From assembly GCA_016937015.1 (NCBI GenBank), contig JAFGWT010000062.1:2609-66608 (forward strand): a stretch of DNA of 64,000 bases. Direction: 5' to 3'. The notes beneath the pieces are model-generated. The model saw nothing but the letters and a program-made list of their open reading frames with translations. It was not told where the DNA came from and ran no database searches. The translations under genes were made by a program, and so were the position numbers. The stretch's first letter is position 1, and every line of letters starts with the position of its first letter. Source of the DNA: Deltaproteobacteria bacterium. GTDB lineage: Bacteria > Myxococcota_A > Polyangia > JAAYKL01. This document shows positions 1 to 64,000 of the stretch, one piece after another.

Positions 1-420
1 GTCCTTGGCGCACGGGTCTATGCCAACACCAATCGGGAAATCGGCTGGTTTGAATTAACCCCTGCGGCTGATTTGCCCTACCCCGAACTGGCACGCGTAT
101 TTTTTGAACCGTTCCCGGTATTTAACTGGCACGGAGACACCTTCGATATTCCGGACGGCGCCAACCGACTGGGGGGAACCCCGGCGTGCGTCAACCAGGG
201 TTTCGTTTTTGAAGGCAATGTGGTAGCGCTTCAGTTCCATCTCGAAACCACCCCCCAATCCGCCAAAGCGCTTGTACAAAACTGCGCGGATGAACTGGAT
301 GGTTCCACCTATGTTCAAAGCGCCGACGAAATACTTGCCCCGACAGACCGCTTCGCACAACTCAACAGCAAAGCAGCGGCCCTAATCGACGCAATGGTCA
401 GTATCGAACAGCAACAGTAA
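1..420 (+). CDS. Class I (GATase1) glutamine amidotransferase domain protein, 5'-truncated by the window edge
   Basis: Frame 1 is open from base 1. Translation '...GWFELT...FNWHGDTFDIPDGANRLGGTPACVNQGFVFEGNVVALQFHLE' matches the C-terminal half of GMP-synthase-like type-1 amidotransferases (conserved H..E pair). Confidence 0.6.
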   Translation, partial: VLGARVYANTNREIGWFELTPAADLPYPELARVFFEPFPVFNWHGDTFDIPDGANRLGGTPACVNQGFVFEGNVVALQFHLETTPQSAKALVQNCADELDGSTYVQSADEILAPTDRFAQLNSKAAALIDAMVSIEQQQ

Positions 421-449
421 TGGTTGGGGCCAGGCGCCTGCGACGTGCC

Positions 450-2144
450 CTACTCCAGTTCGTCTTCTCCAAACACAATCGCTCTGAACGCCTCTATGCG
501 GGTGGCGTCATCCTGCCAGCAATCCATAGGCAGACCGGCTTTGCGGCAAGTGTGAGAAAGGAATTCCTCCCTGTCCCAGCGCCATTCAACCGGCACCTGG
601 GGCAGCAGCAACCCGGAGTACGGCCCCCGGGTGATAATCAGACCATCCCGCCCCACCACCACATCCTCTGCCGCAATTGGCTCAGGTCGCGTCAGAATCG
701 AAATCTCATACGACAAAGTATCCAGCTCGGCGGGTGTCACAGGCGCAAATCGCGTATCCCGTATCGCCGCGGCCCGAGCCACCTCTTCAACGCACTGATA
801 CAACGGCACTCGTGCAATCACATGCCCAATACATCCGCGAAGCTGCCCATTTTTTTTCAGCGTGACAAACGCAGCACCGCTCTGACGCAGCACCTCGGAA
901 TCAGGTACAGGCAGACGTCGATTGTCCCCCATGGCAGCCGCCCGCACCGATGTCTTTGCCATGTCCATCAGCGCCCGCCGAAGTTCAGGGGTATACGGGC
1001 CAAAATCCCCGTGTTGCAACCTATCGCTGCGCAGTCCCTTTTTAACGCTGAACGCCAGTGCGCCGTACCCAACCACCTGACTTTTATCCCCGGCTGTATC
1101 GCCACTGTTCATGTATTTTAATTTCGTTACAGACCGCACATCCGCGTCAAACTGTTCAAACATGCTGGCAAAAGCATACACGGGTTTCACCCCGCACATC
1201 CCCTTGCGGGTCTGACTCGCATGGGGCAGCCATTTGTCAATCTCCCATTTTTCAAGCAGGGACAGACTGAGCGTGTCATACTCTCTCGCCACATCGTATG
1301 GAAAAAAATGAGACAAATCCGAAGAAATGACAAACGCCACATCTTTAAACGCGCCAAACATGTCAAACAATACCGCCCCGGCTTCCGCAAGCAACTTTTC
1401 ATCAGGGGTCGCAACGATCATGGGAATTATTTTCACGTCCGGCAGTGCCACCTGAATAAATGGCAACTGCACCTCCAGCGAATGCTCCTGCTCGAACATA
1501 TTTGAGTCAGCGGCAAAGATGCCGGGGTATTCCCGTGCCAGCCGGCGCACCGATGCACCATCTATGGGCAACGCACCAAGCGGGGTCTGATAGGCATCTC
1601 TGTCAAGAAGACTGATGGTGCGGGACATCCGCCGGTGACTCAGCGCCATAACCACCACACTGGTGTACTGCTGCGCATGGGCCGCCAATGCGGCGTACGC
1701 ATATCCGGCAACGGGGCCGGAATACACATAGCCGGCGTGGGGACTCAACACACCAACAACATCCCTGTCCGCCAGTTGCGCAACCACATCGGCGCCATCG
1801 TCCCGCGCATCGTTAATAAACTGGGTTATCTGAATTCCAAGCGCATCCGGGTCACCGGCGTAAAACTGCCCTGCCACCTGTGCGGTAAAGTTATCTTCCA
1901 TATGTTCACTTTCCCTGATTGGCTTTTCAGCCGGTATCGCGCCTTCTGCAGGCGGTCGCGTTACGTCACGCGCATCGGGGTCCTTCCGACTGCCACATGA
2001 CGAGCACCCAGCAAACATTAATCCCCAAACAAGAACAGGCAACAACAAAGAGACTGTTTTTCCAGTGAATGCGTGTTGCGATTCAGATGACTGTTCTTTT
2101 TTTTCGTTGACCATTGTTAATACTATAGTCCCCCCCACATGCAT
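450..2144 (-). CDS. Fusion of AmmeMemoRadiSam system protein B (MEMO1-like) and protein A (AMMECR1 domain), with an N-terminal lipoprotein-type signal
   Basis: N-terminal part carries the Memo-family motif 'LSPHAGYVYSG'; C-terminal part carries the AMMECR1 motif 'LRGCIGHV'. N-terminus 'LLLPVLVWGLMFAGCSS' looks like a lipobox signal peptide. An alternative start is the Met at about 2114. Confidence 0.75.
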   Translation of the reverse strand: MHVGGTIVLTMVNEKKEQSSESQHAFTGKTVSLLLPVLVWGLMFAGCSSCGSRKDPDARDVTRPPAEGAIPAEKPIRESEHMEDNFTAQVAGQFYAGDPDALGIQITQFINDARDDGADVVAQLADRDVVGVLSPHAGYVYSGPVAGYAYAALAAHAQQYTSVVVMALSHRRMSRTISLLDRDAYQTPLGALPIDGASVRRLAREYPGIFAADSNMFEQEHSLEVQLPFIQVALPDVKIIPMIVATPDEKLLAEAGAVLFDMFGAFKDVAFVISSDLSHFFPYDVAREYDTLSLSLLEKWEIDKWLPHASQTRKGMCGVKPVYAFASMFEQFDADVRSVTKLKYMNSGDTAGDKSQVVGYGALAFSVKKGLRSDRLQHGDFGPYTPELRRALMDMAKTSVRAAAMGDNRRLPVPDSEVLRQSGAAFVTLKKNGQLRGCIGHVIARVPLYQCVEEVARAAAIRDTRFAPVTPAELDTLSYEISILTRPEPIAAEDVVVGRDGLIITRGPYSGLLLPQVPVEWRWDREEFLSHTCRKAGLPMDCWQDDATRIEAFRAIVFGEDELE

Positions 2145-2185
2145 ATGCTAAACTGGCATCCCATTTTGGCCAGAAGAAGAGAAGT

Positions 2186-4081
2186 ATGCAACAAAATCCG
2201 AGTATTATCATGAATTTGGACGGAATCGTCAATTCGGCAACTGATGTTGCCTGTGTCATTGCCGGTCTGTCCAGGGAAGCACTGGTGGGCCGTTCATTGC
2301 GGGATCATCTGCTATCGCAGCATCAGGAACGATTCGATGCGGAGATTGAAGCCTTTCGCGCCGGTGAACAGACGCGAAGCATTTTAAAAACAACCCTTCT
2401 TGGAATCGATGACGTCGCCCGTTCCGTAAATCTGGCAATGAGTGCCGAAGACGGCAAACAAATCTCTGTTGAAATATCCTCGGATCTTTCCAGTCCGATG
2501 TCATATACCAACATCGCATCCATCGCAGATGCCGCACGCCTCCTTCCTGTGGCCCGCCGGATTGCCTCTGTCTGCCGCAAAGCGGCCACCAAGCAGGCGC
2601 TCCTGTCAGAAACAATGGTTGTCATGTCCGAAATAACCAACGCGCTGTGTTCCGCCGCCATCGAATGGGGTGGCGCGGTTTCCGACTGGCCGGTTGCGGC
2701 CACCACCGGCGGTTTTGACAAAGAATTTTTAAAAGGCGTATTCCGTTCATCCGTCATCGGAAGACTGGCCCGAGGCGACGTAATTGTTAAAGACGTCTTA
2801 CAGGATGGCACCCAGTCCAATTACTCCCTGATTTTAATCCCCCTCATGGCCTCACACACGCCAGAGGGCATTTTCATACTTTATGTGCAGGGTCACTCTG
2901 TCATGGCGCCGCGCGAACTTCAGAGTCTGGGGCTGCTGGGCGAAATCATCGGGCTTGGGATACGCTCGCTGTCGGTCTCCGATGAAACCATCGAAGACTC
3001 GCAGACACGGGCGGCGGATGCTGAAGCAACCATCGCACTTGGCAGACTCTCCGCCGGTCTGGCCCACGAAATCAACAATGCCGTCACCGTGCTTCGCAAC
3101 AACACCGAACAGATCTCCGCCAACATGGGGCATTTCACCCAGCCTGCGGATAAGGAGCTGATAATCAAAGACTCCATACGTGCGGTTGAAGTGATTCGGG
3201 ATCTCACCGATGCGCTCCGTTCCTTTGCTCCTGAAGAAACACGGGAAACCGAAACGGCAGACCTGCTGCGCATTGTTGAGATGGTGGTTGCATCCGTCCG
3301 ATTCTACGCCAAGCGCGGCATCAATGTAAATGTCAGTACCGTCAACGATGAGCCACTTCAGGTCAAATGTCGCAGTCACTTTCTCATTCGCTCTTTGTTT
3401 CTGATTTTTGTTGAACTGGTGGAGTCTGCACTGGCATCCGGGCGGGTATTAATGGTCAGCATCAATCTGTTGCCCCAGAAGCGAAAAATAGACCTCACCA
3501 TCGCGGTGTCCGCCGGCCCATTCAACGTTCCAACCGTATTACTCAGCCAGCTCGAAAAGGATGGAGCGCTGGCCCGCCTTGTAAGCCGTGCCGGCGCGGG
3601 GCTGGCATACGAAGTGAATGAGGAGAACCTTTCGCTGACCCTCTCATTACCTGTGGCCAAGGCGGTCCCTACCCGCATGCCCGCCGCCCCCGGTGGACCC
3701 AGACCGGATCGACGGGGCACTATCCTGATTGTCGATGATGAACCCGCCATCATTCGTTCGACCCGGCGAATTCTCGAAAAAGAGCACGATATTCTGGCAG
3801 CAGGCACAGCCGAAGAAGCGCTGGATATTATGCGCGCCAATCAGAATATCGATATGTTGCTGCTCGACGTGTTCATGCCTGGCATGTCCGGGCTGGAGCT
3901 GGCCGAAAGCCTGAAGCGAATGTCGTCGCCGCTCGCCCAGCGGATTATCTTTATGACCGGTGGCGCCTCCAATATGGAAATTTCGAGATTTCTCAACGAA
4001 AGCAATGCGCCGGTCCTCGAAAAGCCCCTGGACATTCAATTGTTAAATGCACTGATTTCCGATATGATATCTCTTTATTGA
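2186..4081 (+). CDS. Cytoplasmic hybrid sensor histidine kinase with C-terminal receiver domain
   Basis: HisKA H-box 'LSAGLAHEINNAVTVL', an HATPase region, then a receiver domain ('ILIVDDEPAII...LLLDVFMPGMSGLEL'). No transmembrane segment is evident. Confidence 0.8.
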   Translation: MQQNPSIIMNLDGIVNSATDVACVIAGLSREALVGRSLRDHLLSQHQERFDAEIEAFRAGEQTRSILKTTLLGIDDVARSVNLAMSAEDGKQISVEISSDLSSPMSYTNIASIADAARLLPVARRIASVCRKAATKQALLSETMVVMSEITNALCSAAIEWGGAVSDWPVAATTGGFDKEFLKGVFRSSVIGRLARGDVIVKDVLQDGTQSNYSLILIPLMASHTPEGIFILYVQGHSVMAPRELQSLGLLGEIIGLGIRSLSVSDETIEDSQTRAADAEATIALGRLSAGLAHEINNAVTVLRNNTEQISANMGHFTQPADKELIIKDSIRAVEVIRDLTDALRSFAPEETRETETADLLRIVEMVVASVRFYAKRGINVNVSTVNDEPLQVKCRSHFLIRSLFLIFVELVESALASGRVLMVSINLLPQKRKIDLTIAVSAGPFNVPTVLLSQLEKDGALARLVSRAGAGLAYEVNEENLSLTLSLPVAKAVPTRMPAAPGGPRPDRRGTILIVDDEPAIIRSTRRILEKEHDILAAGTAEEALDIMRANQNIDMLLLDVFMPGMSGLELAESLKRMSSPLAQRIIFMTGGASNMEISRFLNESNAPVLEKPLDIQLLNALISDMISLY

Positions 4082-4112
4082 GCCGACACTTCCAGATGCT
4101 GAATCTGAACTT

Positions 4113-4763
4113 TCAAAACCGTTCCTTTATGACATCAAGTGCCCCTTTGAGGCTGTATACCTGACCATCAATTATGTAGGTAGGCGTCGCCGATACGCCC
4201 GCGGCTTTGGTTTCTTCGTAAATTTTCTGCGCCTTATCGGCCATTGATTCAGAATCGTAGCATTCAGAAAATGCTTTGGATGGAATGCCATTCTGTTTCA
4301 CCATCCGCTGAATGTAGCTGGGCGGGTCCAGTTTAAGCTCATGGATGGGTTCGGCCATAACGCTGTCGTTCCACTTCCAGTAAGGCACATGTTTGGCAGC
4401 GCACCCCGCGGCTCGCACCAGCGGGCACATCATCGTCAGATCATTGCCTGTTCGAATAGCGCACATTGATCTCGCATAGTCATGACGAACCAGTCTGATT
4501 TCATCGAGGTGTCTCGCTATTGCACTGCGAAGCACTTTATGTGCACCAGGGCAATGGGGACAGTAAAAGTCAAGATACTCATGAATGACCATTTTGGGAT
4601 TTTTAGCGCCAATCCAGGGGTACCCATTTTCATCCACTCCCGTTGCAGCCGAATCCGCATTGGCCTGCCAGTCCGGTGCGGACCAGTAAAACAGCCAGGA
4701 ACCGCCGGCAGATACCGCAAACAGCAACAATAGCGCACCACCGTACAGAATTTTATTTTTCAC
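4113..4763 (-). CDS. DsbA-family thiol:disulfide oxidoreductase (thioredoxin fold), exported
   Basis: N-terminal signal/TM segment and CxxC active site 'FYCPHCPGAH'; length typical of DsbA-like proteins. Confidence 0.7.
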   Translation of the reverse strand: MKNKILYGGALLLLFAVSAGGSWLFYWSAPDWQANADSAATGVDENGYPWIGAKNPKMVIHEYLDFYCPHCPGAHKVLRSAIARHLDEIRLVRHDYARSMCAIRTGNDLTMMCPLVRAAGCAAKHVPYWKWNDSVMAEPIHELKLDPPSYIQRMVKQNGIPSKAFSECYDSESMADKAQKIYEETKAAGVSATPTYIIDGQVYSLKGALDVIKERF

Positions 4764-4970
4764 AATTTACCTCCGCTTCACATCACGCCAGCCTCGGTTG
4801 AGCGAGGACTGCAATAAAACTTGTCACATGGGCTACTTATTCCAGAGTTTATATTGTAATCAAGTATTTATGTTTTTCTTTACTTGACGAACACCTCATT
4901 CCCTGCATATGGTTCCGGCGAAAATCGATGTCATCATCCATAGGTCGACTTGACCAAAGTTTGAAAATAC

Positions 4971-6164
4971 ATGAATCAAAATCAAATACTTTCTCTTAAA
5001 GATCTGGAAGTCGAAGCCAGGCGCGTTCTCGTCCGAATTAACATGGACGTCCCCATTGAAGACTCAAAAATCCTTGACGATACACTGCTTAAAGCCGCCA
5101 TGCCCACCGTTAATTATCTCATCGAAAACGGTGCACGGGTGGTTCTGGCCGGGCACTTGGGCCCGCCGGTCGGCAGGGTTGAACCGTCGATGTCACTCGA
5201 ACCCGTTGCAGCGTGGTTTGCGGCACAGCCACATATCGGCGAAGTCTACCTGACCGACTCATGCGTTGGCGACGCCGCCAAAAGCATTATCGCCGGGCTG
5301 CGCGAAAGCCAGGTGTGCATTCTCGAAAATCTCGGATTTCACGCCGGCGAATTCACCAACGACGAAAAGCTCTCCCGCCAACTGGCCTCTTACTGCGATA
5401 TTTATGTTAACGAGGCGTTTTCGCTGAGCGAAAGCGTTCTTTCCTCGACCAACGGCATACTCAAACACGCCAGAATAAAAGTGATGGGGATTCAATACGC
5501 CCGTGAACTGCGTGCGCTGCGCAGGTTTCTGGACAAACCGGAGCGCCCGGTGGTTGCCATTGTGGGAGGGGATCGCATTGCAGATAATCTGGAATTTATC
5601 GAGAGCCTGATTCCCAGAATCGACGCGCTTGTCATTGGCGGTCAAATGGCAAACACATTCACCGCGGCCACAGGCGGCAGTACAGGAAAAGCAGTTGTCG
5701 AGGAAAAACGATTGCCTCTTGCCCGTGACATTATTGATCGGACGGCACGCAAAAACATAAATCTGGTGTTGCCCCATGATGTTCGCGCCGGCGATTCGCC
5801 CTCAGATCTTAAGGAATTCATGTCAGGCCAGGTGCCGGGCAATCTCGAAATATTTGACATTGGCAGCCGCACCATCGATGGCTGGAAACAAATCATCCGC
5901 AAAGCGGGCACTGTCATCTGGAAAGGCCATCTTGGCATGGATGCCTCCTGCGGCGATGGTACCCAGGCCGTCGCGCGTGCCATTTCAGGGGCTTCCGCCT
6001 TTTCGCTCTCAGTTGGCGCTGACAGTGCCAACGTCATCCGTCAGCTTGGTCTCGAAAAAGGATTCGATCATGTATCGGACGGCGGAGACACCACCATTCG
6101 AATGCTCGAGGGAAAAACACTGCCCACGCTCGTGGCAACGGGAAATGCGCAGTCAAAAAAATAA
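4971..6164 (+). CDS. pgk: Phosphoglycerate kinase
   Basis: 397 aa. 'LKDLEVEARRVLVRINMDVP' N-terminus and full-length PGK architecture. Conserved pgk-tpiA-secG gene order. Confidence 0.95.
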   Translation: MNQNQILSLKDLEVEARRVLVRINMDVPIEDSKILDDTLLKAAMPTVNYLIENGARVVLAGHLGPPVGRVEPSMSLEPVAAWFAAQPHIGEVYLTDSCVGDAAKSIIAGLRESQVCILENLGFHAGEFTNDEKLSRQLASYCDIYVNEAFSLSESVLSSTNGILKHARIKVMGIQYARELRALRRFLDKPERPVVAIVGGDRIADNLEFIESLIPRIDALVIGGQMANTFTAATGGSTGKAVVEEKRLPLARDIIDRTARKNINLVLPHDVRAGDSPSDLKEFMSGQVPGNLEIFDIGSRTIDGWKQIIRKAGTVIWKGHLGMDASCGDGTQAVARAISGASAFSLSVGADSANVIRQLGLEKGFDHVSDGGDTTIRMLEGKTLPTLVATGNAQSKK

Positions 6165-6237
6165 GGAAACCAAAAAACTCCAGCTCCCTTTCTGGGAAAC
6201 ACGCCTTTAAGGGACTTTCACAAATGAGGTATGAATT

Positions 6238-6990
6238 ATGCGTAAAGCCTTCGTAGCAGGAAACTGGAAAATGAATTGTACAATCGCAGAAGCAGTGGAA
6301 CTGGCAAAGGCTGTTGTTGCCGGTCTCCCCGCTGATGCCAACGCCGATGTGGCTGTTGTCCCTCAATTCCTCGCCATTGGCGCCGTAAAGGAAGTGGTTG
6401 CAGGAACCCCGGTTCGTCTGGGTGCACAGGATGTGTACTTTGAGAAAAACGGCGCCTTCACCGGCGAAATTTCCACTGCCATGCTCAAAGATGCAGGCGT
6501 TGAATTTGCACTGGTCGGTCACTCCGAGCGTCGACATGTTATCGGCGAAACAGACGAAATTATTCGTAAAAAACTCGATGCACTTCTGGCCGAAGGCCTG
6601 GAGGTGATTCTCTGCGTGGGTGAAAAGCTCGAAGAGCGCGAAGCCAACCAAACCGAAAAAGTGCTCGAAGAACAGACCGTTGCCGGTATCAAGGGCCTGA
6701 CCAAAGAAGAGCTCGCCAAAGTGACCATCGCTTACGAGCCGGTATGGGCTATCGGAACCGGAAAGGTGGCCACCACCGAGCAGGCGCAGTCCGCTCACAA
6801 ATTCATTCGAGAACTGGTTGCCAAACTGTTTGATCAGGAAGCGGCGGACGCGGTCAGAATTCAGTACGGTGGCAGCGTCAAACCCGACAATGCGAAAGAT
6901 CTGCTGGCACAGCCTGACGTGGACGGCGCACTGGTTGGCGGCGCAGCACTGAAAGCCGATTCATTCCTTGGAATTATCGCCGGCGCTTAA
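6238..6990 (+). CDS. tpiA: Triosephosphate isomerase
   Basis: 250 aa. Canonical 'AGNWKMN' N-terminus, 'GHSERR' catalytic His, and 'YEPVWAIGTG' loop. Confidence 0.95.
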   Translation: MRKAFVAGNWKMNCTIAEAVELAKAVVAGLPADANADVAVVPQFLAIGAVKEVVAGTPVRLGAQDVYFEKNGAFTGEISTAMLKDAGVEFALVGHSERRHVIGETDEIIRKKLDALLAEGLEVILCVGEKLEEREANQTEKVLEEQTVAGIKGLTKEELAKVTIAYEPVWAIGTGKVATTEQAQSAHKFIRELVAKLFDQEAADAVRIQYGGSVKPDNAKDLLAQPDVDGALVGGAALKADSFLGIIAGA

Positions 6991-7096
6991 GTAAATTCTT
7001 CCCCGAAATCGCCCTTTATTCATTCCCGAATGGGAGTTGCACATTTATGCAACTACTTCTTGACAATGATATTTATCCAGATGTAGAAGACCCGTC

Positions 7097-7816
7097 ATGA
7101 TTTATTTACTCACAACTTTACATATCATTTTCTGTTTGTTTCTGATTCTGGTCATCCTGCTTCAGACAGGCAAAGGTGGCGGAATGGGAGTTGCATTTGG
7201 CGGTAGTGGCTCAAGTGTTTTTGGTCCCAGAGGCGCTGGTTCATTTATTGGCCGACTCACGGCGGTGGTGGCACTGCTGTTCATGCTTTCGTCCATCGTT
7301 CTGGCCTATAACTCATCGTCCAAATCATCCGGTCTGGAAAAAAAGGCGAGTCTGATGGAATCGGACGCTTCCGGCGAAAAAGTCGACATCGAGAAAGAAT
7401 TCGGTTCGTCCAGGCCCGCCGCCAAAGAATCCGCTCCTGTCGCAGATGTTGAAGAAGCAATAGACACCAGCGCTGATGCGTCCGGCACAGACAGCACAGA
7501 AGCCGATGATGCGTCAGCGGACAGTGCATCCGATGCAGACGACTCTGCGGACGAAGACACAGTGGTAAACGCAGCAACTGAAGAAGGTGCCCCAACCTCG
7601 GCCGCAGACAGTGCGCCCGCAGAGGCGGCGCCTGCAGCAACGAAACCTGTAGCCGTTAAAGTTAAAAGACCGGCCCCCGCAGCGGCGCCGGCACCTGCCG
7701 CAGAAGCAGCTGCTCCCGCTCCCGTTGCTGCGCCAGCCGCGCCCGCGCCCGCATCTCCTGCAGTGGCGCCAGCCGCACCGGCGGCAGCACCGGCCCCCGC
7801 AGCAGACGCTGAATAG
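7097..7816 (+). CDS. secG: Preprotein translocase subunit SecG with an unusually long acidic and Ala/Pro-rich C-terminal extension
   Basis: N-terminal ~75 aa match SecG ('ILVILLQTGKGGGMG..FGGSGSSVFG', second TM). Residues ~90-239 are low complexity (D/S/A-rich, then (PAAA)n). Position after tpiA is conserved. Confidence 0.75.
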   Translation: MIYLLTTLHIIFCLFLILVILLQTGKGGGMGVAFGGSGSSVFGPRGAGSFIGRLTAVVALLFMLSSIVLAYNSSSKSSGLEKKASLMESDASGEKVDIEKEFGSSRPAAKESAPVADVEEAIDTSADASGTDSTEADDASADSASDADDSADEDTVVNAATEEGAPTSAADSAPAEAAPAATKPVAVKVKRPAPAAAPAPAAEAAAPAPVAAPAAPAPASPAVAPAAPAAAPAPAADAE

Positions 7817-7868
7817 TTTTTCTTCCCCAAAACTGACGCCCCGACTTCGTCTCCAAAAACTTTTTAAA

Positions 7869-10800
7869 TCACAGCTCCAGACGCGCCATCATCTTTTGCA
7901 ATCCAAACCGTGAAATGCCAAGCAGTTCAGATGCGCGACTCCGATTGCCACCACTTTTATTCAATGCCGCACGAATGAGCTGAATCTTCAGCCGGTTCAC
8001 ATGCCCTTCAAGGTTTAAATCGGTAGCGTCTTCCATTACCGGAATGGAAAACTCCCGCAGTGCCTCGCTGAAATGGGATACATCCATAATGTCGCCACAC
8101 ATGACCGTGGCACGCACGATTTCATTTTCAAGCTGCCGCACGTTCCCCGGCCATCGATAATGCATCAGATGCGCCATTGCCTCCCTCGAAATCTCTATCT
8201 GCCGACTCGGTGCATGCTTCTTCAGAAACCCACGCACCAGCATTGGAATATCAATGCTGCGCTCCCGCAGTGGCGGCAGTCGCAGTTCCATCACATGCAA
8301 ACGATAATACAGATCCTCCCTGAAAGTCCCCTTTCTCACGCACTCCTTCAGGTCCGCGTTTGATGCCACCAGAATACGAACATCCACTTTAATCGAATTG
8401 TTCTGCCCCACAGGACGGACCTTGCCGTCCTGAAGCACCCGAAGCAATTTGGACTGCATTTCGATGGGCATGTCCGCGATTTCATCCAGAAACAGCGTTC
8501 CGCCGTGTGCTTCAGCAAAAAGGCCACTGCGGTTTCGAACCGCTCCCGTGAACGCCCCCCGCACGTGACCGAACAATACGCTTTCAAGCAGCGGCGCCGG
8601 AATTGCCGCACAGTTTTCAGCAATAAACGGCTTATCTCGACGCCCCCCCGCCTGATGAATCGCCCGGGCTGCCAGCTCTTTTCCGGTACCCGATTCGCCA
8701 CTGATCACCACCGGAATATCGGTGGCGGCGACCCTGTCCAGTAATCGAAAAATTTCCATCATCGGCCTGGATGCACCAATGATACCGTGATAGTCATACT
8801 GCGCCGCGAACTCCCCGTTCACTTCCCTTAAATTCTGTCGCGTCGCCGCCAGCTCCCTTTCGGTAATCTCCAAACGGGATTCCAGTTTACGGTTAAGCGA
8901 TTCTATCTGCACATGGTTCTTCTGCACATGGGCCAGCAGCCTCGCATTTGTAAGCGCGACAGCAGCCTGATGCGCCAGCATTTTCAGCAATGCCACCCGT
9001 TCGCCGTCGAACTGCCCACGGGTGGTGCTATCGAGATAAATCGTTCCCCGGGCTTCGCCTTTCACCAGCAACGGCACCGCAACGATATACATCAGATTGA
9101 GCAGGGCCACGCTGCGATAATCGCGATACTGTTCATCTTCCTGTGCATTGGTTGTTACGATTGGCTCTCCCTGTTCGAAGGCCCGACGGGCGACCGAACC
9201 GGAGTAATTCTGTTCCTTTGCAAGTATGGCCTCACTGTCCAGATTTCTGGCCGAGCGGACTGAAAAGCTGCCATCGTCCTCCCGCAACAGCAGAAACCCA
9301 CGCTCCGCACCTGTCACGTCGATTGCAGTATCCATGATAATGTCCAGCTGCGCATCCACATTCAGCTCAGAATTGAGCCTCGCTGCTATTCTTATCAAGC
9401 GCTCCATCCATATCTGTTTCATGCTGTTTTCCTCTGCTGTTAATTCCGTCCGGGCCAGCCGGGCATCTGTCTGGGTTCGCATATTCAATAACTGAACTTC
9501 GTACGGATAACTGTCTGGCTGATGAACTGCGGGCGTTTGCCTTCGAATTTCATCAAGCAATTCCAGAGCACGCACACTCCAAAAATAGCACCGGTCCACA
9601 TTGCCCAGTCGAAGAGCGCCAATCGCCGCAATGGCCATCGCCTGATAGGATTCAAGACTGAACAGCTGCGTCGCTTCGGACAACGCCCCATCAAGATCCA
9701 TCACACTGGACGACACAGCGCCCCGCCCCCTGAGCGCAAACATCACCCGAAGTGCCAGCCAGGCGTGACTCTCAAACACAATGTCACTCTCAATTTTCGA
9801 AAACTGTGAATAGGCGTCGTCAATTCGCTCCATGTGCATCACGGAATCCGCCAGGTGAAGCAATGCAAAATCGCGCTGCACCAGTTGCTTTCTTCTGTCA
9901 AAAATAGCCACCGCACGAGCAAGCGCTTCCGCTGCATCAGCATACTGCCCTGTTGCCAGCAATGACTCCCCCAACACCGTCAGCGCATGTCCAAATACCA
10001 GGGGATTTTCGTTTTCATTCATATCTCCAACTGCTTTTCGCGCCGCCCAAAGTGCGTCTCGCCCATCTCCCAGTCGCAGCAGCAACTGCGCGTAGTTGGA
10101 TTCCGCCTGCACCAATTCCACTGGACGCCCCACAAGACGCAGTCGATTCATGCCATTGCGGTAGCGTATCAATGCATTTTGCACGTCGCCCAGTTCGGTC
10201 AGCGCCGCAGCCCAGTTGACCACATACGTCGCCGCGCCATGACTGTCGCCGGATTCATCAGCGAACCGAAATGCGGTCTCATAGCGTTGTGCCGCTGCTG
10301 CCCAGTCTTTTTGCACATGAGATACCATCCCCAGATATGCATGGTACCGTCCCGCCTCAATGGGACTGCCGTGACTGACGGTACTTAGACCTTTATTGAA
10401 GATATCCTGCGCCCCTGCAACATCACCGGTGTGCAACATCAGCAACCCTCTGATATTGAACATCCCGCTCTGATGGGCCAGTTGGTCGCTTAACGATTCG
10501 CCCGCAACCAACGCCAGTCCTTTTAAAGGATCTCCTCTGTCCAGATAAATTCGAGCCAGCAACGCTTTGGCCGACGCGCGAACAAGCGGTTCAGGTGAGG
10601 TCTGCAGGCCGGTAAGTATCTCATGCGCCTCGTCCACGCGTCCATCGAGACGCAGCGAGGCCGCCTTTTCAAACAGCGCCTCACCGCTATCGTCGGCGTC
10701 GAGTACTTCGGCCACCAGGTGCAGCGCCTTTTGATACCGTCCGGATCGCCGATAGCACACTGCCAGCTGCAATCGCAGCGCATCCGTCCCAGCCCCATCA

Positions 10801-12896
10801 CACGCCAGCAGTTTTTCCAGACAGGAAATTGAAAGACTCATATCCCCGGCATCAGTCGCCTTGGTTATCGCTGCCTGCAGCAGCGGCACCGCTTCTTTCA
10901 ACTTCGCCCCGGCAAAAGCAAGCTGTCCCCGTTCCGCCGCGGATCGCTGGGGATGCAATCCTTCAAACAGCTGGCCACTCAGTCGGGCCAACTCACCGTT
11001 TTCCAAAGACAGGCGAATACCATTTGAAACGTAGGACACGAGCGATATCCATCCACCATTCAATTGCAGATACCCGGCCCGCCCCAGGCGATTGACTGCA
11101 TTGTCGACAGCGGTAGCCGAAAAAGAGCCAAGAGTCGCGTAAATCTCGCTCTGGTCCAACCCGACCTGGACCAGGGACAGCACAGACAGAATCTCCCGTT
11201 CGACAGTGTCCACATGTGCCAATAACCGACGGGCCACCAGCAATCCCACGTCTTCCGGAAAAGTAATATCCGCCGGCATATCTCCCAGCTGATATCGATT
11301 GTCCACAAAGAAAAACTGTTCCACCAGCGCTTCCACAAAACGCGGATTTCCACCGGCTATCCGGTGAATACGGGATGCCATTGAATCTGAGAGTGCAACG
11401 CCGGTAATATCCGTCACCATCTGTTGTTCCTCGGCACTGGACAGGGGGGCGAGGGAAAGCAGCAGCGCAGTGCCCGCCAGTTCTTTGGAAAAAGTTACGT
11501 CGGAATTTTCGAACAGCAAAACAACGCCGCCGTCCACCGAAAAGGATTCGCGCTGAACCATATGCGCAGCCGCCACAAACTGCTGCGCTGTTGCGTCATG
11601 AAGCAAAATGACCATGGGTCCGAACTGACGACGCATCATATCGAACAACCCGGCCATCGCGGACTCGCTGACGTACCCAACGTCGCTCTCGGGCTGTCTC
11701 ACCATGCCCTCTCCACCTTCATAGCCAGGCAGGTCTGTCAATTTTGCCCTTTCCGATGCCGACAAACGATTTCGCATCTGCGATAAAATCTGCGTAAATG
11801 TGCCGGATAGATATGTAATGGAACGCTTTGCATGCTGAACATGATCAATCTGCTCGGACGCAACCACTTTGCGGACGAGCCGGGTTTTGCCTACGCCAAC
11901 GGCGCCATTTACAATCCCGAGCCCCAGCCTGTCCTGCTCAAAGGTCTCACGAATGAACGTTCTCAGTTGGCGAACCGCCCCTTGCCGCCCCACAAATCGC
12001 GTTGCTTTGGCGGCAGCAAGGCGAGAGACAGCATCTTCCGCTTCGCTGGCATCATCCAGATGTCCGTCTGCAGAAATTTTCGAGCCGGCACCGCTTTTTT
12101 GAAGCGCCAGGATCGTCTCACGGGCTGAAAAACGTTGCTCCAACCGGGGATGGATCATTCGTCTCAGCACTTTTGCCAGTGGCGGGGGGACACTGCCCGG
12201 AATGGGTGTCTGAGCACCAACGCCTTGCGCATCAATATTGAATGCGGGTGAAACACCGCCAATCAACTGAATCAATACCTGTCCAAGGGCGTAAATATCA
12301 CTTCGCTCGTCCGCCAGCCCCTCGAACAGCTCATCGGCCATATACCCCAGAGTGCCCGCCTTGATGCCAATGGCGTTATGCTTGAATCGCGCCAGGCCTA
12401 AGTCTATCAGATGGGGGATGCCATCACGGTCGACAATAATATTCGACGGCTTCACATCAAGATGCAGCAACCCCCTTGAATGCAAAAGCCGCAACGCCCG
12501 AGCAACCCCCACGCCAATGTTTACCGTGGATTCAAGTCGCGCCTCAGGGGCTTGCGCCTCAATATATCTGTCCGCACGAATGCCATCCACAAGCGCTTCT
12601 GTAAAAAAAACATGGCTTTCAGGCAACGCACCGGCAGGAACGACGTGTTGAATCCGCTGAAAATCAAACACACTGGCAAGATTTGGATGCTGAAGATCCA
12701 GCAGATAGGTGTATTCGGTCTCCAATGCACCCGCACCCGCGTCCGGGCTCAGCTTTAGCGCGCGCCGACATGAAGATACAGTATCCATGACTTCGTATAC
12801 CGCCCCCTGAGTGCCCTCCCCCAACGGACGAATCAGCCGGTAGCGTCCATTTAAGGTAATCCCCATATCTCCGTATGCGTCATAATTATCAATCAT
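7869..12896 (-). CDS. Multidomain regulator: Ser/Thr protein kinase + STAND/AAA ATPase + TPR repeats + GAF + sigma-54 activator (AAA+) + Fis-type HTH
   Basis: Kinase motifs '[13 protein letters not shown]' and 'DLGLARF'. P-loop '[10 protein letters not shown]'. Long TPR-like helical repeat region. GAF-like segment ('[20 protein letters not shown]'). Sigma-54 module '[15 protein letters not shown]...GAFTGA...FLDEIADMP...FREDLYYRL'. C-terminal HTH '[19 protein letters not shown]'. Confidence 0.85.
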
Positions 12897-12919
12897 GACA
12901 ACTTAGTTGCTAAAACCTC

Positions 12920-13014
12920 ACTGTGTTACGAACGAAATCGCATTCCCCTAAAATAATTCAACAAAGCAGCCCGCGACAACCTGCAACCCTCTGATTTTGC
13001 TTTGTAACACAGTA
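12920..13014. repeat. Perfect 10-bp inverted repeat pair ACTGTGTTAC ... GTAACACAGT separated by 75 bp, in the divergent kinase-EBP / ablA promoter region
   Basis: Read directly: 12920-12929 and 13005-13014 are exact reverse complements. Confidence 0.7.
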
Positions 13015-13175
13015 ACTCTGTTGACATTATTCCAGTCAGATCAAACAGCATCCCAATAATATGGAAATAAGTCTTTTTAACGGCTGGACAGTCGGAACAA
13101 ATCTGTTATACATGCTTATGTTTTGTGTCCTAAATATATGAATGCAAAAAATAAATATCCTAAACAGGAGACAAT

Positions 13176-14519
13176 ATGATTCCTTCAAAAAACGCCACAC
13201 CACAGCACTGGCTGTCACTGGCCAATGCGGACTGGAAAACGCAAATGAAGCATCTGATTCAAAGCCCAGACCAGCTTCGCGATTTCCTCAACCTTTCTGA
13301 CCGACAAATCAACGAGATAAATCGGGCGTCGCAGCTTTTCCCAATGGCAATTACGCCCTATTATGCATCCCTGATTGATACGAAGGATCCCCAATGTCCA
13401 ATCCGGGCACAGGCTGTCCCGACCATCAGGGAAACTGATTTTGCCAGCGCAGATATTGAAGATCCCCTCGCGGAAGACCACGACAGTCCCGTCCCGGGAA
13501 TAACACACCGATATCCGGACAGGGTATTGCTGGTCGTATCGCAAATGTGTGCCATGTTTTGCCGGCACTGCACCCGGAAGCGCTCAGTCGGTGACGAAAC
13601 CCACACGCCGTCAAAAGACAGCCTTAAAAACGCAATTCAATATATCAGGGACACACCCGGAATAAGAGATGTGCTCATCTCAGGCGGCGATCCGTTTTTG
13701 CTGTCGACCAAACGGCTGGATTGGATTTTAACCGAGCTCAATGGGATTGAGCATGTGGAAATCGTTCGAATTGGGACCCGCACCCCTGTTGTGTTGCCAC
13801 AGCGGATTGATGATGAACTTGTCAATATGCTGAAAAAACATCATCCGGTGTGGGTAAATACCCATTTCAATCATCCCAGGGAAGTGACGGCCGAAAGCAA
13901 AAAAGCGCTGCGCAAACTGGCGGACGCCGGTATTCCCCTGGGCAATCAGAGTGTTTTGCTGCGGGATGTCAATGATTGCCCACTCATCATGCAGAATCTG
14001 GTGCATCGAATGGTTCAAAACCGTGTCCGCCCGTACTACATGTACCAATGCGATCTGTCCCGGGGCATTGAACATTTTCGAACGTCGGTCTCCAAAGGCA
14101 TCGAAATCATGGAGATGCTGATTGGACATACCAGTGGATTCGCGGTGCCAACCTATGTGGTCGATGCCCCGGGGGGGGGTGGGAAAATACCGCTGACGCC
14201 CCAGTATCTCATTTCGATGGGCACAAGAAAGGTGGTATTGCGCAACTACGAAGGTGTTATCTGCCTTTACAGCGAACCGCCCCAAAAGGAGAGCAGCTGC
14301 CCGGCCGACTGCCAGTACTGCGATGACCTGACGCCCAAAAGCAAGCCCACTCCCAAAGGCTCAAAATGGGCCACCAATGTTGGGGTGGGAAAACTGTTTG
14401 ACGATTCAAATAATGTGATAGCCATTGTTCCGGAGAATCTTGAGCGCGTCCAGCGTCGCGAGGAGAATTATCAGGAGAATCATCAGGAGAACATTAATGA
14501 CGGGGAAAAGAATGACTGA
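13176..14519 (+). CDS. ablA: Lysine 2,3-aminomutase (radical SAM), AblA/KamA
   Basis: Diagnostic KamA cluster 'CAMFCRHCTRKR' and full KamA-like length. C-terminal acidic repeat tail 'ENYQENHQENINDGEKND'. Confidence 0.9.
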   Translation: MIPSKNATPQHWLSLANADWKTQMKHLIQSPDQLRDFLNLSDRQINEINRASQLFPMAITPYYASLIDTKDPQCPIRAQAVPTIRETDFASADIEDPLAEDHDSPVPGITHRYPDRVLLVVSQMCAMFCRHCTRKRSVGDETHTPSKDSLKNAIQYIRDTPGIRDVLISGGDPFLLSTKRLDWILTELNGIEHVEIVRIGTRTPVVLPQRIDDELVNMLKKHHPVWVNTHFNHPREVTAESKKALRKLADAGIPLGNQSVLLRDVNDCPLIMQNLVHRMVQNRVRPYYMYQCDLSRGIEHFRTSVSKGIEIMEMLIGHTSGFAVPTYVVDAPGGGGKIPLTPQYLISMGTRKVVLRNYEGVICLYSEPPQKESSCPADCQYCDDLTPKSKPTPKGSKWATNVGVGKLFDDSNNVIAIVPENLERVQRREENYQENHQENINDGEKND

Positions 14520-15438
14520 CGCCGCCTCCATTTCCCATTCCTGCCCCAAAGTGCCTGATTCGGTCGTCGAACTTGACACACTGCCGCAATATGGGGTTAC
14601 CCAACGCATCGATGGCGATGGTTACACCTACACAGCCTTTTTCAGCAATAGAAACGACAGAATAAGGGTAACGGACTACCAGGTTTTTGACCATGAAGGG
14701 ATAATCCAAAGTCTCAAACACCATGCGCGTCAACACCAGCATGGGAAAATATTCCTCAAAGCACATGCCAAAGACGCCGCAGATTTTAAATGTGCCGGGC
14801 TGGATGAGGAAGCGCGCATCGCAGGGTACTTCAATGGCGATGATGCGGTCGTGCTTTCATTGTTTACCGATGACCGTCGGGCTATTCCGCGTCCTCCCGT
14901 CCCGGAGAGAGAGAAAATCGTCGCCTCTGCCCGCCATGGGTTTCAGACACCTGCCCGTCCCCGACCTCTGCCAGGTGATTTCAGATGCCGTCTCGCCACG
15001 CCTGAGGATGCCCCTGCACTGGCGCGCGTTTTCGCAAACAATTTTGAATCATACCCCTTTCCGGTATTTGATGCGACATATGTACAACACACCATGGCCA
15101 ATGATGTGCTGTACATGCTCATCTCCCGCCACAGCGAAATCGCGGCGGTTGCATCGGCGGAAATGGTTCCCGCACTTTCAAATGCAGAGATGACCGACTT
15201 TGCGACCATGCCCAGGTACCGGGGCAATGGATTGGGTGCGTTTCTGCTGCGCGCACTCGAGATTGAAATGAAAAAAAGACGCATTCAATCCCTTTATACG
15301 CTGTCCAGAGCCAGCTCGATATCAATCAACCGAATCTTTGGCAAAGCCGGATATCGGTACACTGGCACCCTGGTGCAGAACTGCCATATCAGCGGCCATT
15401 TTGAAGACATGAATTGCTGGTGCAAATCACTTCAGTAA
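14512..15438 (+). CDS. ablB: Beta-lysine N6-acetyltransferase (GNAT), AblB
   Basis: Start ATG overlaps the kamA stop (ATGA-type coupling). ~308 aa with a GNAT C-terminal half ('RYRGNGLGAFLLRALE'). Size and context match the ablAB operon. The ORF-track start at 14425 would overlap kamA in another frame and is less likely. Confidence 0.75.
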   Translation: MTDAASISHSCPKVPDSVVELDTLPQYGVTQRIDGDGYTYTAFFSNRNDRIRVTDYQVFDHEGIIQSLKHHARQHQHGKIFLKAHAKDAADFKCAGLDEEARIAGYFNGDDAVVLSLFTDDRRAIPRPPVPEREKIVASARHGFQTPARPRPLPGDFRCRLATPEDAPALARVFANNFESYPFPVFDATYVQHTMANDVLYMLISRHSEIAAVASAEMVPALSNAEMTDFATMPRYRGNGLGAFLLRALEIEMKKRRIQSLYTLSRASSISINRIFGKAGYRYTGTLVQNCHISGHFEDMNCWCKSLQ

Positions 15439-15514
15439 CCACATCGCGCCATATCATATAAAGAGATCTCGATTCTGTCCGTTACAGTCGATGACGTTTT
15501 AGCGGAGAAATTTT

Positions 15515-16615
15515 ATGAGTATAGAATCGATTATCCCAACCCAGCCCATCAGACATCAGATCCTTTGCATTGACGATGATCCGATCATCCTGTCGTCATT
15601 CAGCAGGGATTTCAAGGACATTGACGCCGAGGTCACACTGGCGGACACGGCGGAGCTGGGATTGAAACTGGTGGATGAACATCAGTTCACCGTTGTGATT
15701 AGTGATCTCAAGCTGCCTGGCGCGGACGGCATCAAATTTTTGCAGAGTGTTTCAAGGCGGTATCCAGATACGGTGAGAATTCTTATATCGGGACATGCCG
15801 ATTTTGATTCGGCAGTAAAAGCCATTAATCAAACCGGTCTGTTTGGTTTCATATCCAAACCATGGTCATCGGACGCGCTCAAGGACACCGTGCAGCGCGC
15901 CATCGAACACTACGACATGACGCAGGAAAACAAAAAGCTGACCGCTGCGTTAAGTGTGAAATGCACCGAGCTTGGCATAATGACTATCAATCTCGAAAAG
16001 GAAGTCCAGGCGCGCACGACGAGCATGCTATTGGGGATGGTCAATGCGCTGGACCTCCGGGATACGGAAACCCACTGGCATTCTCGACGGGTGGCGCTCT
16101 TTGCCAAACGACTTGCCGAGGAAATGGAACTGGACGAAACGCAGATTCTCGAAATTGAACGGGGATCTCTGTTGCACGACGTGGGAAAAATAGGCGTTTC
16201 CGATACCATTTTGCTCAAACCCGGTAAGCTGACCCCGGAGGAATGGGTCGAGATGAAACGCCACGCTGAATACGGTTATCAGATTTTACAGAATGTCGAG
16301 TTCCTGCATGACGCCCGGGATGTGGTGTGGCAGCATCACGAACGCTGGGACGGGGGGGGATATCCGCGGGGATTGAAAGGTAAAGACATTTATGTGGGGG
16401 CCCGCATTTTTTCAATTATCGATACGTACGATGCGATGACTTCCGACAGACCATACCGAAAAGCGCTCTCTCATGAAATTGCATGCAGGGAAATCAGCGA
16501 CATGAAAGGGACGCAGTTCGATCCGGATATCGTTGATATGTGGGAACGGATTCCTGAGTCCGATTTGATTCGATTAAGGGAACAGACTTTTACCCCAACA
16601 TCGGGACTGCTGTAG
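15515..16615 (+). CDS. Response regulator with HD-GYP c-di-GMP phosphodiesterase domain (RpfG family)
   Basis: Receiver domain ('ILCIDDDPIIL...VVISDLKLPGADG') followed by HD-GYP ('HSRRVA...LLHDVGK...HHERWDGGGYPRGL'). Confidence 0.85.
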   Translation: MSIESIIPTQPIRHQILCIDDDPIILSSFSRDFKDIDAEVTLADTAELGLKLVDEHQFTVVISDLKLPGADGIKFLQSVSRRYPDTVRILISGHADFDSAVKAINQTGLFGFISKPWSSDALKDTVQRAIEHYDMTQENKKLTAALSVKCTELGIMTINLEKEVQARTTSMLLGMVNALDLRDTETHWHSRRVALFAKRLAEEMELDETQILEIERGSLLHDVGKIGVSDTILLKPGKLTPEEWVEMKRHAEYGYQILQNVEFLHDARDVVWQHHERWDGGGYPRGLKGKDIYVGARIFSIIDTYDAMTSDRPYRKALSHEIACREISDMKGTQFDPDIVDMWERIPESDLIRLREQTFTPTSGLL

Positions 16616-16647
16616 CAGCTTCAGAATGGTCGAAACGGAGTGCACCC

Positions 16648-17619
16648 ATGGAACGTTCTGAGCGACTCACATATGAGGAAATCTCTCAAATTGAGCTGAC
16701 GGGGCTTCACATTCTGCGCCGAACATCCATCGAAGCGGTGTTTGGACTTCTGGAGCACTGTACCGTGCAGTTCCTGGCATCGGGCGCCATACTTCTCGAA
16801 CAGGGACAGACCAACAGCACGATGTATCTCGTACTGGCCGGCAAACTCAGCGTGCATCTGGACAAACCCGATGCAGAGCCGGTAGCGTATCTTGAAACAG
16901 GGCAGACGGTGGGGGAAATATCAGTCATCGATGCCAGCCCGGCCACCGCGTATGTCAAGGCATCTGAACTCACGCGCCTGCTGGCCATCGATGAAATGAC
17001 GTTCTGGCGACTGGTGGAAGTGTCTCATGAATTTGCGACCAATATGCTTTTGCTTCTTGCAGGGCGACTGCGGGCCAATAACACGAAAATTATTGAAAAC
17101 ATTAATCTTCGGATGCAAATGGAGCACGAGGCATCAGTGGATGCGCTGACTGCGCTTCGCAACAGACGCTGGTTGGACACCAACCTGCCAAGAATGACCA
17201 GTCGCCACCAGTATTCGAAAAAGCCGTTCTGCGTTCTGATGCTGGATGTGGACCATTTTAAAAATTTCAATGATGAGTATGGTCACGCGGCAGGGGATGT
17301 GGTTCTCGCGGAGGTGGCCAGAGTTATCATGGCCAAATTGCGTCCCACGGATTTGGCTGCCAGATATGGCGGCGAAGAATTCTGTATCATGCTGCCCGAT
17401 ACCAACCTGGAAGGCGGCGTCGTGGCCGCCAACCGAATTCGGGAAGCCGTGTCCGGTACAAAGGTTATTTCTCCCGACGGCCAGCCACTCCCTCAGGTGA
17501 CCATATCGCTGGGGGTGTCGTGCGTGCAAGACAAAGATACCCCCGAATCGCTTATCGGGCGGGCCGATGAGAGGCTGTACCGCGCCAAAAAAAATGGTCG
17601 CAACCGGGTGGAAAGCTAA
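16648..17619 (+). CDS. Cyclic-nucleotide-binding domain / GGDEF diguanylate cyclase
   Basis: cNMP-binding-like N-terminus ('GQTVGEISVIDASPATAYV'), then a GGDEF domain with active-site 'RYGGEEFCIML' and 'RADERLYRAKKNGRNRV'. Confidence 0.85.
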   Translation: MERSERLTYEEISQIELTGLHILRRTSIEAVFGLLEHCTVQFLASGAILLEQGQTNSTMYLVLAGKLSVHLDKPDAEPVAYLETGQTVGEISVIDASPATAYVKASELTRLLAIDEMTFWRLVEVSHEFATNMLLLLAGRLRANNTKIIENINLRMQMEHEASVDALTALRNRRWLDTNLPRMTSRHQYSKKPFCVLMLDVDHFKNFNDEYGHAAGDVVLAEVARVIMAKLRPTDLAARYGGEEFCIMLPDTNLEGGVVAANRIREAVSGTKVISPDGQPLPQVTISLGVSCVQDKDTPESLIGRADERLYRAKKNGRNRVES

Positions 17620-17688
17620 ATTTCTATTTTCTTCCAATCTGCCGCGTCGAATAAAACCTTTTTCAATTCAAGAGCGTCCGGTATATGG

Positions 17689-18354
17689 TTGTCAGCAGGA
17701 GGGAGGATGCGCCTGCAGGTCTCACATCAACGAAAATTCGCGGCCACACGCGAAGACATTCTGGTGGAACAATCGCTCATTGAGAAGGCGCAACAGGGAG
17801 ACCCCCATGCCATTGGCGCGCTCTACGAGTTGCATGCACCGCGAATCAGACGATTGCTGGTGGGAATCATCGGCCCGGGGGACCAGGTCGATGATCTGCT
17901 TCAGGACGTATTCCTTCAGGTTTTTTTGACCATTTCCGCTTTTCGGGGAGACAGCCGGTTTTCCACCTGGCTGCACAGGGTCGCCTCAAACCTGGCCATT
18001 TCATACCTGCGCCGTAAAAAAAGAACGCCACCATTGGTCGATGATACCCAGTTTCCTGCCTCTGCTGCAGTACAGTCGGAGTCCGCGCAGGCACGCGCCG
18101 CTTTAACCGAACTGTACACCATACTGGACAGCTTAAGCCCCAAACGCCGCCTCGCATTTGTACTTTTCGAAATTGAACAGTACACCATTTCTGAGATTGC
18201 TGAAATGACCGGTTCAAACATCGCCACCATCAAATCGAGACTTTTTTTCGGCCGCAGGGAAATTTTAAAAAAATCCAAAGACAGTCCTGTCCTCAGGGAA
18301 CTGATGACGCAATCAGCCGGGAACCGAGGACTCAGTCAGCCTGGCACTGTATGA
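17689..18354 (+). CDS. RNA polymerase sigma-70 factor, ECF subfamily
   Basis: Region 2 'LLQDVFLQVFLTISAFRGDSRFSTWLHRVASNLAISYLRRKK' and region 4 'ISEIAEMTGSNIATIKSRLFFGRREI'. The start may be an internal Met. Confidence 0.8.
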   Translation: MSAGGRMRLQVSHQRKFAATREDILVEQSLIEKAQQGDPHAIGALYELHAPRIRRLLVGIIGPGDQVDDLLQDVFLQVFLTISAFRGDSRFSTWLHRVASNLAISYLRRKKRTPPLVDDTQFPASAAVQSESAQARAALTELYTILDSLSPKRRLAFVLFEIEQYTISEIAEMTGSNIATIKSRLFFGRREILKKSKDSPVLRELMTQSAGNRGLSQPGTV

Positions 18355-18379
18355 CTCGGTCAACGAAAGGAATGGAGAC

Positions 18380-19519
18380 ATGAACCGTCGTCTCTTTCAG
18401 AATCAGGAAAAAGTCGCTGGCGTGCAAAATGCGCTGGAAGAGGCATCAGTGCGACCGGCATCAACGGATGAATCTGCCAAACGAAATCTAATCGCCCAAT
18501 TGCACAACGCCAACGCGCCCGCTTCTCACTCCCAAAACCCGATTTGGATACTGGCATCCATTGCAGCGGTTCTGGTTCTTGGCGCCGGCATTACCATTTA
18601 TTTTAAAGGGCATGCGGTATCTTCCCCCGAACACCAGGAGGCGCGACCGGAAACGGTATCAAATGTTAATCTGAAGTTGAGTGGTCTCGTTAGAACGCTG
18701 CCCATAGACCGGGACATCGTCGTGCCCAGCACAGTTGGTGCGAAATTCGTGATGTCGGACCAGTCCACTATCTGGGCAGACAGCGAAACCCAACTGATGT
18801 TTCTATCCAGGGTAGGCGATTTGAATCTGAAATCGGGACGATTGCTGGCCCGGTTCAACAAGCGCCGCACGCCCGCGCGCATCGTCACGCCCAATGGAAC
18901 AATTCAGATTATCGGCACCGTTTTCTCAGTCACGGTCAAACCGGAGTATACTGAAGTTCGGCTTTTTAAAGGTGAAATCGCCCTTCTGCTGAATGGTAAA
19001 CCGATAACCGTGACTCGCGGCACATACGTTCGGGCTACAAACAAAACGATTGATACCCAACGCCCGCTCGATACCTCGGATGTGATCTCTGCGCTGCTGA
19101 TTCCCGAAAAAACCTTTCGACTCTCAGGCCCACCTGTGCCGGAGCTGCAAATATCTGAACCAGCGCCTGTCAACGCCACCCCAAAAGACAAAGTCAGTCT
19201 AACGCCCAATCGACCTTCACCCAAAAATATTTCCCGATTGCACCCCGCCCCACAACTGCCCTCGCCTGTTGCCCGGGATACTGCAGAATCCTCGTTCCAG
19301 CTGCCACCCGAGGACGACATGCAGATTGAACAGCAGGTAGCCCAAAAACAGCCTGATTCCGATGCGGCAACGTCGCCGCCAGCGGAACAGCTGCTCCAGG
19401 ATGCGTGCGATAGTCTGAAACGCGGCGACCACGAAAAAGGGAAAGCCAAAATCCGCGACTATCTCGAAGCGCATCCCAAAGACCGCTACTGGGAACACGT
19501 GCACACCATTTTTGAATAA
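18380..19519 (+). CDS. Membrane-anchored FecR-domain protein, likely the anti-sigma factor partner of the upstream ECF sigma
   Basis: Single TM segment ('IWILASIAAVLVLGAGITIYF'), FecR-like beta-rich domain ('TIWADSETQLMFLS...GTVFSVTV'), and a Pro-rich C-terminal region. Sits immediately downstream of the ECF sigma gene. Confidence 0.7.
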   Translation: MNRRLFQNQEKVAGVQNALEEASVRPASTDESAKRNLIAQLHNANAPASHSQNPIWILASIAAVLVLGAGITIYFKGHAVSSPEHQEARPETVSNVNLKLSGLVRTLPIDRDIVVPSTVGAKFVMSDQSTIWADSETQLMFLSRVGDLNLKSGRLLARFNKRRTPARIVTPNGTIQIIGTVFSVTVKPEYTEVRLFKGEIALLLNGKPITVTRGTYVRATNKTIDTQRPLDTSDVISALLIPEKTFRLSGPPVPELQISEPAPVNATPKDKVSLTPNRPSPKNISRLHPAPQLPSPVARDTAESSFQLPPEDDMQIEQQVAQKQPDSDAATSPPAEQLLQDACDSLKRGDHEKGKAKIRDYLEAHPKDRYWEHVHTIFE

Positions 19520-19617
19520 CCTCAACTTTTTTTTGAACAATCCATAAAACCTTTTGTGCAGTGCCGGCGACAAAGAGAGCAGAGAGCAAAAAACTGTTTC
19601 GCGAAAGGAAAAAACCA

Positions 19618-19856
19618 TGAAAAAATTTATCTCCGTATCGGTTGCATTCATTTTATTCACTCTGGGCGTTGCTGCTTTGGCACAGGACGCCCCTGACACC
19701 ACCGAGTACAGATTCGACGATGACGTGGTGCAGGGTGATTTGATTTCCCCGGACGGGATTGTACTTGTCGGAAGGAAAAAGGATGCCTCCGGAAGTCTCG
19801 TTAAGGTCCGCAAACATTTTGTGCCTGAGATGCTCAAAAGCGTTGAACGTATCTGA
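19618..19856 (+). CDS. Small exported hypothetical protein (79 aa, signal peptide)
   Basis: 'MKKFISVSVAFILFTLGVAALAQDAP' signal peptide and an RBS-like 'aaaggaaaaaacc' upstream. The ORF-track start at 19554 is less likely. Confidence 0.5.
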
Positions 19857-19980
19857 ATCTGCCTTCCTGTTCCGGTGCCAGTCGCAAATATCTCAAAATA
19901 AATGAAAAATTTGGGTGGAATCCAATGAAAAACCAATTAAAAATGAAACACCTGGAAAACACGAACCATTGGAGAACGCA

Positions 19981-21300
19981 ATGAAAGCAAAACTGTTCTG
20001 GATCCTCCCGGTCCTTCTCCTTGCTGCCTGCGGTGGCAGAAACATGTCTCAAACCGCTTCAGCCGACGCCGCCTACGAGCCGGCGCAGAGTTATCCGGAG
20101 GAAAGCGCGGGTGGGCAGGCTTATCCGCAGGCAGCACCGGCTCCCTGGAATACCGAGTATGAAGAGGGGTATGCCGATGATGCATCGCCGGATATGGCAG
20201 GCATTGAAATGGATGGGGGTGACGTGGTGGAGTCGTCTTTCAGCGGCGTAAAAAAATCCGATTCACAAATGTCCCGGGAATCGGTTAAGCCGCCCGGTTC
20301 CTCCGGAACAAAAATGCAGCAGCAACCAACCAGTGGAGACAGACAGGCCAAAGGACCAGCGCCGGATGGCCCAATGATTGTTTACAACGGTTATCTCCAT
20401 TTACGGGTGCGCCGTCTGATGGATGCACTGGATGACATTTCGAAAATAACAAAGGACCACGGCGGGTATGTGGATTCCATGACTCAGCGGTCCATTGTGG
20501 TGCGTATTCCTGGCAAGGACTTTGACGCACTGCTGACCATATTTGCAAAATTGGGAGACGTGCTGTCACGGGAGATTTCAGCGGTGGAAGTGACTGAGCA
20601 ATACACCGATCTGACATCACGGCTGGCTGTGGCAAAGGAAACCCGTGACCGATTGCTGTCATTGCTCGAAAAAGTGTCCAAAGCTGAAGAGCGATTGCGA
20701 ATACTCGAAGAAATCAAACGGTTGTCCGAAGAGATGGAATCCATAAAATCAACTTTGTCGACGCTCGAAACCCTGCTCAAATATTTCACGGTGACCATTG
20801 ATTTAACACCTATTCTCCAGGACGAGACATCCATTCAGCACCAGTCGCCATTCGCATGGATACAGGAACTGAGCCCCCACCGCACTACCCTGTTTGGCGC
20901 GGTGGACAGTATGCGCATGACATTGCCTCGCGATTTTGTCTTCTTCTCCAAGTCTGATGATTACCGGGCGCAATCGGCAGATACCACTGTTGTCCGTGGT
21001 GGCATCATGGAAAACGATCCCAGGGGCGACAATACCTTCTGGGCTGATGCCATCGCCTACGAAATGACTGGGCGCAGCGAAGCACTGGAAGAAAAAGGCG
21101 TGGCGAAAGGTAAAAACGGCAGTGTCTCGTGGCTTATTTTTAAAAACGATGATCTTCAACCCCGTTGGTATCTGGTTGGCGTACACGTCCATGGCGACAG
21201 CATATATGTAGTGGAGGTATTCTTTCCCAACGAGGAGTCGTACAAATCACACAGGGACGATCTGCTGAAGTCACTGGACACATTTGAGGTGCGCCAATGA
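19981..21300 (+). CDS. DUF4349-domain lipoprotein
   Basis: Lipobox 'LLLAACGG', a low-complexity linker, and a DUF4349-like core ('YLHLRVRRLMDALDDISKITKDHGGYVDS...VRIPGKDFDALL...EQYTDLTSRL...'). Confidence 0.7.
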   Translation: MKAKLFWILPVLLLAACGGRNMSQTASADAAYEPAQSYPEESAGGQAYPQAAPAPWNTEYEEGYADDASPDMAGIEMDGGDVVESSFSGVKKSDSQMSRESVKPPGSSGTKMQQQPTSGDRQAKGPAPDGPMIVYNGYLHLRVRRLMDALDDISKITKDHGGYVDSMTQRSIVVRIPGKDFDALLTIFAKLGDVLSREISAVEVTEQYTDLTSRLAVAKETRDRLLSLLEKVSKAEERLRILEEIKRLSEEMESIKSTLSTLETLLKYFTVTIDLTPILQDETSIQHQSPFAWIQELSPHRTTLFGAVDSMRMTLPRDFVFFSKSDDYRAQSADTTVVRGGIMENDPRGDNTFWADAIAYEMTGRSEALEEKGVAKGKNGSVSWLIFKNDDLQPRWYLVGVHVHGDSIYVVEVFFPNEESYKSHRDDLLKSLDTFEVRQ

Positions 21301-22013
21301 GATATTTACAGATTTTTGCAGTCAATCTCGCTGTTACACTTTTCACCTCGGCCCTTTTGGCGCAATCCAGAGAGCCCCAGCCGACCGGCGACCGCGGCGT
21401 GACGGCCCTCGCTGAGGCTGATGCAACCACGGCGTCCAAAAAAAACAATGACGCCGATGCACAGGAATCCCGAGATGAGATTGATGCCCGACTGGAATCG
21501 ATTAAAACCACGATGGTGTTAAAGGTCATCAACCCGGACGACGCCCGGAACGCCATAAAAAAAATGGCTGCAGAGATGGGCGGATATGCGACGCATTTAA
21601 ACGATTCGTCAATAACACTTAAAATTCCCCCTGCTAAAATGGCTGACGCTTTGGTGGATTTTGCCCGTCAGGGCATCGTTGTGGAGAAAACCATTGTGCG
21701 CCAGGATCTGACTCTCGAAATCGCACAGCTGGAAGGCAAGCTAAGCAGTCAAAAGGAAATTCTCACCAAACTGCGCGAATTTTTCGATGACTCCGATTTT
21801 GCCGCCACCCTCGACATCGAACGCAGCATGAGCGGACTGGTCCGCGAAATTGAAAGCGTGAAGGGAAGACTCAGATTTTTAAAGGAACAATCTCAATGGG
21901 CGGTCGTCCAGATATTTTTCAAGTTCAGGGAGCGGGAAAGGGTACTGTACGTGGCATCACCGTTTGACTGGCTGAACAGCGCCAATCTGAACGCATTCCT
22001 GGAGGAGTTTTAA
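21297..22013 (+). CDS. Secreted DUF4349-like protein (paralogous to the upstream gene)
   Basis: Signal peptide, then the same pattern ('MGGYATHLNDSSITLKIPPAKMADAL...LEGKLSSQKEILTKL'). Start overlaps the upstream stop (ATGA). Confidence 0.6.
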   Translation: MRYLQIFAVNLAVTLFTSALLAQSREPQPTGDRGVTALAEADATTASKKNNDADAQESRDEIDARLESIKTTMVLKVINPDDARNAIKKMAAEMGGYATHLNDSSITLKIPPAKMADALVDFARQGIVVEKTIVRQDLTLEIAQLEGKLSSQKEILTKLREFFDDSDFAATLDIERSMSGLVREIESVKGRLRFLKEQSQWAVVQIFFKFRERERVLYVASPFDWLNSANLNAFLEEF

Positions 22014-22015
22014 GT

Positions 22016-22627
22016 ATGATTATCCGCACCATTAATTGCCAGGGGGCGGACCGCCGTGTCTGCCCTGTCAGACCTCTTCGGACTTCAGTTGTTTCTGTCA
22101 GCACTCATCGTACTGCAGATTCCCTTCATGTCCGGTCTGTAAACACAATCAGGCAGCATCCGAATCGGTCCAGTTGGCATATCGCTGCCCTTGTATTGCT
22201 GGCCTGCATCTTTTCCGCATGTGGCGGGGTCACCTATACCATGGACGCGCCAAAACAGTTTAAACGGTTTGATGACGCCGACACCTACAAATACATCACC
22301 GCGAACGGTGTGATGCTAAAGGCGCGAGAAGTGGACAACTATCCCAAAGCGGCGCTGTCGTTCTGGAAAGACGCCACGCAAAAGCACCTTGAAAAAGTTG
22401 GCTACATCCACAGCGACACCGTCTGTTTTAAGACCAAACATGGTCTGGATGGCTGCACCCTGACCTTCGCGCTCCCCCATGGGGCTGAGGACTGGATTTT
22501 CCAGGAAACCATTTTTGTTGTCAGCGACACACTGGTTTTGGTAGAAGCAGCAGGTGAGTTTAACAAATTCAAAGCCATCGAGCCGGATTTGGCGGCAGCG
22601 TTAAAAACGTTCTCCCCGAATATCTGA
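22016..22627 (+). CDS. Hypothetical membrane-anchored/lipoprotein
   Basis: Hydrophobic segment 'HIAALVLLACIFSACGG' with a lipobox-like Cys. Start is 2 nt after the upstream stop. No recognisable domain. Confidence 0.5.
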   Translation: MIIRTINCQGADRRVCPVRPLRTSVVSVSTHRTADSLHVRSVNTIRQHPNRSSWHIAALVLLACIFSACGGVTYTMDAPKQFKRFDDADTYKYITANGVMLKAREVDNYPKAALSFWKDATQKHLEKVGYIHSDTVCFKTKHGLDGCTLTFALPHGAEDWIFQETIFVVSDTLVLVEAAGEFNKFKAIEPDLAAALKTFSPNI

Positions 22628-22662
22628 ATCAGATTTGACGATGGCAAACAGACAGGTAAACA

Positions 22663-23100
22663 ATGACTGACAACCCATCAGTTTCACAAACCCGTATCCG
22701 AGTCATAAAAGCGATTGTCACTGTTCTGGTCGTCGCTGGCGCCATCACCTGGCTCGTGGTATCGAGCTTTGACGAAAACATGATTTACTACAAAACAGTG
22801 CAGGAGGCATTGAACGAACGGAGTCAATTTGAAAAAACCCCGGTGCGTATCAACGGACTTCTAGTTCCTGACTCGGTGAAACAAAAACCAGGTACCAACC
22901 AGTTCAAATTTCAGCTCGAAAAAAACGACGCCATTTTGGAGATTGAGTATGCGGGCATTTTGCCGGATACCATGCGAGAAGGTAAGGAGCTGGTTGTGGA
23001 AGGTACCCTTGTGCCAGGCAAAAACGTTCTCAGTGCAACCGAAATTCTCACCAAATGCCCCTCCAAATATGAAAAAGAAGCCCAGAGCAGAAACAATTGA
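22663..23100 (+). CDS. ccmE: Cytochrome c-type biogenesis heme chaperone CcmE, Cys (CxxxY) variant
   Basis: N-terminal TM, OB-fold core ('RINGLLVPDSVKQKPGTNQFKFQL...GILPDTMREGKELVVEGTLV'). Heme-binding motif is 'KCPSKY' (Cys in place of the canonical His). Confidence 0.85.
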   Translation: MTDNPSVSQTRIRVIKAIVTVLVVAGAITWLVVSSFDENMIYYKTVQEALNERSQFEKTPVRINGLLVPDSVKQKPGTNQFKFQLEKNDAILEIEYAGILPDTMREGKELVVEGTLVPGKNVLSATEILTKCPSKYEKEAQSRNN

Positions 23101-23933
23101 CTGCGATCAGGCAAATTCTGTTCATCGCCGCATTGCCATTTGAAGCGGCATCGGTTCGGCGACATCTTGATATGGCGCCAAGCAACGGCGTGCTTTCTGC
23201 ATTTACCAATCCGCCTTATCATCTGGTAGTCTCCGGTGTGGGCAAGGCACACGCCGCCGCGGCCACTGGCGCGCTGTGCAGTCAGTTCGACCCCGATGCG
23301 ATTGGCGCGGTGGTCAACATCGGCGTTGCCGGCGCCGTGTCAGATGCAATTCCCATCGGCAGCACCTGGCTCATCAATCAAATACACGACGCGGCGACTG
23401 CCCGATCGTACTACCCGGATATGCTGGCCACCCATCAGTTAAATGAAACCCAGGTGACCACCTTTGACAGGCCTGTTTCCAGTACCGTCAATGCGCCCAA
23501 AGGCGGTCTGGTCGATATGGAAGCCAGCGCTTTTTTTGAAGCGGCATCCATGTTCGTTGGCCCGGAAAAAATCATCTGCGTCAAAGTGGTATCAGATGTT
23601 CTGCAACACCCTCCCCGCATCAGTACAAAACAAATGAGCGCGGCCATTGAATCGGCAATGCCCAACATCCTTACCGTTGTTCACAACAGCTGCGCGTGTA
23701 TCGCTCAAAACCCGGCAATGTCGCTCAATGAATCCCACCACGAGTACATGGCTGGAATATCCAAAGCATTAAGACTGACGCGCACACAGCAGATACAGCT
23801 TCATCAGGCGGTAACGAGATTCATTCACATGCATCCTTCCACTCCGCTGCCGGCGTTTATCCCTCAACAAATAAAATCTTCAAGAGAGAGGAATCACTGT
23901 TTTGCAGAGCTCCAGCAAGAGTTGCTTCGCTAA
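23097..23933 (+). CDS. PNP/MTA-SAH nucleosidase family protein (MTAN, futalosine-hydrolase or HpnG-like)
   Basis: 'LVVSGVGKAHAAAATGAL', 'VNIGVAGA' and 'GGLVDMEASAFF' match the PNP_UDP_1 fold. C-terminal ~70-aa extension. Confidence 0.65.
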   Translation: MTAIRQILFIAALPFEAASVRRHLDMAPSNGVLSAFTNPPYHLVVSGVGKAHAAAATGALCSQFDPDAIGAVVNIGVAGAVSDAIPIGSTWLINQIHDAATARSYYPDMLATHQLNETQVTTFDRPVSSTVNAPKGGLVDMEASAFFEAASMFVGPEKIICVKVVSDVLQHPPRISTKQMSAAIESAMPNILTVVHNSCACIAQNPAMSLNESHHEYMAGISKALRLTRTQQIQLHQAVTRFIHMHPSTPLPAFIPQQIKSSRERNHCFAELQQELLR

Positions 23934-24903
23934 GCCGCTGTCACATATTTACATTGAGCATGCCATCGCCACCCACCCTCGGACGGTTTCCCTGGTGCAT
24001 CGCTTTCCAGATGCACAGAATGTGTATATTGACAGCTACAAACATGTATTCAATCGCAGCCACCAGAATTTTGACCTCCAAAAAAAAACGCCCAAACTGA
24101 TTCTGGCACAAAAACAGGTCCCCCACGTTTATCCATTCTCCGAAAAATGCCAAATGGCGGCATTTGAAAAAGCCGTGTATGTCACACCAGTTCTGGGATG
24201 TCGCTTCGATTGCGACTTTTGCTTTTTGCATGGCATGTACAACAGTGCCAATCCGGTAATTTTTGTAAATATCGAAGAAATGCAGACAGAACTTTCACAG
24301 AAAGCCGCAGAGTCGAACACACCGTTGTTTGTCAGCCTGTCCTACGAAACCGACCTCCTTGCGCTCGAACCCATTTGCGAAATGCTGCCCGACTGGATTG
24401 CGTTTAGCCGCAGATCGCCAAACCTTTTTTTTGAATGTCGCACCCGAAGCGGACTGTTTCAAAAAATCGCAAAGGAGAAACCCCAGCAAAACTTTTTGTT
24501 GTCGTGGTCACTTAATCCGGACGAAATCATCACACAGTTCGAGCACGGCGCACCCAATCTAAATAGCCGCTTGCGTGCCGCACGCCAGGCATTGGCGGCC
24601 GGATGGCCAGTACGACTCTGTTTTGATCCGATAATTCCCATTCCAGACTGGCAATCCAGTTACAGGCGCCTGTTTAAACACGTCTTCGACACATTGCCCG
24701 CCAGGCAGCTGTACGATGTGACAACCGGCCCCTTTAGAATGGGCAGCGACTTTTTCAAACGTATTCGCAAACAACGGCCTTGGTGCGACCTGTACTATAA
24801 AGAGATGATTATTGGCACTGACAGTTTCAATAATGTTATAGTGGAAGGACTGCAACAATATGTTCCCATGGAAAAGGTGGTCATATGGAAGTCGCAATTA
24901 TAA
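23902..24903 (+). CDS. Radical SAM protein of the spore-photoproduct-lyase (SPL/COG1533) family
   Basis: Cluster 'CRFDCDFCFL' (CxxxCxxC) ~90 aa from the N-terminus and SPL-like length. Overlaps the upstream gene, suggesting an operon. An alternative downstream start is possible. Confidence 0.75.
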   Translation: MQSSSKSCFAKPLSHIYIEHAIATHPRTVSLVHRFPDAQNVYIDSYKHVFNRSHQNFDLQKKTPKLILAQKQVPHVYPFSEKCQMAAFEKAVYVTPVLGCRFDCDFCFLHGMYNSANPVIFVNIEEMQTELSQKAAESNTPLFVSLSYETDLLALEPICEMLPDWIAFSRRSPNLFFECRTRSGLFQKIAKEKPQQNFLLSWSLNPDEIITQFEHGAPNLNSRLRAARQALAAGWPVRLCFDPIIPIPDWQSSYRRLFKHVFDTLPARQLYDVTTGPFRMGSDFFKRIRKQRPWCDLYYKEMIIGTDSFNNVIVEGLQQYVPMEKVVIWKSQL

Positions 24904-25595
24904 CCGGAGCATCCAGAGGGATTGGACTGGAAATAGCCAAAAGACTGGTTTCCGCCGGATATGAAACCTTTGGTCTCGCCAGACAGTTTGACACCTGCGA
25001 TCTGACATCTGAGCTGTTTCACCCAATCGTTTGTGACATCACCAATCTGAGTGAACTGACTGTCGCCGCCAGCCAGATTGTACGGGAAAAAAAGCGGGTG
25101 GATGTGCTGGTCAACAATGCAGGCGTTGGGATTTTTGGTCCATTGGACAGTTTAAAAATAAGCGACATTGACATAATGGTTCGCACCAATGTGACCGCCC
25201 CATTTGTGCTGACGTCGGAACTGTTGTTCTGGCTGCGAAAAAGCAGCGGCTACGTCATTAATATCGCATCCACCGCCGCACTGAAAACGCAGGCTCAAGG
25301 CGCAATTTACAGCGCGACCAAATCGGCGCTGTTGCATTTTGGAGACTGCCTGTTTGAAGAGACCCGAAAACAGGGGGTACGCGTGACGACCATCTGTCCG
25401 GACATCACCGGAGAAACAGATTTTTATCAACACAATTACTTCGCGCCGTCCGAAAACGAAGATACATTCATTCTGCCAGGTTGCGTTGCGGATGCAGTAA
25501 TAAATGTCCTCAATCAGCGTCCGGGCACTGTGGTCTCACAGATTGTGGTGCAGGCCCAACGTTTTCAAATTACAAAACGCCCGCCATCTTCCTGA
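24885..25595 (+). CDS. SDR-family short-chain dehydrogenase/reductase
   Basis: 'ITGASRGIGLEIAKRL' Rossmann motif, 'NNAG', and catalytic 'YSATKSAL'. Confidence 0.85.
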   Translation: MEVAIITGASRGIGLEIAKRLVSAGYETFGLARQFDTCDLTSELFHPIVCDITNLSELTVAASQIVREKKRVDVLVNNAGVGIFGPLDSLKISDIDIMVRTNVTAPFVLTSELLFWLRKSSGYVINIASTAALKTQAQGAIYSATKSALLHFGDCLFEETRKQGVRVTTICPDITGETDFYQHNYFAPSENEDTFILPGCVADAVINVLNQRPGTVVSQIVVQAQRFQITKRPPSS

Positions 25596-26865
25596 AATTT
25601 TTAAAGTAGTACTGCAGCGTTGTATCTGACAGCCCGCCCTGATCATATACCAGTGAGGCGGAATAAAAAGTATTTGCATCCAGATGGCGATAAAAGTCCT
25701 TCGCCAGTCTTTGTTCAGCCACCAGTTGGGTATAGAGTCGGGTACCGGGGAACGGAAAAAGAGATGACAGCAGAACCCAATCCGGTGCGATGTCACGGCA
25801 AAAGTCAACGGATTCCCGAAGATGCGCTTCAGTTTCGTCGGGCAATCCAATCATGAACGTTGCCACAATCTTTATGTGCTGCTGTTTTAGCAACCCCACC
25901 TTGTACATAATTTCTTCATTGGAAACAGACTTGCCAAGCGCTTTTTTTCGCATGCGTTCGTTTCCGCACTCAATTCCTGTCAGCACGCGGTAGCACCCTG
26001 CCTGCCGCAGAATTTTCACAATATTTTCATCAATATCCTGAATATGTACATTGCACCAGAATGGCCGGTTGATCTCTCGCCTGAACACATCGGCAAATTC
26101 GGTCAGCCAGTCGACATCCATAGTGAAAATATCATCATGAAATCCAATAACGCCGTTGTACTGATAAAGCGCCGTGGCAGCATTTATTTCCTGAACAACG
26201 GATTGAACCGTTCGTCGCCGAATCATCGCCTTCCCCTGAAGTTTGATGAGTCTCGGATTCAAACAGAAACGGCAGCCGTATCTGCATCCTCTGGTCGCCA
26301 TAAACTCCATGCCCACCAACCTGCCTGCTTTTGTGGCCAGGACATCCTGATACGGAAAAAATACCCGGTCCGGGAAAGGCAGCGAATCGAGATCCGCCAC
26401 CATGCAACCGGTGGCGTTCTGATTCAGTTTGCCATTGGACTGAAAATACAGATTCGGCACATTATCCAGCGTCCCTCCGGTTTCCATCCAGTCTGCTATT
26501 GCGCCTGTGGCGAGTTCACCCTCCCCGGCACACACGCCGGTGACACCTTCTTCCATGGCAAGAACTTCCGGCAAGGCAATGGCATGGGGGCCGCCTACAA
26601 ACACGGGAAGTCTATGCTTCCAGTATTGCTGTAAGACACGACTGAACAATGGATACCCTGTGGTGCACAGATATACAAACACTGCGTCACAGTCCATCAC
26701 CGCCTCAAGTGTTTGAGTATCATCCAAATTATCTATATTGAATAAAACCGTCTGATGGTTTAACTCTTTTAGAATAGCGGAGATGGAACCGAGTCCCTGG
26801 CTATATCCCAGATAATTGGCAACATCACGCGGCGGAACAAAATTAACCAGTGCGAACCGTTTCAT
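25570..26865 (-). CDS. B12-binding-domain radical SAM protein (class B)
   Basis: N-terminal B12-binding-like domain, then 'ATRGCRYGCRFCLNP' (CxxxCxxC). Confidence 0.85.
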   Translation of the reverse strand: MKRFALVNFVPPRDVANYLGYSQGLGSISAILKELNHQTVLFNIDNLDDTQTLEAVMDCDAVFVYLCTTGYPLFSRVLQQYWKHRLPVFVGGPHAIALPEVLAMEEGVTGVCAGEGELATGAIADWMETGGTLDNVPNLYFQSNGKLNQNATGCMVADLDSLPFPDRVFFPYQDVLATKAGRLVGMEFMATRGCRYGCRFCLNPRLIKLQGKAMIRRRTVQSVVQEINAATALYQYNGVIGFHDDIFTMDVDWLTEFADVFRREINRPFWCNVHIQDIDENIVKILRQAGCYRVLTGIECGNERMRKKALGKSVSNEEIMYKVGLLKQQHIKIVATFMIGLPDETEAHLRESVDFCRDIAPDWVLLSSLFPFPGTRLYTQLVAEQRLAKDFYRHLDANTFYSASLVYDQGGLSDTTLQYYFKNFRKMAGVL

Positions 26866-26905
26866 GCGTTCTTCCTATTTGAAACGCCACCAAAAGGAAA
26901 GACTT

Positions 26906-28021
26906 TTGACAGTAAACCAGCTCACATATTTTGGTATCCTTCGCGCTCCCACCAGTTGGGCCAAAGTCTGCCGCGAACTGGTCAACGCTCTGGCTCACAT
27001 GAAGCTGGACCTCAACATTTTTGAGCGAAAAGGATTTCTCTATGATTCAAACTTCGCCATCGCGGATGAGGTGGAATCGCGCATCACCAATCAGTTTCGC
27101 AACGACGTGGTATTCACGTTCGAGCATCCATCCACCTACCACATGCTTGAAGGCCGTTACAAAGTAGGGATTTTGACCTATGAAAGCACCGTTGTCCCCC
27201 CACTCTGGATAGAAGAGGCAAACAAACATCTCGACCTGCTGCTGGTCTCGTCCACATTCTGCCGTGATATTTTCGTGCAGTGCGGCATGGACGACGAAAA
27301 AATCGACATTCTTCACTACGGGTATAACCCCGAAATATACACACCGACAGGGCCGGCGATGGACCTGTCAAGAGAGACCGACAGGAACTTTAAATTTTTG
27401 GCGGTGGCATCACCCCACAAGCGAAAAGGGCTCGAGACCCTTCTGCAGGCATACCGCAATGCCTTTACCGCTGACGATGACGTCGTGCTTATCGTCAAAA
27501 TCAACTACATCCCCAAAAAACGGGGCAAACCGTTTGAGTATCGAGACATTCACGGGATGTTTGATACGTTTAAAAAAGATCGCTCTGCGCCGCAGGTGAT
27601 ACTCATGGATACATTCTTTTCGGAACATGACATTGCCGCATTGTACCGCAGTGCGGATTGTCTGGTCTCAGCGACACGCGGAGAGGGTTTTGGCATGGTT
27701 TATCTCGAGGCGCTGGCATGCGGTTTGCCGGTAATGGTCACAGGCTGGAGCGGCCACATGGACTTTCTCAATCACGAAAACGCAACGCTTATCGACTATC
27801 AATTGCGCACTGCAGGTGAAATCCAATACGATTGCAACTCCCAAAAAGCCAGAATCGCCGAGCCCGACGTGCATGACTTCAGCCGGAAACTGTTTTTGGC
27901 GATGAAAAATCCAAGGACTATCCGCTATGCGCCCGCCGATCGAAAATTCGAATGGCACAATCTGGCAAATCATTTCCTCGATACCATCTCAAAGCGGATT
28001 GCACAGACGCCAGTCAGTTGA
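26906..28021 (+). CDS. Glycosyltransferase family 1 (GT-B)
   Basis: 'EGFGMVYLEALACGLPVMVTGWSGH' is the GT1 EX7E-type signature region. Start is uncertain: the ATG at 26864 overlaps the divergent radical SAM start codon, so an in-frame TTG at 26906 or later is more plausible. Confidence 0.7.
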   Translation: MTVNQLTYFGILRAPTSWAKVCRELVNALAHMKLDLNIFERKGFLYDSNFAIADEVESRITNQFRNDVVFTFEHPSTYHMLEGRYKVGILTYESTVVPPLWIEEANKHLDLLLVSSTFCRDIFVQCGMDDEKIDILHYGYNPEIYTPTGPAMDLSRETDRNFKFLAVASPHKRKGLETLLQAYRNAFTADDDVVLIVKINYIPKKRGKPFEYRDIHGMFDTFKKDRSAPQVILMDTFFSEHDIAALYRSADCLVSATRGEGFGMVYLEALACGLPVMVTGWSGHMDFLNHENATLIDYQLRTAGEIQYDCNSQKARIAEPDVHDFSRKLFLAMKNPRTIRYAPADRKFEWHNLANHFLDTISKRIAQTPVS

Positions 28022-29978
28022 TTGCATTTTCCTTAAGACACGAAAAATATTGTCTATCTTCGGTAAGAATATGCTGCACCACCACCTCAACTGCCAAAAA
28101 GTCGACCAGCGTTTCAAATGGCAATTCTTTTCTGTTCGCGGCATTGCGTAACTGTGACGCCCGAATGAGCAGTCGCTGATGTCTCTCCGCATGCGCATCG
28201 CGCAATGGCCATTTCTGTTGTTCGAGAATCTGCTCTTCATGAGTGAAATGCTCTGAAATATCGTTAATTAATATTTCGAGTGCGCCAAAAAACTGAGCGG
28301 GTTGGTGCTCCTGTGTCATCGCGGCATTGATCACCTGATTGGCCAATTCAAACAGATTCCGATGCTCCGCATCGAGTACAGGGTCTCCACTCTCGAAAAT
28401 ACTGCGCCATGACAGAACAAGTGGTGAATCCTGTTCGGGTGACGCCCAGGAGACAACCCGCGAATCCTTATCGGGAAATGAGAGCATCTCGACCCTGTTG
28501 CGCCCTGCCCGCTTGGCCTGATACATTGTGTCATCACTGAGTCGCATGAGTTCATGCTCACTGTCAGCATGATCCGGAAAGAGCGCTACCCCAATACTGG
28601 CCGAAATCTGCAGGGGCCCGCAATTGGTGAAATGAAAAGGCTTTTGAACAGCGATACGAACCCGTTCGGCTATTACCATCGCATCCGCCGGGTCTGCCAA
28701 ATCCGGCAGCAGGATAACGAACTCGTCCCCCCCCATTCGCGCCGCGGTGTCGTAGGCCCTCAGAGTTTCAAGCAGTCTGTTGGCCACCTCAGACAAGAGT
28801 CTGTCGCCTATGTGATGGCCAAGTTCATCGTTTACCGGCTTGAAATCATCCAAATCAATAAACAGAAGTGCGATTCGTCGATGTCTGCGCCTGGCATGAC
28901 GTATCGCCTGTCGCAAACGGTCATAAAGAAGCCTGCGATTGGGAAGTCTGGTCAATCCATCGTAAAATGCGAGTCTTCTGAGCTCATCCTCCGCACGCTT
29001 TCTTTCCGTTATGTCGTGGGTAACCCCCAGCAACGCTGACGGATTGCCACTGTCGTCGGGATGTATCGATACCACCAACTCAACGTCCACCACGTGCCCA
29101 TCCTTATGCAACTGCTGAGTTTCAATCGACCGATACTCCTCTCTGTTCAGATTTCTATCCCAATTTTTCAGCGCATCTTCCAGCATTCCCTTCACTCGAT
29201 TTTTTTCACCATCTGTAAACGCTGCCCACGGAGACTGCGCCACCGCTTCGTCTGGTGACATCCCCCGCAATTTGGCAACTGCCGGACTCACATAGGTCAA
29301 ACGCTGACTCGGAATATCCATCATCCAAATCACATCATGATTATGCTCTGCAATAAAACGAAAGCGTTCTTCGCTCTCTCTAAGTTCCAACGTACGTTCA
29401 TCTACGATTTTTTCCAGATTCTCACGATACGCAGCCAGCTCTCCAGCTGCCCGTCGCTGTCGCGTCACATCGACCGTTGCGATAACATAGGACTGCGGAT
29501 TAACGCCCCGGCCATTTATCAGTTCCACATATAAATCAACCCAAACCAGCTTTTCATGATTCCCCCGACACGGCTCAATCAGCACATAGCGGTTATCGCG
29601 GCTGCCGGCAAAACAGTCTTCGCCAAAGAGTTTGTTGCGGGCGGTATCTGAAAAAAAAATGTCGCCAAAGTGAAAACCAGGCGCCATTACCGCTTCATGG
29701 GTGTACCCAAGCATCTGACAAAACGCTTCGTTCGCATGAAGCATGCGCCCTTTGCAATCCACATGGACAAGTCCCACCGCTGTGTTCTCAAAAACCGCCC
29801 GAAAGAGCTCCTCGCTGCCAGCGAGTCGCTGAGTGACCTTTCGGATGCTGAACATCAAAATTGTCAGCAGCCCAATAACAGCGATGGAAGCGACCAGCAG
29901 CACCAACTGAATTCGTCCCACAGTGGCAGTCTTCAACTCAAATATCTGATGGATTGCGAGAAGGCTCATGCATGTCAC
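28014..29978 (-). CDS. Membrane-anchored PAS/PAC - GGDEF diguanylate cyclase with C-terminal hemerythrin-like (HHE) domain
   Basis: N-terminal TM, two PAS-like segments, GGDEF ('RMGGDEFVILL'), and a C-terminal hemerythrin metal-binding pattern ('HFTHEEQIL...DAHAERHQRL'). Confidence 0.8.
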   Translation of the reverse strand: MTCMSLLAIHQIFELKTATVGRIQLVLLVASIAVIGLLTILMFSIRKVTQRLAGSEELFRAVFENTAVGLVHVDCKGRMLHANEAFCQMLGYTHEAVMAPGFHFGDIFFSDTARNKLFGEDCFAGSRDNRYVLIEPCRGNHEKLVWVDLYVELINGRGVNPQSYVIATVDVTRQRRAAGELAAYRENLEKIVDERTLELRESEERFRFIAEHNHDVIWMMDIPSQRLTYVSPAVAKLRGMSPDEAVAQSPWAAFTDGEKNRVKGMLEDALKNWDRNLNREEYRSIETQQLHKDGHVVDVELVVSIHPDDSGNPSALLGVTHDITERKRAEDELRRLAFYDGLTRLPNRRLLYDRLRQAIRHARRRHRRIALLFIDLDDFKPVNDELGHHIGDRLLSEVANRLLETLRAYDTAARMGGDEFVILLPDLADPADAMVIAERVRIAVQKPFHFTNCGPLQISASIGVALFPDHADSEHELMRLSDDTMYQAKRAGRNRVEMLSFPDKDSRVVSWASPEQDSPLVLSWRSIFESGDPVLDAEHRNLFELANQVINAAMTQEHQPAQFFGALEILINDISEHFTHEEQILEQQKWPLRDAHAERHQRLLIRASQLRNAANRKELPFETLVDFLAVEVVVQHILTEDRQYFSCLKENAIN

Positions 29979-30258
29979 TAAAAATTCTCATACAAAAGTG
30001 TGTGCCCAAATAACTGTGAGTCAATTAAAGGAAAATGATTTTCGCCGCTCTCGAGGGAATGAAAATCCTTCGGCAGTTCATTTGCAGCGAACTCGAAATG
30101 ATCTACATAAGATTAATCTTAAGCCTCAAAAAATTCAAAAATAGAATAACTTTACGTTGTCATTTTTCTTTCAGGTATCGGCAGATTATTTTCTTACCAA
30201 ATCAGACATTTTCGGATATGTTCCCGGCCAGTAACAACAATCTTTTTGGGAGGAAAGA

Positions 30259-30855
30259 ATGCGTAGTAGAATTACAGCAGCAATAACGATGTTTATCCTG
30301 TTTGCCAGCCATATCGCACTGGCAGAGGACGGCAGTGATAATTCGCAAAGCAATGTTGCCTATCCCCGGGCCGGCAATCTGGCCCTTGGATTTGAAATTA
30401 CTGACTTTCAGAATGATTATGGTCTGGGGCTGAACTTAACCACACCTTATTTTTTCAAAGATACTATGTCTGTTCGATTGCACGGTGGTATTGCGTGGTT
30501 TGAAGGCGTGGCCGCCGATGAGGCGCTCAACGATATGGACTCTCAGTGGATAAAATACTTTCCTGTTCGCCTGGGATGGGTTATCTCCGTGGGCCTTGGC
30601 AGCGGTCTGACCAGGCTGTATGCGGAAGCGGGCGGCCTCATTTATCTTGGGGCCAAAGACATTGCGAAAGACATTGTGGTTGGTGGATATGGACAATTTG
30701 GATTTGAATTTTTCCCGGCAATACTGTCTCCCGTATCATATTTCTTTCAGGCTGGCGGCATGGGTTCAAGCGGAAAAGGTACGGAAATCATGACTGAGCC
30801 AAGTGTTGGAAACGGTTTTATGATGGAAGTTGGTTTCAGATGGTACCCCAGATAA
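30259..30855 (+). CDS. Hypothetical secreted Gly-rich protein, possibly a small outer-membrane beta-barrel
   Basis: Signal peptide 'MFILFASHIALAEDG', alternating hydrophobic/Gly pattern, and aromatic C-terminus 'VGFRWYPR'. Confidence 0.45.
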   Translation: MRSRITAAITMFILFASHIALAEDGSDNSQSNVAYPRAGNLALGFEITDFQNDYGLGLNLTTPYFFKDTMSVRLHGGIAWFEGVAADEALNDMDSQWIKYFPVRLGWVISVGLGSGLTRLYAEAGGLIYLGAKDIAKDIVVGGYGQFGFEFFPAILSPVSYFFQAGGMGSSGKGTEIMTEPSVGNGFMMEVGFRWYPR

Positions 30856-30874
30856 CGAAGAAGGGTTTTTTGGA

Positions 30875-32557
30875 ATGACATCGTCTGCGGTTCTTGCAAT
30901 TGAAACTGCCAACCAAACAACACATATTACCCCACCGGGAAGTGGGCTGGTGATTGGCAGTGCCCATACCAGTGGCCTTCGCATTTCCGATAGCAGCATC
31001 CTGCCGGAGCATGCACGACTCTACAGGGATCCATTTGGCCGGTGGATTATCGAATCGGTACACAAGGAAGTGTTGATCAATGTCAATGGGAGACCCGGTG
31101 TTGCATTTTCAATTCAATCCGGCGACAGAATCCGTCTTGGAAAGAGTACACTTCGCCTGATAGACAACACAGATGCAAGCATTATCCCCAATGCGGTCAT
31201 ATCAACGCCGGTGAAAATAGACGAATCCAGCAGACCACAGAACCTCATGAACGAGGCTGAATGCTTTGTTGAATTTTCAAGAAACCGTCTTGAAGAACTT
31301 GATCGCATTGCGGATTGTCTCGCCAGGCTAACCGAAGCACAGGGACTCTATTCAACTGTTTGCGAACTCCTCAGCGAACCGCTCGACACGGTAACGCTTG
31401 TTGTTAAGGTCCCCAAAGACGAACACGTATCTGTAAAAAAATCAAGAGTACTGTGCCAGCGTGGAAAACTGATACACCCATATCATCACTCGTCTTCTCC
31501 AGCATTGCAAAGTATGCAGAATATCCATTTGTCCCGGACAGTATTGGAATCGGTGCGTAAAATCCGCAAGGCATTTATGGCCACTTCCATACTTGACGCA
31601 AACAGCGACAACGACGCGCGCCTGTCGTTTATTGATGATACCGCACCGCGAATGGTTCTTGCCGCACCGATTGCTGAAACATCCACGGGAATCGATATGC
31701 TATACATTGACCAACCGGCAATGGCCTTCAGAGGGGATGCGCTGGGATTCTTTGCAGTGGTTGCGCGCATGATCAGCTTAAGTCGAAAAAGTCTGATTAT
31801 GGCCGAATACAAAGCGGAGCGCACAGCACTGAACAATCAATTGAATACCGCTCTCGAAATACAATCAAATTTGATGCCGCAGAACCTCAACCTGTTTGAG
31901 GAAGTAGAAGTTGCTCTCTACTATAAACCCGCTGGTTGGGTCGGCGGTGATTATTGCGATTTGTACAAAACATCAGACAACAGACTGATGTTTGCCGTTG
32001 GTGACGTGTCTGGCAAGGGCATGCCAGCTGCAATGGTGATGGCAAACGTGCATTCCATGATTCGCTCCATGCTGCTCTTCAGTAACGAACCGACCACCAT
32101 CGTTGAAAAAATCAACACGATGCTCTGCGACACACTGCTTGATGGCATGTTCGTCACTCTTATACTCGGATTTATTGATCCCCGGACCGGTGATTTTGAA
32201 TACGTCAATGCGGGCCATGAGTTGCCGCTGAAAATAAGTGGCCACAATGATGTCGAAGTACTCGGCTGTCCAGTCAATATGCCCCTTGGTATTTCCCCCA
32301 ATACTTTTACAGCACAAACCGCGAAGCTCAGTGAGGGCGATGGTCTGTTTGTGTTCAGCGATGGCATCACGGACACATTCGCCCCCAATGAACAGCGATA
32401 CGGATACGACCGACTACTGGCCGCCATCAGCGCCGCAGCCCATCAGGATTGTCAGGCCATAATCAATCGCGTGGTCCATTCGATAACTCAATTTCGACAG
32501 AATCACCCGTTGGGAGATGATGCGACGGCGCTGATACTGAAACGACAAAAAAGCTGA
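30875..32557 (+). CDS. FHA-domain-containing PP2C/SpoIIE-family serine/threonine phosphatase
   Basis: FHA N-terminus ('LVIGSAHTSGLRISDSSILPEHARLYRDPFGRWIIES'), a GAF-like middle region, and a PP2C domain ('DLYKTSDNRLMFAVGDVSGKGMPAAMVMA', 'FVFSDGITD'). Confidence 0.8.
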   Translation: MTSSAVLAIETANQTTHITPPGSGLVIGSAHTSGLRISDSSILPEHARLYRDPFGRWIIESVHKEVLINVNGRPGVAFSIQSGDRIRLGKSTLRLIDNTDASIIPNAVISTPVKIDESSRPQNLMNEAECFVEFSRNRLEELDRIADCLARLTEAQGLYSTVCELLSEPLDTVTLVVKVPKDEHVSVKKSRVLCQRGKLIHPYHHSSSPALQSMQNIHLSRTVLESVRKIRKAFMATSILDANSDNDARLSFIDDTAPRMVLAAPIAETSTGIDMLYIDQPAMAFRGDALGFFAVVARMISLSRKSLIMAEYKAERTALNNQLNTALEIQSNLMPQNLNLFEEVEVALYYKPAGWVGGDYCDLYKTSDNRLMFAVGDVSGKGMPAAMVMANVHSMIRSMLLFSNEPTTIVEKINTMLCDTLLDGMFVTLILGFIDPRTGDFEYVNAGHELPLKISGHNDVEVLGCPVNMPLGISPNTFTAQTAKLSEGDGLFVFSDGITDTFAPNEQRYGYDRLLAAISAAAHQDCQAIINRVVHSITQFRQNHPLGDDATALILKRQKS

Positions 32558-32602
32558 GTTGATGGATGTGAGTGGTTGAAAAAGAGTGAGTGGGCAATAG
32601 CC

Positions 32603-33649
32603 TTATGCGCCATCAGACTCACGTTCTTCGAGGATACGAATCACCTTTTTTGTAATTTTATCCAGCGGCAGGACATGATCCACGCCGCCAAAATCGATGG
32701 CCACCTTCGGCATGCCAAAGACCACACAGCTTTCTTCATCCTGTGCAATATTTGTGGCACCCTCGTTTTTCATTTCAAGCATACCTCTGGCGCCATCGCC
32801 GCCCATACCGGTTAAAATGATGCCAATTGCATTTTTGCCAGCCGTTTTGCTGACAGAACGAAACATCACATCCACGGATGGTTTATGCTGATTTACCAAT
32901 GGTCCGTCCTTTACGTCCACATAGTACCTTGCGCCAGAACGTCGGAGGAGCAGATGTTTGCTTCCAGGGGCAATCAATCCAACCCCTGGTACTACGGAAT
33001 CCCCTGTAACTGCCTCCTTTACCTGCATTGCAGAAACGGAATTCAATCTTTCAGCAAAGGACTTTGTAAATCCTGGCGGCATATGCTGCGATACAATGAC
33101 ACCAGGGAAATTGGCGGGAAACGTTCTAAACAGATGATCCAGCGCAACGGTGCCACCGGTTGATGAACCAATCGCCACAACCTGATTGGTTGTGCGCGAC
33201 AACGCTTTTGCACTCAGAACATCTCCCTTGCCAGGATCGGGCAATTTTTTCTGACGAACAGAAACAGTGGCCGCGATTTTAATTTTTTCAATTAATTCAG
33301 TTGCCATATCGCCCACTGTGTATGCGGCGCCAGGTTTGGTCATCACATCAACCGCACCGTACGACAGTGCATCCAGCGCCAACTGCGATCCCTTATTTGT
33401 CAAAGAAGATACGACGATGACGGGCGTAGGCATAAAGCGCATTATTTTTGACAGAAAAGTCACCCCGTCCATACGCGGCATTTCCACGTCAAGGGTAATA
33501 ACATCCGGCTTTTCCCTCACAATAATATCGCGGGCTACATACGGATTCGGGGCCGCACCAATGATCTCAATTTCGGGATCCTTTGATAGCTCCTGAGTGA
33601 AAACACTGCGAACGACCGCAGAATCATCAACTATGAGTACTCGAATCAT
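32603..33649 (-). CDS. cheB: Chemotaxis response regulator protein-glutamate methylesterase
   Basis: Receiver domain ('IRVLIVDDSAVVR...DVEMPRMDG') plus a CheB methylesterase domain ('GSSTGG', 'GMGGDGARG'). Confidence 0.9.
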   Translation of the reverse strand: MIRVLIVDDSAVVRSVFTQELSKDPEIEIIGAAPNPYVARDIIVREKPDVITLDVEMPRMDGVTFLSKIMRFMPTPVIVVSSLTNKGSQLALDALSYGAVDVMTKPGAAYTVGDMATELIEKIKIAATVSVRQKKLPDPGKGDVLSAKALSRTTNQVVAIGSSTGGTVALDHLFRTFPANFPGVIVSQHMPPGFTKSFAERLNSVSAMQVKEAVTGDSVVPGVGLIAPGSKHLLLRRSGARYYVDVKDGPLVNQHKPSVDVMFRSVSKTAGKNAIGIILTGMGGDGARGMLEMKNEGATNIAQDEESCVVFGMPKVAIDFGGVDHVLPLDKITKKVIRILEERESDGA

Positions 33650-33674
33650 TTTTAGCCTGATTCAGTTTTCCATC

Positions 33675-34136
33675 TTAATTTCCGGAAACAAAAATGTCTA
33701 TTCTGTTCCCCTCTTCGTCTTCAAGGATGGCATTGCACCGTGACGAATTCAACGCAGCCATTTCTTCTGCGGCGGTCAGGCTAACAGTGGACGGAATCCC
33801 CAATCGGCAATGATTCTGTCCGCCCAACCAGCGCTCCAGGAACACGCCACATACAATATTAAGGATTTCAGAAACAGCTTCCACCGATTTCTCTTCAGCA
33901 TCCTCGTCGCTCGGTTCAATTCCAAGCAGATTGGCGGCAACGGTTTTGGCAGTAATTTTGTCAACAGCAAGCGAGAGGATGCCATCTTCCTGGCCGTTAT
34001 AGTGAATGGACGATTTGAGAATATCCGAATTGAATTGCAGCGATTCATCGGCTACCTCGGTGAAAATAAAAGCGGCATCCTCCAACACCTCTGACAATGT
34101 TTCAAACAGAAGTTCTGAATTCAAGTTAGATTCCAT
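33675..34136 (-). CDS. CheX/CheC-like chemotaxis phosphatase
   Basis: 153-aa acidic protein in the che operon, with a CheX-like 'ILNIVCGVF' segment. Confidence 0.5.
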   Translation of the reverse strand: MESNLNSELLFETLSEVLEDAAFIFTEVADESLQFNSDILKSSIHYNGQEDGILSLAVDKITAKTVAANLLGIEPSDEDAEEKSVEAVSEILNIVCGVFLERWLGGQNHCRLGIPSTVSLTAAEEMAALNSSRCNAILEDEEGNRIDIFVSGN

Positions 34137-34139
34137 ATT

Positions 34140-34523
34140 CTACTCCTGATTTCCGAGCAGTTTGTCCACTACGCTCTTCATTTTCTCGGGTTTAAACGGC
34201 TTGTTGATAAAACCGGATACACCAACAGAGCTTAACCACTTCAATACATCCTCATTGCGCTCAGATGAAATTACAACCACCGGAATGTTATCGATCATTT
34301 GATTGTCCACCATCTCCTGAATCATCTCGCGACCGTCCATTTCGGGCATATTTAAATCTGCAAACACCATATCCACCCAGTTGTCGTCCAAAACATCCAG
34401 AGCGGCACGTCCGTTCGAAGCTTCGAAAATATCCCCAATTTCAAGTCCGGACATTGTGAGACATTTGGCAACCACCGACCTGATAATCGGAGAATCATCA
34501 ACTACTAAAAAATTGTATGCCAT
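34140..34523 (-). CDS. cheY: Chemotaxis response regulator CheY
   Basis: Single receiver domain ('FLVVDDSPIIR...ADLNMPEMDG...GFINKPF') in the che operon. Confidence 0.85.
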   Translation of the reverse strand: MAYNFLVVDDSPIIRSVVAKCLTMSGLEIGDIFEASNGRAALDVLDDNWVDMVFADLNMPEMDGREMIQEMVDNQMIDNIPVVVISSERNEDVLKWLSSVGVSGFINKPFKPEKMKSVVDKLLGNQE

Positions 34524-34539
34524 TTAAAACTCCCCAGTT

Positions 34540-35385
34540 TTACTTAAACATTTCTCCCATTTCGCGAATCTGTTCTTCTGTATCACTGCCAACAGCTTCA
34601 ATGGAATGAACATTGAATCCCAGTCTGGACGCCACGCGAGGGTCCACTGCGCGCGCCAACTCTCCCACATCAGCCCCATAGCCAAACATATGTGCCATGC
34701 AGTCGGCCAGGTGAACCAAATCCACCAACGCGTTATCTACATTTTTCATTGTTTCTGGATTATGATGCCATCGAGCAGTCCAGATAACAGAGTCAGGCAA
34801 ATCCCACTGTTTCGCGATTTCCTCACCCACTTCACTATGGTCAGTCCCCAGCATCTCTTTTTCCGCTTCAGAAAATGACATTTCCTCTGCAGAAAGCTTA
34901 CTGAGTAATTCGCTTTGTTCATCTTCCAAAAACTGGCCAATCGCAAGCTTTCCCAAATCATGCAGTAACCCGGCTGTGAAAAGCAGTCCAGGTGCCTTGA
35001 TATGCAACTCGACGGCGAGACGTTCAGCCAACACCGCCACCGCGATACTATGCAGCCAAAACTGCGAAGACTCAATACGATAGCCCGGTATGTGTGATGG
35101 AATAACTCTGGAGAAAGCGGCACTGGCAGCAATCTCAAATACGCGCTTATTGCCGAGTAAGGTAATCGCCTGCCTGACAGAAGTCACTTCCCGACGTAAA
35201 CCAAAATACGCGGAATTGGCCAGACGTAACAGATTGGCGGTCAACGACGGATCTGGTTTGATTACCGCTTCGAAATCTCTTGCAGATGCAGATGGATCTG
35301 CAATCAGTTTTGAGAGTTGCGCGACAGCAGTTGGCAACGTTGGAAGACTCTCTATTTTTCTTAATACCTGTTCTTTCGAAATCAT
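34540..35385 (-). CDS. HDOD-domain signalling protein
   Basis: 'LPTLPTAVAQLSKLIADPSASARDFEAVIKPDPSLTANLLRLANSAYFG' plus an HD-like 'HDLGKLA'. Confidence 0.8.
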   Translation of the reverse strand: MISKEQVLRKIESLPTLPTAVAQLSKLIADPSASARDFEAVIKPDPSLTANLLRLANSAYFGLRREVTSVRQAITLLGNKRVFEIAASAAFSRVIPSHIPGYRIESSQFWLHSIAVAVLAERLAVELHIKAPGLLFTAGLLHDLGKLAIGQFLEDEQSELLSKLSAEEMSFSEAEKEMLGTDHSEVGEEIAKQWDLPDSVIWTARWHHNPETMKNVDNALVDLVHLADCMAHMFGYGADVGELARAVDPRVASRLGFNVHSIEAVGSDTEEQIREMGEMFK

Positions 35386-35906
35386 AGCACTTCCTCAACG
35401 CCTTTCACTTTTATCGTCACCCGCCCATCTGCAATACGCAATTTGGCTGTTCTTGATTTGGCGCCCCCGACGTCCTCCGCAGAAACAATAATATTGTTTT
35501 TCCAAAACATTTTACGCATGACTGTATAATTTCGCTTTCCAATATTAAACGTTCCCTTGTCATCGTACAATTGTCCCCCCCCCGCAACCTTCACAATAAT
35601 ATTTTCTTTTCTACAGCCGAGTTCATACATTTTTTCAAACAATTTCGGAATGCCGGTATCTGCGAACATTGCCGGATTGTTAGCCGCTTTCTCGGGAGAC
35701 TTATTCGATAGCGGCAGCATGTAATGAATCATACCCCCACAACGCTGCACTGGGTCGTACAATATCACTGCGATGCAGGATCCCAGAGCGTATGTTACCA
35801 ATGTGCTCCCAATATCATTTGATATCTTCATATCGGCGATATCAACAGTGATCAGTGTTTCCGCTTTGCCTTTTGCCATCATTTCAGGCGCCATTTGCAT
35901 CGTCAA
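35382..35906 (-). CDS. cheD: Chemoreceptor glutamine deamidase CheD
   Basis: 'ALGSCIAVILYDP...GGMIHYMLP' is the CheD signature. Confidence 0.85.
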   Translation of the reverse strand: MTMQMAPEMMAKGKAETLITVDIADMKISNDIGSTLVTYALGSCIAVILYDPVQRCGGMIHYMLPLSNKSPEKAANNPAMFADTGIPKLFEKMYELGCRKENIIVKVAGGGQLYDDKGTFNIGKRNYTVMRKMFWKNNIIVSAEDVGGAKSRTAKLRIADGRVTIKVKGVEEVL

Positions 35907-36793
35907 CTAACCTTTCTATAAACCGATGGTTTGACTGCCTTTAATCCGGTTGTCAGCCCAGCCAAAGTTTCGGAATGCCCGATTATGAGAAGCCCTTCCG
36001 GCTTAATCAGGCGCTCGACTTCACTAATCAATCGCTGCCTCACGACGCGGTCAAAATAAATCATCACATTGCGGCAAAAAACCACATCCAGAGGCCCTTT
36101 CATTGGATATGGCGGCGTAGCGAGATTAAGTCTTTTAAATATAAGCAGGTCTCTGATACCTGGCTTTGCCCGATACCATTTTTCATCGCCTTTATCCGTC
36201 TGCAACTGCTCGAAATAATTCATTCGCTGCTGACGAGAAAGCGCTTCAAGTGCTTTTTCAGGATACTCACCGGCAGAAGCGGTTTTAAGGACGGTAGTGT
36301 TTATATCTGTCGCAAGGATTCTGACGTCGGGCAAAGCAGCGCCGAATGTATCAGCAACTGTAATCGCCAGACTGTAGGGCTCCTCACCACTTGACGAAGC
36401 CGCGCACCAGATGCGAAACTTTTCACATCCATTTTTTTTCCAATGAATCAATTCACTCTCGAGTAATTCGAAATGACTCTTTTCACGCATAAAGTGCGTA
36501 AAATTCGTTGATATGGCATCCAGAAAGTGAATCAGTTCGTCGCCATTGTGTTCAGATTCGAGATACTGCAAATAGTCTCTCACGTTCGGTATGTTCAAGG
36601 CACGCTGCCGTTTTGCAACACGCGCGGAAACGAGTTCTTTTTTTTGCTCTCCCAGACTGATACCGGCTCTCTCGTATGCGATGTCCCGAAATCGATTAAA
36701 AATATTTTGTTGCATTTTCCAAAACCCGTCGTTGTTCAATAACTTTAACGACAGAAAGCCGATTTTGATTAAGAGTGGAAAAGATTCATTCAT
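35903..36793 (-). CDS. cheR: Chemotaxis protein methyltransferase CheR
   Basis: CheR N-terminal helical domain and SAM-dependent methyltransferase fold ('IWCAASSSGEEPYSLA'). Confidence 0.9.
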   Translation of the reverse strand: MNESFPLLIKIGFLSLKLLNNDGFWKMQQNIFNRFRDIAYERAGISLGEQKKELVSARVAKRQRALNIPNVRDYLQYLESEHNGDELIHFLDAISTNFTHFMREKSHFELLESELIHWKKNGCEKFRIWCAASSSGEEPYSLAITVADTFGAALPDVRILATDINTTVLKTASAGEYPEKALEALSRQQRMNYFEQLQTDKGDEKWYRAKPGIRDLLIFKRLNLATPPYPMKGPLDVVFCRNVMIYFDRVVRQRLISEVERLIKPEGLLIIGHSETLAGLTTGLKAVKPSVYRKVS

Positions 36794-36871
36794 GAACTTT
36801 TATTATTTAGTTTTATTATCAGGTGCCGTTTATGTAAAATGCCAGATGTAACATCAAACTGGGGGTATCCA

Positions 36872-37270
36872 ATGTCATTAGTACTGGTTGCAGAAGACGA
36901 TGTTGTATCGAGACTATTGATCTCGGAAACAATTAAAAAGCTTGGACATGTGCCAATAAAAGCCGGCAATGGTAAAACGGCCTTTGAGTTTCTGGAAGAA
37001 AATCCCGATGACATAAAGGTAATTGTGACCGATCTGATGATGCCGGAAATGGATGGGTATCAACTCATACAAAAAATAAACGGGGATTCCCGTTACAAAA
37101 ATATACCGATAATCGTTCAGTCCGCTTATCTTGGCGTGAAAGCAACTGCGCGATTAATGGAGGAAGGCATAGAGTACGTGATGCCCAAACCGATTAACAC
37201 CCAGGACCTTGAGCATTACCTGCGCATCCTCCTAAACGAAGATGGCAATGGCGTAAACAGCTCAAACTGA
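36872..37270 (+). CDS. Single-domain response regulator (CheY-like receiver)
   Basis: 'LVLVAEDDVVSR...VTDLMMPEMDGYQL...MPKPI'. Diverges from cheR and is adjacent to cheA. Confidence 0.8.
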   Translation: MSLVLVAEDDVVSRLLISETIKKLGHVPIKAGNGKTAFEFLEENPDDIKVIVTDLMMPEMDGYQLIQKINGDSRYKNIPIIVQSAYLGVKATARLMEEGIEYVMPKPINTQDLEHYLRILLNEDGNGVNSSN

Positions 37271-37312
37271 AAATCACCACTGCATTTATTTTTGAAATAA
37301 TTGCGAATCGCT

Positions 37313-40081
37313 TCACGCGGGCTGTTCAGACGCTAACTGTTCGTCCTCGGATGCTGCCAACTGGGCCGAAGCGACGGCATCGGCCGCATTTACGCTGCTC
37401 TGTTTAGCGTAGCTGTCATATCGCTCGCCAATCTGATCCACATTGACAATCAGTCCAACACGTCCGTCAGACAAAATGGCAGCCCCAGATACGAATCTGG
37501 TATTCTGCAAATTGTCCCCAAGTGTCTTGATAACAACCTGTTGCTGAGTGACGACCGAATCCACAAAAATGCCTATCCGTTGCCCAACCCCCTCAACCAC
37601 CACCACAATCCCTTCCGTTGGGTCGGTGATCGCCCCCTGAATGCTGAAAAGCTGAGACAACCGCAAGAACGGCATAATTTCACCGCGAACATTGATCAGC
37701 TCGCCGGATTCGGCGAAGGTCACGAACATATCCGGTGTCACCTGAATGGATTCGATAATGGACAGCGTGGGAATAATATACTGCTCCTTCCCGCAGGCAA
37801 CGAGCATTCCGTCAATAATGGCCAAAGTGAGCGGCAGTATCATTTTGAAAGTTGTTCCCTGACCAGGGCGACTTGTAATTGTGACCCTGCCTCGAAGTGC
37901 GTCAATTTTCTTTTTCACCACATCCATTCCAACGCCACGTCCAGAAATATCCGTGACTTTTTTGGCGGTGGAAAATCCCGGCTGAAAAATCAGCCCATAA
38001 ATATCTGATTCACTCAACAGACTTTCGTCCTTTATTAACCCGATATTTTTGGCTTTTGCAACAATCGCCTCCTTATCGAGTCCCTTTCCGTCATCAGACA
38101 GTTCAATAACCAATGCGCCGCCCTCGTGATATGCGGACAATCGAATCGTACCCGTTTCATCCTTTTTCTTTTTCAGCCGAACTTCCGGTTCTTCGACCCC
38201 GTGATCAACTGAATTACGAATCATATGAACAAGGGGATCCGAAATCTGCTCGACCATGCTGCGGTCAATTTCAGTCCCTTCCCCGGTCTGAACAAATCTG
38301 ATTTTTTTTGAACTTTTTCGTGACAGATCTCTAACCATTCTTGCCATTTTCTGAAAGACCCCACGAACTGGCACCATTCGCATTCGCATGCCAACGTCCT
38401 GAAGATCACGAGTGATTTTTGCCAGCTGACCTAGGTAGTTACGTACTCTGGGAGCATTTACGGTTGATATTTCGGGGGCATGCACCAGCATCGATTCAAC
38501 AATGACCAGCTCTCCGATCATCTCCACCAGATTGTCCACCCGTTCCAAATCCACCTTTACCGTTTCTCGTATTTTCTGTGTGCCAGATTGAATGGCGCGC
38601 TGTTGACTGCGCAGTGCCTGACTGACCTGCTTGGGCGTTGCAACCTCTGCTTCAATCAGTTCCTGCCCCAGCGGTTTACCTGTTTTCTTTTGATGTTCCA
38701 GTGCCCTTAGAATCGCATGGGGGGCAATAGACATGGGCGGCCGGGTTAAAATTTCACCCAGCCTGTCATCCATTGTGGCGTCGGGGAGGACTTCCTCCGC
38801 AACCGGCGCGCCCGCGAGGACTTTGTCAATCTTTCGCATTAGAATGCCGTGTTCAATTGGGATAAGCAGCGCGTTGCCGTTTTCGAGGCAGAGGCGAATA
38901 TCCTTGATTAAACCACGCATAATCGCAGTTGAGTCGAACACCAAATCCAGCACTGCGCCTTCCAATGAACGTTCACCTGCGCGTACTTTGTTTAGCAGAT
39001 TTTCTGTGCAATGCGCGAGTCTGGAAATGTCGTCCAGTTCCAGAAAGCCAGCCACACCTTTAATTGTATGAAATATTCGAAACAGGCCATTAACGGATTC
39101 CTCCGGAGCCCCTTCGGATTCAACATTAATCAGAATATCATCGGCCCGGGCGATGCCATCTTCGGTCTCCTGTACAAATTCCATAAGCAGTTCAAGCGTT
39201 TCCGCATCATGTGACAACGCCACATGCCGTACCCCGGAAACGTCAACCGAATCCGCACTGTCTGTGTCTCCGTCGCTCTCGTCCTCGGTAACAGAAGACA
39301 TTGGCTCTGCCCCACCCACTTTAATACTCGCCTGAAGCGCACAATCCAGTCTGAAGAGAATCTCAGCAGCGGCCGGGTCCGGCTTCAGCATCTGAGAGTA
39401 CTGTTCCATTGCACCGGAAATCCAATCCTTTACCAGCAGAAGTTCCTCTGTATGTGCGGTGATTTCCTTTTCCGCATCAAGGTAATCTTCCAGACCATGA
39501 CACATCCGCTCAAGGTCATTCAGTCCAAGGACGCCGGCTTCCCCTTTCATCGTGTGAATGGTGCGTTTCATACTGGCAATCAGGTCCGTCTTGCCATTTT
39601 CAATGCCAAGGATACATCCCTCAATCTCTTCAATCACGTGTTTCTGATTGGCCAGAAATTCACGGAACAAAGACTCGTCCACCCACTCGCTTAGCACCAG
39701 TTGCCCGGCATCATCATCAGAATTGAGCTCTCCGGTATTCGCTGCCGGAGGTGCCGACAACACATTCTGCAGGTGAGTGACGGCGTCAGTCAGCCGGTTC
39801 AATCCCCGCTCCGGATTTTTCAAAGATCCATCCAGCATCTTGTCACATGCGGTCTGACATCTTTTTATCGCCTTGCGCACGTCATCGGGGGTCTCCGAAT
39901 TCAGCAGTGCTTCAATTTCATTTAAAATACGGGCAATGGCATTAATGGAGTCGATGTCGCCCGCGTCTGCCATTAAAACGGTTCCTGCCAGCTGTTCTAC
40001 AGTATTTCGCAACGCTTGTGTGCTCATGGTTGAATCACTTCCCTCGGCATAATTGTGTAATCCTTGTTGTATCAGCGGCAT
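37313..40081 (-). CDS. cheA: Chemotaxis histidine kinase CheA with two Hpt (P1) domains
   Basis: Two Hpt motifs ('IHTMKGEAGVLGL' and 'FHTIKGVAGFLEL'), a dimerisation region, HATPase_c ('GGALVIELSDDGKGLD...GRGVGMDVV'), and a C-terminal CheW-like domain. Confidence 0.9.
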   Translation of the reverse strand: MPLIQQGLHNYAEGSDSTMSTQALRNTVEQLAGTVLMADAGDIDSINAIARILNEIEALLNSETPDDVRKAIKRCQTACDKMLDGSLKNPERGLNRLTDAVTHLQNVLSAPPAANTGELNSDDDAGQLVLSEWVDESLFREFLANQKHVIEEIEGCILGIENGKTDLIASMKRTIHTMKGEAGVLGLNDLERMCHGLEDYLDAEKEITAHTEELLLVKDWISGAMEQYSQMLKPDPAAAEILFRLDCALQASIKVGGAEPMSSVTEDESDGDTDSADSVDVSGVRHVALSHDAETLELLMEFVQETEDGIARADDILINVESEGAPEESVNGLFRIFHTIKGVAGFLELDDISRLAHCTENLLNKVRAGERSLEGAVLDLVFDSTAIMRGLIKDIRLCLENGNALLIPIEHGILMRKIDKVLAGAPVAEEVLPDATMDDRLGEILTRPPMSIAPHAILRALEHQKKTGKPLGQELIEAEVATPKQVSQALRSQQRAIQSGTQKIRETVKVDLERVDNLVEMIGELVIVESMLVHAPEISTVNAPRVRNYLGQLAKITRDLQDVGMRMRMVPVRGVFQKMARMVRDLSRKSSKKIRFVQTGEGTEIDRSMVEQISDPLVHMIRNSVDHGVEEPEVRLKKKKDETGTIRLSAYHEGGALVIELSDDGKGLDKEAIVAKAKNIGLIKDESLLSESDIYGLIFQPGFSTAKKVTDISGRGVGMDVVKKKIDALRGRVTITSRPGQGTTFKMILPLTLAIIDGMLVACGKEQYIIPTLSIIESIQVTPDMFVTFAESGELINVRGEIMPFLRLSQLFSIQGAITDPTEGIVVVVEGVGQRIGIFVDSVVTQQQVVIKTLGDNLQNTRFVSGAAILSDGRVGLIVNVDQIGERYDSYAKQSSVNAADAVASAQLAASEDEQLASEQPA

Positions 40082-40163
40082 TCGTCAGGAAAAGTTAATA
40101 TTGGATTGCTATTTTCTTATTAAATAAAAATGACGTCGGACGTAGTCATCACTGAAAACATCT

Positions 40164-41573
40164 TTGATCCAATATTTTTCGATAGGAGAGCTCAAATTGA
40201 AGGGAACTGTTCTTATTGTTGACGATCAGCAGGAATACGCCAGATTTTTGAACACATTGCTGAAAAAATTCGGATTTCAAACGAGAGTGGAGCACAGTGC
40301 CGCGGATGCCCGGCTGGCAATGAACCAGTTTTGTCCGGATGTGGTACTGATGGACAAAAATCTACCCGACGCGGATGGCATCGAGTTGGTGGCCGAGCTG
40401 AAAAACAGCCATCCCACAACTCAGTTTATTGTCATTACAGGGCACGCGACAATCAAGAGCGCAGTACTCAGCGCCCAACGCGGTGCAATCGATTATCTTT
40501 CCAAACCTTGCGAAATTGAAGAGGTCCTGCTGGCGGTTGATAATGCAATGAACAAGAAGCAGATGAACGAAGAAATTCAATTGCTTCGTTCAGTCGGCAC
40601 ACGGACCAGCATCCCGGCACAGTCGGGAGACACTCAGCCGGCGCGCACTGCAGCGATGAAAAAGGCCATGACCCTTGCGCAGCGGGCAGCGGGCCAAAAA
40701 GGACCAGTATTGCTTGTTGGCGAAAACGGCAGTGGGAAAGAACGGCTGGCGCGATGGATTCATGCCAACTCTGCAAGAACATCCGGCCCATTTTTTTCAA
40801 TCAACCTGGCGGCGTTGAATCAGCAAAAGGCTGAGATTGAACTGTTTGGCCATGAGCCTGGTGCCTATGGAAACGCACAAAGCCGAAAAAAAGGGTTACT
40901 GGAACTGGGAGACACCGGCACCCTGCTTATAAATGAAATTGAAAGCATGGATATGCCGCTTCAGGCGAAGCTGCTCAATTATCTGGAAACAAAATCCATC
41001 ATGAGGCTGGGCGGGGAAAGTCTTGTTCCCATTGACACGCGTATCATTGTTGCCAGTAAAGCACTTCTTGATGAAATGGTGACCACAGGAAATTTTATGG
41101 AGGATTTGTACTACCGCATCAATGTGTTACCTATTCATTTACCCCCATTAAGAACTCGGAAAAGTGAAATAATTTCGCTGGCCAGGGAAATTCTTGAAAA
41201 CCTCTCCACCGATCTTGGACTCGCTTCACGGCCGACATTGACCCGGGAAGCCTCTGAAAAACTCATGCATTATCATTGGCCAGGCAATATTCGAGAGCTC
41301 AGAAACGTACTGGAGCGAACGCTGATGCTGGGCCACGACAAGGTCATTGACGCGTCCGATCTGCCACTCTCATCCGATGCTGAGGGAAGCTGGCACATCA
41401 CTGTCCCATTCCCCCAGAATGAAACCCTGCACGATGTCACACGGGCCGTTACCAGACAACTGATAGAAGAAGCGCTCCATCGCGGAAAAACCAAACAGGA
41501 AGCAGCCCGACTTTTAGGTCTGTCAAGACACGCCCTCGCGCATCAAATGAAGGCGCTTGACATGTTCTCCTGA
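40164..41573 (+). CDS. Sigma-54-dependent two-component response regulator (NtrC family)
   Basis: Receiver domain ('VLIVDDQQEY...VLMDKNLPDADG'), AAA+ sigma-54 domain ('GENGSGKERLARWIH', 'EDLYYRI'), and C-terminal HTH ('AARLLGLSRHAL'). Confidence 0.85.
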   Translation: MIQYFSIGELKLKGTVLIVDDQQEYARFLNTLLKKFGFQTRVEHSAADARLAMNQFCPDVVLMDKNLPDADGIELVAELKNSHPTTQFIVITGHATIKSAVLSAQRGAIDYLSKPCEIEEVLLAVDNAMNKKQMNEEIQLLRSVGTRTSIPAQSGDTQPARTAAMKKAMTLAQRAAGQKGPVLLVGENGSGKERLARWIHANSARTSGPFFSINLAALNQQKAEIELFGHEPGAYGNAQSRKKGLLELGDTGTLLINEIESMDMPLQAKLLNYLETKSIMRLGGESLVPIDTRIIVASKALLDEMVTTGNFMEDLYYRINVLPIHLPPLRTRKSEIISLAREILENLSTDLGLASRPTLTREASEKLMHYHWPGNIRELRNVLERTLMLGHDKVIDASDLPLSSDAEGSWHITVPFPQNETLHDVTRAVTRQLIEEALHRGKTKQEAARLLGLSRHALAHQMKALDMFS

Positions 41574-41663
41574 GTTCAGCATCCACACCTTCAGCGATTT
41601 GGTCAGCATGTGAAGCGATATTCAGGAAATCAAATCAGACAACACGTGGTCAATTTTTACCTA

Positions 41664-41795
41664 AGCGTTAAAATCACGCATATACGGGATACGGCGACCT
41701 GAAGAATTCCGGGTTTGCGCGACTGCCAATTTTTCGCTGCGTGCAAATCACGCACTTTTTTCCACATTTCAACTCACCAGCGTGAAAATCACTCG
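41664..41795 (+). promoter_or_regulatory. Three tandem dyad-symmetric sites (GCGTG-N5-CACGC family), candidate enhancer/UAS for a sigma-54 activator
   Basis: 'aGCGTTaaaatCACGCA' (41664-41680), perfect palindrome 'TGCGTGcaaatCACGCA' (41738-41754), and 'aGCGTGaaaatCACTCG' (41779-41795). All lie 240-370 bp upstream of the -24/-12 element. Confidence 0.45.
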
Positions 41796-42027
41796 TCCAT
41801 GTGCCCTATATGCGCGAGATTCAAACAGGTATTCCTTTACCCGGGTAATGGTCGATTCAAACCTGATTTTTCGATATTGCAACCCGAAATGGGCCGGTAC
41901 TCCTTAGCATCATCCCAGTAATCCAGCGAACTCAACTATCTCAAGAGATTGAAAATATTATACAAATCCAAAAGAAGCGCAATCAGTGGCAAATCCTGGG
42001 AGATAATAAAACGGTTATCGGGCGTGA

Positions 42028-42046
42028 ATAGGCATCAATCCTGCAA
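42028..42046 (+). promoter_or_regulatory. Candidate sigma-54 (-24/-12) promoter for the activator gene at 42100
   Basis: 'aGGCATcaatccTGCAa': GG and GC elements with the canonical 10-nt spacing, ~55 nt upstream of the start codon. Confidence 0.4.
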
Positions 42047-42099
42047 AAGAACCTTGCAGCCTGATTGTTGTAGTCGGGATTATTTTGGAGGAACAACCC

Positions 42100-43092
42100 A
42101 TGACAACCCAGAACGACTTTAGCTCGGAGATAATCGGAAACTCAACTGCACTTCTATCTGTACTAAAAAAAGCCAAACAGGTTGCTCCTACGGACTGCAC
42201 CGTACTGATAACGGGTGAGACCGGCACTGGAAAGGAACTGCTGGCGCGCGGACTTCATATGAGCAGCAACAGGAAGGACAAACCCTTTGTTGCCGTCAAT
42301 TGCGCCGCCCTGTCCAAAGATCTGCTCGAAAGTGAACTATTCGGCCACGTTCAGGGCGCGTTCACCAGCGCCATGCGAAATCGTGAAGGACGCTTTCAAA
42401 TCGCCGATGGCGGGACCATTTTCCTTGATGAAATTGGTGAACTGCCGCTGGATCTTCAGGGAAAACTGCTTAGAGTGCTGCAATTCAAGGAATTTTCGGC
42501 GGTAGGCGAATCAAGAGTCAGACACGTGGACGTTAGAATCATTGCGGCGACAAACGCCAATCTGCTTCACGCTGCAAACGCTGGTCATTTCAGGCAGGAT
42601 CTTTATTATCGTTTAAACGTAATTCAATTGAAACTGCCGTCTCTAAAGGAACGCCCCGGCGACATCAAGGATTTGTGCGACCATTTTATCAACAAAGCGT
42701 CAAGACGATATAACAAACCGCTCGTTGCATTAAGTGATGCCGCTTTAAAGCAAATTACCGCTCACCACTGGCCCGGTAACATTCGGGAGCTCGAAAACGC
42801 AATGGAACATGCTGTTCTAATCGGCATTGAATCAGAGATACAGGTAGAGGATCTGCCCTTCTTCGATGAAACGAATGCAGAGACAATGGTGGATTTCATC
42901 CGGCCGCTTACGGACGAAGGTCTGAACCTTCAAAATACACTGCGAAACATTGAAGCGCATTACATTCAGGCAGCTCTTGATTACACGGACGGAAACAAAA
43001 ACCAGGCCGCGACTCTGTTGGGACTCAATCGCACAACTCTTGTCGAAAAAATCAAACGCGGCTTGCCCGATAATCTGTCAAACGTGGGTTAG
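42100..43092 (+). CDS. Sigma-54-dependent transcriptional activator without receiver domain (AAA+ plus Fis-type HTH)
   Basis: 'GETGTGKELLARGLH', 'GAFTSA', 'RQDLYYRL', and C-terminal 'AATLLGLNRTTL'. GGAGG lies 8 nt upstream of the ATG at 42100; the ORF-track TTG start at 42085 is less likely. Confidence 0.85.
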   Translation: MTTQNDFSSEIIGNSTALLSVLKKAKQVAPTDCTVLITGETGTGKELLARGLHMSSNRKDKPFVAVNCAALSKDLLESELFGHVQGAFTSAMRNREGRFQIADGGTIFLDEIGELPLDLQGKLLRVLQFKEFSAVGESRVRHVDVRIIAATNANLLHAANAGHFRQDLYYRLNVIQLKLPSLKERPGDIKDLCDHFINKASRRYNKPLVALSDAALKQITAHHWPGNIRELENAMEHAVLIGIESEIQVEDLPFFDETNAETMVDFIRPLTDEGLNLQNTLRNIEAHYIQAALDYTDGNKNQAATLLGLNRTTLVEKIKRGLPDNLSNVG

Positions 43093-43388
43093 CCTGGGGA
43101 TTCCTGCAAGACCGCCGCACGGTTCCATCGTCAATATTCACTGCATTTCGCTGTCAACAAACTGACGTTGAGTCTTAATTATGTCATGATGTCGACGGCG
43201 CAGGATGGCAGGTTAGAACTACCCAGGTTACAGTACACCCGTTTTCATACCCAAATTTTTTTGAGACGAAATCTTTGCGCCCGCTCACTGAATAACCGTA
43301 CAAATGATTTAAACGCAACCAAACAAATCGGTTGAGCGCACAGAGATTCTGATGTCTCGTGCGTTCATTGCAACTGAAGGAGGTCTGT

Positions 43389-46055
43389 ATGCGTACGCTG
43401 TGCGTCTTTTTACTGACTGGGACGTTAATTTATGTAACGGCATGCAAGAGCAACAATTCAAACAACGATACCGACATCTCATCGGATTCCACAAGTGGAA
43501 GTGACTCGGATAGTTCGATTTCGATTGATTCAGATTCATATTCAGATTCAGATTCAGATTACGATTCTCAGGATAGCGGCAGTTCGGATTCGGATACGGT
43601 GCAATCCGATACGGAAATACTCACCGCGGGCGTTGTCGAACTGCTGCCAATCGATGATTTCGATGATGGCACCATTACCAACGCGGTAAACGGCACATGG
43701 GTGGCCTACGATGACAGCAATGAAGGTGGGGACTCACATGTTTGGCCCGTATCGATATTCGATGGTGGTGTTTTCGAACTCAGTTCTCCTGGATTTGGCG
43801 GTACAGGTTACGCGGCGCGAATGACAGGAACCACAGGAGATGTATTTGGATGGGACTACGTGGGGATGTTTACCAGTCTTCATCCTGATGCATTATGTCC
43901 ACTGGCTCACCCATCGGAAATTGATTTGGCTCAGTTTGACGGCATTCAGTTCATGGCCAAAGGCAGTGCTTCGCCGGGACAGCTTGTGGTCAAATTGCCC
44001 CACAAGCTTGATGGCGCCGAAAACAACTGTACCGAAAATCCATATGCGGCCAATTCACTGACCCGGTATGGTGACTACGAAACCGATTTTTACACAAAGC
44101 TCACTGACGAATGGACCCTCATCAGATTGCCATTTTCGAAGTTCAATCAACCATCATGGGCGCCTTCGGTATTTCTGTCAGATGTCCTGACGCACCTAAA
44201 GGAGTTGGGTTGGGAATACGAAGTCCCCAACGGGGAAGTGGATTTGTGGATTGACAATCTGTCCTTTTATAAGGCGGCGCCAGATCCCAGTGATGTCTAT
44301 CCACGATCTGTTCTCGATGACACCCAGCAGATTCCTTTGGCAGCGTTCGCGAATCCGGAAGGCTCAGCAACATCAACTGACACAACTGTATCTGAGCAGG
44401 AATTTTCGGTGGCGAGACGGGTGCAAATCATCAGTGAACCACAGATGCTCTGGGATGTAATGTTGTATGGGCAAAACAGTACGCCAATCAGTCGAGAGGA
44501 CTTACTGTATCTTGAATTCAGTGCACGCTGTATTACCCCGCCGGAAGGTAGCGACACCTGCCACACCACCTTCCTGTTTCAGGAGAACAAAAGTCCCTAT
44601 ACCCATTCTGCGGTGGTTCCGGTTTCGATTGGCAGTGAGTGGCAAAAAGTCACCTGGCCATTTCTATCCAAACAATCGTACGACGTGAATGAAACAGATA
44701 TTGGATTCTTTCTCGGATATACGCCTCAAACCGTTGAATTTGGTGGCATAAAACTCACTAACCTTGGGCACACTGCAAAAATTGACGATTTTCCCAAAAC
44801 GGAGATCACATACGATGGGCGTGCACCGGATGCATCATGGCGGACAGAGGCGATGGCCCGGATTGAACAGATTCGAAAAGGCGATATGGTTATTAGCGTT
44901 AAAGACGCCAACGGTGAACCAGTATCCGGCGCAACGATTGACTTGCGGCAAAGCAGACATCAGTTTGGATTTGGCACTGCCATTAATGCATATGATCTGA
45001 AAAATACCCTCACAGGCGAAAATCTGAACCGATATGAATCCAGTATCTCCGAGCTGTTCAACACTGTGGTGTTGGAAAATGCGCTCAAGTGGCCCCAGAT
45101 TGACGGCACCATGGGAGAGCAAATCGGTATCCCGCTGGCACAGTGGGGGATTGACTGGGCAACACAAAGCAGTTTGTCAGTGCGCGGACACGTACTTGTT
45201 TGGCCTGGATGGTCCAATGTACCGTCCCGGCTAAAAAGGGAGTATGAGAGCCAATTGAACGACAACGGTGAGGAAATTGCGCGGGCGTGGCTGCAGACAG
45301 AAATCGAAACACATATTCGTCAAACAGTTGCGCATTTCAAAGGACAGATGGTGCACTGGGATGTGGTAAATGAACCATTCGACAACCATGACCTGACCGA
45401 TATTGTGGGCATGACCGGCATGTCAAAATGGTTTCAGGCCGCAAGGGAAGCAGACCCGGATGCCAAACTGTTTATCAATGAGTACAGCATTCTGGCGCAA
45501 AAAACCACCAACAGTGCCAGTCGGGAAAATCTGTATCGCACGGTCGCCACTCTAATTGACGACGGCGCACCGCTGGACGGCATCGGGTTTCAGGCCCACT
45601 TCGATGAGGACCTTGCTTCACCCGACAGAATTTACGACATTCTGGATCAGTTTGCGGTATTCAATAAGGAGATATGGATTTCCGAGTTTGATTTTCCCAA
45701 AATCGACCCCGCGCTTGCGGCAGATTATACCAGAGATTTTCTAACTGTTATTTTCAGCCATCCTTCGGTTGAAGGCATGATGATGTGGGGGTTCTGGGAT
45801 GGTAATCACTACGGAAATTCCGCGCCAATATACGACGATCAGTGGAATGAAAAGCCGTCTGGGCAGGTTTACAGGGATTTGGTGTTCAATCAATGGCACA
45901 CCTCAGACACCGGATTAACGACAGCAGAGGGCATGTATACCTCCCGTGCGTTTTTTGGTGACTACGAGATTACAGTAACGATTGGGGAAAGCGCAACGTC
46001 TCGCAACATCAGCTTTGCAAAGGAAAGTGCCGGAACAATCGAAATCACGATTTAA
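43389..46055 (+). CDS. Lipoprotein glycoside hydrolase family 10 (endo-1,4-beta-xylanase-like) with N-terminal Ser/Asp linker and CBM-like domains
   Basis: Lipobox 'YVTAC' and GGAGG RBS. Ser/Asp-rich linker, CBM4_9-like middle region, and GH10 catalytic motifs 'HWDVVNEPF' (acid/base) and 'IWISEFDF' (nucleophile). Confidence 0.8.
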   Translation: MRTLCVFLLTGTLIYVTACKSNNSNNDTDISSDSTSGSDSDSSISIDSDSYSDSDSDYDSQDSGSSDSDTVQSDTEILTAGVVELLPIDDFDDGTITNAVNGTWVAYDDSNEGGDSHVWPVSIFDGGVFELSSPGFGGTGYAARMTGTTGDVFGWDYVGMFTSLHPDALCPLAHPSEIDLAQFDGIQFMAKGSASPGQLVVKLPHKLDGAENNCTENPYAANSLTRYGDYETDFYTKLTDEWTLIRLPFSKFNQPSWAPSVFLSDVLTHLKELGWEYEVPNGEVDLWIDNLSFYKAAPDPSDVYPRSVLDDTQQIPLAAFANPEGSATSTDTTVSEQEFSVARRVQIISEPQMLWDVMLYGQNSTPISREDLLYLEFSARCITPPEGSDTCHTTFLFQENKSPYTHSAVVPVSIGSEWQKVTWPFLSKQSYDVNETDIGFFLGYTPQTVEFGGIKLTNLGHTAKIDDFPKTEITYDGRAPDASWRTEAMARIEQIRKGDMVISVKDANGEPVSGATIDLRQSRHQFGFGTAINAYDLKNTLTGENLNRYESSISELFNTVVLENALKWPQIDGTMGEQIGIPLAQWGIDWATQSSLSVRGHVLVWPGWSNVPSRLKREYESQLNDNGEEIARAWLQTEIETHIRQTVAHFKGQMVHWDVVNEPFDNHDLTDIVGMTGMSKWFQAAREADPDAKLFINEYSILAQKTTNSASRENLYRTVATLIDDGAPLDGIGFQAHFDEDLASPDRIYDILDQFAVFNKEIWISEFDFPKIDPALAADYTRDFLTVIFSHPSVEGMMMWGFWDGNHYGNSAPIYDDQWNEKPSGQVYRDLVFNQWHTSDTGLTTAEGMYTSRAFFGDYEITVTIGESATSRNISFAKESAGTIEITI
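43527..43568 (+). repeat. Imperfect (GATTCA)7 hexanucleotide microsatellite inside the GH10 gene, encoding the (DS)n linker
   Basis: 'gattca gattca tattca gattca gattca gattac gattct', read directly from the sequence. Confidence 0.8.
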
Positions 46056-47606
46056 TCACGTGGCACATGAGCCGGTCGTTCGATTCACCAACTCGAGCAA
46101 TAATCGAATATCCACGTTTTCGCCAACAACTCTCGCCAGGTTGTCATACGCAGCGGTGTGGGTAGCAGAGATGCCGAGCGTATCACCGAGCGTATCAAAT
46201 GAAGTCGAAACGGGTTGAGGCAACGAAAACAGATCAGGACGCACCTTGGCGATATAAGTGTCCAAAAAGATCTGACTGTCAAAAATACCGTGGAGATATG
46301 TTCCAAAGATGTGCCCATTCGCCGATATGACGCCATCGGTCTGGCCAGAATCTTCGAACTGAATGGCGTGATTTACCTCACCGGTTGCAGCCGTTTGTCC
46401 ATGGTGAATTTCATACCCCCAAACCGGCGTCCCGTCTGGCAGCCACGTCCCTTTCTGAAGACGAAGCTGCTTTTCTTCAGCCAGCACGGTCACCACATTC
46501 AACAATCCAAGTCCCGCCACCTCTTTTTCGTGCCCTTCCACGCCGTGCGGATCTTCCACACGATCCCCCAGTATCTGATACCCGCCGCATATTCCGACAA
46601 GATGCCCACCATCCTGGGCGTATGTTTTTATTTTGTCTGACAATCCAACCTGTTTAAGCCACTGTAAATCACCACACACATTTTTGGTGCCAGGCAATAT
46701 GACAACGTCATATTTTGAAAGCGTCTGGTTCCGTCTGACATAGGTAACCCGGATGTCCCTGTGCTTTTCGAGAGGCGCAAAATCAGTGAAATTTGAAATA
46801 TGAGGCAAATGGATCACCGCAATTGACACGACACTCGACTTACCACAGTTGTCCGCTTCGAACGAATCAAGCACGACCGCATCCTCGCTATCCACTCCAA
46901 TATCGTGGATATAAGGAATAATACCAAGCACCGGCAATCCCGTTCGCTGTTCTATAAAGTCAACTCCGTCCCTGAAGAGTGAAGCATCACCTCTGAATCG
47001 ATTGATAATCACCCCAACGACATGTTTTCGTTCCTCAACGGACAACAATTCCAGAGTACCAATGATCTGTGCAAATACACCGCCTCTGTCAATATCCGCA
47101 ACAAGAATTACCCGTGCATTTGCTGCGGTAACCATTGCAAAATTAACAAAATCCCTGGGTTTCAGATTCACTTCAGCGCAGGATCCCGCGCCTTCCATCA
47201 CCACCATCTCATACTTATCCCGAAGGCGTTCCAATGCATCAATCGATATCTGCTTCAAATCCCCCGTGCGCTGGCCGTATGCCACAGCGGAACTTTCGCC
47301 TACCGCTTTCCCCAATACCACCACCTGGGCGCCAACATTGCTGACCGGTTTTAGCAATACCGGATTCATATCCACATGTGGCAGCACCCCGGCCGCCTCA
47401 GCCTGCACGACCTGAGCACGTCCGATTTCACCCCACTCGCCATTATGCCCCTTCACAACATATGAATTATTGGACATATTCTGAGCCTTAAACGGAGCGA
47501 CAGATATACCCATATCTCGAAAAATTCGACAAAGCGCTGTGACGACAACACTTTTACCGACGTCAGACGCCGTGCCGAGTACACTGATGCATGTTGCCTT
47601 TTTCAT
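46056..47606 (-). CDS. cobQ: Cobyric acid synthase
   Basis: 'MKKATCISVLGTASDVGKSVVVTALCRIFRDMGISVAPFKAQNMSNNS' and a C-terminal GATase domain. The start ATG overlaps the cobS stop. Confidence 0.9.
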   Translation of the reverse strand: MKKATCISVLGTASDVGKSVVVTALCRIFRDMGISVAPFKAQNMSNNSYVVKGHNGEWGEIGRAQVVQAEAAGVLPHVDMNPVLLKPVSNVGAQVVVLGKAVGESSAVAYGQRTGDLKQISIDALERLRDKYEMVVMEGAGSCAEVNLKPRDFVNFAMVTAANARVILVADIDRGGVFAQIIGTLELLSVEERKHVVGVIINRFRGDASLFRDGVDFIEQRTGLPVLGIIPYIHDIGVDSEDAVVLDSFEADNCGKSSVVSIAVIHLPHISNFTDFAPLEKHRDIRVTYVRRNQTLSKYDVVILPGTKNVCGDLQWLKQVGLSDKIKTYAQDGGHLVGICGGYQILGDRVEDPHGVEGHEKEVAGLGLLNVVTVLAEEKQLRLQKGTWLPDGTPVWGYEIHHGQTAATGEVNHAIQFEDSGQTDGVISANGHIFGTYLHGIFDSQIFLDTYIAKVRPDLFSLPQPVSTSFDTLGDTLGISATHTAAYDNLARVVGENVDIRLLLELVNRTTGSCAT

Positions 47607-48385
47607 ATTGACCTCAGCCACAAAGCCCAAGGCCAGTGCAGCCATCCGAAATGATGCAGCCAGGCACTGAATAAAAACAGCATCGCCATTTCGACAATCT
47701 CACTCGATGCGCCCAGCAAATCTCCGGTAACGCCACCAAGCTGTCTTTTAAACCACAGGCTCAGATACTTCCCAGTAATAAATGCAACAACAATGGCCGC
47801 CGCACACAGGGGACCGAATCCCGCCACGAAAAACAATGCCGCCAGCCAGGCAATAAGGCGGTGTTTTGATGATGCGTCTGTCACAAATCGCTTTGCAGTG
47901 CCTGAGTCGGCGCGGGCATAGGAGAGCGTGGCCGCCAGGTCAACCTGTACAGTCCGCGATAGTATCATCGCAACAATTATCAGTTGCATTTCGCCCGATT
48001 CCATCAATTTACACAGCAACAGCCATTTCAACATCAATGACCCAATCAATGCAAGCACACCAAACGTTCCAAGACGCGAGTCCTTCAATATTTCCAGCTT
48101 GCGCGCTTTGTCCTTCATACTGAACAATGCGTCCGCCGAGTCCGCCAGACCATCCAGATGAATTGCGCCGGTAAATCCTGTCTGCGCCAGCAACACAACC
48201 ATGGCCGTTAAAAATATCCAATCCGGAAAAATAATGCTGAACAAAAGATACACGCCATACAGCATGGATCCCAGAATTGCGCCCACCAAAGGAAACCAGG
48301 GCATTGCCGTCGCGAGCGAGGGCGCATCTTTCCCAGGTATGCGAAAAACGGTCAGGGTGCGAATGGCGCTGACGATTCCAGACAT
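47603..48385 (-). CDS. cobS: Adenosylcobinamide-GDP ribazoletransferase (cobalamin synthase)
   Basis: Polytopic membrane protein; N-terminus 'RTLTVFRIPGKDAPSLATAMPWFPLVGAILG' is typical of CobS. Confidence 0.9.
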   Translation of the reverse strand: MSGIVSAIRTLTVFRIPGKDAPSLATAMPWFPLVGAILGSMLYGVYLLFSIIFPDWIFLTAMVVLLAQTGFTGAIHLDGLADSADALFSMKDKARKLEILKDSRLGTFGVLALIGSLMLKWLLLCKLMESGEMQLIIVAMILSRTVQVDLAATLSYARADSGTAKRFVTDASSKHRLIAWLAALFFVAGFGPLCAAAIVVAFITGKYLSLWFKRQLGGVTGDLLGASSEIVEMAMLFLFSAWLHHFGWLHWPWALWLRSI

Positions 48386-48388
48386 TTG

Positions 48389-49480
48389 TTACGCTGCACC
48401 TTCATCGACACTGTTCACTTCACCGGAAACACCGGCAGAGCTGAAGGTTGCCATTTCGCGCATCATCTTCACTGCCGCATCAATCAGTGACATTGATAAC
48501 GCGGCGCCGGTGCCTTCTCCCAAGCGAAAACCGAGATCCAGCAGCGGCTTAGCCCCCATCTCTTTGAGAAAAGTCCGATGGCCTCTTTCGGCAGAAAGAT
48601 GACTGAAAAATAAATAGTCCGCAATGCTGGGGCATAGTCTGCAGGCGACCAGTGCGGCAGCAGACGAAATGAATCCATCAATCAGTATGGCGATGCGGTG
48701 GGCTGCAGAACCGAGGATTAGCCCGGCAAGGCCGGCAATTTCCAGACCGCCAACTGTCGAAAGGGTTTTGAGCGGGTCTTCGTCGCCTTTATTTGTCGTC
48801 AGACCATGTCGTTTAACAGCTGCAGCGATGGCAGTGCGCTTTCGCTGAAGTCCTGCATCATCAATACCTGTGCCTCGCCCAATGATGCCATCCAACGCAC
48901 ACGGCAATAAAACATGCATGAGCGCAGCTGAAGCTGTAGTATTGCCAATCCCCATTTCGCCCGTGCCCATCAGCGTGACGCCATCCTGAGCGGCCTCGTC
49001 TGCCAGCTCCACACCCACCTGAAGTGCCGCCAGCATTTCATCAGGGTGCATCGCCGGCCCACTTACCATATTGCCTGTGCCATGTCTGATTTTTCTGTGA
49101 ATCAATCCGCCAATCTCCGAAAGATCTCCATTAACCCCAATATCAACAATCCGCACATCACACCCCACATGGCGGCCAAATACATTTATCGCCGCACCGC
49201 CGTTGACCATGTTGGAAACCATCTGTTTTGTCACTTCACCGGGAAAGGCCGATACGCCCTCCTCGACAACACCGTGGTCCGCGGCAAACGTATACAGTCT
49301 TTTAACGGGCATATCCGGAATAACCTGCTGCCTGATTCGGGCATATCGAAATCCTGCCTCTTCCAGCTGGCCCAGAGACCCCACAGGTTTAGTCAAATCA
49401 TTAATGTGCCTTTTTATGGCATCATCCAACGCCAAAGGGATGGGATGGATTCGGCGAATTGTTGTATCAATCAAAGTCAT
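48389..49480 (-). CDS. cobT: Nicotinate-nucleotide--dimethylbenzimidazole phosphoribosyltransferase
   Basis: CobT-family length and motifs ('GEMGIGNTT', 'GHDVGG'-like region). Lies in the cobU-cobT-cobS order. Confidence 0.9.
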   Translation of the reverse strand: MTLIDTTIRRIHPIPLALDDAIKRHINDLTKPVGSLGQLEEAGFRYARIRQQVIPDMPVKRLYTFAADHGVVEEGVSAFPGEVTKQMVSNMVNGGAAINVFGRHVGCDVRIVDIGVNGDLSEIGGLIHRKIRHGTGNMVSGPAMHPDEMLAALQVGVELADEAAQDGVTLMGTGEMGIGNTTASAALMHVLLPCALDGIIGRGTGIDDAGLQRKRTAIAAAVKRHGLTTNKGDEDPLKTLSTVGGLEIAGLAGLILGSAAHRIAILIDGFISSAAALVACRLCPSIADYLFFSHLSAERGHRTFLKEMGAKPLLDLGFRLGEGTGAALSMSLIDAAVKMMREMATFSSAGVSGEVNSVDEGAA

Positions 49481-49483
49481 TTG

Positions 49484-50026
49484 TTAATCCTTCGTCGTTC
49501 TCTCAACAGGCTTCTTTACCCAAACGGGGCAACCACTTACCATAAATACGACCTCTGTGGCACGAATGGCAACGTCCTGATTTAATCTCCCCGCCACATC
49601 ACGAAACCACCTCCCCATCTCATTTTCAGGAACCAGTCCCATTCCAAGCTCGTTTGAAACCAGCGCCACGTCGCAGGGCGGATGTTCGAGAATTTTCAGA
49701 AGCCGTTGCATCTCACGGTATGGCCATGCACCCTGCCCCAGGTGGTGCATCAGATTGCCCAGCCATACCGTAAGGCAATCAATCAGTACAAAATCCACCT
49801 GACTGTCAGACAGCTCAAGTATTCTGGCAGGGTCCAGCGGCTCCTCCACCGTGGTATACAAATCCCCGCGCTCATGCCGGTGCTTATCAATCCGCAATGC
49901 CATCTCCGCATCGGTGACCTCTGCGGTGGCGAGGAATACGGGGCGACTGTATTCCTGACCGAGCGTCAAACCAAACCGACTCTTCCCGCTTCTTGCCCCG
50001 CCCGTAATCAGAGTGACTTTACCCAT
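49484..50026 (-). CDS. cobU: Bifunctional adenosylcobinamide kinase / adenosylcobinamide-phosphate guanylyltransferase
   Basis: P-loop 'LITGGARSGKSRF'; 180 aa. Confidence 0.9.
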   Translation of the reverse strand: MGKVTLITGGARSGKSRFGLTLGQEYSRPVFLATAEVTDAEMALRIDKHRHERGDLYTTVEEPLDPARILELSDSQVDFVLIDCLTVWLGNLMHHLGQGAWPYREMQRLLKILEHPPCDVALVSNELGMGLVPENEMGRWFRDVAGRLNQDVAIRATEVVFMVSGCPVWVKKPVERTTKD

Positions 50027-50892
50027 TTGGTGAATCCTTTCATGAAGTTCATCGAAGACACAAAATGGTCTGTTCCGAAAACCTCCATGGTCAACACGCG
50101 TTCAATTGTTGAAGCGTTTAAACTGCGCATCAATTTTGTCATTAGCGCTTCTGGCAGGTGAGCAAGGGAACAGTGGTCTGTTCCATTTTCAATACCGTGC
50201 AAATGAATCACCCTTGCCCGCTCCAGGTATCGCGTCAAATACTGTTCGAGGGAGTATCGGTTCAGCAATACATGACCAATATCAAGACAGACAGATACAT
50301 CACATGCGGTTACAACGGGATAAATATCCTCGAACGGGTAGGACAGATTTTCAACGCAAATATCCCGTGCCAATATGCCGCTTTCGGTGAGCACGATGTT
50401 GACAGATTCAATGCATCGCCGTTGCCAGTTCCATATTCCATCTGCAGTATTGCTATCAGCCAGGCGGGGTTGAGGCGGTAAATGCAACACATACGCAAAC
50501 GGATGAAGTGGCTGGGTCAGCGCTATAATGCGCAAACACTGAATCACACTGCGATGTCGCTCGTTGACATCATGAGCCCCCAAATCGATGTCAAGGGGGA
50601 AGTGTATGGTGTACGACAGCGAATGCGCGTCACTCACCTGGCGCATCGTCTCAATGACTGATACATCGGGCAGATTGGAATACTGCTCCGACTCAAACAG
50701 CACCACCTCAACATCGTCAACCAATCCTGCCAATGCGCGAATATTGGGTTCCAAATCCGCGGGAATCACATAGGACGTGGCGCCCAGTCTGAACCGAAAC
50801 GCACCGGCAAGACTAACGACAGACTCCGGCAACTCATTTGAATGCAACTCATTCATCATTGATTTCAGCGTTGATTTCAGCGTTCGAAACAC
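50008..50892 (-). CDS. Xylose-isomerase-like TIM-barrel (AP endonuclease 2 superfamily) protein, possibly a CbiR-like cobamide-remodelling enzyme
   Basis: TIM-barrel sugar-phosphate-isomerase-like pattern of conserved His/Asp/Glu ('VIHLHGIENGTDH'). Embedded between the B12 transporter genes and cobU-cobT-cobS. Confidence 0.5.
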   Translation of the reverse strand: MFRTLKSTLKSMMNELHSNELPESVVSLAGAFRFRLGATSYVIPADLEPNIRALAGLVDDVEVVLFESEQYSNLPDVSVIETMRQVSDAHSLSYTIHFPLDIDLGAHDVNERHRSVIQCLRIIALTQPLHPFAYVLHLPPQPRLADSNTADGIWNWQRRCIESVNIVLTESGILARDICVENLSYPFEDIYPVVTACDVSVCLDIGHVLLNRYSLEQYLTRYLERARVIHLHGIENGTDHCSLAHLPEALMTKLMRSLNASTIERVLTMEVFGTDHFVSSMNFMKGFTKWVKSL

Positions 50893-52019
50893 ACCATAAT
50901 GGGCGGAAGACCAACATCAATAGGCGATGCTGTCAATTCCTGTGCAGTATGTGTATCAAAGATACGGATCCCCGGATTAAAAAAGTTGCGATCGGTCACC
51001 CAGATTTCGGACTCGCCATTAAGTGACATATAGGACAAATCGTAACCAGCTGATGAAATAAGAGTTTCGCCTTTGAATCCAGTCATGGGATTAAACGTGA
51101 CAAGCCGTGTTGCAGCACCTGTGGCTGTCGGCTCGCTGATGATTGCGAATCCCATATCAGGTGCAGTAACAATTGCGTCGATAATATCGCCCCCCAGCGT
51201 CGCTTCAGTGATTATCATCCCGCTCAAAGTGCCATCGAGGGTCATCGTTTCGATGCCACCATCCAGCACACCATAAGATCCTGTTTCGGTTAAAATAAAT
51301 GCGGACAGGGGGGTGTTGTAGCGTAAAATCCCCGTTGGATTTTTACCGTTCAAAATCACTTCCCGCTCGATAGCGTATGTGGCGGGATTGATAATCAATA
51401 GCGCGCTGTAATCTGTTGGCGCCCAGTACATATCAAGTCGCTGGAGTGTCACATAAACTTTGCCGTCCCTGAAAATGGCCTGCGACGCCTCAGGATTTCC
51501 ATCCGAATCCGCATATGCCGACAAATCCACGCGCGCAATTTCTGTACCCAACGTGGGATGAACGACAAGGAGTTCAGGGGAACCAATTCTGGGAACCACT
51601 GCTCTGCCTGGTCCAATAACGGCGATATCCTGGGCATTGGTGCCTGCTTCAACGGAATATTGCGCCATCGGTTTATAACCGGCATCTTCATTCAGTACGG
51701 TTATGGCATCTGAACCAAACCTGGAAATCACAAAAATGTGACCGGTTACTTCATCGTATCGGCAAATTGAGTCGGAATGAATAACCTGCGTGTTACGTTG
51801 AACAACGCGGGTCTCGGCAGTGACAACTGACACCGCGCCAGTGCTGTAATCAGTGGTCACAACAATCCCTGTGTCGCCCACGGTATTGACTTCAATGTCA
51901 TCGACATCGCCCGAGTCACATCCAGCCAGAATAAAAACTGACAACAGCAATGACAGCACAGTCACCGAGCAGTTCAATTTCAAATTAGATTTCATTTTCA
52001 TCTCAATACTTCCTTTCAA
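50877..52019 (-). CDS. Surface/periplasmic beta-propeller lipoprotein (YncE-like), candidate cobamide-binding accessory protein of the B12 uptake locus
   Basis: Lipobox 'VFILAGCDSG', repeated beta-rich blades, sited directly downstream of the riboswitch-controlled TonB-dependent receptor. The start may be the Met at ~52001. Confidence 0.6.
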   Translation of the reverse strand: MKGSIEMKMKSNLKLNCSVTVLSLLLSVFILAGCDSGDVDDIEVNTVGDTGIVVTTDYSTGAVSVVTAETRVVQRNTQVIHSDSICRYDEVTGHIFVISRFGSDAITVLNEDAGYKPMAQYSVEAGTNAQDIAVIGPGRAVVPRIGSPELLVVHPTLGTEIARVDLSAYADSDGNPEASQAIFRDGKVYVTLQRLDMYWAPTDYSALLIINPATYAIEREVILNGKNPTGILRYNTPLSAFILTETGSYGVLDGGIETMTLDGTLSGMIITEATLGGDIIDAIVTAPDMGFAIISEPTATGAATRLVTFNPMTGFKGETLISSAGYDLSYMSLNGESEIWVTDRNFFNPGIRIFDTHTAQELTASPIDVGLPPIMVCFER

Positions 52020-52032
52020 ATATAACGAAATT

Positions 52033-54216
52033 TCAAACCTTAAAACGCAGTGTCACAAATACACTTCGGCCAGGCAGCGGAAATGCCAGGTAATCCCGAA
52101 GAGGTCGTTGTCTTCCTGTGCTGTCTTTCAGCAATATGCTATTGAGCAAATTCTTTATTTCCAGCGTTACGGTCAGTTTAGCAGGTATGATTTCCAGCTG
52201 CCAACCTGCGCCGAGCAGTGCACGCCCCAGTACGTCCTGTGTAAAATTGGCCTGGTCCAGAAAATTATTGCCGGCATAATCCACATCGAGCCAAAGCTCG
52301 TTCCTGACTGAACCGATGGTGCCTTTCAATGTAGACTTAAGATATGCTTCGTGGATAGGGCGACCAGGTAGTCTATTCCCCGCGTAGAATCCAATTTCGG
52401 AGCGATTAACCGTTTGCATGTACGTGTAATTTCCCGACAAAGATAAATGGGACCACAACGTGGCCTCCGCCGATATCTCCAGACCAAGTATCCGCGCTGC
52501 ATGCACATTTTCGGCACGAATGGTATTTTGCGAATTCTGAACAAACGCAATCAACTGCTCGCTCCATGTGCCAAATGTCCCTGCATATATCTGGGCGGTA
52601 TTCACTGCTGTATCTGTGTTTGCTTCGAAAGTGTATTTAATGCCCGCATCGGCATTCAGGCCTTCTTCGGCCTTCAGTTCGGGATTGCCCACAACGGTGC
52701 CGCGATCACCAAACAATTCAAACAGGTCCGGAGTTCGAAGATACTTTCCAACATTTGACAAAAAGCGGTGCCGCCTGGTCAGCTGCCAACTGATACCCAA
52801 AGACGGCATAATGTGTTGGTCTGAGAGCTCAATCGTACGAACCTTTTGTTCCCCCATCGCGGGTGGCAGCTCAGCTGTATACCGATCGGCCTGGGATCGC
52901 AGCGACGGCACAATCTTCAAGCCGTTTTGGGGAATCCAGCTAAAATCAATTCCACCTCCCAACCGCTGACGGTATCCCGGTTTCAGAGGCAACAAATCCT
53001 GTGCATCCACGAAATCAAATGTATCAAGGCTGCCTTCCACCCGGGTGGCGAACTGATATTTCCGTGTGCCAAAATGCCAGATGCTGTGGCCTAAAACCGT
53101 ATGCGCAATGGCATGGGAGTGCTGGTGCCCAACGCCAATTTCATCTAAAGGATCTTCGAACCGGTTCTGCTGTTGTATGTAGCCGAGCGACCACATCAAA
53201 GACTGTTGTTTATTCCATTCGCGTTCTCCCTGAACTGCTGCAAGCTCACGCAGACAGAACAAAGATGCTTTTTCGACGGGCACACTGTCAATTCCGGCAA
53301 CACCTTGATTTTTCATGTGCAGGCTGTTTAAAAAGGTTAGCCGCATTTTTCCCACGTATGTTGAAAGTTTCAGCAATGTGGACACAGACTGCTGTTCATT
53401 GTTTTTTCGACGAACGATCTCATCATCCGTCGTGTTCAACTCGGTGCCATTTCGGTTGAGATATTTAAAATCGCCCCTTGATCCCATTACGGAAACCAAC
53501 GCAAAAACGTCCACCCGTCCCGTGGTTGAACGATGAAGTGCGGTTGCCTTGCCCGAATGCCAGGACCCGTACCCTGCACTGTATTCTGTTGTCTCATTAC
53601 TCCCATTCCCTGTATTCAACGAAATCGCCCCACCAATGCTGCCCAGACCAAGTGAGACGGGAGTGGTCCCCCTATACACATCCACTCTGTCAAACATTTC
53701 CAGAGTTAAATCGCTGAGGTTCACAGTGGAAAAACCACCTGAGTTCAGCAAAATGCCGTCAATGAAAATAAGCACCTGCGCAGCGTCTGACCCGCGAATA
53801 TGGGCCGTCGTGTAGGATCCAGGGCCTCCGGCGGATCGAACCTGTATACCAACTCCCGGACCAAGTACTTCACTGACAGTAGTGTTTCGGCTGTTCAGTT
53901 CCGAGACATCAATGGATTCTCCCGCAGCGGTACCGTCATCCACTGGCGACAGGGGCAAGCCGTGAATGTTCGTTTCGTAAGTGTCCAGAGTTGTGTCATC
54001 ATCCAAATCCGGCGACACCATGGACGCATCGGCAAACGCACTCCAGTCGATGTCACTTTGAGCCAGGGAATCATCTGTTATATTATTCGAAGACGAGGCA
54101 ACGACATCAGACGCCGAGGCGCCCGTGCAAAAAAACAGGATGATTGTTAAACGCCCGAAAAACAGGAGGAAACGGGTTCCCCAACTGCGTGACGGTGCGG
54201 GGAAATGACAGATCAT
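52033..54216 (-). CDS. btuB: TonB-dependent outer-membrane receptor, BtuB-like (cobalamin)
   Basis: Signal peptide from the internal Met ('MICHFPAPSRSWGTRFLLFFG...ASA'), plug and 22-strand barrel features, C-terminal 'VTLRFKV'. Preceded by a cobalamin riboswitch; the ORF-track N-terminal extension to 54363 runs into the riboswitch and is rejected. Confidence 0.85.
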   Translation of the reverse strand: MICHFPAPSRSWGTRFLLFFGRLTIILFFCTGASASDVVASSSNNITDDSLAQSDIDWSAFADASMVSPDLDDDTTLDTYETNIHGLPLSPVDDGTAAGESIDVSELNSRNTTVSEVLGPGVGIQVRSAGGPGSYTTAHIRGSDAAQVLIFIDGILLNSGGFSTVNLSDLTLEMFDRVDVYRGTTPVSLGLGSIGGAISLNTGNGSNETTEYSAGYGSWHSGKATALHRSTTGRVDVFALVSVMGSRGDFKYLNRNGTELNTTDDEIVRRKNNEQQSVSTLLKLSTYVGKMRLTFLNSLHMKNQGVAGIDSVPVEKASLFCLRELAAVQGEREWNKQQSLMWSLGYIQQQNRFEDPLDEIGVGHQHSHAIAHTVLGHSIWHFGTRKYQFATRVEGSLDTFDFVDAQDLLPLKPGYRQRLGGGIDFSWIPQNGLKIVPSLRSQADRYTAELPPAMGEQKVRTIELSDQHIMPSLGISWQLTRRHRFLSNVGKYLRTPDLFELFGDRGTVVGNPELKAEEGLNADAGIKYTFEANTDTAVNTAQIYAGTFGTWSEQLIAFVQNSQNTIRAENVHAARILGLEISAEATLWSHLSLSGNYTYMQTVNRSEIGFYAGNRLPGRPIHEAYLKSTLKGTIGSVRNELWLDVDYAGNNFLDQANFTQDVLGRALLGAGWQLEIIPAKLTVTLEIKNLLNSILLKDSTGRQRPLRDYLAFPLPGRSVFVTLRFKV

Positions 54217-54314
54217 TACAACCCAACCCTTGTACGCGAAGAGCAGTGTTATACATTGTTGCCGATAACTTCGATAACAATGCGTTGAAATCCCGTCTGG
54301 ATATCCTGGCTTCC

Positions 54315-54475
54315 GGGTTCGATATTTTATCGTGTCGCATTCCGCCTTCCCAATTGCATGCAATCAGTGGCCTATGGAATGAACCCCGGTTCACAGTGGC
54401 GCGACCGCGCCGGATTCTCACCGGCTTCCCCAACCGAAATTTCATAATTGGATTTTCAATCACAGCAACCAGCTG
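54315..54475 (-). promoter_or_regulatory. Cobalamin (AdoCbl) riboswitch in the 5' leader of btuB
   Basis: Minus-strand sequence 'GGGGAAGCCGGTGAGAATCCGGCGCGGTCGCGCCACTGTGAACCGGGG ... GCCACTGATTGCATGCAATTGGGAAGGCGG' matches the conserved cobalamin-riboswitch core, including the B12 box GCCACTG. Confidence 0.85.
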
Positions 54476-54518
54476 CGAGGCATCATGTCGCGCATCCTGA
54501 ATGCAAAGTCAAGCGTAT

Positions 54519-56288
54519 TCAACCGTTCTGGTTTTGCAATCGGGTTTGGGCAGGCAGTTCGATAGTAAAAGTAACCCCTTCCCCAGGCCGTGATTGCACA
54601 TCCAGAGTGCCTTTGTGAGAGTCAGTGATGATAAAATACGATACCGACAATCCCAGACCAGTCCCTATTCCTGGCGCCTTGGTCGTGAAAAAAGGTTCAA
54701 AAATTCTGTTCTGAACCACCATGTCCATTTCGGGACCGTTATTGGCAATGGATATTATCGCTGTTCCAATGGATGAAGAAATCGAAATCTCAAAACGCGG
54801 GTCATCAATTGCGGCGTCGTTCATTGCTTCTGCGCCGTTTCGCAAAATATTCAGCAGAACCTGCTGAATCATACTGACATGACAGCGTATCTCCACATCC
54901 GTGCCGTCGGAATGCATCAGAATCTGAATTTTGCGAAAATCGTATTTTTTCTTTAAGTCATACTCATTGCGAGCCAGTTCAAGTGCTTCGTTAATCAAAT
55001 TTTCAACCCGAACCACTTGCATTTCACCACTTTCTTTTCGGGCGAACGACAACATGTTGTCAACGATGCGCGCCGCGCGCTTGCCACTTTTCGAAATGGC
55101 GTCCAGCAGTTGAAAAATGCTTTTTTTCTCCATATATCGATAAAGCGCGTTCAAATCCAGACCACACGCTTTCGCATCGTTTCTGTTTTTGTCCGTCTGA
55201 TGAACCAGTCGGCTTTCAAGCACCTGTGAACTCTGGAGAATCCCCGCCAAAGGATTGTTTATCTCGTGGGCCATTCCAGCAGCCAGTCCACCCACTGATA
55301 TCATCTTCTCGGTATGCACCATCAACGCTTCAAACCGTGCCTGTTCAGTCACATCGTCCATTCGAATAACAGCCCCAACGGCCTGCCCAGGAATCAGTGG
55401 GTACACCACCAGATTATACTGTCGTTCCGGCCTGTCATTTAGCAGGGTAATCTTCTTTTGAATGACGGCATCGCCGCCGGATGCGACCTGCGCCAGGGTG
55501 GTATACAGGGATGGAAGCAGTGTGAAAACCTTTCGAAAAGGGCAATTCATCGCATCTGCTGACGCCACGCCCGTAAGCGCTTCCGCTTCAAGATTCCATC
55601 CGGTGACTCGCATTGCCTCATCCACACTCATGAGCACCGATGGCATACTGTTAACTGTTCGGTTCAACAGCAGCCGGGTCGCGTTGACTTCCTTCATATC
55701 TGCCTTGATTCTTTCAAGCGCCCGTTGATTGGCAGTGTAAATGGCATTGCTTATCACAGCCAGAAAAAGCAGCGCGACGCCTGTATCGGTGGCATAGTCA
55801 CGCAAGCCCAGCGCTGTCATCGTTCCCTGACGATACTCGTTGTAGCAAAATGCGACAAAGAAAATAAAGTTGACAGCGTGAAACAGCCACAGCTGAAGGC
55901 GATGAGAAAGAGTGAGAAGCGGAATGGTGGAGAGAATTGCAAATCCAATCGCAATTGTGTCCACCCGCGCAACAGGATCTTCGGATTGGTCAATAAACAT
56001 CACCGCCCACATGCCGGCAAGAAATGCCCAAATCATCAATTGACCGGCGGCGGCAAGGCGCTTTTTCCAAAGCAGCCACAAATCAAACACACTGATCCCC
56101 CAAAGAGCAACGATAATGAATCGAATGGAATCAAATGGACTTTGCAGCAAAAAGATATTGAACGCGAGCAACACGGGCAATGCAATGAGCAACAGAATAT
56201 TGACAATCTGCAGATATTTTGCCTGCAACTGCATCGCATAATCGTCATTGCTGTATCGCGTCAGTATACTCGGAAATCCCATAAACAT
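54519..56288 (-). CDS. Sensor histidine kinase with multi-pass membrane N-terminal domain and PAS domain
   Basis: ~6 hydrophobic segments, a PAS-like region, HisKA 'LAAGMAHEINNPLAGIL', and an HATPase_c with 'GTGLGLSVSYFI'. Confidence 0.85.
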   Translation of the reverse strand: MFMGFPSILTRYSNDDYAMQLQAKYLQIVNILLLIALPVLLAFNIFLLQSPFDSIRFIIVALWGISVFDLWLLWKKRLAAAGQLMIWAFLAGMWAVMFIDQSEDPVARVDTIAIGFAILSTIPLLTLSHRLQLWLFHAVNFIFFVAFCYNEYRQGTMTALGLRDYATDTGVALLFLAVISNAIYTANQRALERIKADMKEVNATRLLLNRTVNSMPSVLMSVDEAMRVTGWNLEAEALTGVASADAMNCPFRKVFTLLPSLYTTLAQVASGGDAVIQKKITLLNDRPERQYNLVVYPLIPGQAVGAVIRMDDVTEQARFEALMVHTEKMISVGGLAAGMAHEINNPLAGILQSSQVLESRLVHQTDKNRNDAKACGLDLNALYRYMEKKSIFQLLDAISKSGKRAARIVDNMLSFARKESGEMQVVRVENLINEALELARNEYDLKKKYDFRKIQILMHSDGTDVEIRCHVSMIQQVLLNILRNGAEAMNDAAIDDPRFEISISSSIGTAIISIANNGPEMDMVVQNRIFEPFFTTKAPGIGTGLGLSVSYFIITDSHKGTLDVQSRPGEGVTFTIELPAQTRLQNQNG

Positions 56289-56366
56289 GAGTGTAATTTA
56301 ACGTGTCCATGGGCGTGCAGCAAGTTGCAGCGACGTTACGTTGTCAGAAGGCAGACTGAAACACAT

Positions 56367-56840
56367 CTATTTTGTTGCTGTTTCAGAAGCGGGTGTTTCC
56401 GCCTTGTCGCTGCTGTCATCTTCCTGGACGATAATATGACGAGTCGTGTAATCCGTGCCGTTAAGAATAATCTGCTGGCCAGTACGCAATTCCGGGTCAA
56501 GGGCCAGCGGTGCAAGCAGATTTACAGTAATGGGGTGTGGCGCCGGTGGAACAACAGCAATTACCGCCGCTCCGATGTCCTTTGGCGTTCGCTTATTTGT
56601 GGATAACGCCTCCCGCAGCTTATCCATTGGGTAGTCCGGATCCAGTAACAGCGGATCCACCACCACAAACGCCATTTCGGGTTCAATCGTGGACTGAATC
56701 CACTTGAATGGGGAGCCGGGATTGTGTTCCAGCACCACAAAATGAGTAAAATCCGGAAAGCCGATGATCCCATCAGAAAAGTGAAATACATCCGCTTCAT
56801 TCAACTCTAATTCACCAAATCGGGTCGTTGAAACTTTCAC
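56367..56840 (-). CDS. fliW: Flagellar assembly factor FliW
   Basis: 'FGELELNEADVFHFSDGIIGFPDFTHFVVLEH' is typical of FliW. Adjacent to csrA. Confidence 0.85.
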   Translation of the reverse strand: MKVSTTRFGELELNEADVFHFSDGIIGFPDFTHFVVLEHNPGSPFKWIQSTIEPEMAFVVVDPLLLDPDYPMDKLREALSTNKRTPKDIGAAVIAVVPPAPHPITVNLLAPLALDPELRTGQQIILNGTDYTTRHIIVQEDDSSDKAETPASETATK

Positions 56841-57103
56841 TTTTTCTCTCCATCAGATGCGGGATTCTTCTGAATCGACAATTTACCAATCGACAGTCTG
56901 CCGTCAAGTTGCTCCATGGCGGCTGCCGCAGCGCGTTTATTTTCTTCCATAATCTCCATGTGTATTTCCATCCGGTTCACCGGAATATTTCGCGGTGTAT
57001 CGATGGCCAGTCTTACGTTTCTCCCTCGAATTTCCTTCACTGTCACAACAATGTCATTACCAATAACGATACTTTCGCCCTTTTTTCTGCTTAAAACTAA
57101 CAT
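56837..57103 (-). CDS. csrA: Carbon storage regulator CsrA
   Basis: 'MLVLSRKKGESIVIGNDIVVTVKEIRGRNVRLAIDTPRNIPVNR' is the near-canonical CsrA fold sequence. Confidence 0.9.
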   Translation of the reverse strand: MLVLSRKKGESIVIGNDIVVTVKEIRGRNVRLAIDTPRNIPVNRMEIHMEIMEENKRAAAAAMEQLDGRLSIGKLSIQKNPASDGEKK

Positions 57104-57135
57104 ACGCCTTATGCCTTCCTGGCTTTGCGCAGCGG

Positions 57136-58014
57136 CTACAGGTGGGTAAGCAATGTGTTGTCCGTCACCTTTCTGGCAACACTCATTGCTTCCTGCAACG
57201 CGCTGGCGGTTTCGTTCAATCTCATGAATGTATCTACCGGGTCAATATCGATCACAGAAGATTCCTCTTTCGTCAAGCTATCTTCCAAAGTCTGACGCAC
57301 ATTTTCCGAAACGTCCAGGCGATTTAATTTCAATCCCACATCAGTTCGCACATTGGTGACCTGAGCAATGCAGGTATCCAGCGTTCCGATGGCCGTTTGG
57401 ATGCCCACATCGTCATCAGCCAGAAGCGCTGTCCGAAGCGCCTCCAGTTCCGCAAAAACGTCGATGCCGCCAACCAAAGTGAATGCGTTTTCTCCTGAAA
57501 CACCCACCTCCGCGCGGCTGGATGGCCCTACATCGACTTCCTTTATATTGCTGTCACCAACATAGGTGCCATCGGGCAAAAACGGCCGGGTATCGGTCAT
57601 AAAACCGGCAAAAATAAATTCCCCTGCGGCCTCAGTGTTCGCCACGGTCAGCATCGATTCATACAGACTCTCCACTTCCTGCGCACTGATTGTCCGCTCC
57701 GGCGGCGCTGTCAGTTCATTTCCCATGGCCAATGCGATTTCCTTGGCGCGTATCAGCAGATTGGTGGCTTCTTCCAGCGCGGTATCCGCTGTATCAAGCT
57801 GTGTTTTTGAACGGGTGATATTTGTCTCATAATGAAGCGTCGCCTGTTTGGCCTCTCTAAGCATTCGCACTCGCTCTGCGCTGACCGGGTCTGTATCAAT
57901 GCCCTGAAATTTCTTTCCGGTCGCTGACTGCTCCTGAAGTTCAAACAGATTGCTGCGCTGCCCCGCCACGTCCCGTGTTCCCCGTCTGTAAATCATCTGG
58001 TCAGTGATTCTCAT
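57136..58014 (-). CDS. flgL: Flagellar hook-associated protein 3 FlgL
   Basis: 'MRITDQMIYRRGTRDVAGQRSNLFELQEQSATGKKF' N-terminus and flagellin-like N/C helices. The ORF-track start at 58035 would overlap flgK. Confidence 0.85.
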   Translation of the reverse strand: MRITDQMIYRRGTRDVAGQRSNLFELQEQSATGKKFQGIDTDPVSAERVRMLREAKQATLHYETNITRSKTQLDTADTALEEATNLLIRAKEIALAMGNELTAPPERTISAQEVESLYESMLTVANTEAAGEFIFAGFMTDTRPFLPDGTYVGDSNIKEVDVGPSSRAEVGVSGENAFTLVGGIDVFAELEALRTALLADDDVGIQTAIGTLDTCIAQVTNVRTDVGLKLNRLDVSENVRQTLEDSLTKEESSVIDIDPVDTFMRLNETASALQEAMSVARKVTDNTLLTHL

Positions 58015-58027
58015 CGCACATCTCCCG

Positions 58028-59428
58028 TTACGCACCCATACTCAAAATGGTCTGGATCATCTGATCCGTGGTGGTGATGATTCTGGCTGACGCCTGGTAT
58101 GCCCGCTGGTATGCGAGCATGAAAGTCAACTCCTCATCCATTGCAACGCCGGACGCCGAATCGCGAATCGTTTCCACATTCGCAATGGTGTTCTGGGTCA
58201 CTTTGGTGGAATCGTTCGCTCGTCTGGCATCCACCCCCACCTGTCCCACAATATTGGCATATGCTTCATTGAAGGTAAGGGTGCCACCGGACGCAAGTAA
58301 CAGCTCCGGAATATTGGCCATGGCAATGGCGTTCACGTTATCGCCCGAAGCGCCGGTCGCTGCGCCCGCCGCCGCGAGGTTCTCCGGAATGCCATCCACG
58401 TCTGCTGAAAGTGCCATATTCTGTGCGGCGTTGGCAACCACACCACCCAGATCCGCGAAGAAGTTGCGTCCGCCAACCGCGTCAAGACCGAACCCCGCTG
58501 CGTGCTGTGCATTGAAAGCCACTGTAATATCGTACGCCAACTGATCGAATTCCGTCTGATATACAGGAATAATATTATCACGCAGGTCGATGGTTCCGCC
58601 CATGCGGGAGCCGACGAGTCGATTGGTAATATTTGTTGTGGCGCCATTGGATGAGACATACTCCACCTGCGCGGTGCCCGGAGCGGCCGTCGGACTGACG
58701 TACAGGGTTGAAAAGCCGTTGTCTTCAACCAGCGGCATTCCGCCTTCGAGAAAAACAGTGTATTGCCCATCATTATTCTCGATATAATTTACATGCACGT
58801 GTTCAGACAGTTCCAGCACGAGTCGGTCTCTGGTATCCTGATTATCCGACGCATCGTGCCCCAGCGCCAGTTGCATTGAAATCTGTTTATTCAGCTCAGC
58901 GATCTCCTCCACACGTGAATTCACCTCCGAAGCGCTGGTCCGCAATAAATCGTCAAGGCCACGCCGCACCCCTTCCATTTCGGTGGATACCCGATCAAAG
59001 GTTTCGGTCAGTTCCTCGCCACGAACCAGCACCTCCATGCGCGATGTTAAATCCGACGGATTTGATTCCAGAGTGCGAAGTGCTCCAAAGAAATTGTCCA
59101 GCGCCGCCCCCAACCCGGTATCCTGAAGGTCGTTGAAGAGATCACTCACATGCTCAAGGATTTCTGACTGCTGTTTGAAAAAGCCAAGACTGCTCTCTTC
59201 CTCGATTAGACGAGCCGAAGCAAATTCATCAACGTATCGAACAATACCCTGTACGTCCACCCCGCCCCAGTCGCCCTGCGCCTCCAGCATCAGCTGCTTG
59301 CGGCTATACCCTTCGGTATTTACATTGGCGACGTTCTGCCCGACCACATTAATCCCCACCTGCTGACTCATGAGCGATTGTCGCGCGATGTGGAGATTAC
59401 CGATAATATTGCTCGTTAACACTGTCAT
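58028..59428 (-). CDS. flgK: Flagellar hook-associated protein 1 FlgK
   Basis: 'LHIARQSLMSQQVGINVVGQNVANVNTEGYSRKQLML' N-terminus and FlgK-like C-terminal helix. Confidence 0.9.
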   Translation of the reverse strand: MTVLTSNIIGNLHIARQSLMSQQVGINVVGQNVANVNTEGYSRKQLMLEAQGDWGGVDVQGIVRYVDEFASARLIEEESSLGFFKQQSEILEHVSDLFNDLQDTGLGAALDNFFGALRTLESNPSDLTSRMEVLVRGEELTETFDRVSTEMEGVRRGLDDLLRTSASEVNSRVEEIAELNKQISMQLALGHDASDNQDTRDRLVLELSEHVHVNYIENNDGQYTVFLEGGMPLVEDNGFSTLYVSPTAAPGTAQVEYVSSNGATTNITNRLVGSRMGGTIDLRDNIIPVYQTEFDQLAYDITVAFNAQHAAGFGLDAVGGRNFFADLGGVVANAAQNMALSADVDGIPENLAAAGAATGASGDNVNAIAMANIPELLLASGGTLTFNEAYANIVGQVGVDARRANDSTKVTQNTIANVETIRDSASGVAMDEELTFMLAYQRAYQASARIITTTDQMIQTILSMGA

Positions 59429-59437
59429 TGCAGCCTC

Positions 59438-59857
59438 TTACGCTATAATCTCCCGACGGGTAACAGGAGAGCGCATTTTTGCCGGTCGGTTCATGTATCC
59501 ATGCTGACCGTATGTTTGCGTTTGCCCGTTCATTTTAATCATCAGTGATAAAATGCCGGTGTAATACTGATGCATATGTTCAATCAGCAGATGATTTGAA
59601 TTTGCCAGGTCACGTACCTGCCGGCCAAGCCTGCGAATTTCCATCGCCAGATCGGTTTTTGGCGTTTTCAAACCCTCAAGCATGGTTGAAATTCGAAGTT
59701 TTTCCTCGGCCAGTTCTCCAACCAGTCTGGCGTCCCCTTTAAGAAGTGCGGTATTTTCCTTTTCCAGCACTGCCCGCATCTCCTGCAGCACCTGAATCAT
59801 AAGGCGCTCCTCAGTTTCAGCGCCGACGTTATTGGTGGTCGAAATACTTTCCATCAT
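59438..59857 (-). CDS. flgN: FlgN-like flagellar export chaperone
   Basis: 139-aa helical protein between flgM and flgK, the usual FlgN position. Weak sequence signature only. Confidence 0.5.
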   Translation of the reverse strand: MMESISTTNNVGAETEERLMIQVLQEMRAVLEKENTALLKGDARLVGELAEEKLRISTMLEGLKTPKTDLAMEIRRLGRQVRDLANSNHLLIEHMHQYYTGILSLMIKMNGQTQTYGQHGYMNRPAKMRSPVTRREIIA

Positions 59858-60155
59858 TTGCTCCGTCTGTCAGATAGGTGGCTTTAAATACGCGCTTCAA
59901 TTCCTTTTCGAGCATCTTTTTACTCGTTTCATACGGATCGGGCATGGGGCCATCGGCAGTTGTCTGAACCTGTTCCACAGCTTCAACCTGTTCCGTATGG
60001 GCTGCTGCCTGCGCGGCATCACTGAGTTCGACGGAATCAACATAGTCCACACTCTCCACTTTCCGTGTATTGGAAGACTGTGTCGAACCGTATTTTTTTT
60101 GGGCGCCACCGGTCTTGGATACTGATGAGCCACTTCCTGTTTTTGATACCTTCAC
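59829..60155 (-). CDS. flgM: Anti-sigma-28 factor FlgM
   Basis: ~100-aa disordered Ser/Thr/Gln-rich protein with a C-terminal 'VDSVELSDAAQAA' helix typical of FlgM. GGAGG RBS before a GTG start. Confidence 0.65.
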   Translation of the reverse strand: MKVSKTGSGSSVSKTGGAQKKYGSTQSSNTRKVESVDYVDSVELSDAAQAAAHTEQVEAVEQVQTTADGPMPDPYETSKKMLEKELKRVFKATYLTDGANDGKYFDHQ

Positions 60156-60193
60156 CTTGCACCTCCAGAGGTCTGCAAAAGGGTCTATCGTCT

Positions 60194-61300
60194 CTATTGA
60201 TTAATGTCGGTACTTACATTAAATCCTTGAGAAAATCCGCGAGACGAATCAGGTTTATCTGTAATACTCGCGCCCGGCCGATGACTGCCAACCGTCACGT
60301 AGCCCTGTTCCGCCGCACTGGCCTTTTTGGGTTCCAGAACTTCAATTCGCGCAAGCCCTCCCCGTCCGTTGCCCGCAACACCTTCCACACGCCACATTCG
60401 CCTGCCGTACGACGCGCCGTTACCAGTCGCTTCCCACCCCGAATACTCAAGCGCAACAATATCACCGTCGCCATTTCGCTGAACGCGATGAATCCGATCC
60501 GCCACAGCCATGTGGCCCACTTTGTCACCGGCGCCACTGCCGGCCAAAAGCAATGGGACGCCGGCGTATGCCTTGCCATCCATTTGGTCCTTAGACATAT
60601 CTGTAATCACGCTGGCCCAGCTGCCGACCTTGCCCTTTTCGGCCATTTGGGTAGTCGTATCCGCCCCCATAAATCCCCAACCGTGACTTCTGGCGGTGAT
60701 CGGCACGGTGTATCCCCCTCGTCGCAACATTTCGAACGCAAAAAGATTACATTTGGGAAAGCCTTCGTATCCGTTGGCATCATTCACATTGAATGCTGCA
60801 ATACCATCCGCTTCCCTTGTTGCGATGTCCGCGCCCAAATCCATGGGCGTAAGGGCGCCATCTTTGGACCATCGGGATGCGGAGACATCATCAACAAATG
60901 ACATGGCCGTCTGATACAGCGCCGCGTTTGAGGGTGGTGCACCGGTTTTCTGCGCAACGGCGCGATACGTTTCCATGGCGCCGGCTGCGCCAATCCCTCG
61001 CAATCCAGGTGATGCGACATCGCCGGCATTGTTACTTCCCGAAACCCCACCCAGCGCCTGTTGCAGCATGTCTGCGATTCCAAGATGCCCGCCCGCCTGT
61101 TCCGCCAACACGGACGCATACATGTCCTGATACATTTCGGACTGAAAACTGCTGCCAAACAATTCCGATTTGCCCACCGACTCCGTCATGCTTTTCATCA
61201 ACTCTTTGAAAAGCATCGACTCCATGGCGCCGGCAGCCTCTTTAATGTTTGTTATCTGCGGGGTATTGTTAAACCCTGCACCTATGGCGCCAACTGGCAT
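60194..61300 (-). CDS. flgJ: FlgJ-like rod-binding protein fused to a C-terminal CHAP/NlpC-P60-like cysteine peptidase domain
   Basis: N-terminal Rod_binding motif ('AMESMLFKELMKSMTES...'). C-terminal domain carries a candidate Cys/His pair ('FPKCNLFAFEMLRRGGY' ... 'VGHMAVADRI') instead of a GH73 glucosaminidase. Confidence 0.65.
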   Translation of the reverse strand: MPVGAIGAGFNNTPQITNIKEAAGAMESMLFKELMKSMTESVGKSELFGSSFQSEMYQDMYASVLAEQAGGHLGIADMLQQALGGVSGSNNAGDVASPGLRGIGAAGAMETYRAVAQKTGAPPSNAALYQTAMSFVDDVSASRWSKDGALTPMDLGADIATREADGIAAFNVNDANGYEGFPKCNLFAFEMLRRGGYTVPITARSHGWGFMGADTTTQMAEKGKVGSWASVITDMSKDQMDGKAYAGVPLLLAGSGAGDKVGHMAVADRIHRVQRNGDGDIVALEYSGWEATGNGASYGRRMWRVEGVAGNGRGGLARIEVLEPKKASAAEQGYVTVGSHRPGASITDKPDSSRGFSQGFNVSTDINQ

Positions 61301-62421
61301 TACTGCACCTCAATTTCGGCATTTATTGCGCCAGCCGATTTCAAAGACTGAAAAATAATGATCATATCCGCCGGCTTTACACCAAGCGTATTTAGGGCAT
61401 TGACCAAATCACCAACAGATGTGGTCTCGGGAACATAGTGCAAATCACCAGGGGCGAATGTAACATTCACATCCGTGTTTTCAACTTCAACTGTCTGACC
61501 GCCCGCCAACGGCGCGTTTGGCTGGACCACTTCCTTTTCGTCCGTTATTTCCACTGTCAGACCGCCGTGGGCAATCGCAGCTGGACGCAATCGGACTTCG
61601 GAACCCGCCACAACGGTTCCCGTTCGCTCGTTAATAACGATTTTGGCGAGCCCTTCCACCCGAACATCCACATTGCCAATCGCCGCAATCAATCCGACGG
61701 TGTTGCGATGGTATTCCGAAGGCACCTTCACTGTTATATTTCCGGCATCATGCGCCGTGGCATACTGTCCCTTAAGCACTTCATTAATTTTTACCACCGC
61801 ATCAGCAGCCACGAGAAAACTGGGCGATTTCAATGCAAAGCGGATAACATCCTCTCTGGCAAACGAGCTGCGAATCTCACGTTCAATCAGGGCCCCACCG
61901 GGCACACGGCCGGCAGTGGGATGATTCGCTGTGGTACTGCTGCCGCCACTGGAAGCGGATACGCCCCCTACGCTAATCGGTCCCTGCGCCACCGCGTAAA
62001 TCTGACGATCCGCGCCTCTAAGCGGCGTTTGAATCAGAGTGCCACCTCGCAGACTTTTGGAATCCCCAAGGGAGGACACCGTGACATCGAGTTTCTGCCC
62101 CATTGCGGCAAACGCTGGAATTTCCGCTGTGACAATTACTGCCGCCACATTCTTTATCTTCATCGTATCAGGGTTCACACGAACTCCCAGGCGGCGAAGC
62201 ATCGCTGCAACCGATTGCAGGGTAAATTCCGCTTTGGCGCCGTCGCCAGTGCCGTTCAATCCAACAACAATTCCATATCCCACTAACTGATTGGGTCTTG
62301 CGCCAACGAGGTCAGTCATATGCTTAAAGGAATCCGCATGAGCAGCGCCTGCTGAACACATGGCAGCTGCGACAATTATAGCCATTAATAATCCCTTTAA
62401 CCGTTGCATCTGTGCTGCCAT
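61300..62421 (-). CDS. flgI: Flagellar P-ring protein FlgI
   Basis: Signal peptide and 'GYGIVVGLNGTGD' motif. Confidence 0.9.
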   Translation of the reverse strand: MAAQMQRLKGLLMAIIVAAAMCSAGAAHADSFKHMTDLVGARPNQLVGYGIVVGLNGTGDGAKAEFTLQSVAAMLRRLGVRVNPDTMKIKNVAAVIVTAEIPAFAAMGQKLDVTVSSLGDSKSLRGGTLIQTPLRGADRQIYAVAQGPISVGGVSASSGGSSTTANHPTAGRVPGGALIEREIRSSFAREDVIRFALKSPSFLVAADAVVKINEVLKGQYATAHDAGNITVKVPSEYHRNTVGLIAAIGNVDVRVEGLAKIVINERTGTVVAGSEVRLRPAAIAHGGLTVEITDEKEVVQPNAPLAGGQTVEVENTDVNVTFAPGDLHYVPETTSVGDLVNALNTLGVKPADMIIIFQSLKSAGAINAEIEVQ

Positions 62422-62427
62422 TCCTTT

Positions 62428-63267
62428 CTAAATCGGGCTGTACTTGTCGGCCAGTTGCTGAAGCCATCCAGGTGATTGCTTGTCGGAAATAACGCCTCGC
62501 CCGGAGAATTCAACCTGTGCGTCTGCGATTAACGATGACAACACGGAGTTGTCCGGACGCACGTCACTCTGTCGAATTGCGCCACTCACGTAAAAATGCA
62601 GTTCTTCAGCATTTATTAATATGACCTTGTGTCCTTCGACAAACAGATCGCCATTGGGCAATACTTTCTTCACTCGAACGGCTATTCGGCCTTCCAACTG
62701 GCTCGCACGGGAGGTGCTTCCATCCCCAGAGAAATCGCTGCTGCTCATCAATCCGATCAGTTTTTCAGATTCAATGTCCGGATACGCTTCGACGAGCGCA
62801 GTCATCAGTCCAAAGAATTTACTCATTCCCGCATCCATCGATGACTGGTCATTCAGCGTTGTACTGGCATCTCCGGACCCTTTTTGCTTTTCGTCTATCA
62901 CCACCGTCAGAATGTCCCCAATCCGTGATGCGCGAAGATCTTCAAAAAGACTGGGGCTGGAATCAGACCAGATGGATCCGGTCTGATCGGGCCGGGCAAC
63001 CTGCACTTCTTCGTATTCCTTAGGGTCGTACATTCTCTCTCTCGGCGTATAGGCACGGATATGACGAGGCTCGCATCCGGCAAGCAGGAGCGCCATTACG
63101 CCAGTAATTGTAAAAACAAATCGTGCATTTCTGCCGCACCGAAATAGCACTCCCCCCGTTAAAAAGAGGTAATTCTGAGAAACCTCCCCCTTTTCCAAAG
63201 GGGGCAAGGGGGATTTTCGTCTGGGAAATCGTGCCGTCAAATCCATTTTTCGGTAACAACCTTTCAT
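62428..63267 (-). CDS. flgH: Flagellar L-ring lipoprotein FlgH
   Basis: Lipobox 'LLLAGC' and FlgH-like core ('IGDILTVVIDEK', 'GNGDLFVEGHKVI'). Confidence 0.9.
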   Translation of the reverse strand: MKGCYRKMDLTARFPRRKSPLPPLEKGEVSQNYLFLTGGVLFRCGRNARFVFTITGVMALLLAGCEPRHIRAYTPRERMYDPKEYEEVQVARPDQTGSIWSDSSPSLFEDLRASRIGDILTVVIDEKQKGSGDASTTLNDQSSMDAGMSKFFGLMTALVEAYPDIESEKLIGLMSSSDFSGDGSTSRASQLEGRIAVRVKKVLPNGDLFVEGHKVILINAEELHFYVSGAIRQSDVRPDNSVLSSLIADAQVEFSGRGVISDKQSPGWLQQLADKYSPI

Positions 63268-63974
63268 CTTGTAACCACACCCAGTCCAGCGGCTATCACC
63301 TCTGCAAAAAGAACTTTTCCCACTGAAGGAATTTCAACAGCAATGCGTTTACCGCGCACGGCGTCCTGACGCGCAATACCCCGTGCTGAAATTCGAATTC
63401 CATTTATTTTGGAAACAACCGTAATGGCATCCCCCCGAAACACAACGGGGACTTCCGTCATATGACGGTTTTCAAAGAAATTTCCCTGGTTAATGGTCCC
63501 GAGACTCCGCTTTCCGATAATGTCCTCAGCGCTCAGTATTGCGTTACGGTGGGAAGTATCCATTTTTACCCGTTTCATCTCAATCGCGTCTGGCAGTATT
63601 ATCTCGTTGCGCTGAATGTCTCGGGACGCCACTGGTACATCCACCATGTATGACATGCGGCATAGTATAAAAGCCTTTCGAAAAGGCACCCCTTCTTCCA
63701 AAAAAACAACGGTTACGTTTCGCGTGCGGGCGGCGCCAATACTCTCATCGTACAAAGCCCTTGCTTCCCACGGTCCGGTTGGCGTTTGCCCTGCTGTGAC
63801 TTTACCCATTTCGTCCAGTACGACGCCATCGGGCAACACATCAATTATTGCTTTTCTGGCCGCATCGGTCATCTGTTCTGCGCTGACACTGCGTGATGTA
63901 CGCAATACACGGAAGGACCGGGGCAATCGCTTTTTGCCAACTGAAAATCCTGCGGCGTCCAGTGAACGAATCAC
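63264..63974 (-). CDS. flgA: Flagellar basal-body P-ring formation chaperone FlgA
   Basis: SAF/FlgA-like C-terminal domain and position immediately upstream of flgH-flgI. GTG start overlaps the stop of an upstream minus-strand ORF (GTGA). Confidence 0.75.
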   Translation of the reverse strand: MIRSLDAAGFSVGKKRLPRSFRVLRTSRSVSAEQMTDAARKAIIDVLPDGVVLDEMGKVTAGQTPTGPWEARALYDESIGAARTRNVTVVFLEEGVPFRKAFILCRMSYMVDVPVASRDIQRNEIILPDAIEMKRVKMDTSHRNAILSAEDIIGKRSLGTINQGNFFENRHMTEVPVVFRGDAITVVSKINGIRISARGIARQDAVRGKRIAVEIPSVGKVLFAEVIAAGLGVVTR

Positions 63975-64000
63975 ATCATTGGCGTAGATGGTTGAGCGTT

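Follow-up and report, generated by a model that had tools for sequence, protein, structure and literature searches.

BtuG1, BtuG2, and BtuG3 of Bacteroides thetaiotaomicron (Pfam PF16819, DUF5074; PDB 3DSM, 8BMY, 8BMZ, 8OKV, 8BLW, 8BMX, and 8P97) bind vitamin B12 and cover the BtuB transporter in the outer membrane; they are surface-exposed lids (PMC6143338, PMC10404256), and BtuG is described in the literature as exclusive to Bacteroidetes. BtuH, BtuJ (DUF4465), and BtuK are also accessories in riboswitch-controlled B12 loci and bind corrinoids, but unlike BtuG, none of them is a receptor lid. Homologues of BtuH and BtuJ have been reported outside Bacteroidota (PMC13616437, PMC13398666), and a 2026 review naming these two proteins beyond Bacteroidota does not have BtuG on its list (PMC13616437). 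XusB (PDB 9HQK and 9HQE), a propeller lipoprotein of the cell surface that serves a TonB-dependent transporter, is a Bacteroides xenosiderophore binder encoded in an iron-uptake locus with its partner receptor XusA (PMC13142918). A seven-bladed YVTN-type fold is furthermore found in Escherichia coli YncE and archaeal YVTN S-layer propellers (3VGZ and 1L0Q), which have no lipid anchor, receptor partner, or link to B12. In proteobacteria, the Neisseria surface lipoproteins TbpB, LbpB, and HpuA catch a ligand and supply it to a TonB-dependent receptor encoded with them. Their bilobed fold is unrelated, the iron they take is bound to protein, their export depends on Slam, and they are not known to be homologous to the propeller family described here.

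We analyzed a stretch of 64,000 nucleotides (here called the window), in which an earlier note had pointed out a putative lipoprotein gene between a riboswitch-regulated receptor gene and genes for cobamide remodelling. This placement was confirmed: the propeller gene lies between a cobalamin-riboswitch-controlled receptor gene and cbiR-cobUTS-cobQ, all on the minus strand, and the features are as follows.

54278 to 54453, minus strand: cobalamin riboswitch aptamer (Rfam RF00174, 73.4 bits with a gathering threshold of 31.5, E 3.3e-16, full-length model match)
52033 to 54216, minus strand: TonB-dependent outer-membrane receptor (Plug 1.6e-13, TonB_dep_Rec_b-barrel 9.4e-27; probable start ATG 54216)
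50877 to 52001, minus strand: BtuG-like propeller lipoprotein (374 aa plus stop; from the ORF, AlphaFold2, Foldseek, profile, and hhalign)
51918 to 52001, minus strand: signal peptide and lipobox of this protein (residues 1-28, L-A-G-C28; read from the sequence)
51873 to 51917, minus strand: acidic, disordered tether (residues 29-43, DSGDVDDIEVNTVGD; pLDDT <50 at residues 27-40)
50886 to 51872, minus strand: propeller domain (residues 44-372; from the DSSP strand order)
50008 to 50892, minus strand: CbiR cobamide-remodelling phosphodiesterase (NF041277 265.8 bits, cutoff 105; Pfam AP_endonuc_2)
49484 to 50026, minus strand: CobU adenosylcobinamide kinase/guanylyltransferase (PF02283 3.7e-52; NF004469 170 bits)
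48389 to 49480, minus strand: CobT lower-ligand phosphoribosyltransferase (PF02277 6.4e-132)
47603 to 48385, minus strand: CobS cobalamin-5'-phosphate synthase (PF02654 3.5e-50)
46056 to 47645, minus strand: CobQ/CbiP cobyric acid synthase, the last gene of the operon (GATase_3 6.1e-59, CbiA)

Neighbouring genes in the operon overlap or are at most 31 nt apart, the riboswitch ends 62 nt upstream of the probable ATG of the receptor gene, and the start of CbiR is likely near 50860. The gene after cobQ encodes a GH10 protein on the opposite strand. BtuFCD and CbiB were looked for in the 64-kb window and not found, while promoter and terminator scans gave background-level signals. The receptor had been called btuB, and this name holds in part. 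The protein is a TonB-dependent receptor with a BtuB-like plug (1e-13 to the BtuB of E. coli, 5e-6 to the BtuB3 of B. theta), but it is only loosely BtuB, falling under the NCBIfam BtuB equivalog cutoffs (85.6 bits for TIGR01779, cutoff 599.7).

The propeller gene itself is a real minus-strand ORF, whose maximal form (50877-52019) starts with TTG. The ATG at 52001, yielding 374 aa, is a likelier start than the TTG at 52019, because a Shine-Dalgarno-like motif (AAGGAAG) is located 7 nt ahead of it. The NCBI call for the protein (P0001) is 100% identical, begins at the following ATG, and comprises 372 aa. The N-terminus, MKMKSNLKLNCSVTVLSLLLSVFILAG and then Cys28, contains a canonical lipobox, L25-A-G-C28, in line with the clear lipobox claimed before, and Cys28 is kept in at least 90% of the sequences in a diverse 45-sequence family alignment (A1). 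In the window protein, acidic residues follow the lipidated Cys (CDSGDVDD), and such residues recur in lipoprotein members of the family (CDDDDS, CDEDST, CEEETD, and others). Like BtuG, the protein thus combines a lipoprotein signal (ILAG before C28) with a linker (disordered residues 29-43). A single-sequence search with the window protein against Pfam, NCBIfam, and PDB sequences gave no match.

The protein had been proposed to be a beta-propeller, and the AlphaFold2 (AF2) model built with the 45-sequence alignment (mean pLDDT 91.4, pTM 0.85) agrees: it is predicted to be all-beta, with approximately 28 strands forming seven four-stranded blades over residues 44-372. According to DSSP on the model, blade 1 is closed by the C-terminal strand 367-372. 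Cys80 and Cys371 form a probable disulfide; both residues are present in 26 of the 45 sequences, neither is in 18, and one sequence has a single Cys. This clade-specific pair sets the family apart from BtuG, and blade 6 is complete in the window protein, whereas that of BtuG2 has two strands (PMC10404256). When the model was compared to the PDB using Foldseek, BtuG-B12 complexes ranked first, and ranks 1-16 were almost all BtuG1/2/3, several of them B12-bound (E ~3e-12, TM 0.66/0.73-0.76). The lead over generic YVTN propellers was small (1l0q, 6.7e-12), and further propeller matches were NirF (1.7e-10), XusB (2e-9, TM ~0.63), and YncE (9e-9). BtuK1 matched only weakly in structure (9S6C, E 9.5e-9), while the folds of BtuH and BtuJ, the latter a jellyroll, are unrelated to the window protein.

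The earlier note had seen no sequence relationship to BtuG and suggested independent recruitment. Pairwise searches are indeed blank, and identity to BtuG is only ~13-18%, yet searches with family profiles were significant and specific for BtuG. With the A1 profile, the nine best PDB sequences were all BtuG1/2/3 (E 8.9e-10 to 5.6e-7), followed by YncE (E 8e-4), a gap of five to six orders of magnitude. A diverse profile was required for this, as a narrower alignment of close homologues only (A2) barely found BtuG on its own (E 0.009). Aligning the family to full-length BtuG2 by hhalign gave 95.3% probability and E 2e-8 in local mode, and 97.8% and E 4.5e-12 over 319 columns in global mode, with the BtuG side being a single sequence (full-length BtuG2 was taken from metagenome contigs with almost no diversity). 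Clade-specific HMMs also detected BtuG2, at 2e-5 for the Myxococcota clade and 4e-6 for the FCB-type clade, while the spirochaete profile of six sequences was not significant as an HMM (E 0.82) and reached BtuG2 only through hhalign (87%). The FCB-type branch, which shares its superphylum with Bacteroidota, scored slightly nearer to BtuG. Weak matches to DUF5074 were found in 6 of the 45 members (best E 3e-4), and the window protein gave nothing against PF16819 or any other Pfam model even at E up to 1. The two families also have motifs in common, LDGGIE in the family versus TDGGYE in BtuG2 (the Tyr239 B12-contact loop), and C-terminally VGLPPxxxCF versus VGIIPGAFCW (general form VGxxPxxxC[FW]). 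From the profile, hhalign, and clade-profile matches we therefore consider the window protein a remote BtuG homologue and not a convergent one. A sub-threshold YVTN repeat (TIGR02276) was seen in one homologue, and the data fit a shared superfamily ancestry with the YncE/YVTN propellers, BtuG being the closer relative.

Conservation within the family is concentrated on one side of the propeller. Residues with at least 80% identity account for 32 of 93 positions in the top-face loops, compared to 4 of 53 in the bottom-face loops (Fisher p 1.5e-4), and the top face is the one that binds B12 in BtuG. We compared this face to the corrin contacts listed for BtuG2 (bioRxiv 10.1101/2024.02.16.580637), deducing pocket geometry solely from the topology of strands and loops. 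Eight conserved polar residues, D51, D77, R94, D98, N122, R188, N221, and D247, appear to lie at the blade positions of BtuG2 corrin contacts, with S131 of BtuG2 corresponding to N122, Q219 to N221, and the DGG loop to its counterpart. In blades 1-2, where the alignment to BtuG is ambiguous, E55 and Q93 of BtuG2 are probably equivalent to D51 and D77. The pocket aromatics of BtuG2 are not conserved: in the alignment, Trp149 is matched by Gly140, Trp194 by Arg188, and Tyr239 by Ile250, and Trp272, also not conserved, has no reliable mapped position. The pocket chemistry of the family therefore differs from that of BtuG2, with Arg or Gly in place of tryptophans. BtuG1 likewise lacks Trp194 and has more Arg/Glu contacts (bioRxiv 10.1101/2024.02.16.580637).

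A search for related loci with A2 gave 72 loci for comparison, from Myxococcota, Eisenbacteria, Latescibacterota, Gemmatimonadota, Bdellovibrio, Spirochaetota, Thermodesulfobacteriota, and others. A homologous receptor adjoins the propeller gene in ~65 of the 72; with L060 as the one exception, it lies immediately upstream in the same orientation. Among the 56 loci where the receptor was present and the 5' DNA intact, 53 have a cobalamin riboswitch ahead of the receptor-propeller pair. Receptor adjacency and riboswitch counts together tie the family to B12 uptake, and a gene next to that of a TonB-dependent B12 receptor, in a locus headed by a cobalamin riboswitch, is a further likeness to BtuG. 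Recurrent downstream genes are BtuF-, BtuD-, or BtuC-like, or encode CbiR/CobUTS, and a gene for a BtuF-type periplasmic binding protein follows directly in 11 loci. Four loci (in Leptospiraceae, Spirochaetota, and Polarisedimenticolia) have the propeller gene without receptor or riboswitch. JGI automatic annotation labels the relatives YncE, BamB, or streptogramin lyase. Domains of the LIC_13355 type recur in these loci. One relative (P0017) is a fusion of the propeller to an LIC_13355 domain, which had no match in Pfam or the PDB and was left unfolded by AF2 (pLDDT ~25).

We think it probable that the window protein, as a remote homologue of BtuG, captures corrinoids and delivers them to the co-encoded receptor. 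The earlier note's version, in which an unrelated propeller arose independently to do the job of BtuG, appears highly unlikely: the blank pairwise searches, the low identity, the different pocket aromatics, and the repeated recruitment of propeller folds in evolution would all suit it, but it has to be set against profile-to-sequence and profile-to-profile tests that are significant and BtuG-specific, the DGG loop and C-terminal motif common to both families, the weak DUF5074 matches, and the slightly closer FCB-type branch. It is somewhat easier to imagine, though still very unlikely, that the protein is a generic YncE/YVTN propeller with a non-corrinoid role (an enzyme, an adhesin, a structural protein, or a siderophore-type binder such as XusB), and that it lies in this operon by coincidence. 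Riboswitch-receptor-propeller synteny across several phyla, the preference of the profiles for BtuG over YncE, and conservation on the ligand-binding face of BtuG argue against this, as does a riboswitch specific for cobalamin and not iron, whereas 1l0q, NirF, XusB, and YncE match the model nearly as well as BtuG, and the JGI labels and the four loci lacking receptor and riboswitch would be expected from such a propeller. An iron or siderophore locus of the XusB type was ruled out by the cobalamin riboswitch and cobamide salvage genes, and BtuG is the better match in both sequence and structure.

Another reading retains the role in B12 uptake but has the protein facing the periplasm, anchored either in the inner membrane or in the outer membrane's inner leaflet, where it would take over the corrinoid from the receptor, or stabilise it, and not capture corrinoid outside the cell. 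Riboswitch and receptor synteny are equally compatible with this, and the lineage has no known pathway for surface-lipoprotein export; the lipoprotein export signal has been defined only for Bacteroidota (PMC6143338), and surface export in this organism cannot be read from it. The Asp following the lipidated Cys (CDSGD) is an inner-membrane retention signal in E. coli (PMC3222651), and family members often have an acidic residue at +2 (25 of the 68 lipoboxes detected). In Myxococcus xanthus, however, the inner-membrane signal is Lys+2 and not Asp+2, and lipoproteins are exported past the outer membrane (PMC3222651); Asp+2 was therefore rejected as proof of retention. Furthermore, a T9SS type A sorting domain is present on 34 of 38 long-form FCB-type homologues, which implies that these are displayed outside the cell, and an extracellular role of the window lipoprotein is plausible for that reason. 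Its nearest characterised relatives, the BtuG proteins, are surface-exposed, and the periplasmic role would already be filled, because 11 loci have a separate BtuF-type gene immediately downstream. We consequently regard a periplasm-facing protein as unlikely.

If the window protein does act as a corrinoid-capturing BtuG homologue, low intracellular B12 would turn the riboswitch ON and the whole operon would be expressed, as expected from the established behaviour of RF00174. The preprotein would receive its lipid at Cys28, the acidic, disordered linker of ~15 residues would hold it on the outer membrane, and the central cavity of the propeller's top face may bind corrinoids via the corrin ring and not the lower ligand, as in BtuG. 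Judging from synteny, the propeller could sit over the TonB-dependent receptor and hand on the corrinoid for TonB-driven import, after which CbiR, CobU, CobT, CobS, and CobQ would, by pathway logic, strip the imported corrinoids and rebuild them into the needed cobamide. The remodelling enzymes encoded downstream fit a capture protein to which the lower ligand makes no difference, and the window protein is probably blind to it. The operon would join capture to CbiR remodelling in a coherent scavenge-then-rebuild module.

Whether BtuG-type corrinoid lids on TonB-dependent B12 transporters are an ancient and widespread strategy of Gram-negative bacteria, with a large branch attached by T9SS beside or instead of a lipid anchor, is in our estimate an evenly balanced question. 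If so, it would be common for bacteria of soil, sediment, and groundwater to capture B12 outside the cell with high affinity and to couple this to a transporter in the outer membrane, cobamide competition outside the gut would have to be modelled differently, and thousands of "hypothetical" genes could be better annotated. The family would also offer very divergent BtuG pockets, rich in Arg/Asp and not in Trp, for studies of corrinoid recognition. T9SS attachment of a transporter lid was not described in the literature searched, and the use of a T9SS C-terminal domain by a large branch is, like the occurrence outside Bacteroidota and below the DUF5074 threshold, a difference from BtuG. The family numbers at least 1,400 clusters of sequences, which come from Myxococcota, Eisenbacteria, Latescibacterota, Gemmatimonadota, Spirochaetota, Bdellovibrionota, and further groups.

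Reading the window sequence gave an open reading frame at 50877..52019 on the minus strand, with a TTG start; the ATG at 52001, preceded at 7 nt by an AAGGAAG motif, is the likelier start and yields a product of 374 aa. An identical protein (P0001, starting two codons later) is deposited at NCBI as "hypothetical protein JXX14_02960" from a Deltaproteobacteria MAG. The product begins with a signal peptide and has a canonical lipobox, L-A-G-C28. In an AlphaFold2 model built from a 45-sequence alignment (mean pLDDT 91.4, pTM 0.85), a disordered acidic linker (residues 29-43) is followed by about 28 β-strands (residues 44-372) forming seven four-stranded blades, with the C-terminal strand closing blade 1. 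The propeller lipoprotein described in the earlier note is thus real. Cys80 (nt ~51762-51764) and Cys371 (nt ~50889-50891) co-vary almost perfectly (both in 26 sequences, neither in 18, one in 1), the pair occurring mainly in lipoprotein-type members of ~370 aa, and this suggests a disulfide linking the inner strand of blade 2 to the C-terminal closing strand. Such a staple would be expected of a protein outside the cytoplasm. BtuG2, a B12-binding propeller lipoprotein of Bacteroides thetaiotaomicron, has only the C-terminal Cys in common with this pair.

The gene lies in an operon whose members are all on the minus strand, spaced by ≤31 nt or overlapping, and is arranged as the earlier note described:

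Window operon, in order of transcription
54278-54453, minus strand: cobalamin riboswitch (73 bits)
between riboswitch and lipoprotein gene, minus strand: TonB-dependent receptor with Plug and barrel domains
50877-52001, minus strand: window lipoprotein
after the lipoprotein gene, minus strand: CbiR (NF041277, 266 bits)
after CbiR, minus strand: CobU, CobT, CobS, CobQ

The operon (46056-54453) ends at CobQ, next to a convergent GH10 glycoside hydrolase gene. In the closest relative (L001:7903-21254, 59% identity), it runs on to CobD/CobC, CbiB, two BtuF genes, BtuD, and BtuC; a search for BtuFCD and CbiB across the 64-kb window found none. Directly upstream of the riboswitch (54519-63267, minus strand) are a PAS histidine kinase and a flagellar cluster (FliW, a FlgL-like flagellin-family protein, FlgK, a rod-binding protein, FlgI, and FlgH), indicating that the host MAG is flagellated, and CheA and two sigma-54 activators are encoded at 37313-43092. 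For a member of Myxococcota, the group to which the labels of the closest homologues point, flagella would be unusual.

Searched singly, the window protein matched nothing in Pfam, NCBIfam, or PDB sequences, which accounts for the earlier note's caution on kinship: it asserted no sequence relationship to BtuG and considered independent recruitment. When the PDB was searched with A1, a profile built from 45 diverse homologues, the nine best sequences were all BtuG chains (E-values: BtuG3 8P97_B, 8.9e-10; 8OKV, 1.4e-9; 8PUJ, 2.4e-9; BtuG2 8BMY, 2.3e-7; 3DSM, 5.6e-7), the first non-BtuG protein being YncE at 8e-4. A full-length BtuG2 sequence was taken from gut metagenome contigs, and its lipobox (VFGS), Cys32, and MKWD export signal were as published (PMC6143338). 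Against this single sequence, hhalign aligned A1 locally with 95.3% probability (E 2e-8, blades 3-4) and globally with 97.8% (E 4.5e-12, 319 columns, 18% identity). Clade HMMs matched BtuG2 at 2e-5 (Myxococcota) and 4e-6 (FCB-type), while a spirochaete profile of six sequences was not significant by HMM (E 0.82) but reached 87% by hhalign. PF16819 (DUF5074), the Pfam family of BtuG fragments, was weakly matched by 6 of the 45 members. The family motif LDGGIE aligns with TDGGYE of BtuG2, the loop holding the B12-contacting Tyr239, and the C-terminal VGLPPIMVCF resembles VGIIPGAFCW. With Foldseek, PDB ranks 1-16 for the predicted structure were almost all BtuG1/2/3, several of them B12-bound (E about 3e-12; TM 0.66 by query, 0.73-0.76 by target); a generic YVTN propeller (1L0Q) followed closely at 6.7e-12. 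By these profile and structure comparisons, the window lipoprotein is a remote BtuG homologue, and neither the supposed lack of sequence relationship nor independent recruitment stood.

Scanning a single genome of each species yielded 71 loci, every one in a MAG, and the relatives of the window lipoprotein all came from MAGs or metagenomes, none from a cultured carrier. The loci belong to Myxococcota, "Deltaproteobacteria", Eisenbacteria, Latescibacterota, Gemmatimonadota, Bdellovibrio, Thermodesulfobacteriota, Leptospiraceae, other Spirochaetota, and one Acidobacteriota-like lineage. An exhaustive profile search, clustered at 50% identity, gave 1,425 clusters (E up to 1e-30), 2,880 (1e-10), and 4,309 (1e-3), the weaker tiers of which probably include true DUF5074/BtuG proteins. 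A homologue of the window receptor adjoined the propeller gene in about 65 of 72 loci (L003 included), directly upstream on the same strand in every adjacent case except L060, where the order was riboswitch, propeller, receptor. All-against-all clustering of neighbouring ORFs left receptor and propeller as the only universal genes, followed by BtuF-like binding proteins (11 loci, directly downstream), ABC ATPases (10), FecCD permeases (7), and CobT/CobS; close relatives have CbiR-CobUTS-CobQ-CobD-CbiB-BtuFCD within one operon. Four homologues without adjacent receptor or riboswitch, from Leptospiraceae, Spirochaetota, and Polarisedimenticolia (L042:6905-8050, L053:6893-8044, L055:6893-8044, L070:3172-4620), may be paralogues with a different role; the three spirochaete copies adjoin adenylate/guanylate cyclase genes, one cyclase having its own regulatory propeller.

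Riboswitch census at Rfam gathering thresholds (72 loci)
cobalamin riboswitch upstream of the receptor-propeller pair: 53 loci
5' region cut off by the contig end: 12 loci
no adjacent receptor: 4 loci
receptor and upstream DNA present, no gathering-level match: 3 loci

A cobalamin riboswitch was therefore present in 53 of the 56 testable loci, and in one of the remaining three (L043), RF00174 scored below threshold (24.4 bits) exactly upstream of the receptor. From this linkage we infer that the ligands of the family are corrinoids; it rules out a siderophore, which a structural match to XusB had raised. Some loci have two cobalamin riboswitches (L060:1110-1320 and 4337-4549; L005:2862-2982 and 11406-11584; L017:316-444, minus, and 503-715, plus). 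L017, from a Deltaproteobacteria MAG, also has four minus-strand copies of the Acido-Lenti-1 RNA motif (RF01687, 43-51 bits; 1943-1987, 2052-2097, 4412-4456, 9550-9594), some within the receptor ORF region, which look like a dispersed repeat.

Residues were classed by AlphaFold2 strand order into top-face loops (D-to-A, B-to-C), bottom-face loops, and strands. Identity of ≥80% across the 45 sequences was seen for 32 of 93 top-face but 4 of 53 bottom-face loop residues (Fisher p 1.5e-4; Mann-Whitney p 1e-5), and the conserved polar residues were all top-face (D51, D77, R94, D98, N122, D165, D167, E171, R188, D190, N221, D247, E266, R338). In BtuG, this face holds the central B12 pocket and faces the receptor BtuB (PMC10404256). 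Published BtuG2 contacts (bioRxiv 10.1101/2024.02.16.580637) were mapped to window residues by alignment:

BtuG2 contacts and aligned window residues
Ser131: Asn122, 96% conserved
Gln219: Asn221, 84% conserved
Asp236-Gly-Gly: Asp247-Gly-Gly, conserved loop
Glu55/Phe58: Asp51/Tyr52, probable, ambiguous alignment
Gln93: Asp77, probable, ambiguous alignment
Trp149: Gly140, aromatic lost
Trp194: Arg188, aromatic lost
Tyr239: Ile250, aromatic lost

The alignment is suggestive, short of conclusive, of a conserved binding site, with a putative pocket in the same place as that of BtuG2 and of other, Arg/Asp-rich chemistry. BtuG1 and BtuG2 themselves share only 24% identity, and BtuG1 is without the Trp194 contact and has more Arg/Glu ion-dipole contacts (bioRxiv 10.1101/2024.02.16.580637). 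A nearly invariant top-face loop between blades 3 and 4, A-D-x-D-G-x-P-E (residues 164-171, YADSDGNPE, nt ~51489-51512; D167 100%; D165, G168, and E171 96%), is similar to a DxDG metal-binding motif; its aligned counterpart in BtuG2 is the MDMESGSTE loop.

Two anchor types divide the family. The Myxococcota type comprises lipoproteins of ~370 aa that end in VGLPPxMxCF; FCB-type members are about 470-500 aa, 34 of 38 have a T9SS type A sorting domain (TIGR04183) at the C-terminus, and many also keep the N-terminal Cys column. This sorting domain is a mark of export to the cell surface. Surface exposure of BtuG needs an export signal specific to Bacteroidota (PMC6143338), so exposure of the window lipoprotein cannot be assumed from BtuG. 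Asp follows Cys28 in the window protein; Asp in this position causes inner-membrane retention in Escherichia coli, whereas Myxococcus xanthus uses Lys+2 as its retention signal and exports lipoproteins past the outer membrane (PMC3222651). Acidic runs just after the Cys (CDSGDVDD in the window, 51873-51917; CDDDDS, CDEDST, CEEETD, and CSDDDD), seen in many lipoprotein members (P0004, P0006-P0009, P0018, P0058, P0059, and others), resemble the Bacteroidota signal in non-Bacteroidota, a mere likeness.

The evidence best supports an outer-membrane module of two components under riboswitch control, in which the BtuG-like propeller, anchored by lipid in the window protein and through T9SS in FCB lineages, would capture corrinoids, probably at the cell surface, via the corrin ring and, in a putative lid complex, pass them to its TonB-dependent receptor. 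Since the module is transcriptionally joined to CbiR, CobU, CobT, CobS, and CobQ in the window, scavenged cobamides of any lower ligand could be cleaved and rebuilt. A periplasm-facing role for the propeller, although compatible with the synteny, is unlikely: neither the T9SS-tagged relatives nor the separate BtuF genes of these loci accord well with it. That the protein is a generic, non-corrinoid propeller is contradicted by both the riboswitch statistics and the BtuG-specific profile signal and seems quite improbable, and a convergent origin with BtuG is hardly credible given the A1 profile, hhalign, and clade-HMM results.

The propeller family has fold, ancestry, and genomic logic in common with BtuG, but falls below the curated threshold, occurs in other phyla, differs in pocket chemistry, and includes a large branch with another surface-attachment route. 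Published accounts confine BtuG to Bacteroidetes and regard capped receptors as apparently restricted to that phylum too (PMC6143338, PMC10404256); a 2026 review places BtuH and BtuJ beyond Bacteroidota and does not mention BtuG there (PMC13616437). We found no description of BtuG-like proteins outside Bacteroidota in the literature searched, whose coverage was incomplete, so that a prior description is possible.

The B12 loci of the family repeatedly contain a domain of ~220 aa that matches NCBIfam NF033170 ("LIC_13355 family lipoprotein"), either fused to the propeller C-terminus or as a separate gene, at times between riboswitch and receptor:

Occurrences of the LIC_13355-type domain
homologues P0017/P0035/P0043, residues ~395-620
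L010:7969-8982; L018:2361-4286 (fused); L043:433-1341 (minus strand)
weaker matches: L013:3130-4800; L014:3732-4739; L017:571-1854 (between riboswitch and receptor); L015; L019

It had no match in Pfam or the PDB, and AlphaFold2 from three sequences gave no fold (pLDDT about 25). By analogy with BtuH, which occurs fused to BtuG1, this domain may be a second corrinoid-handling accessory.
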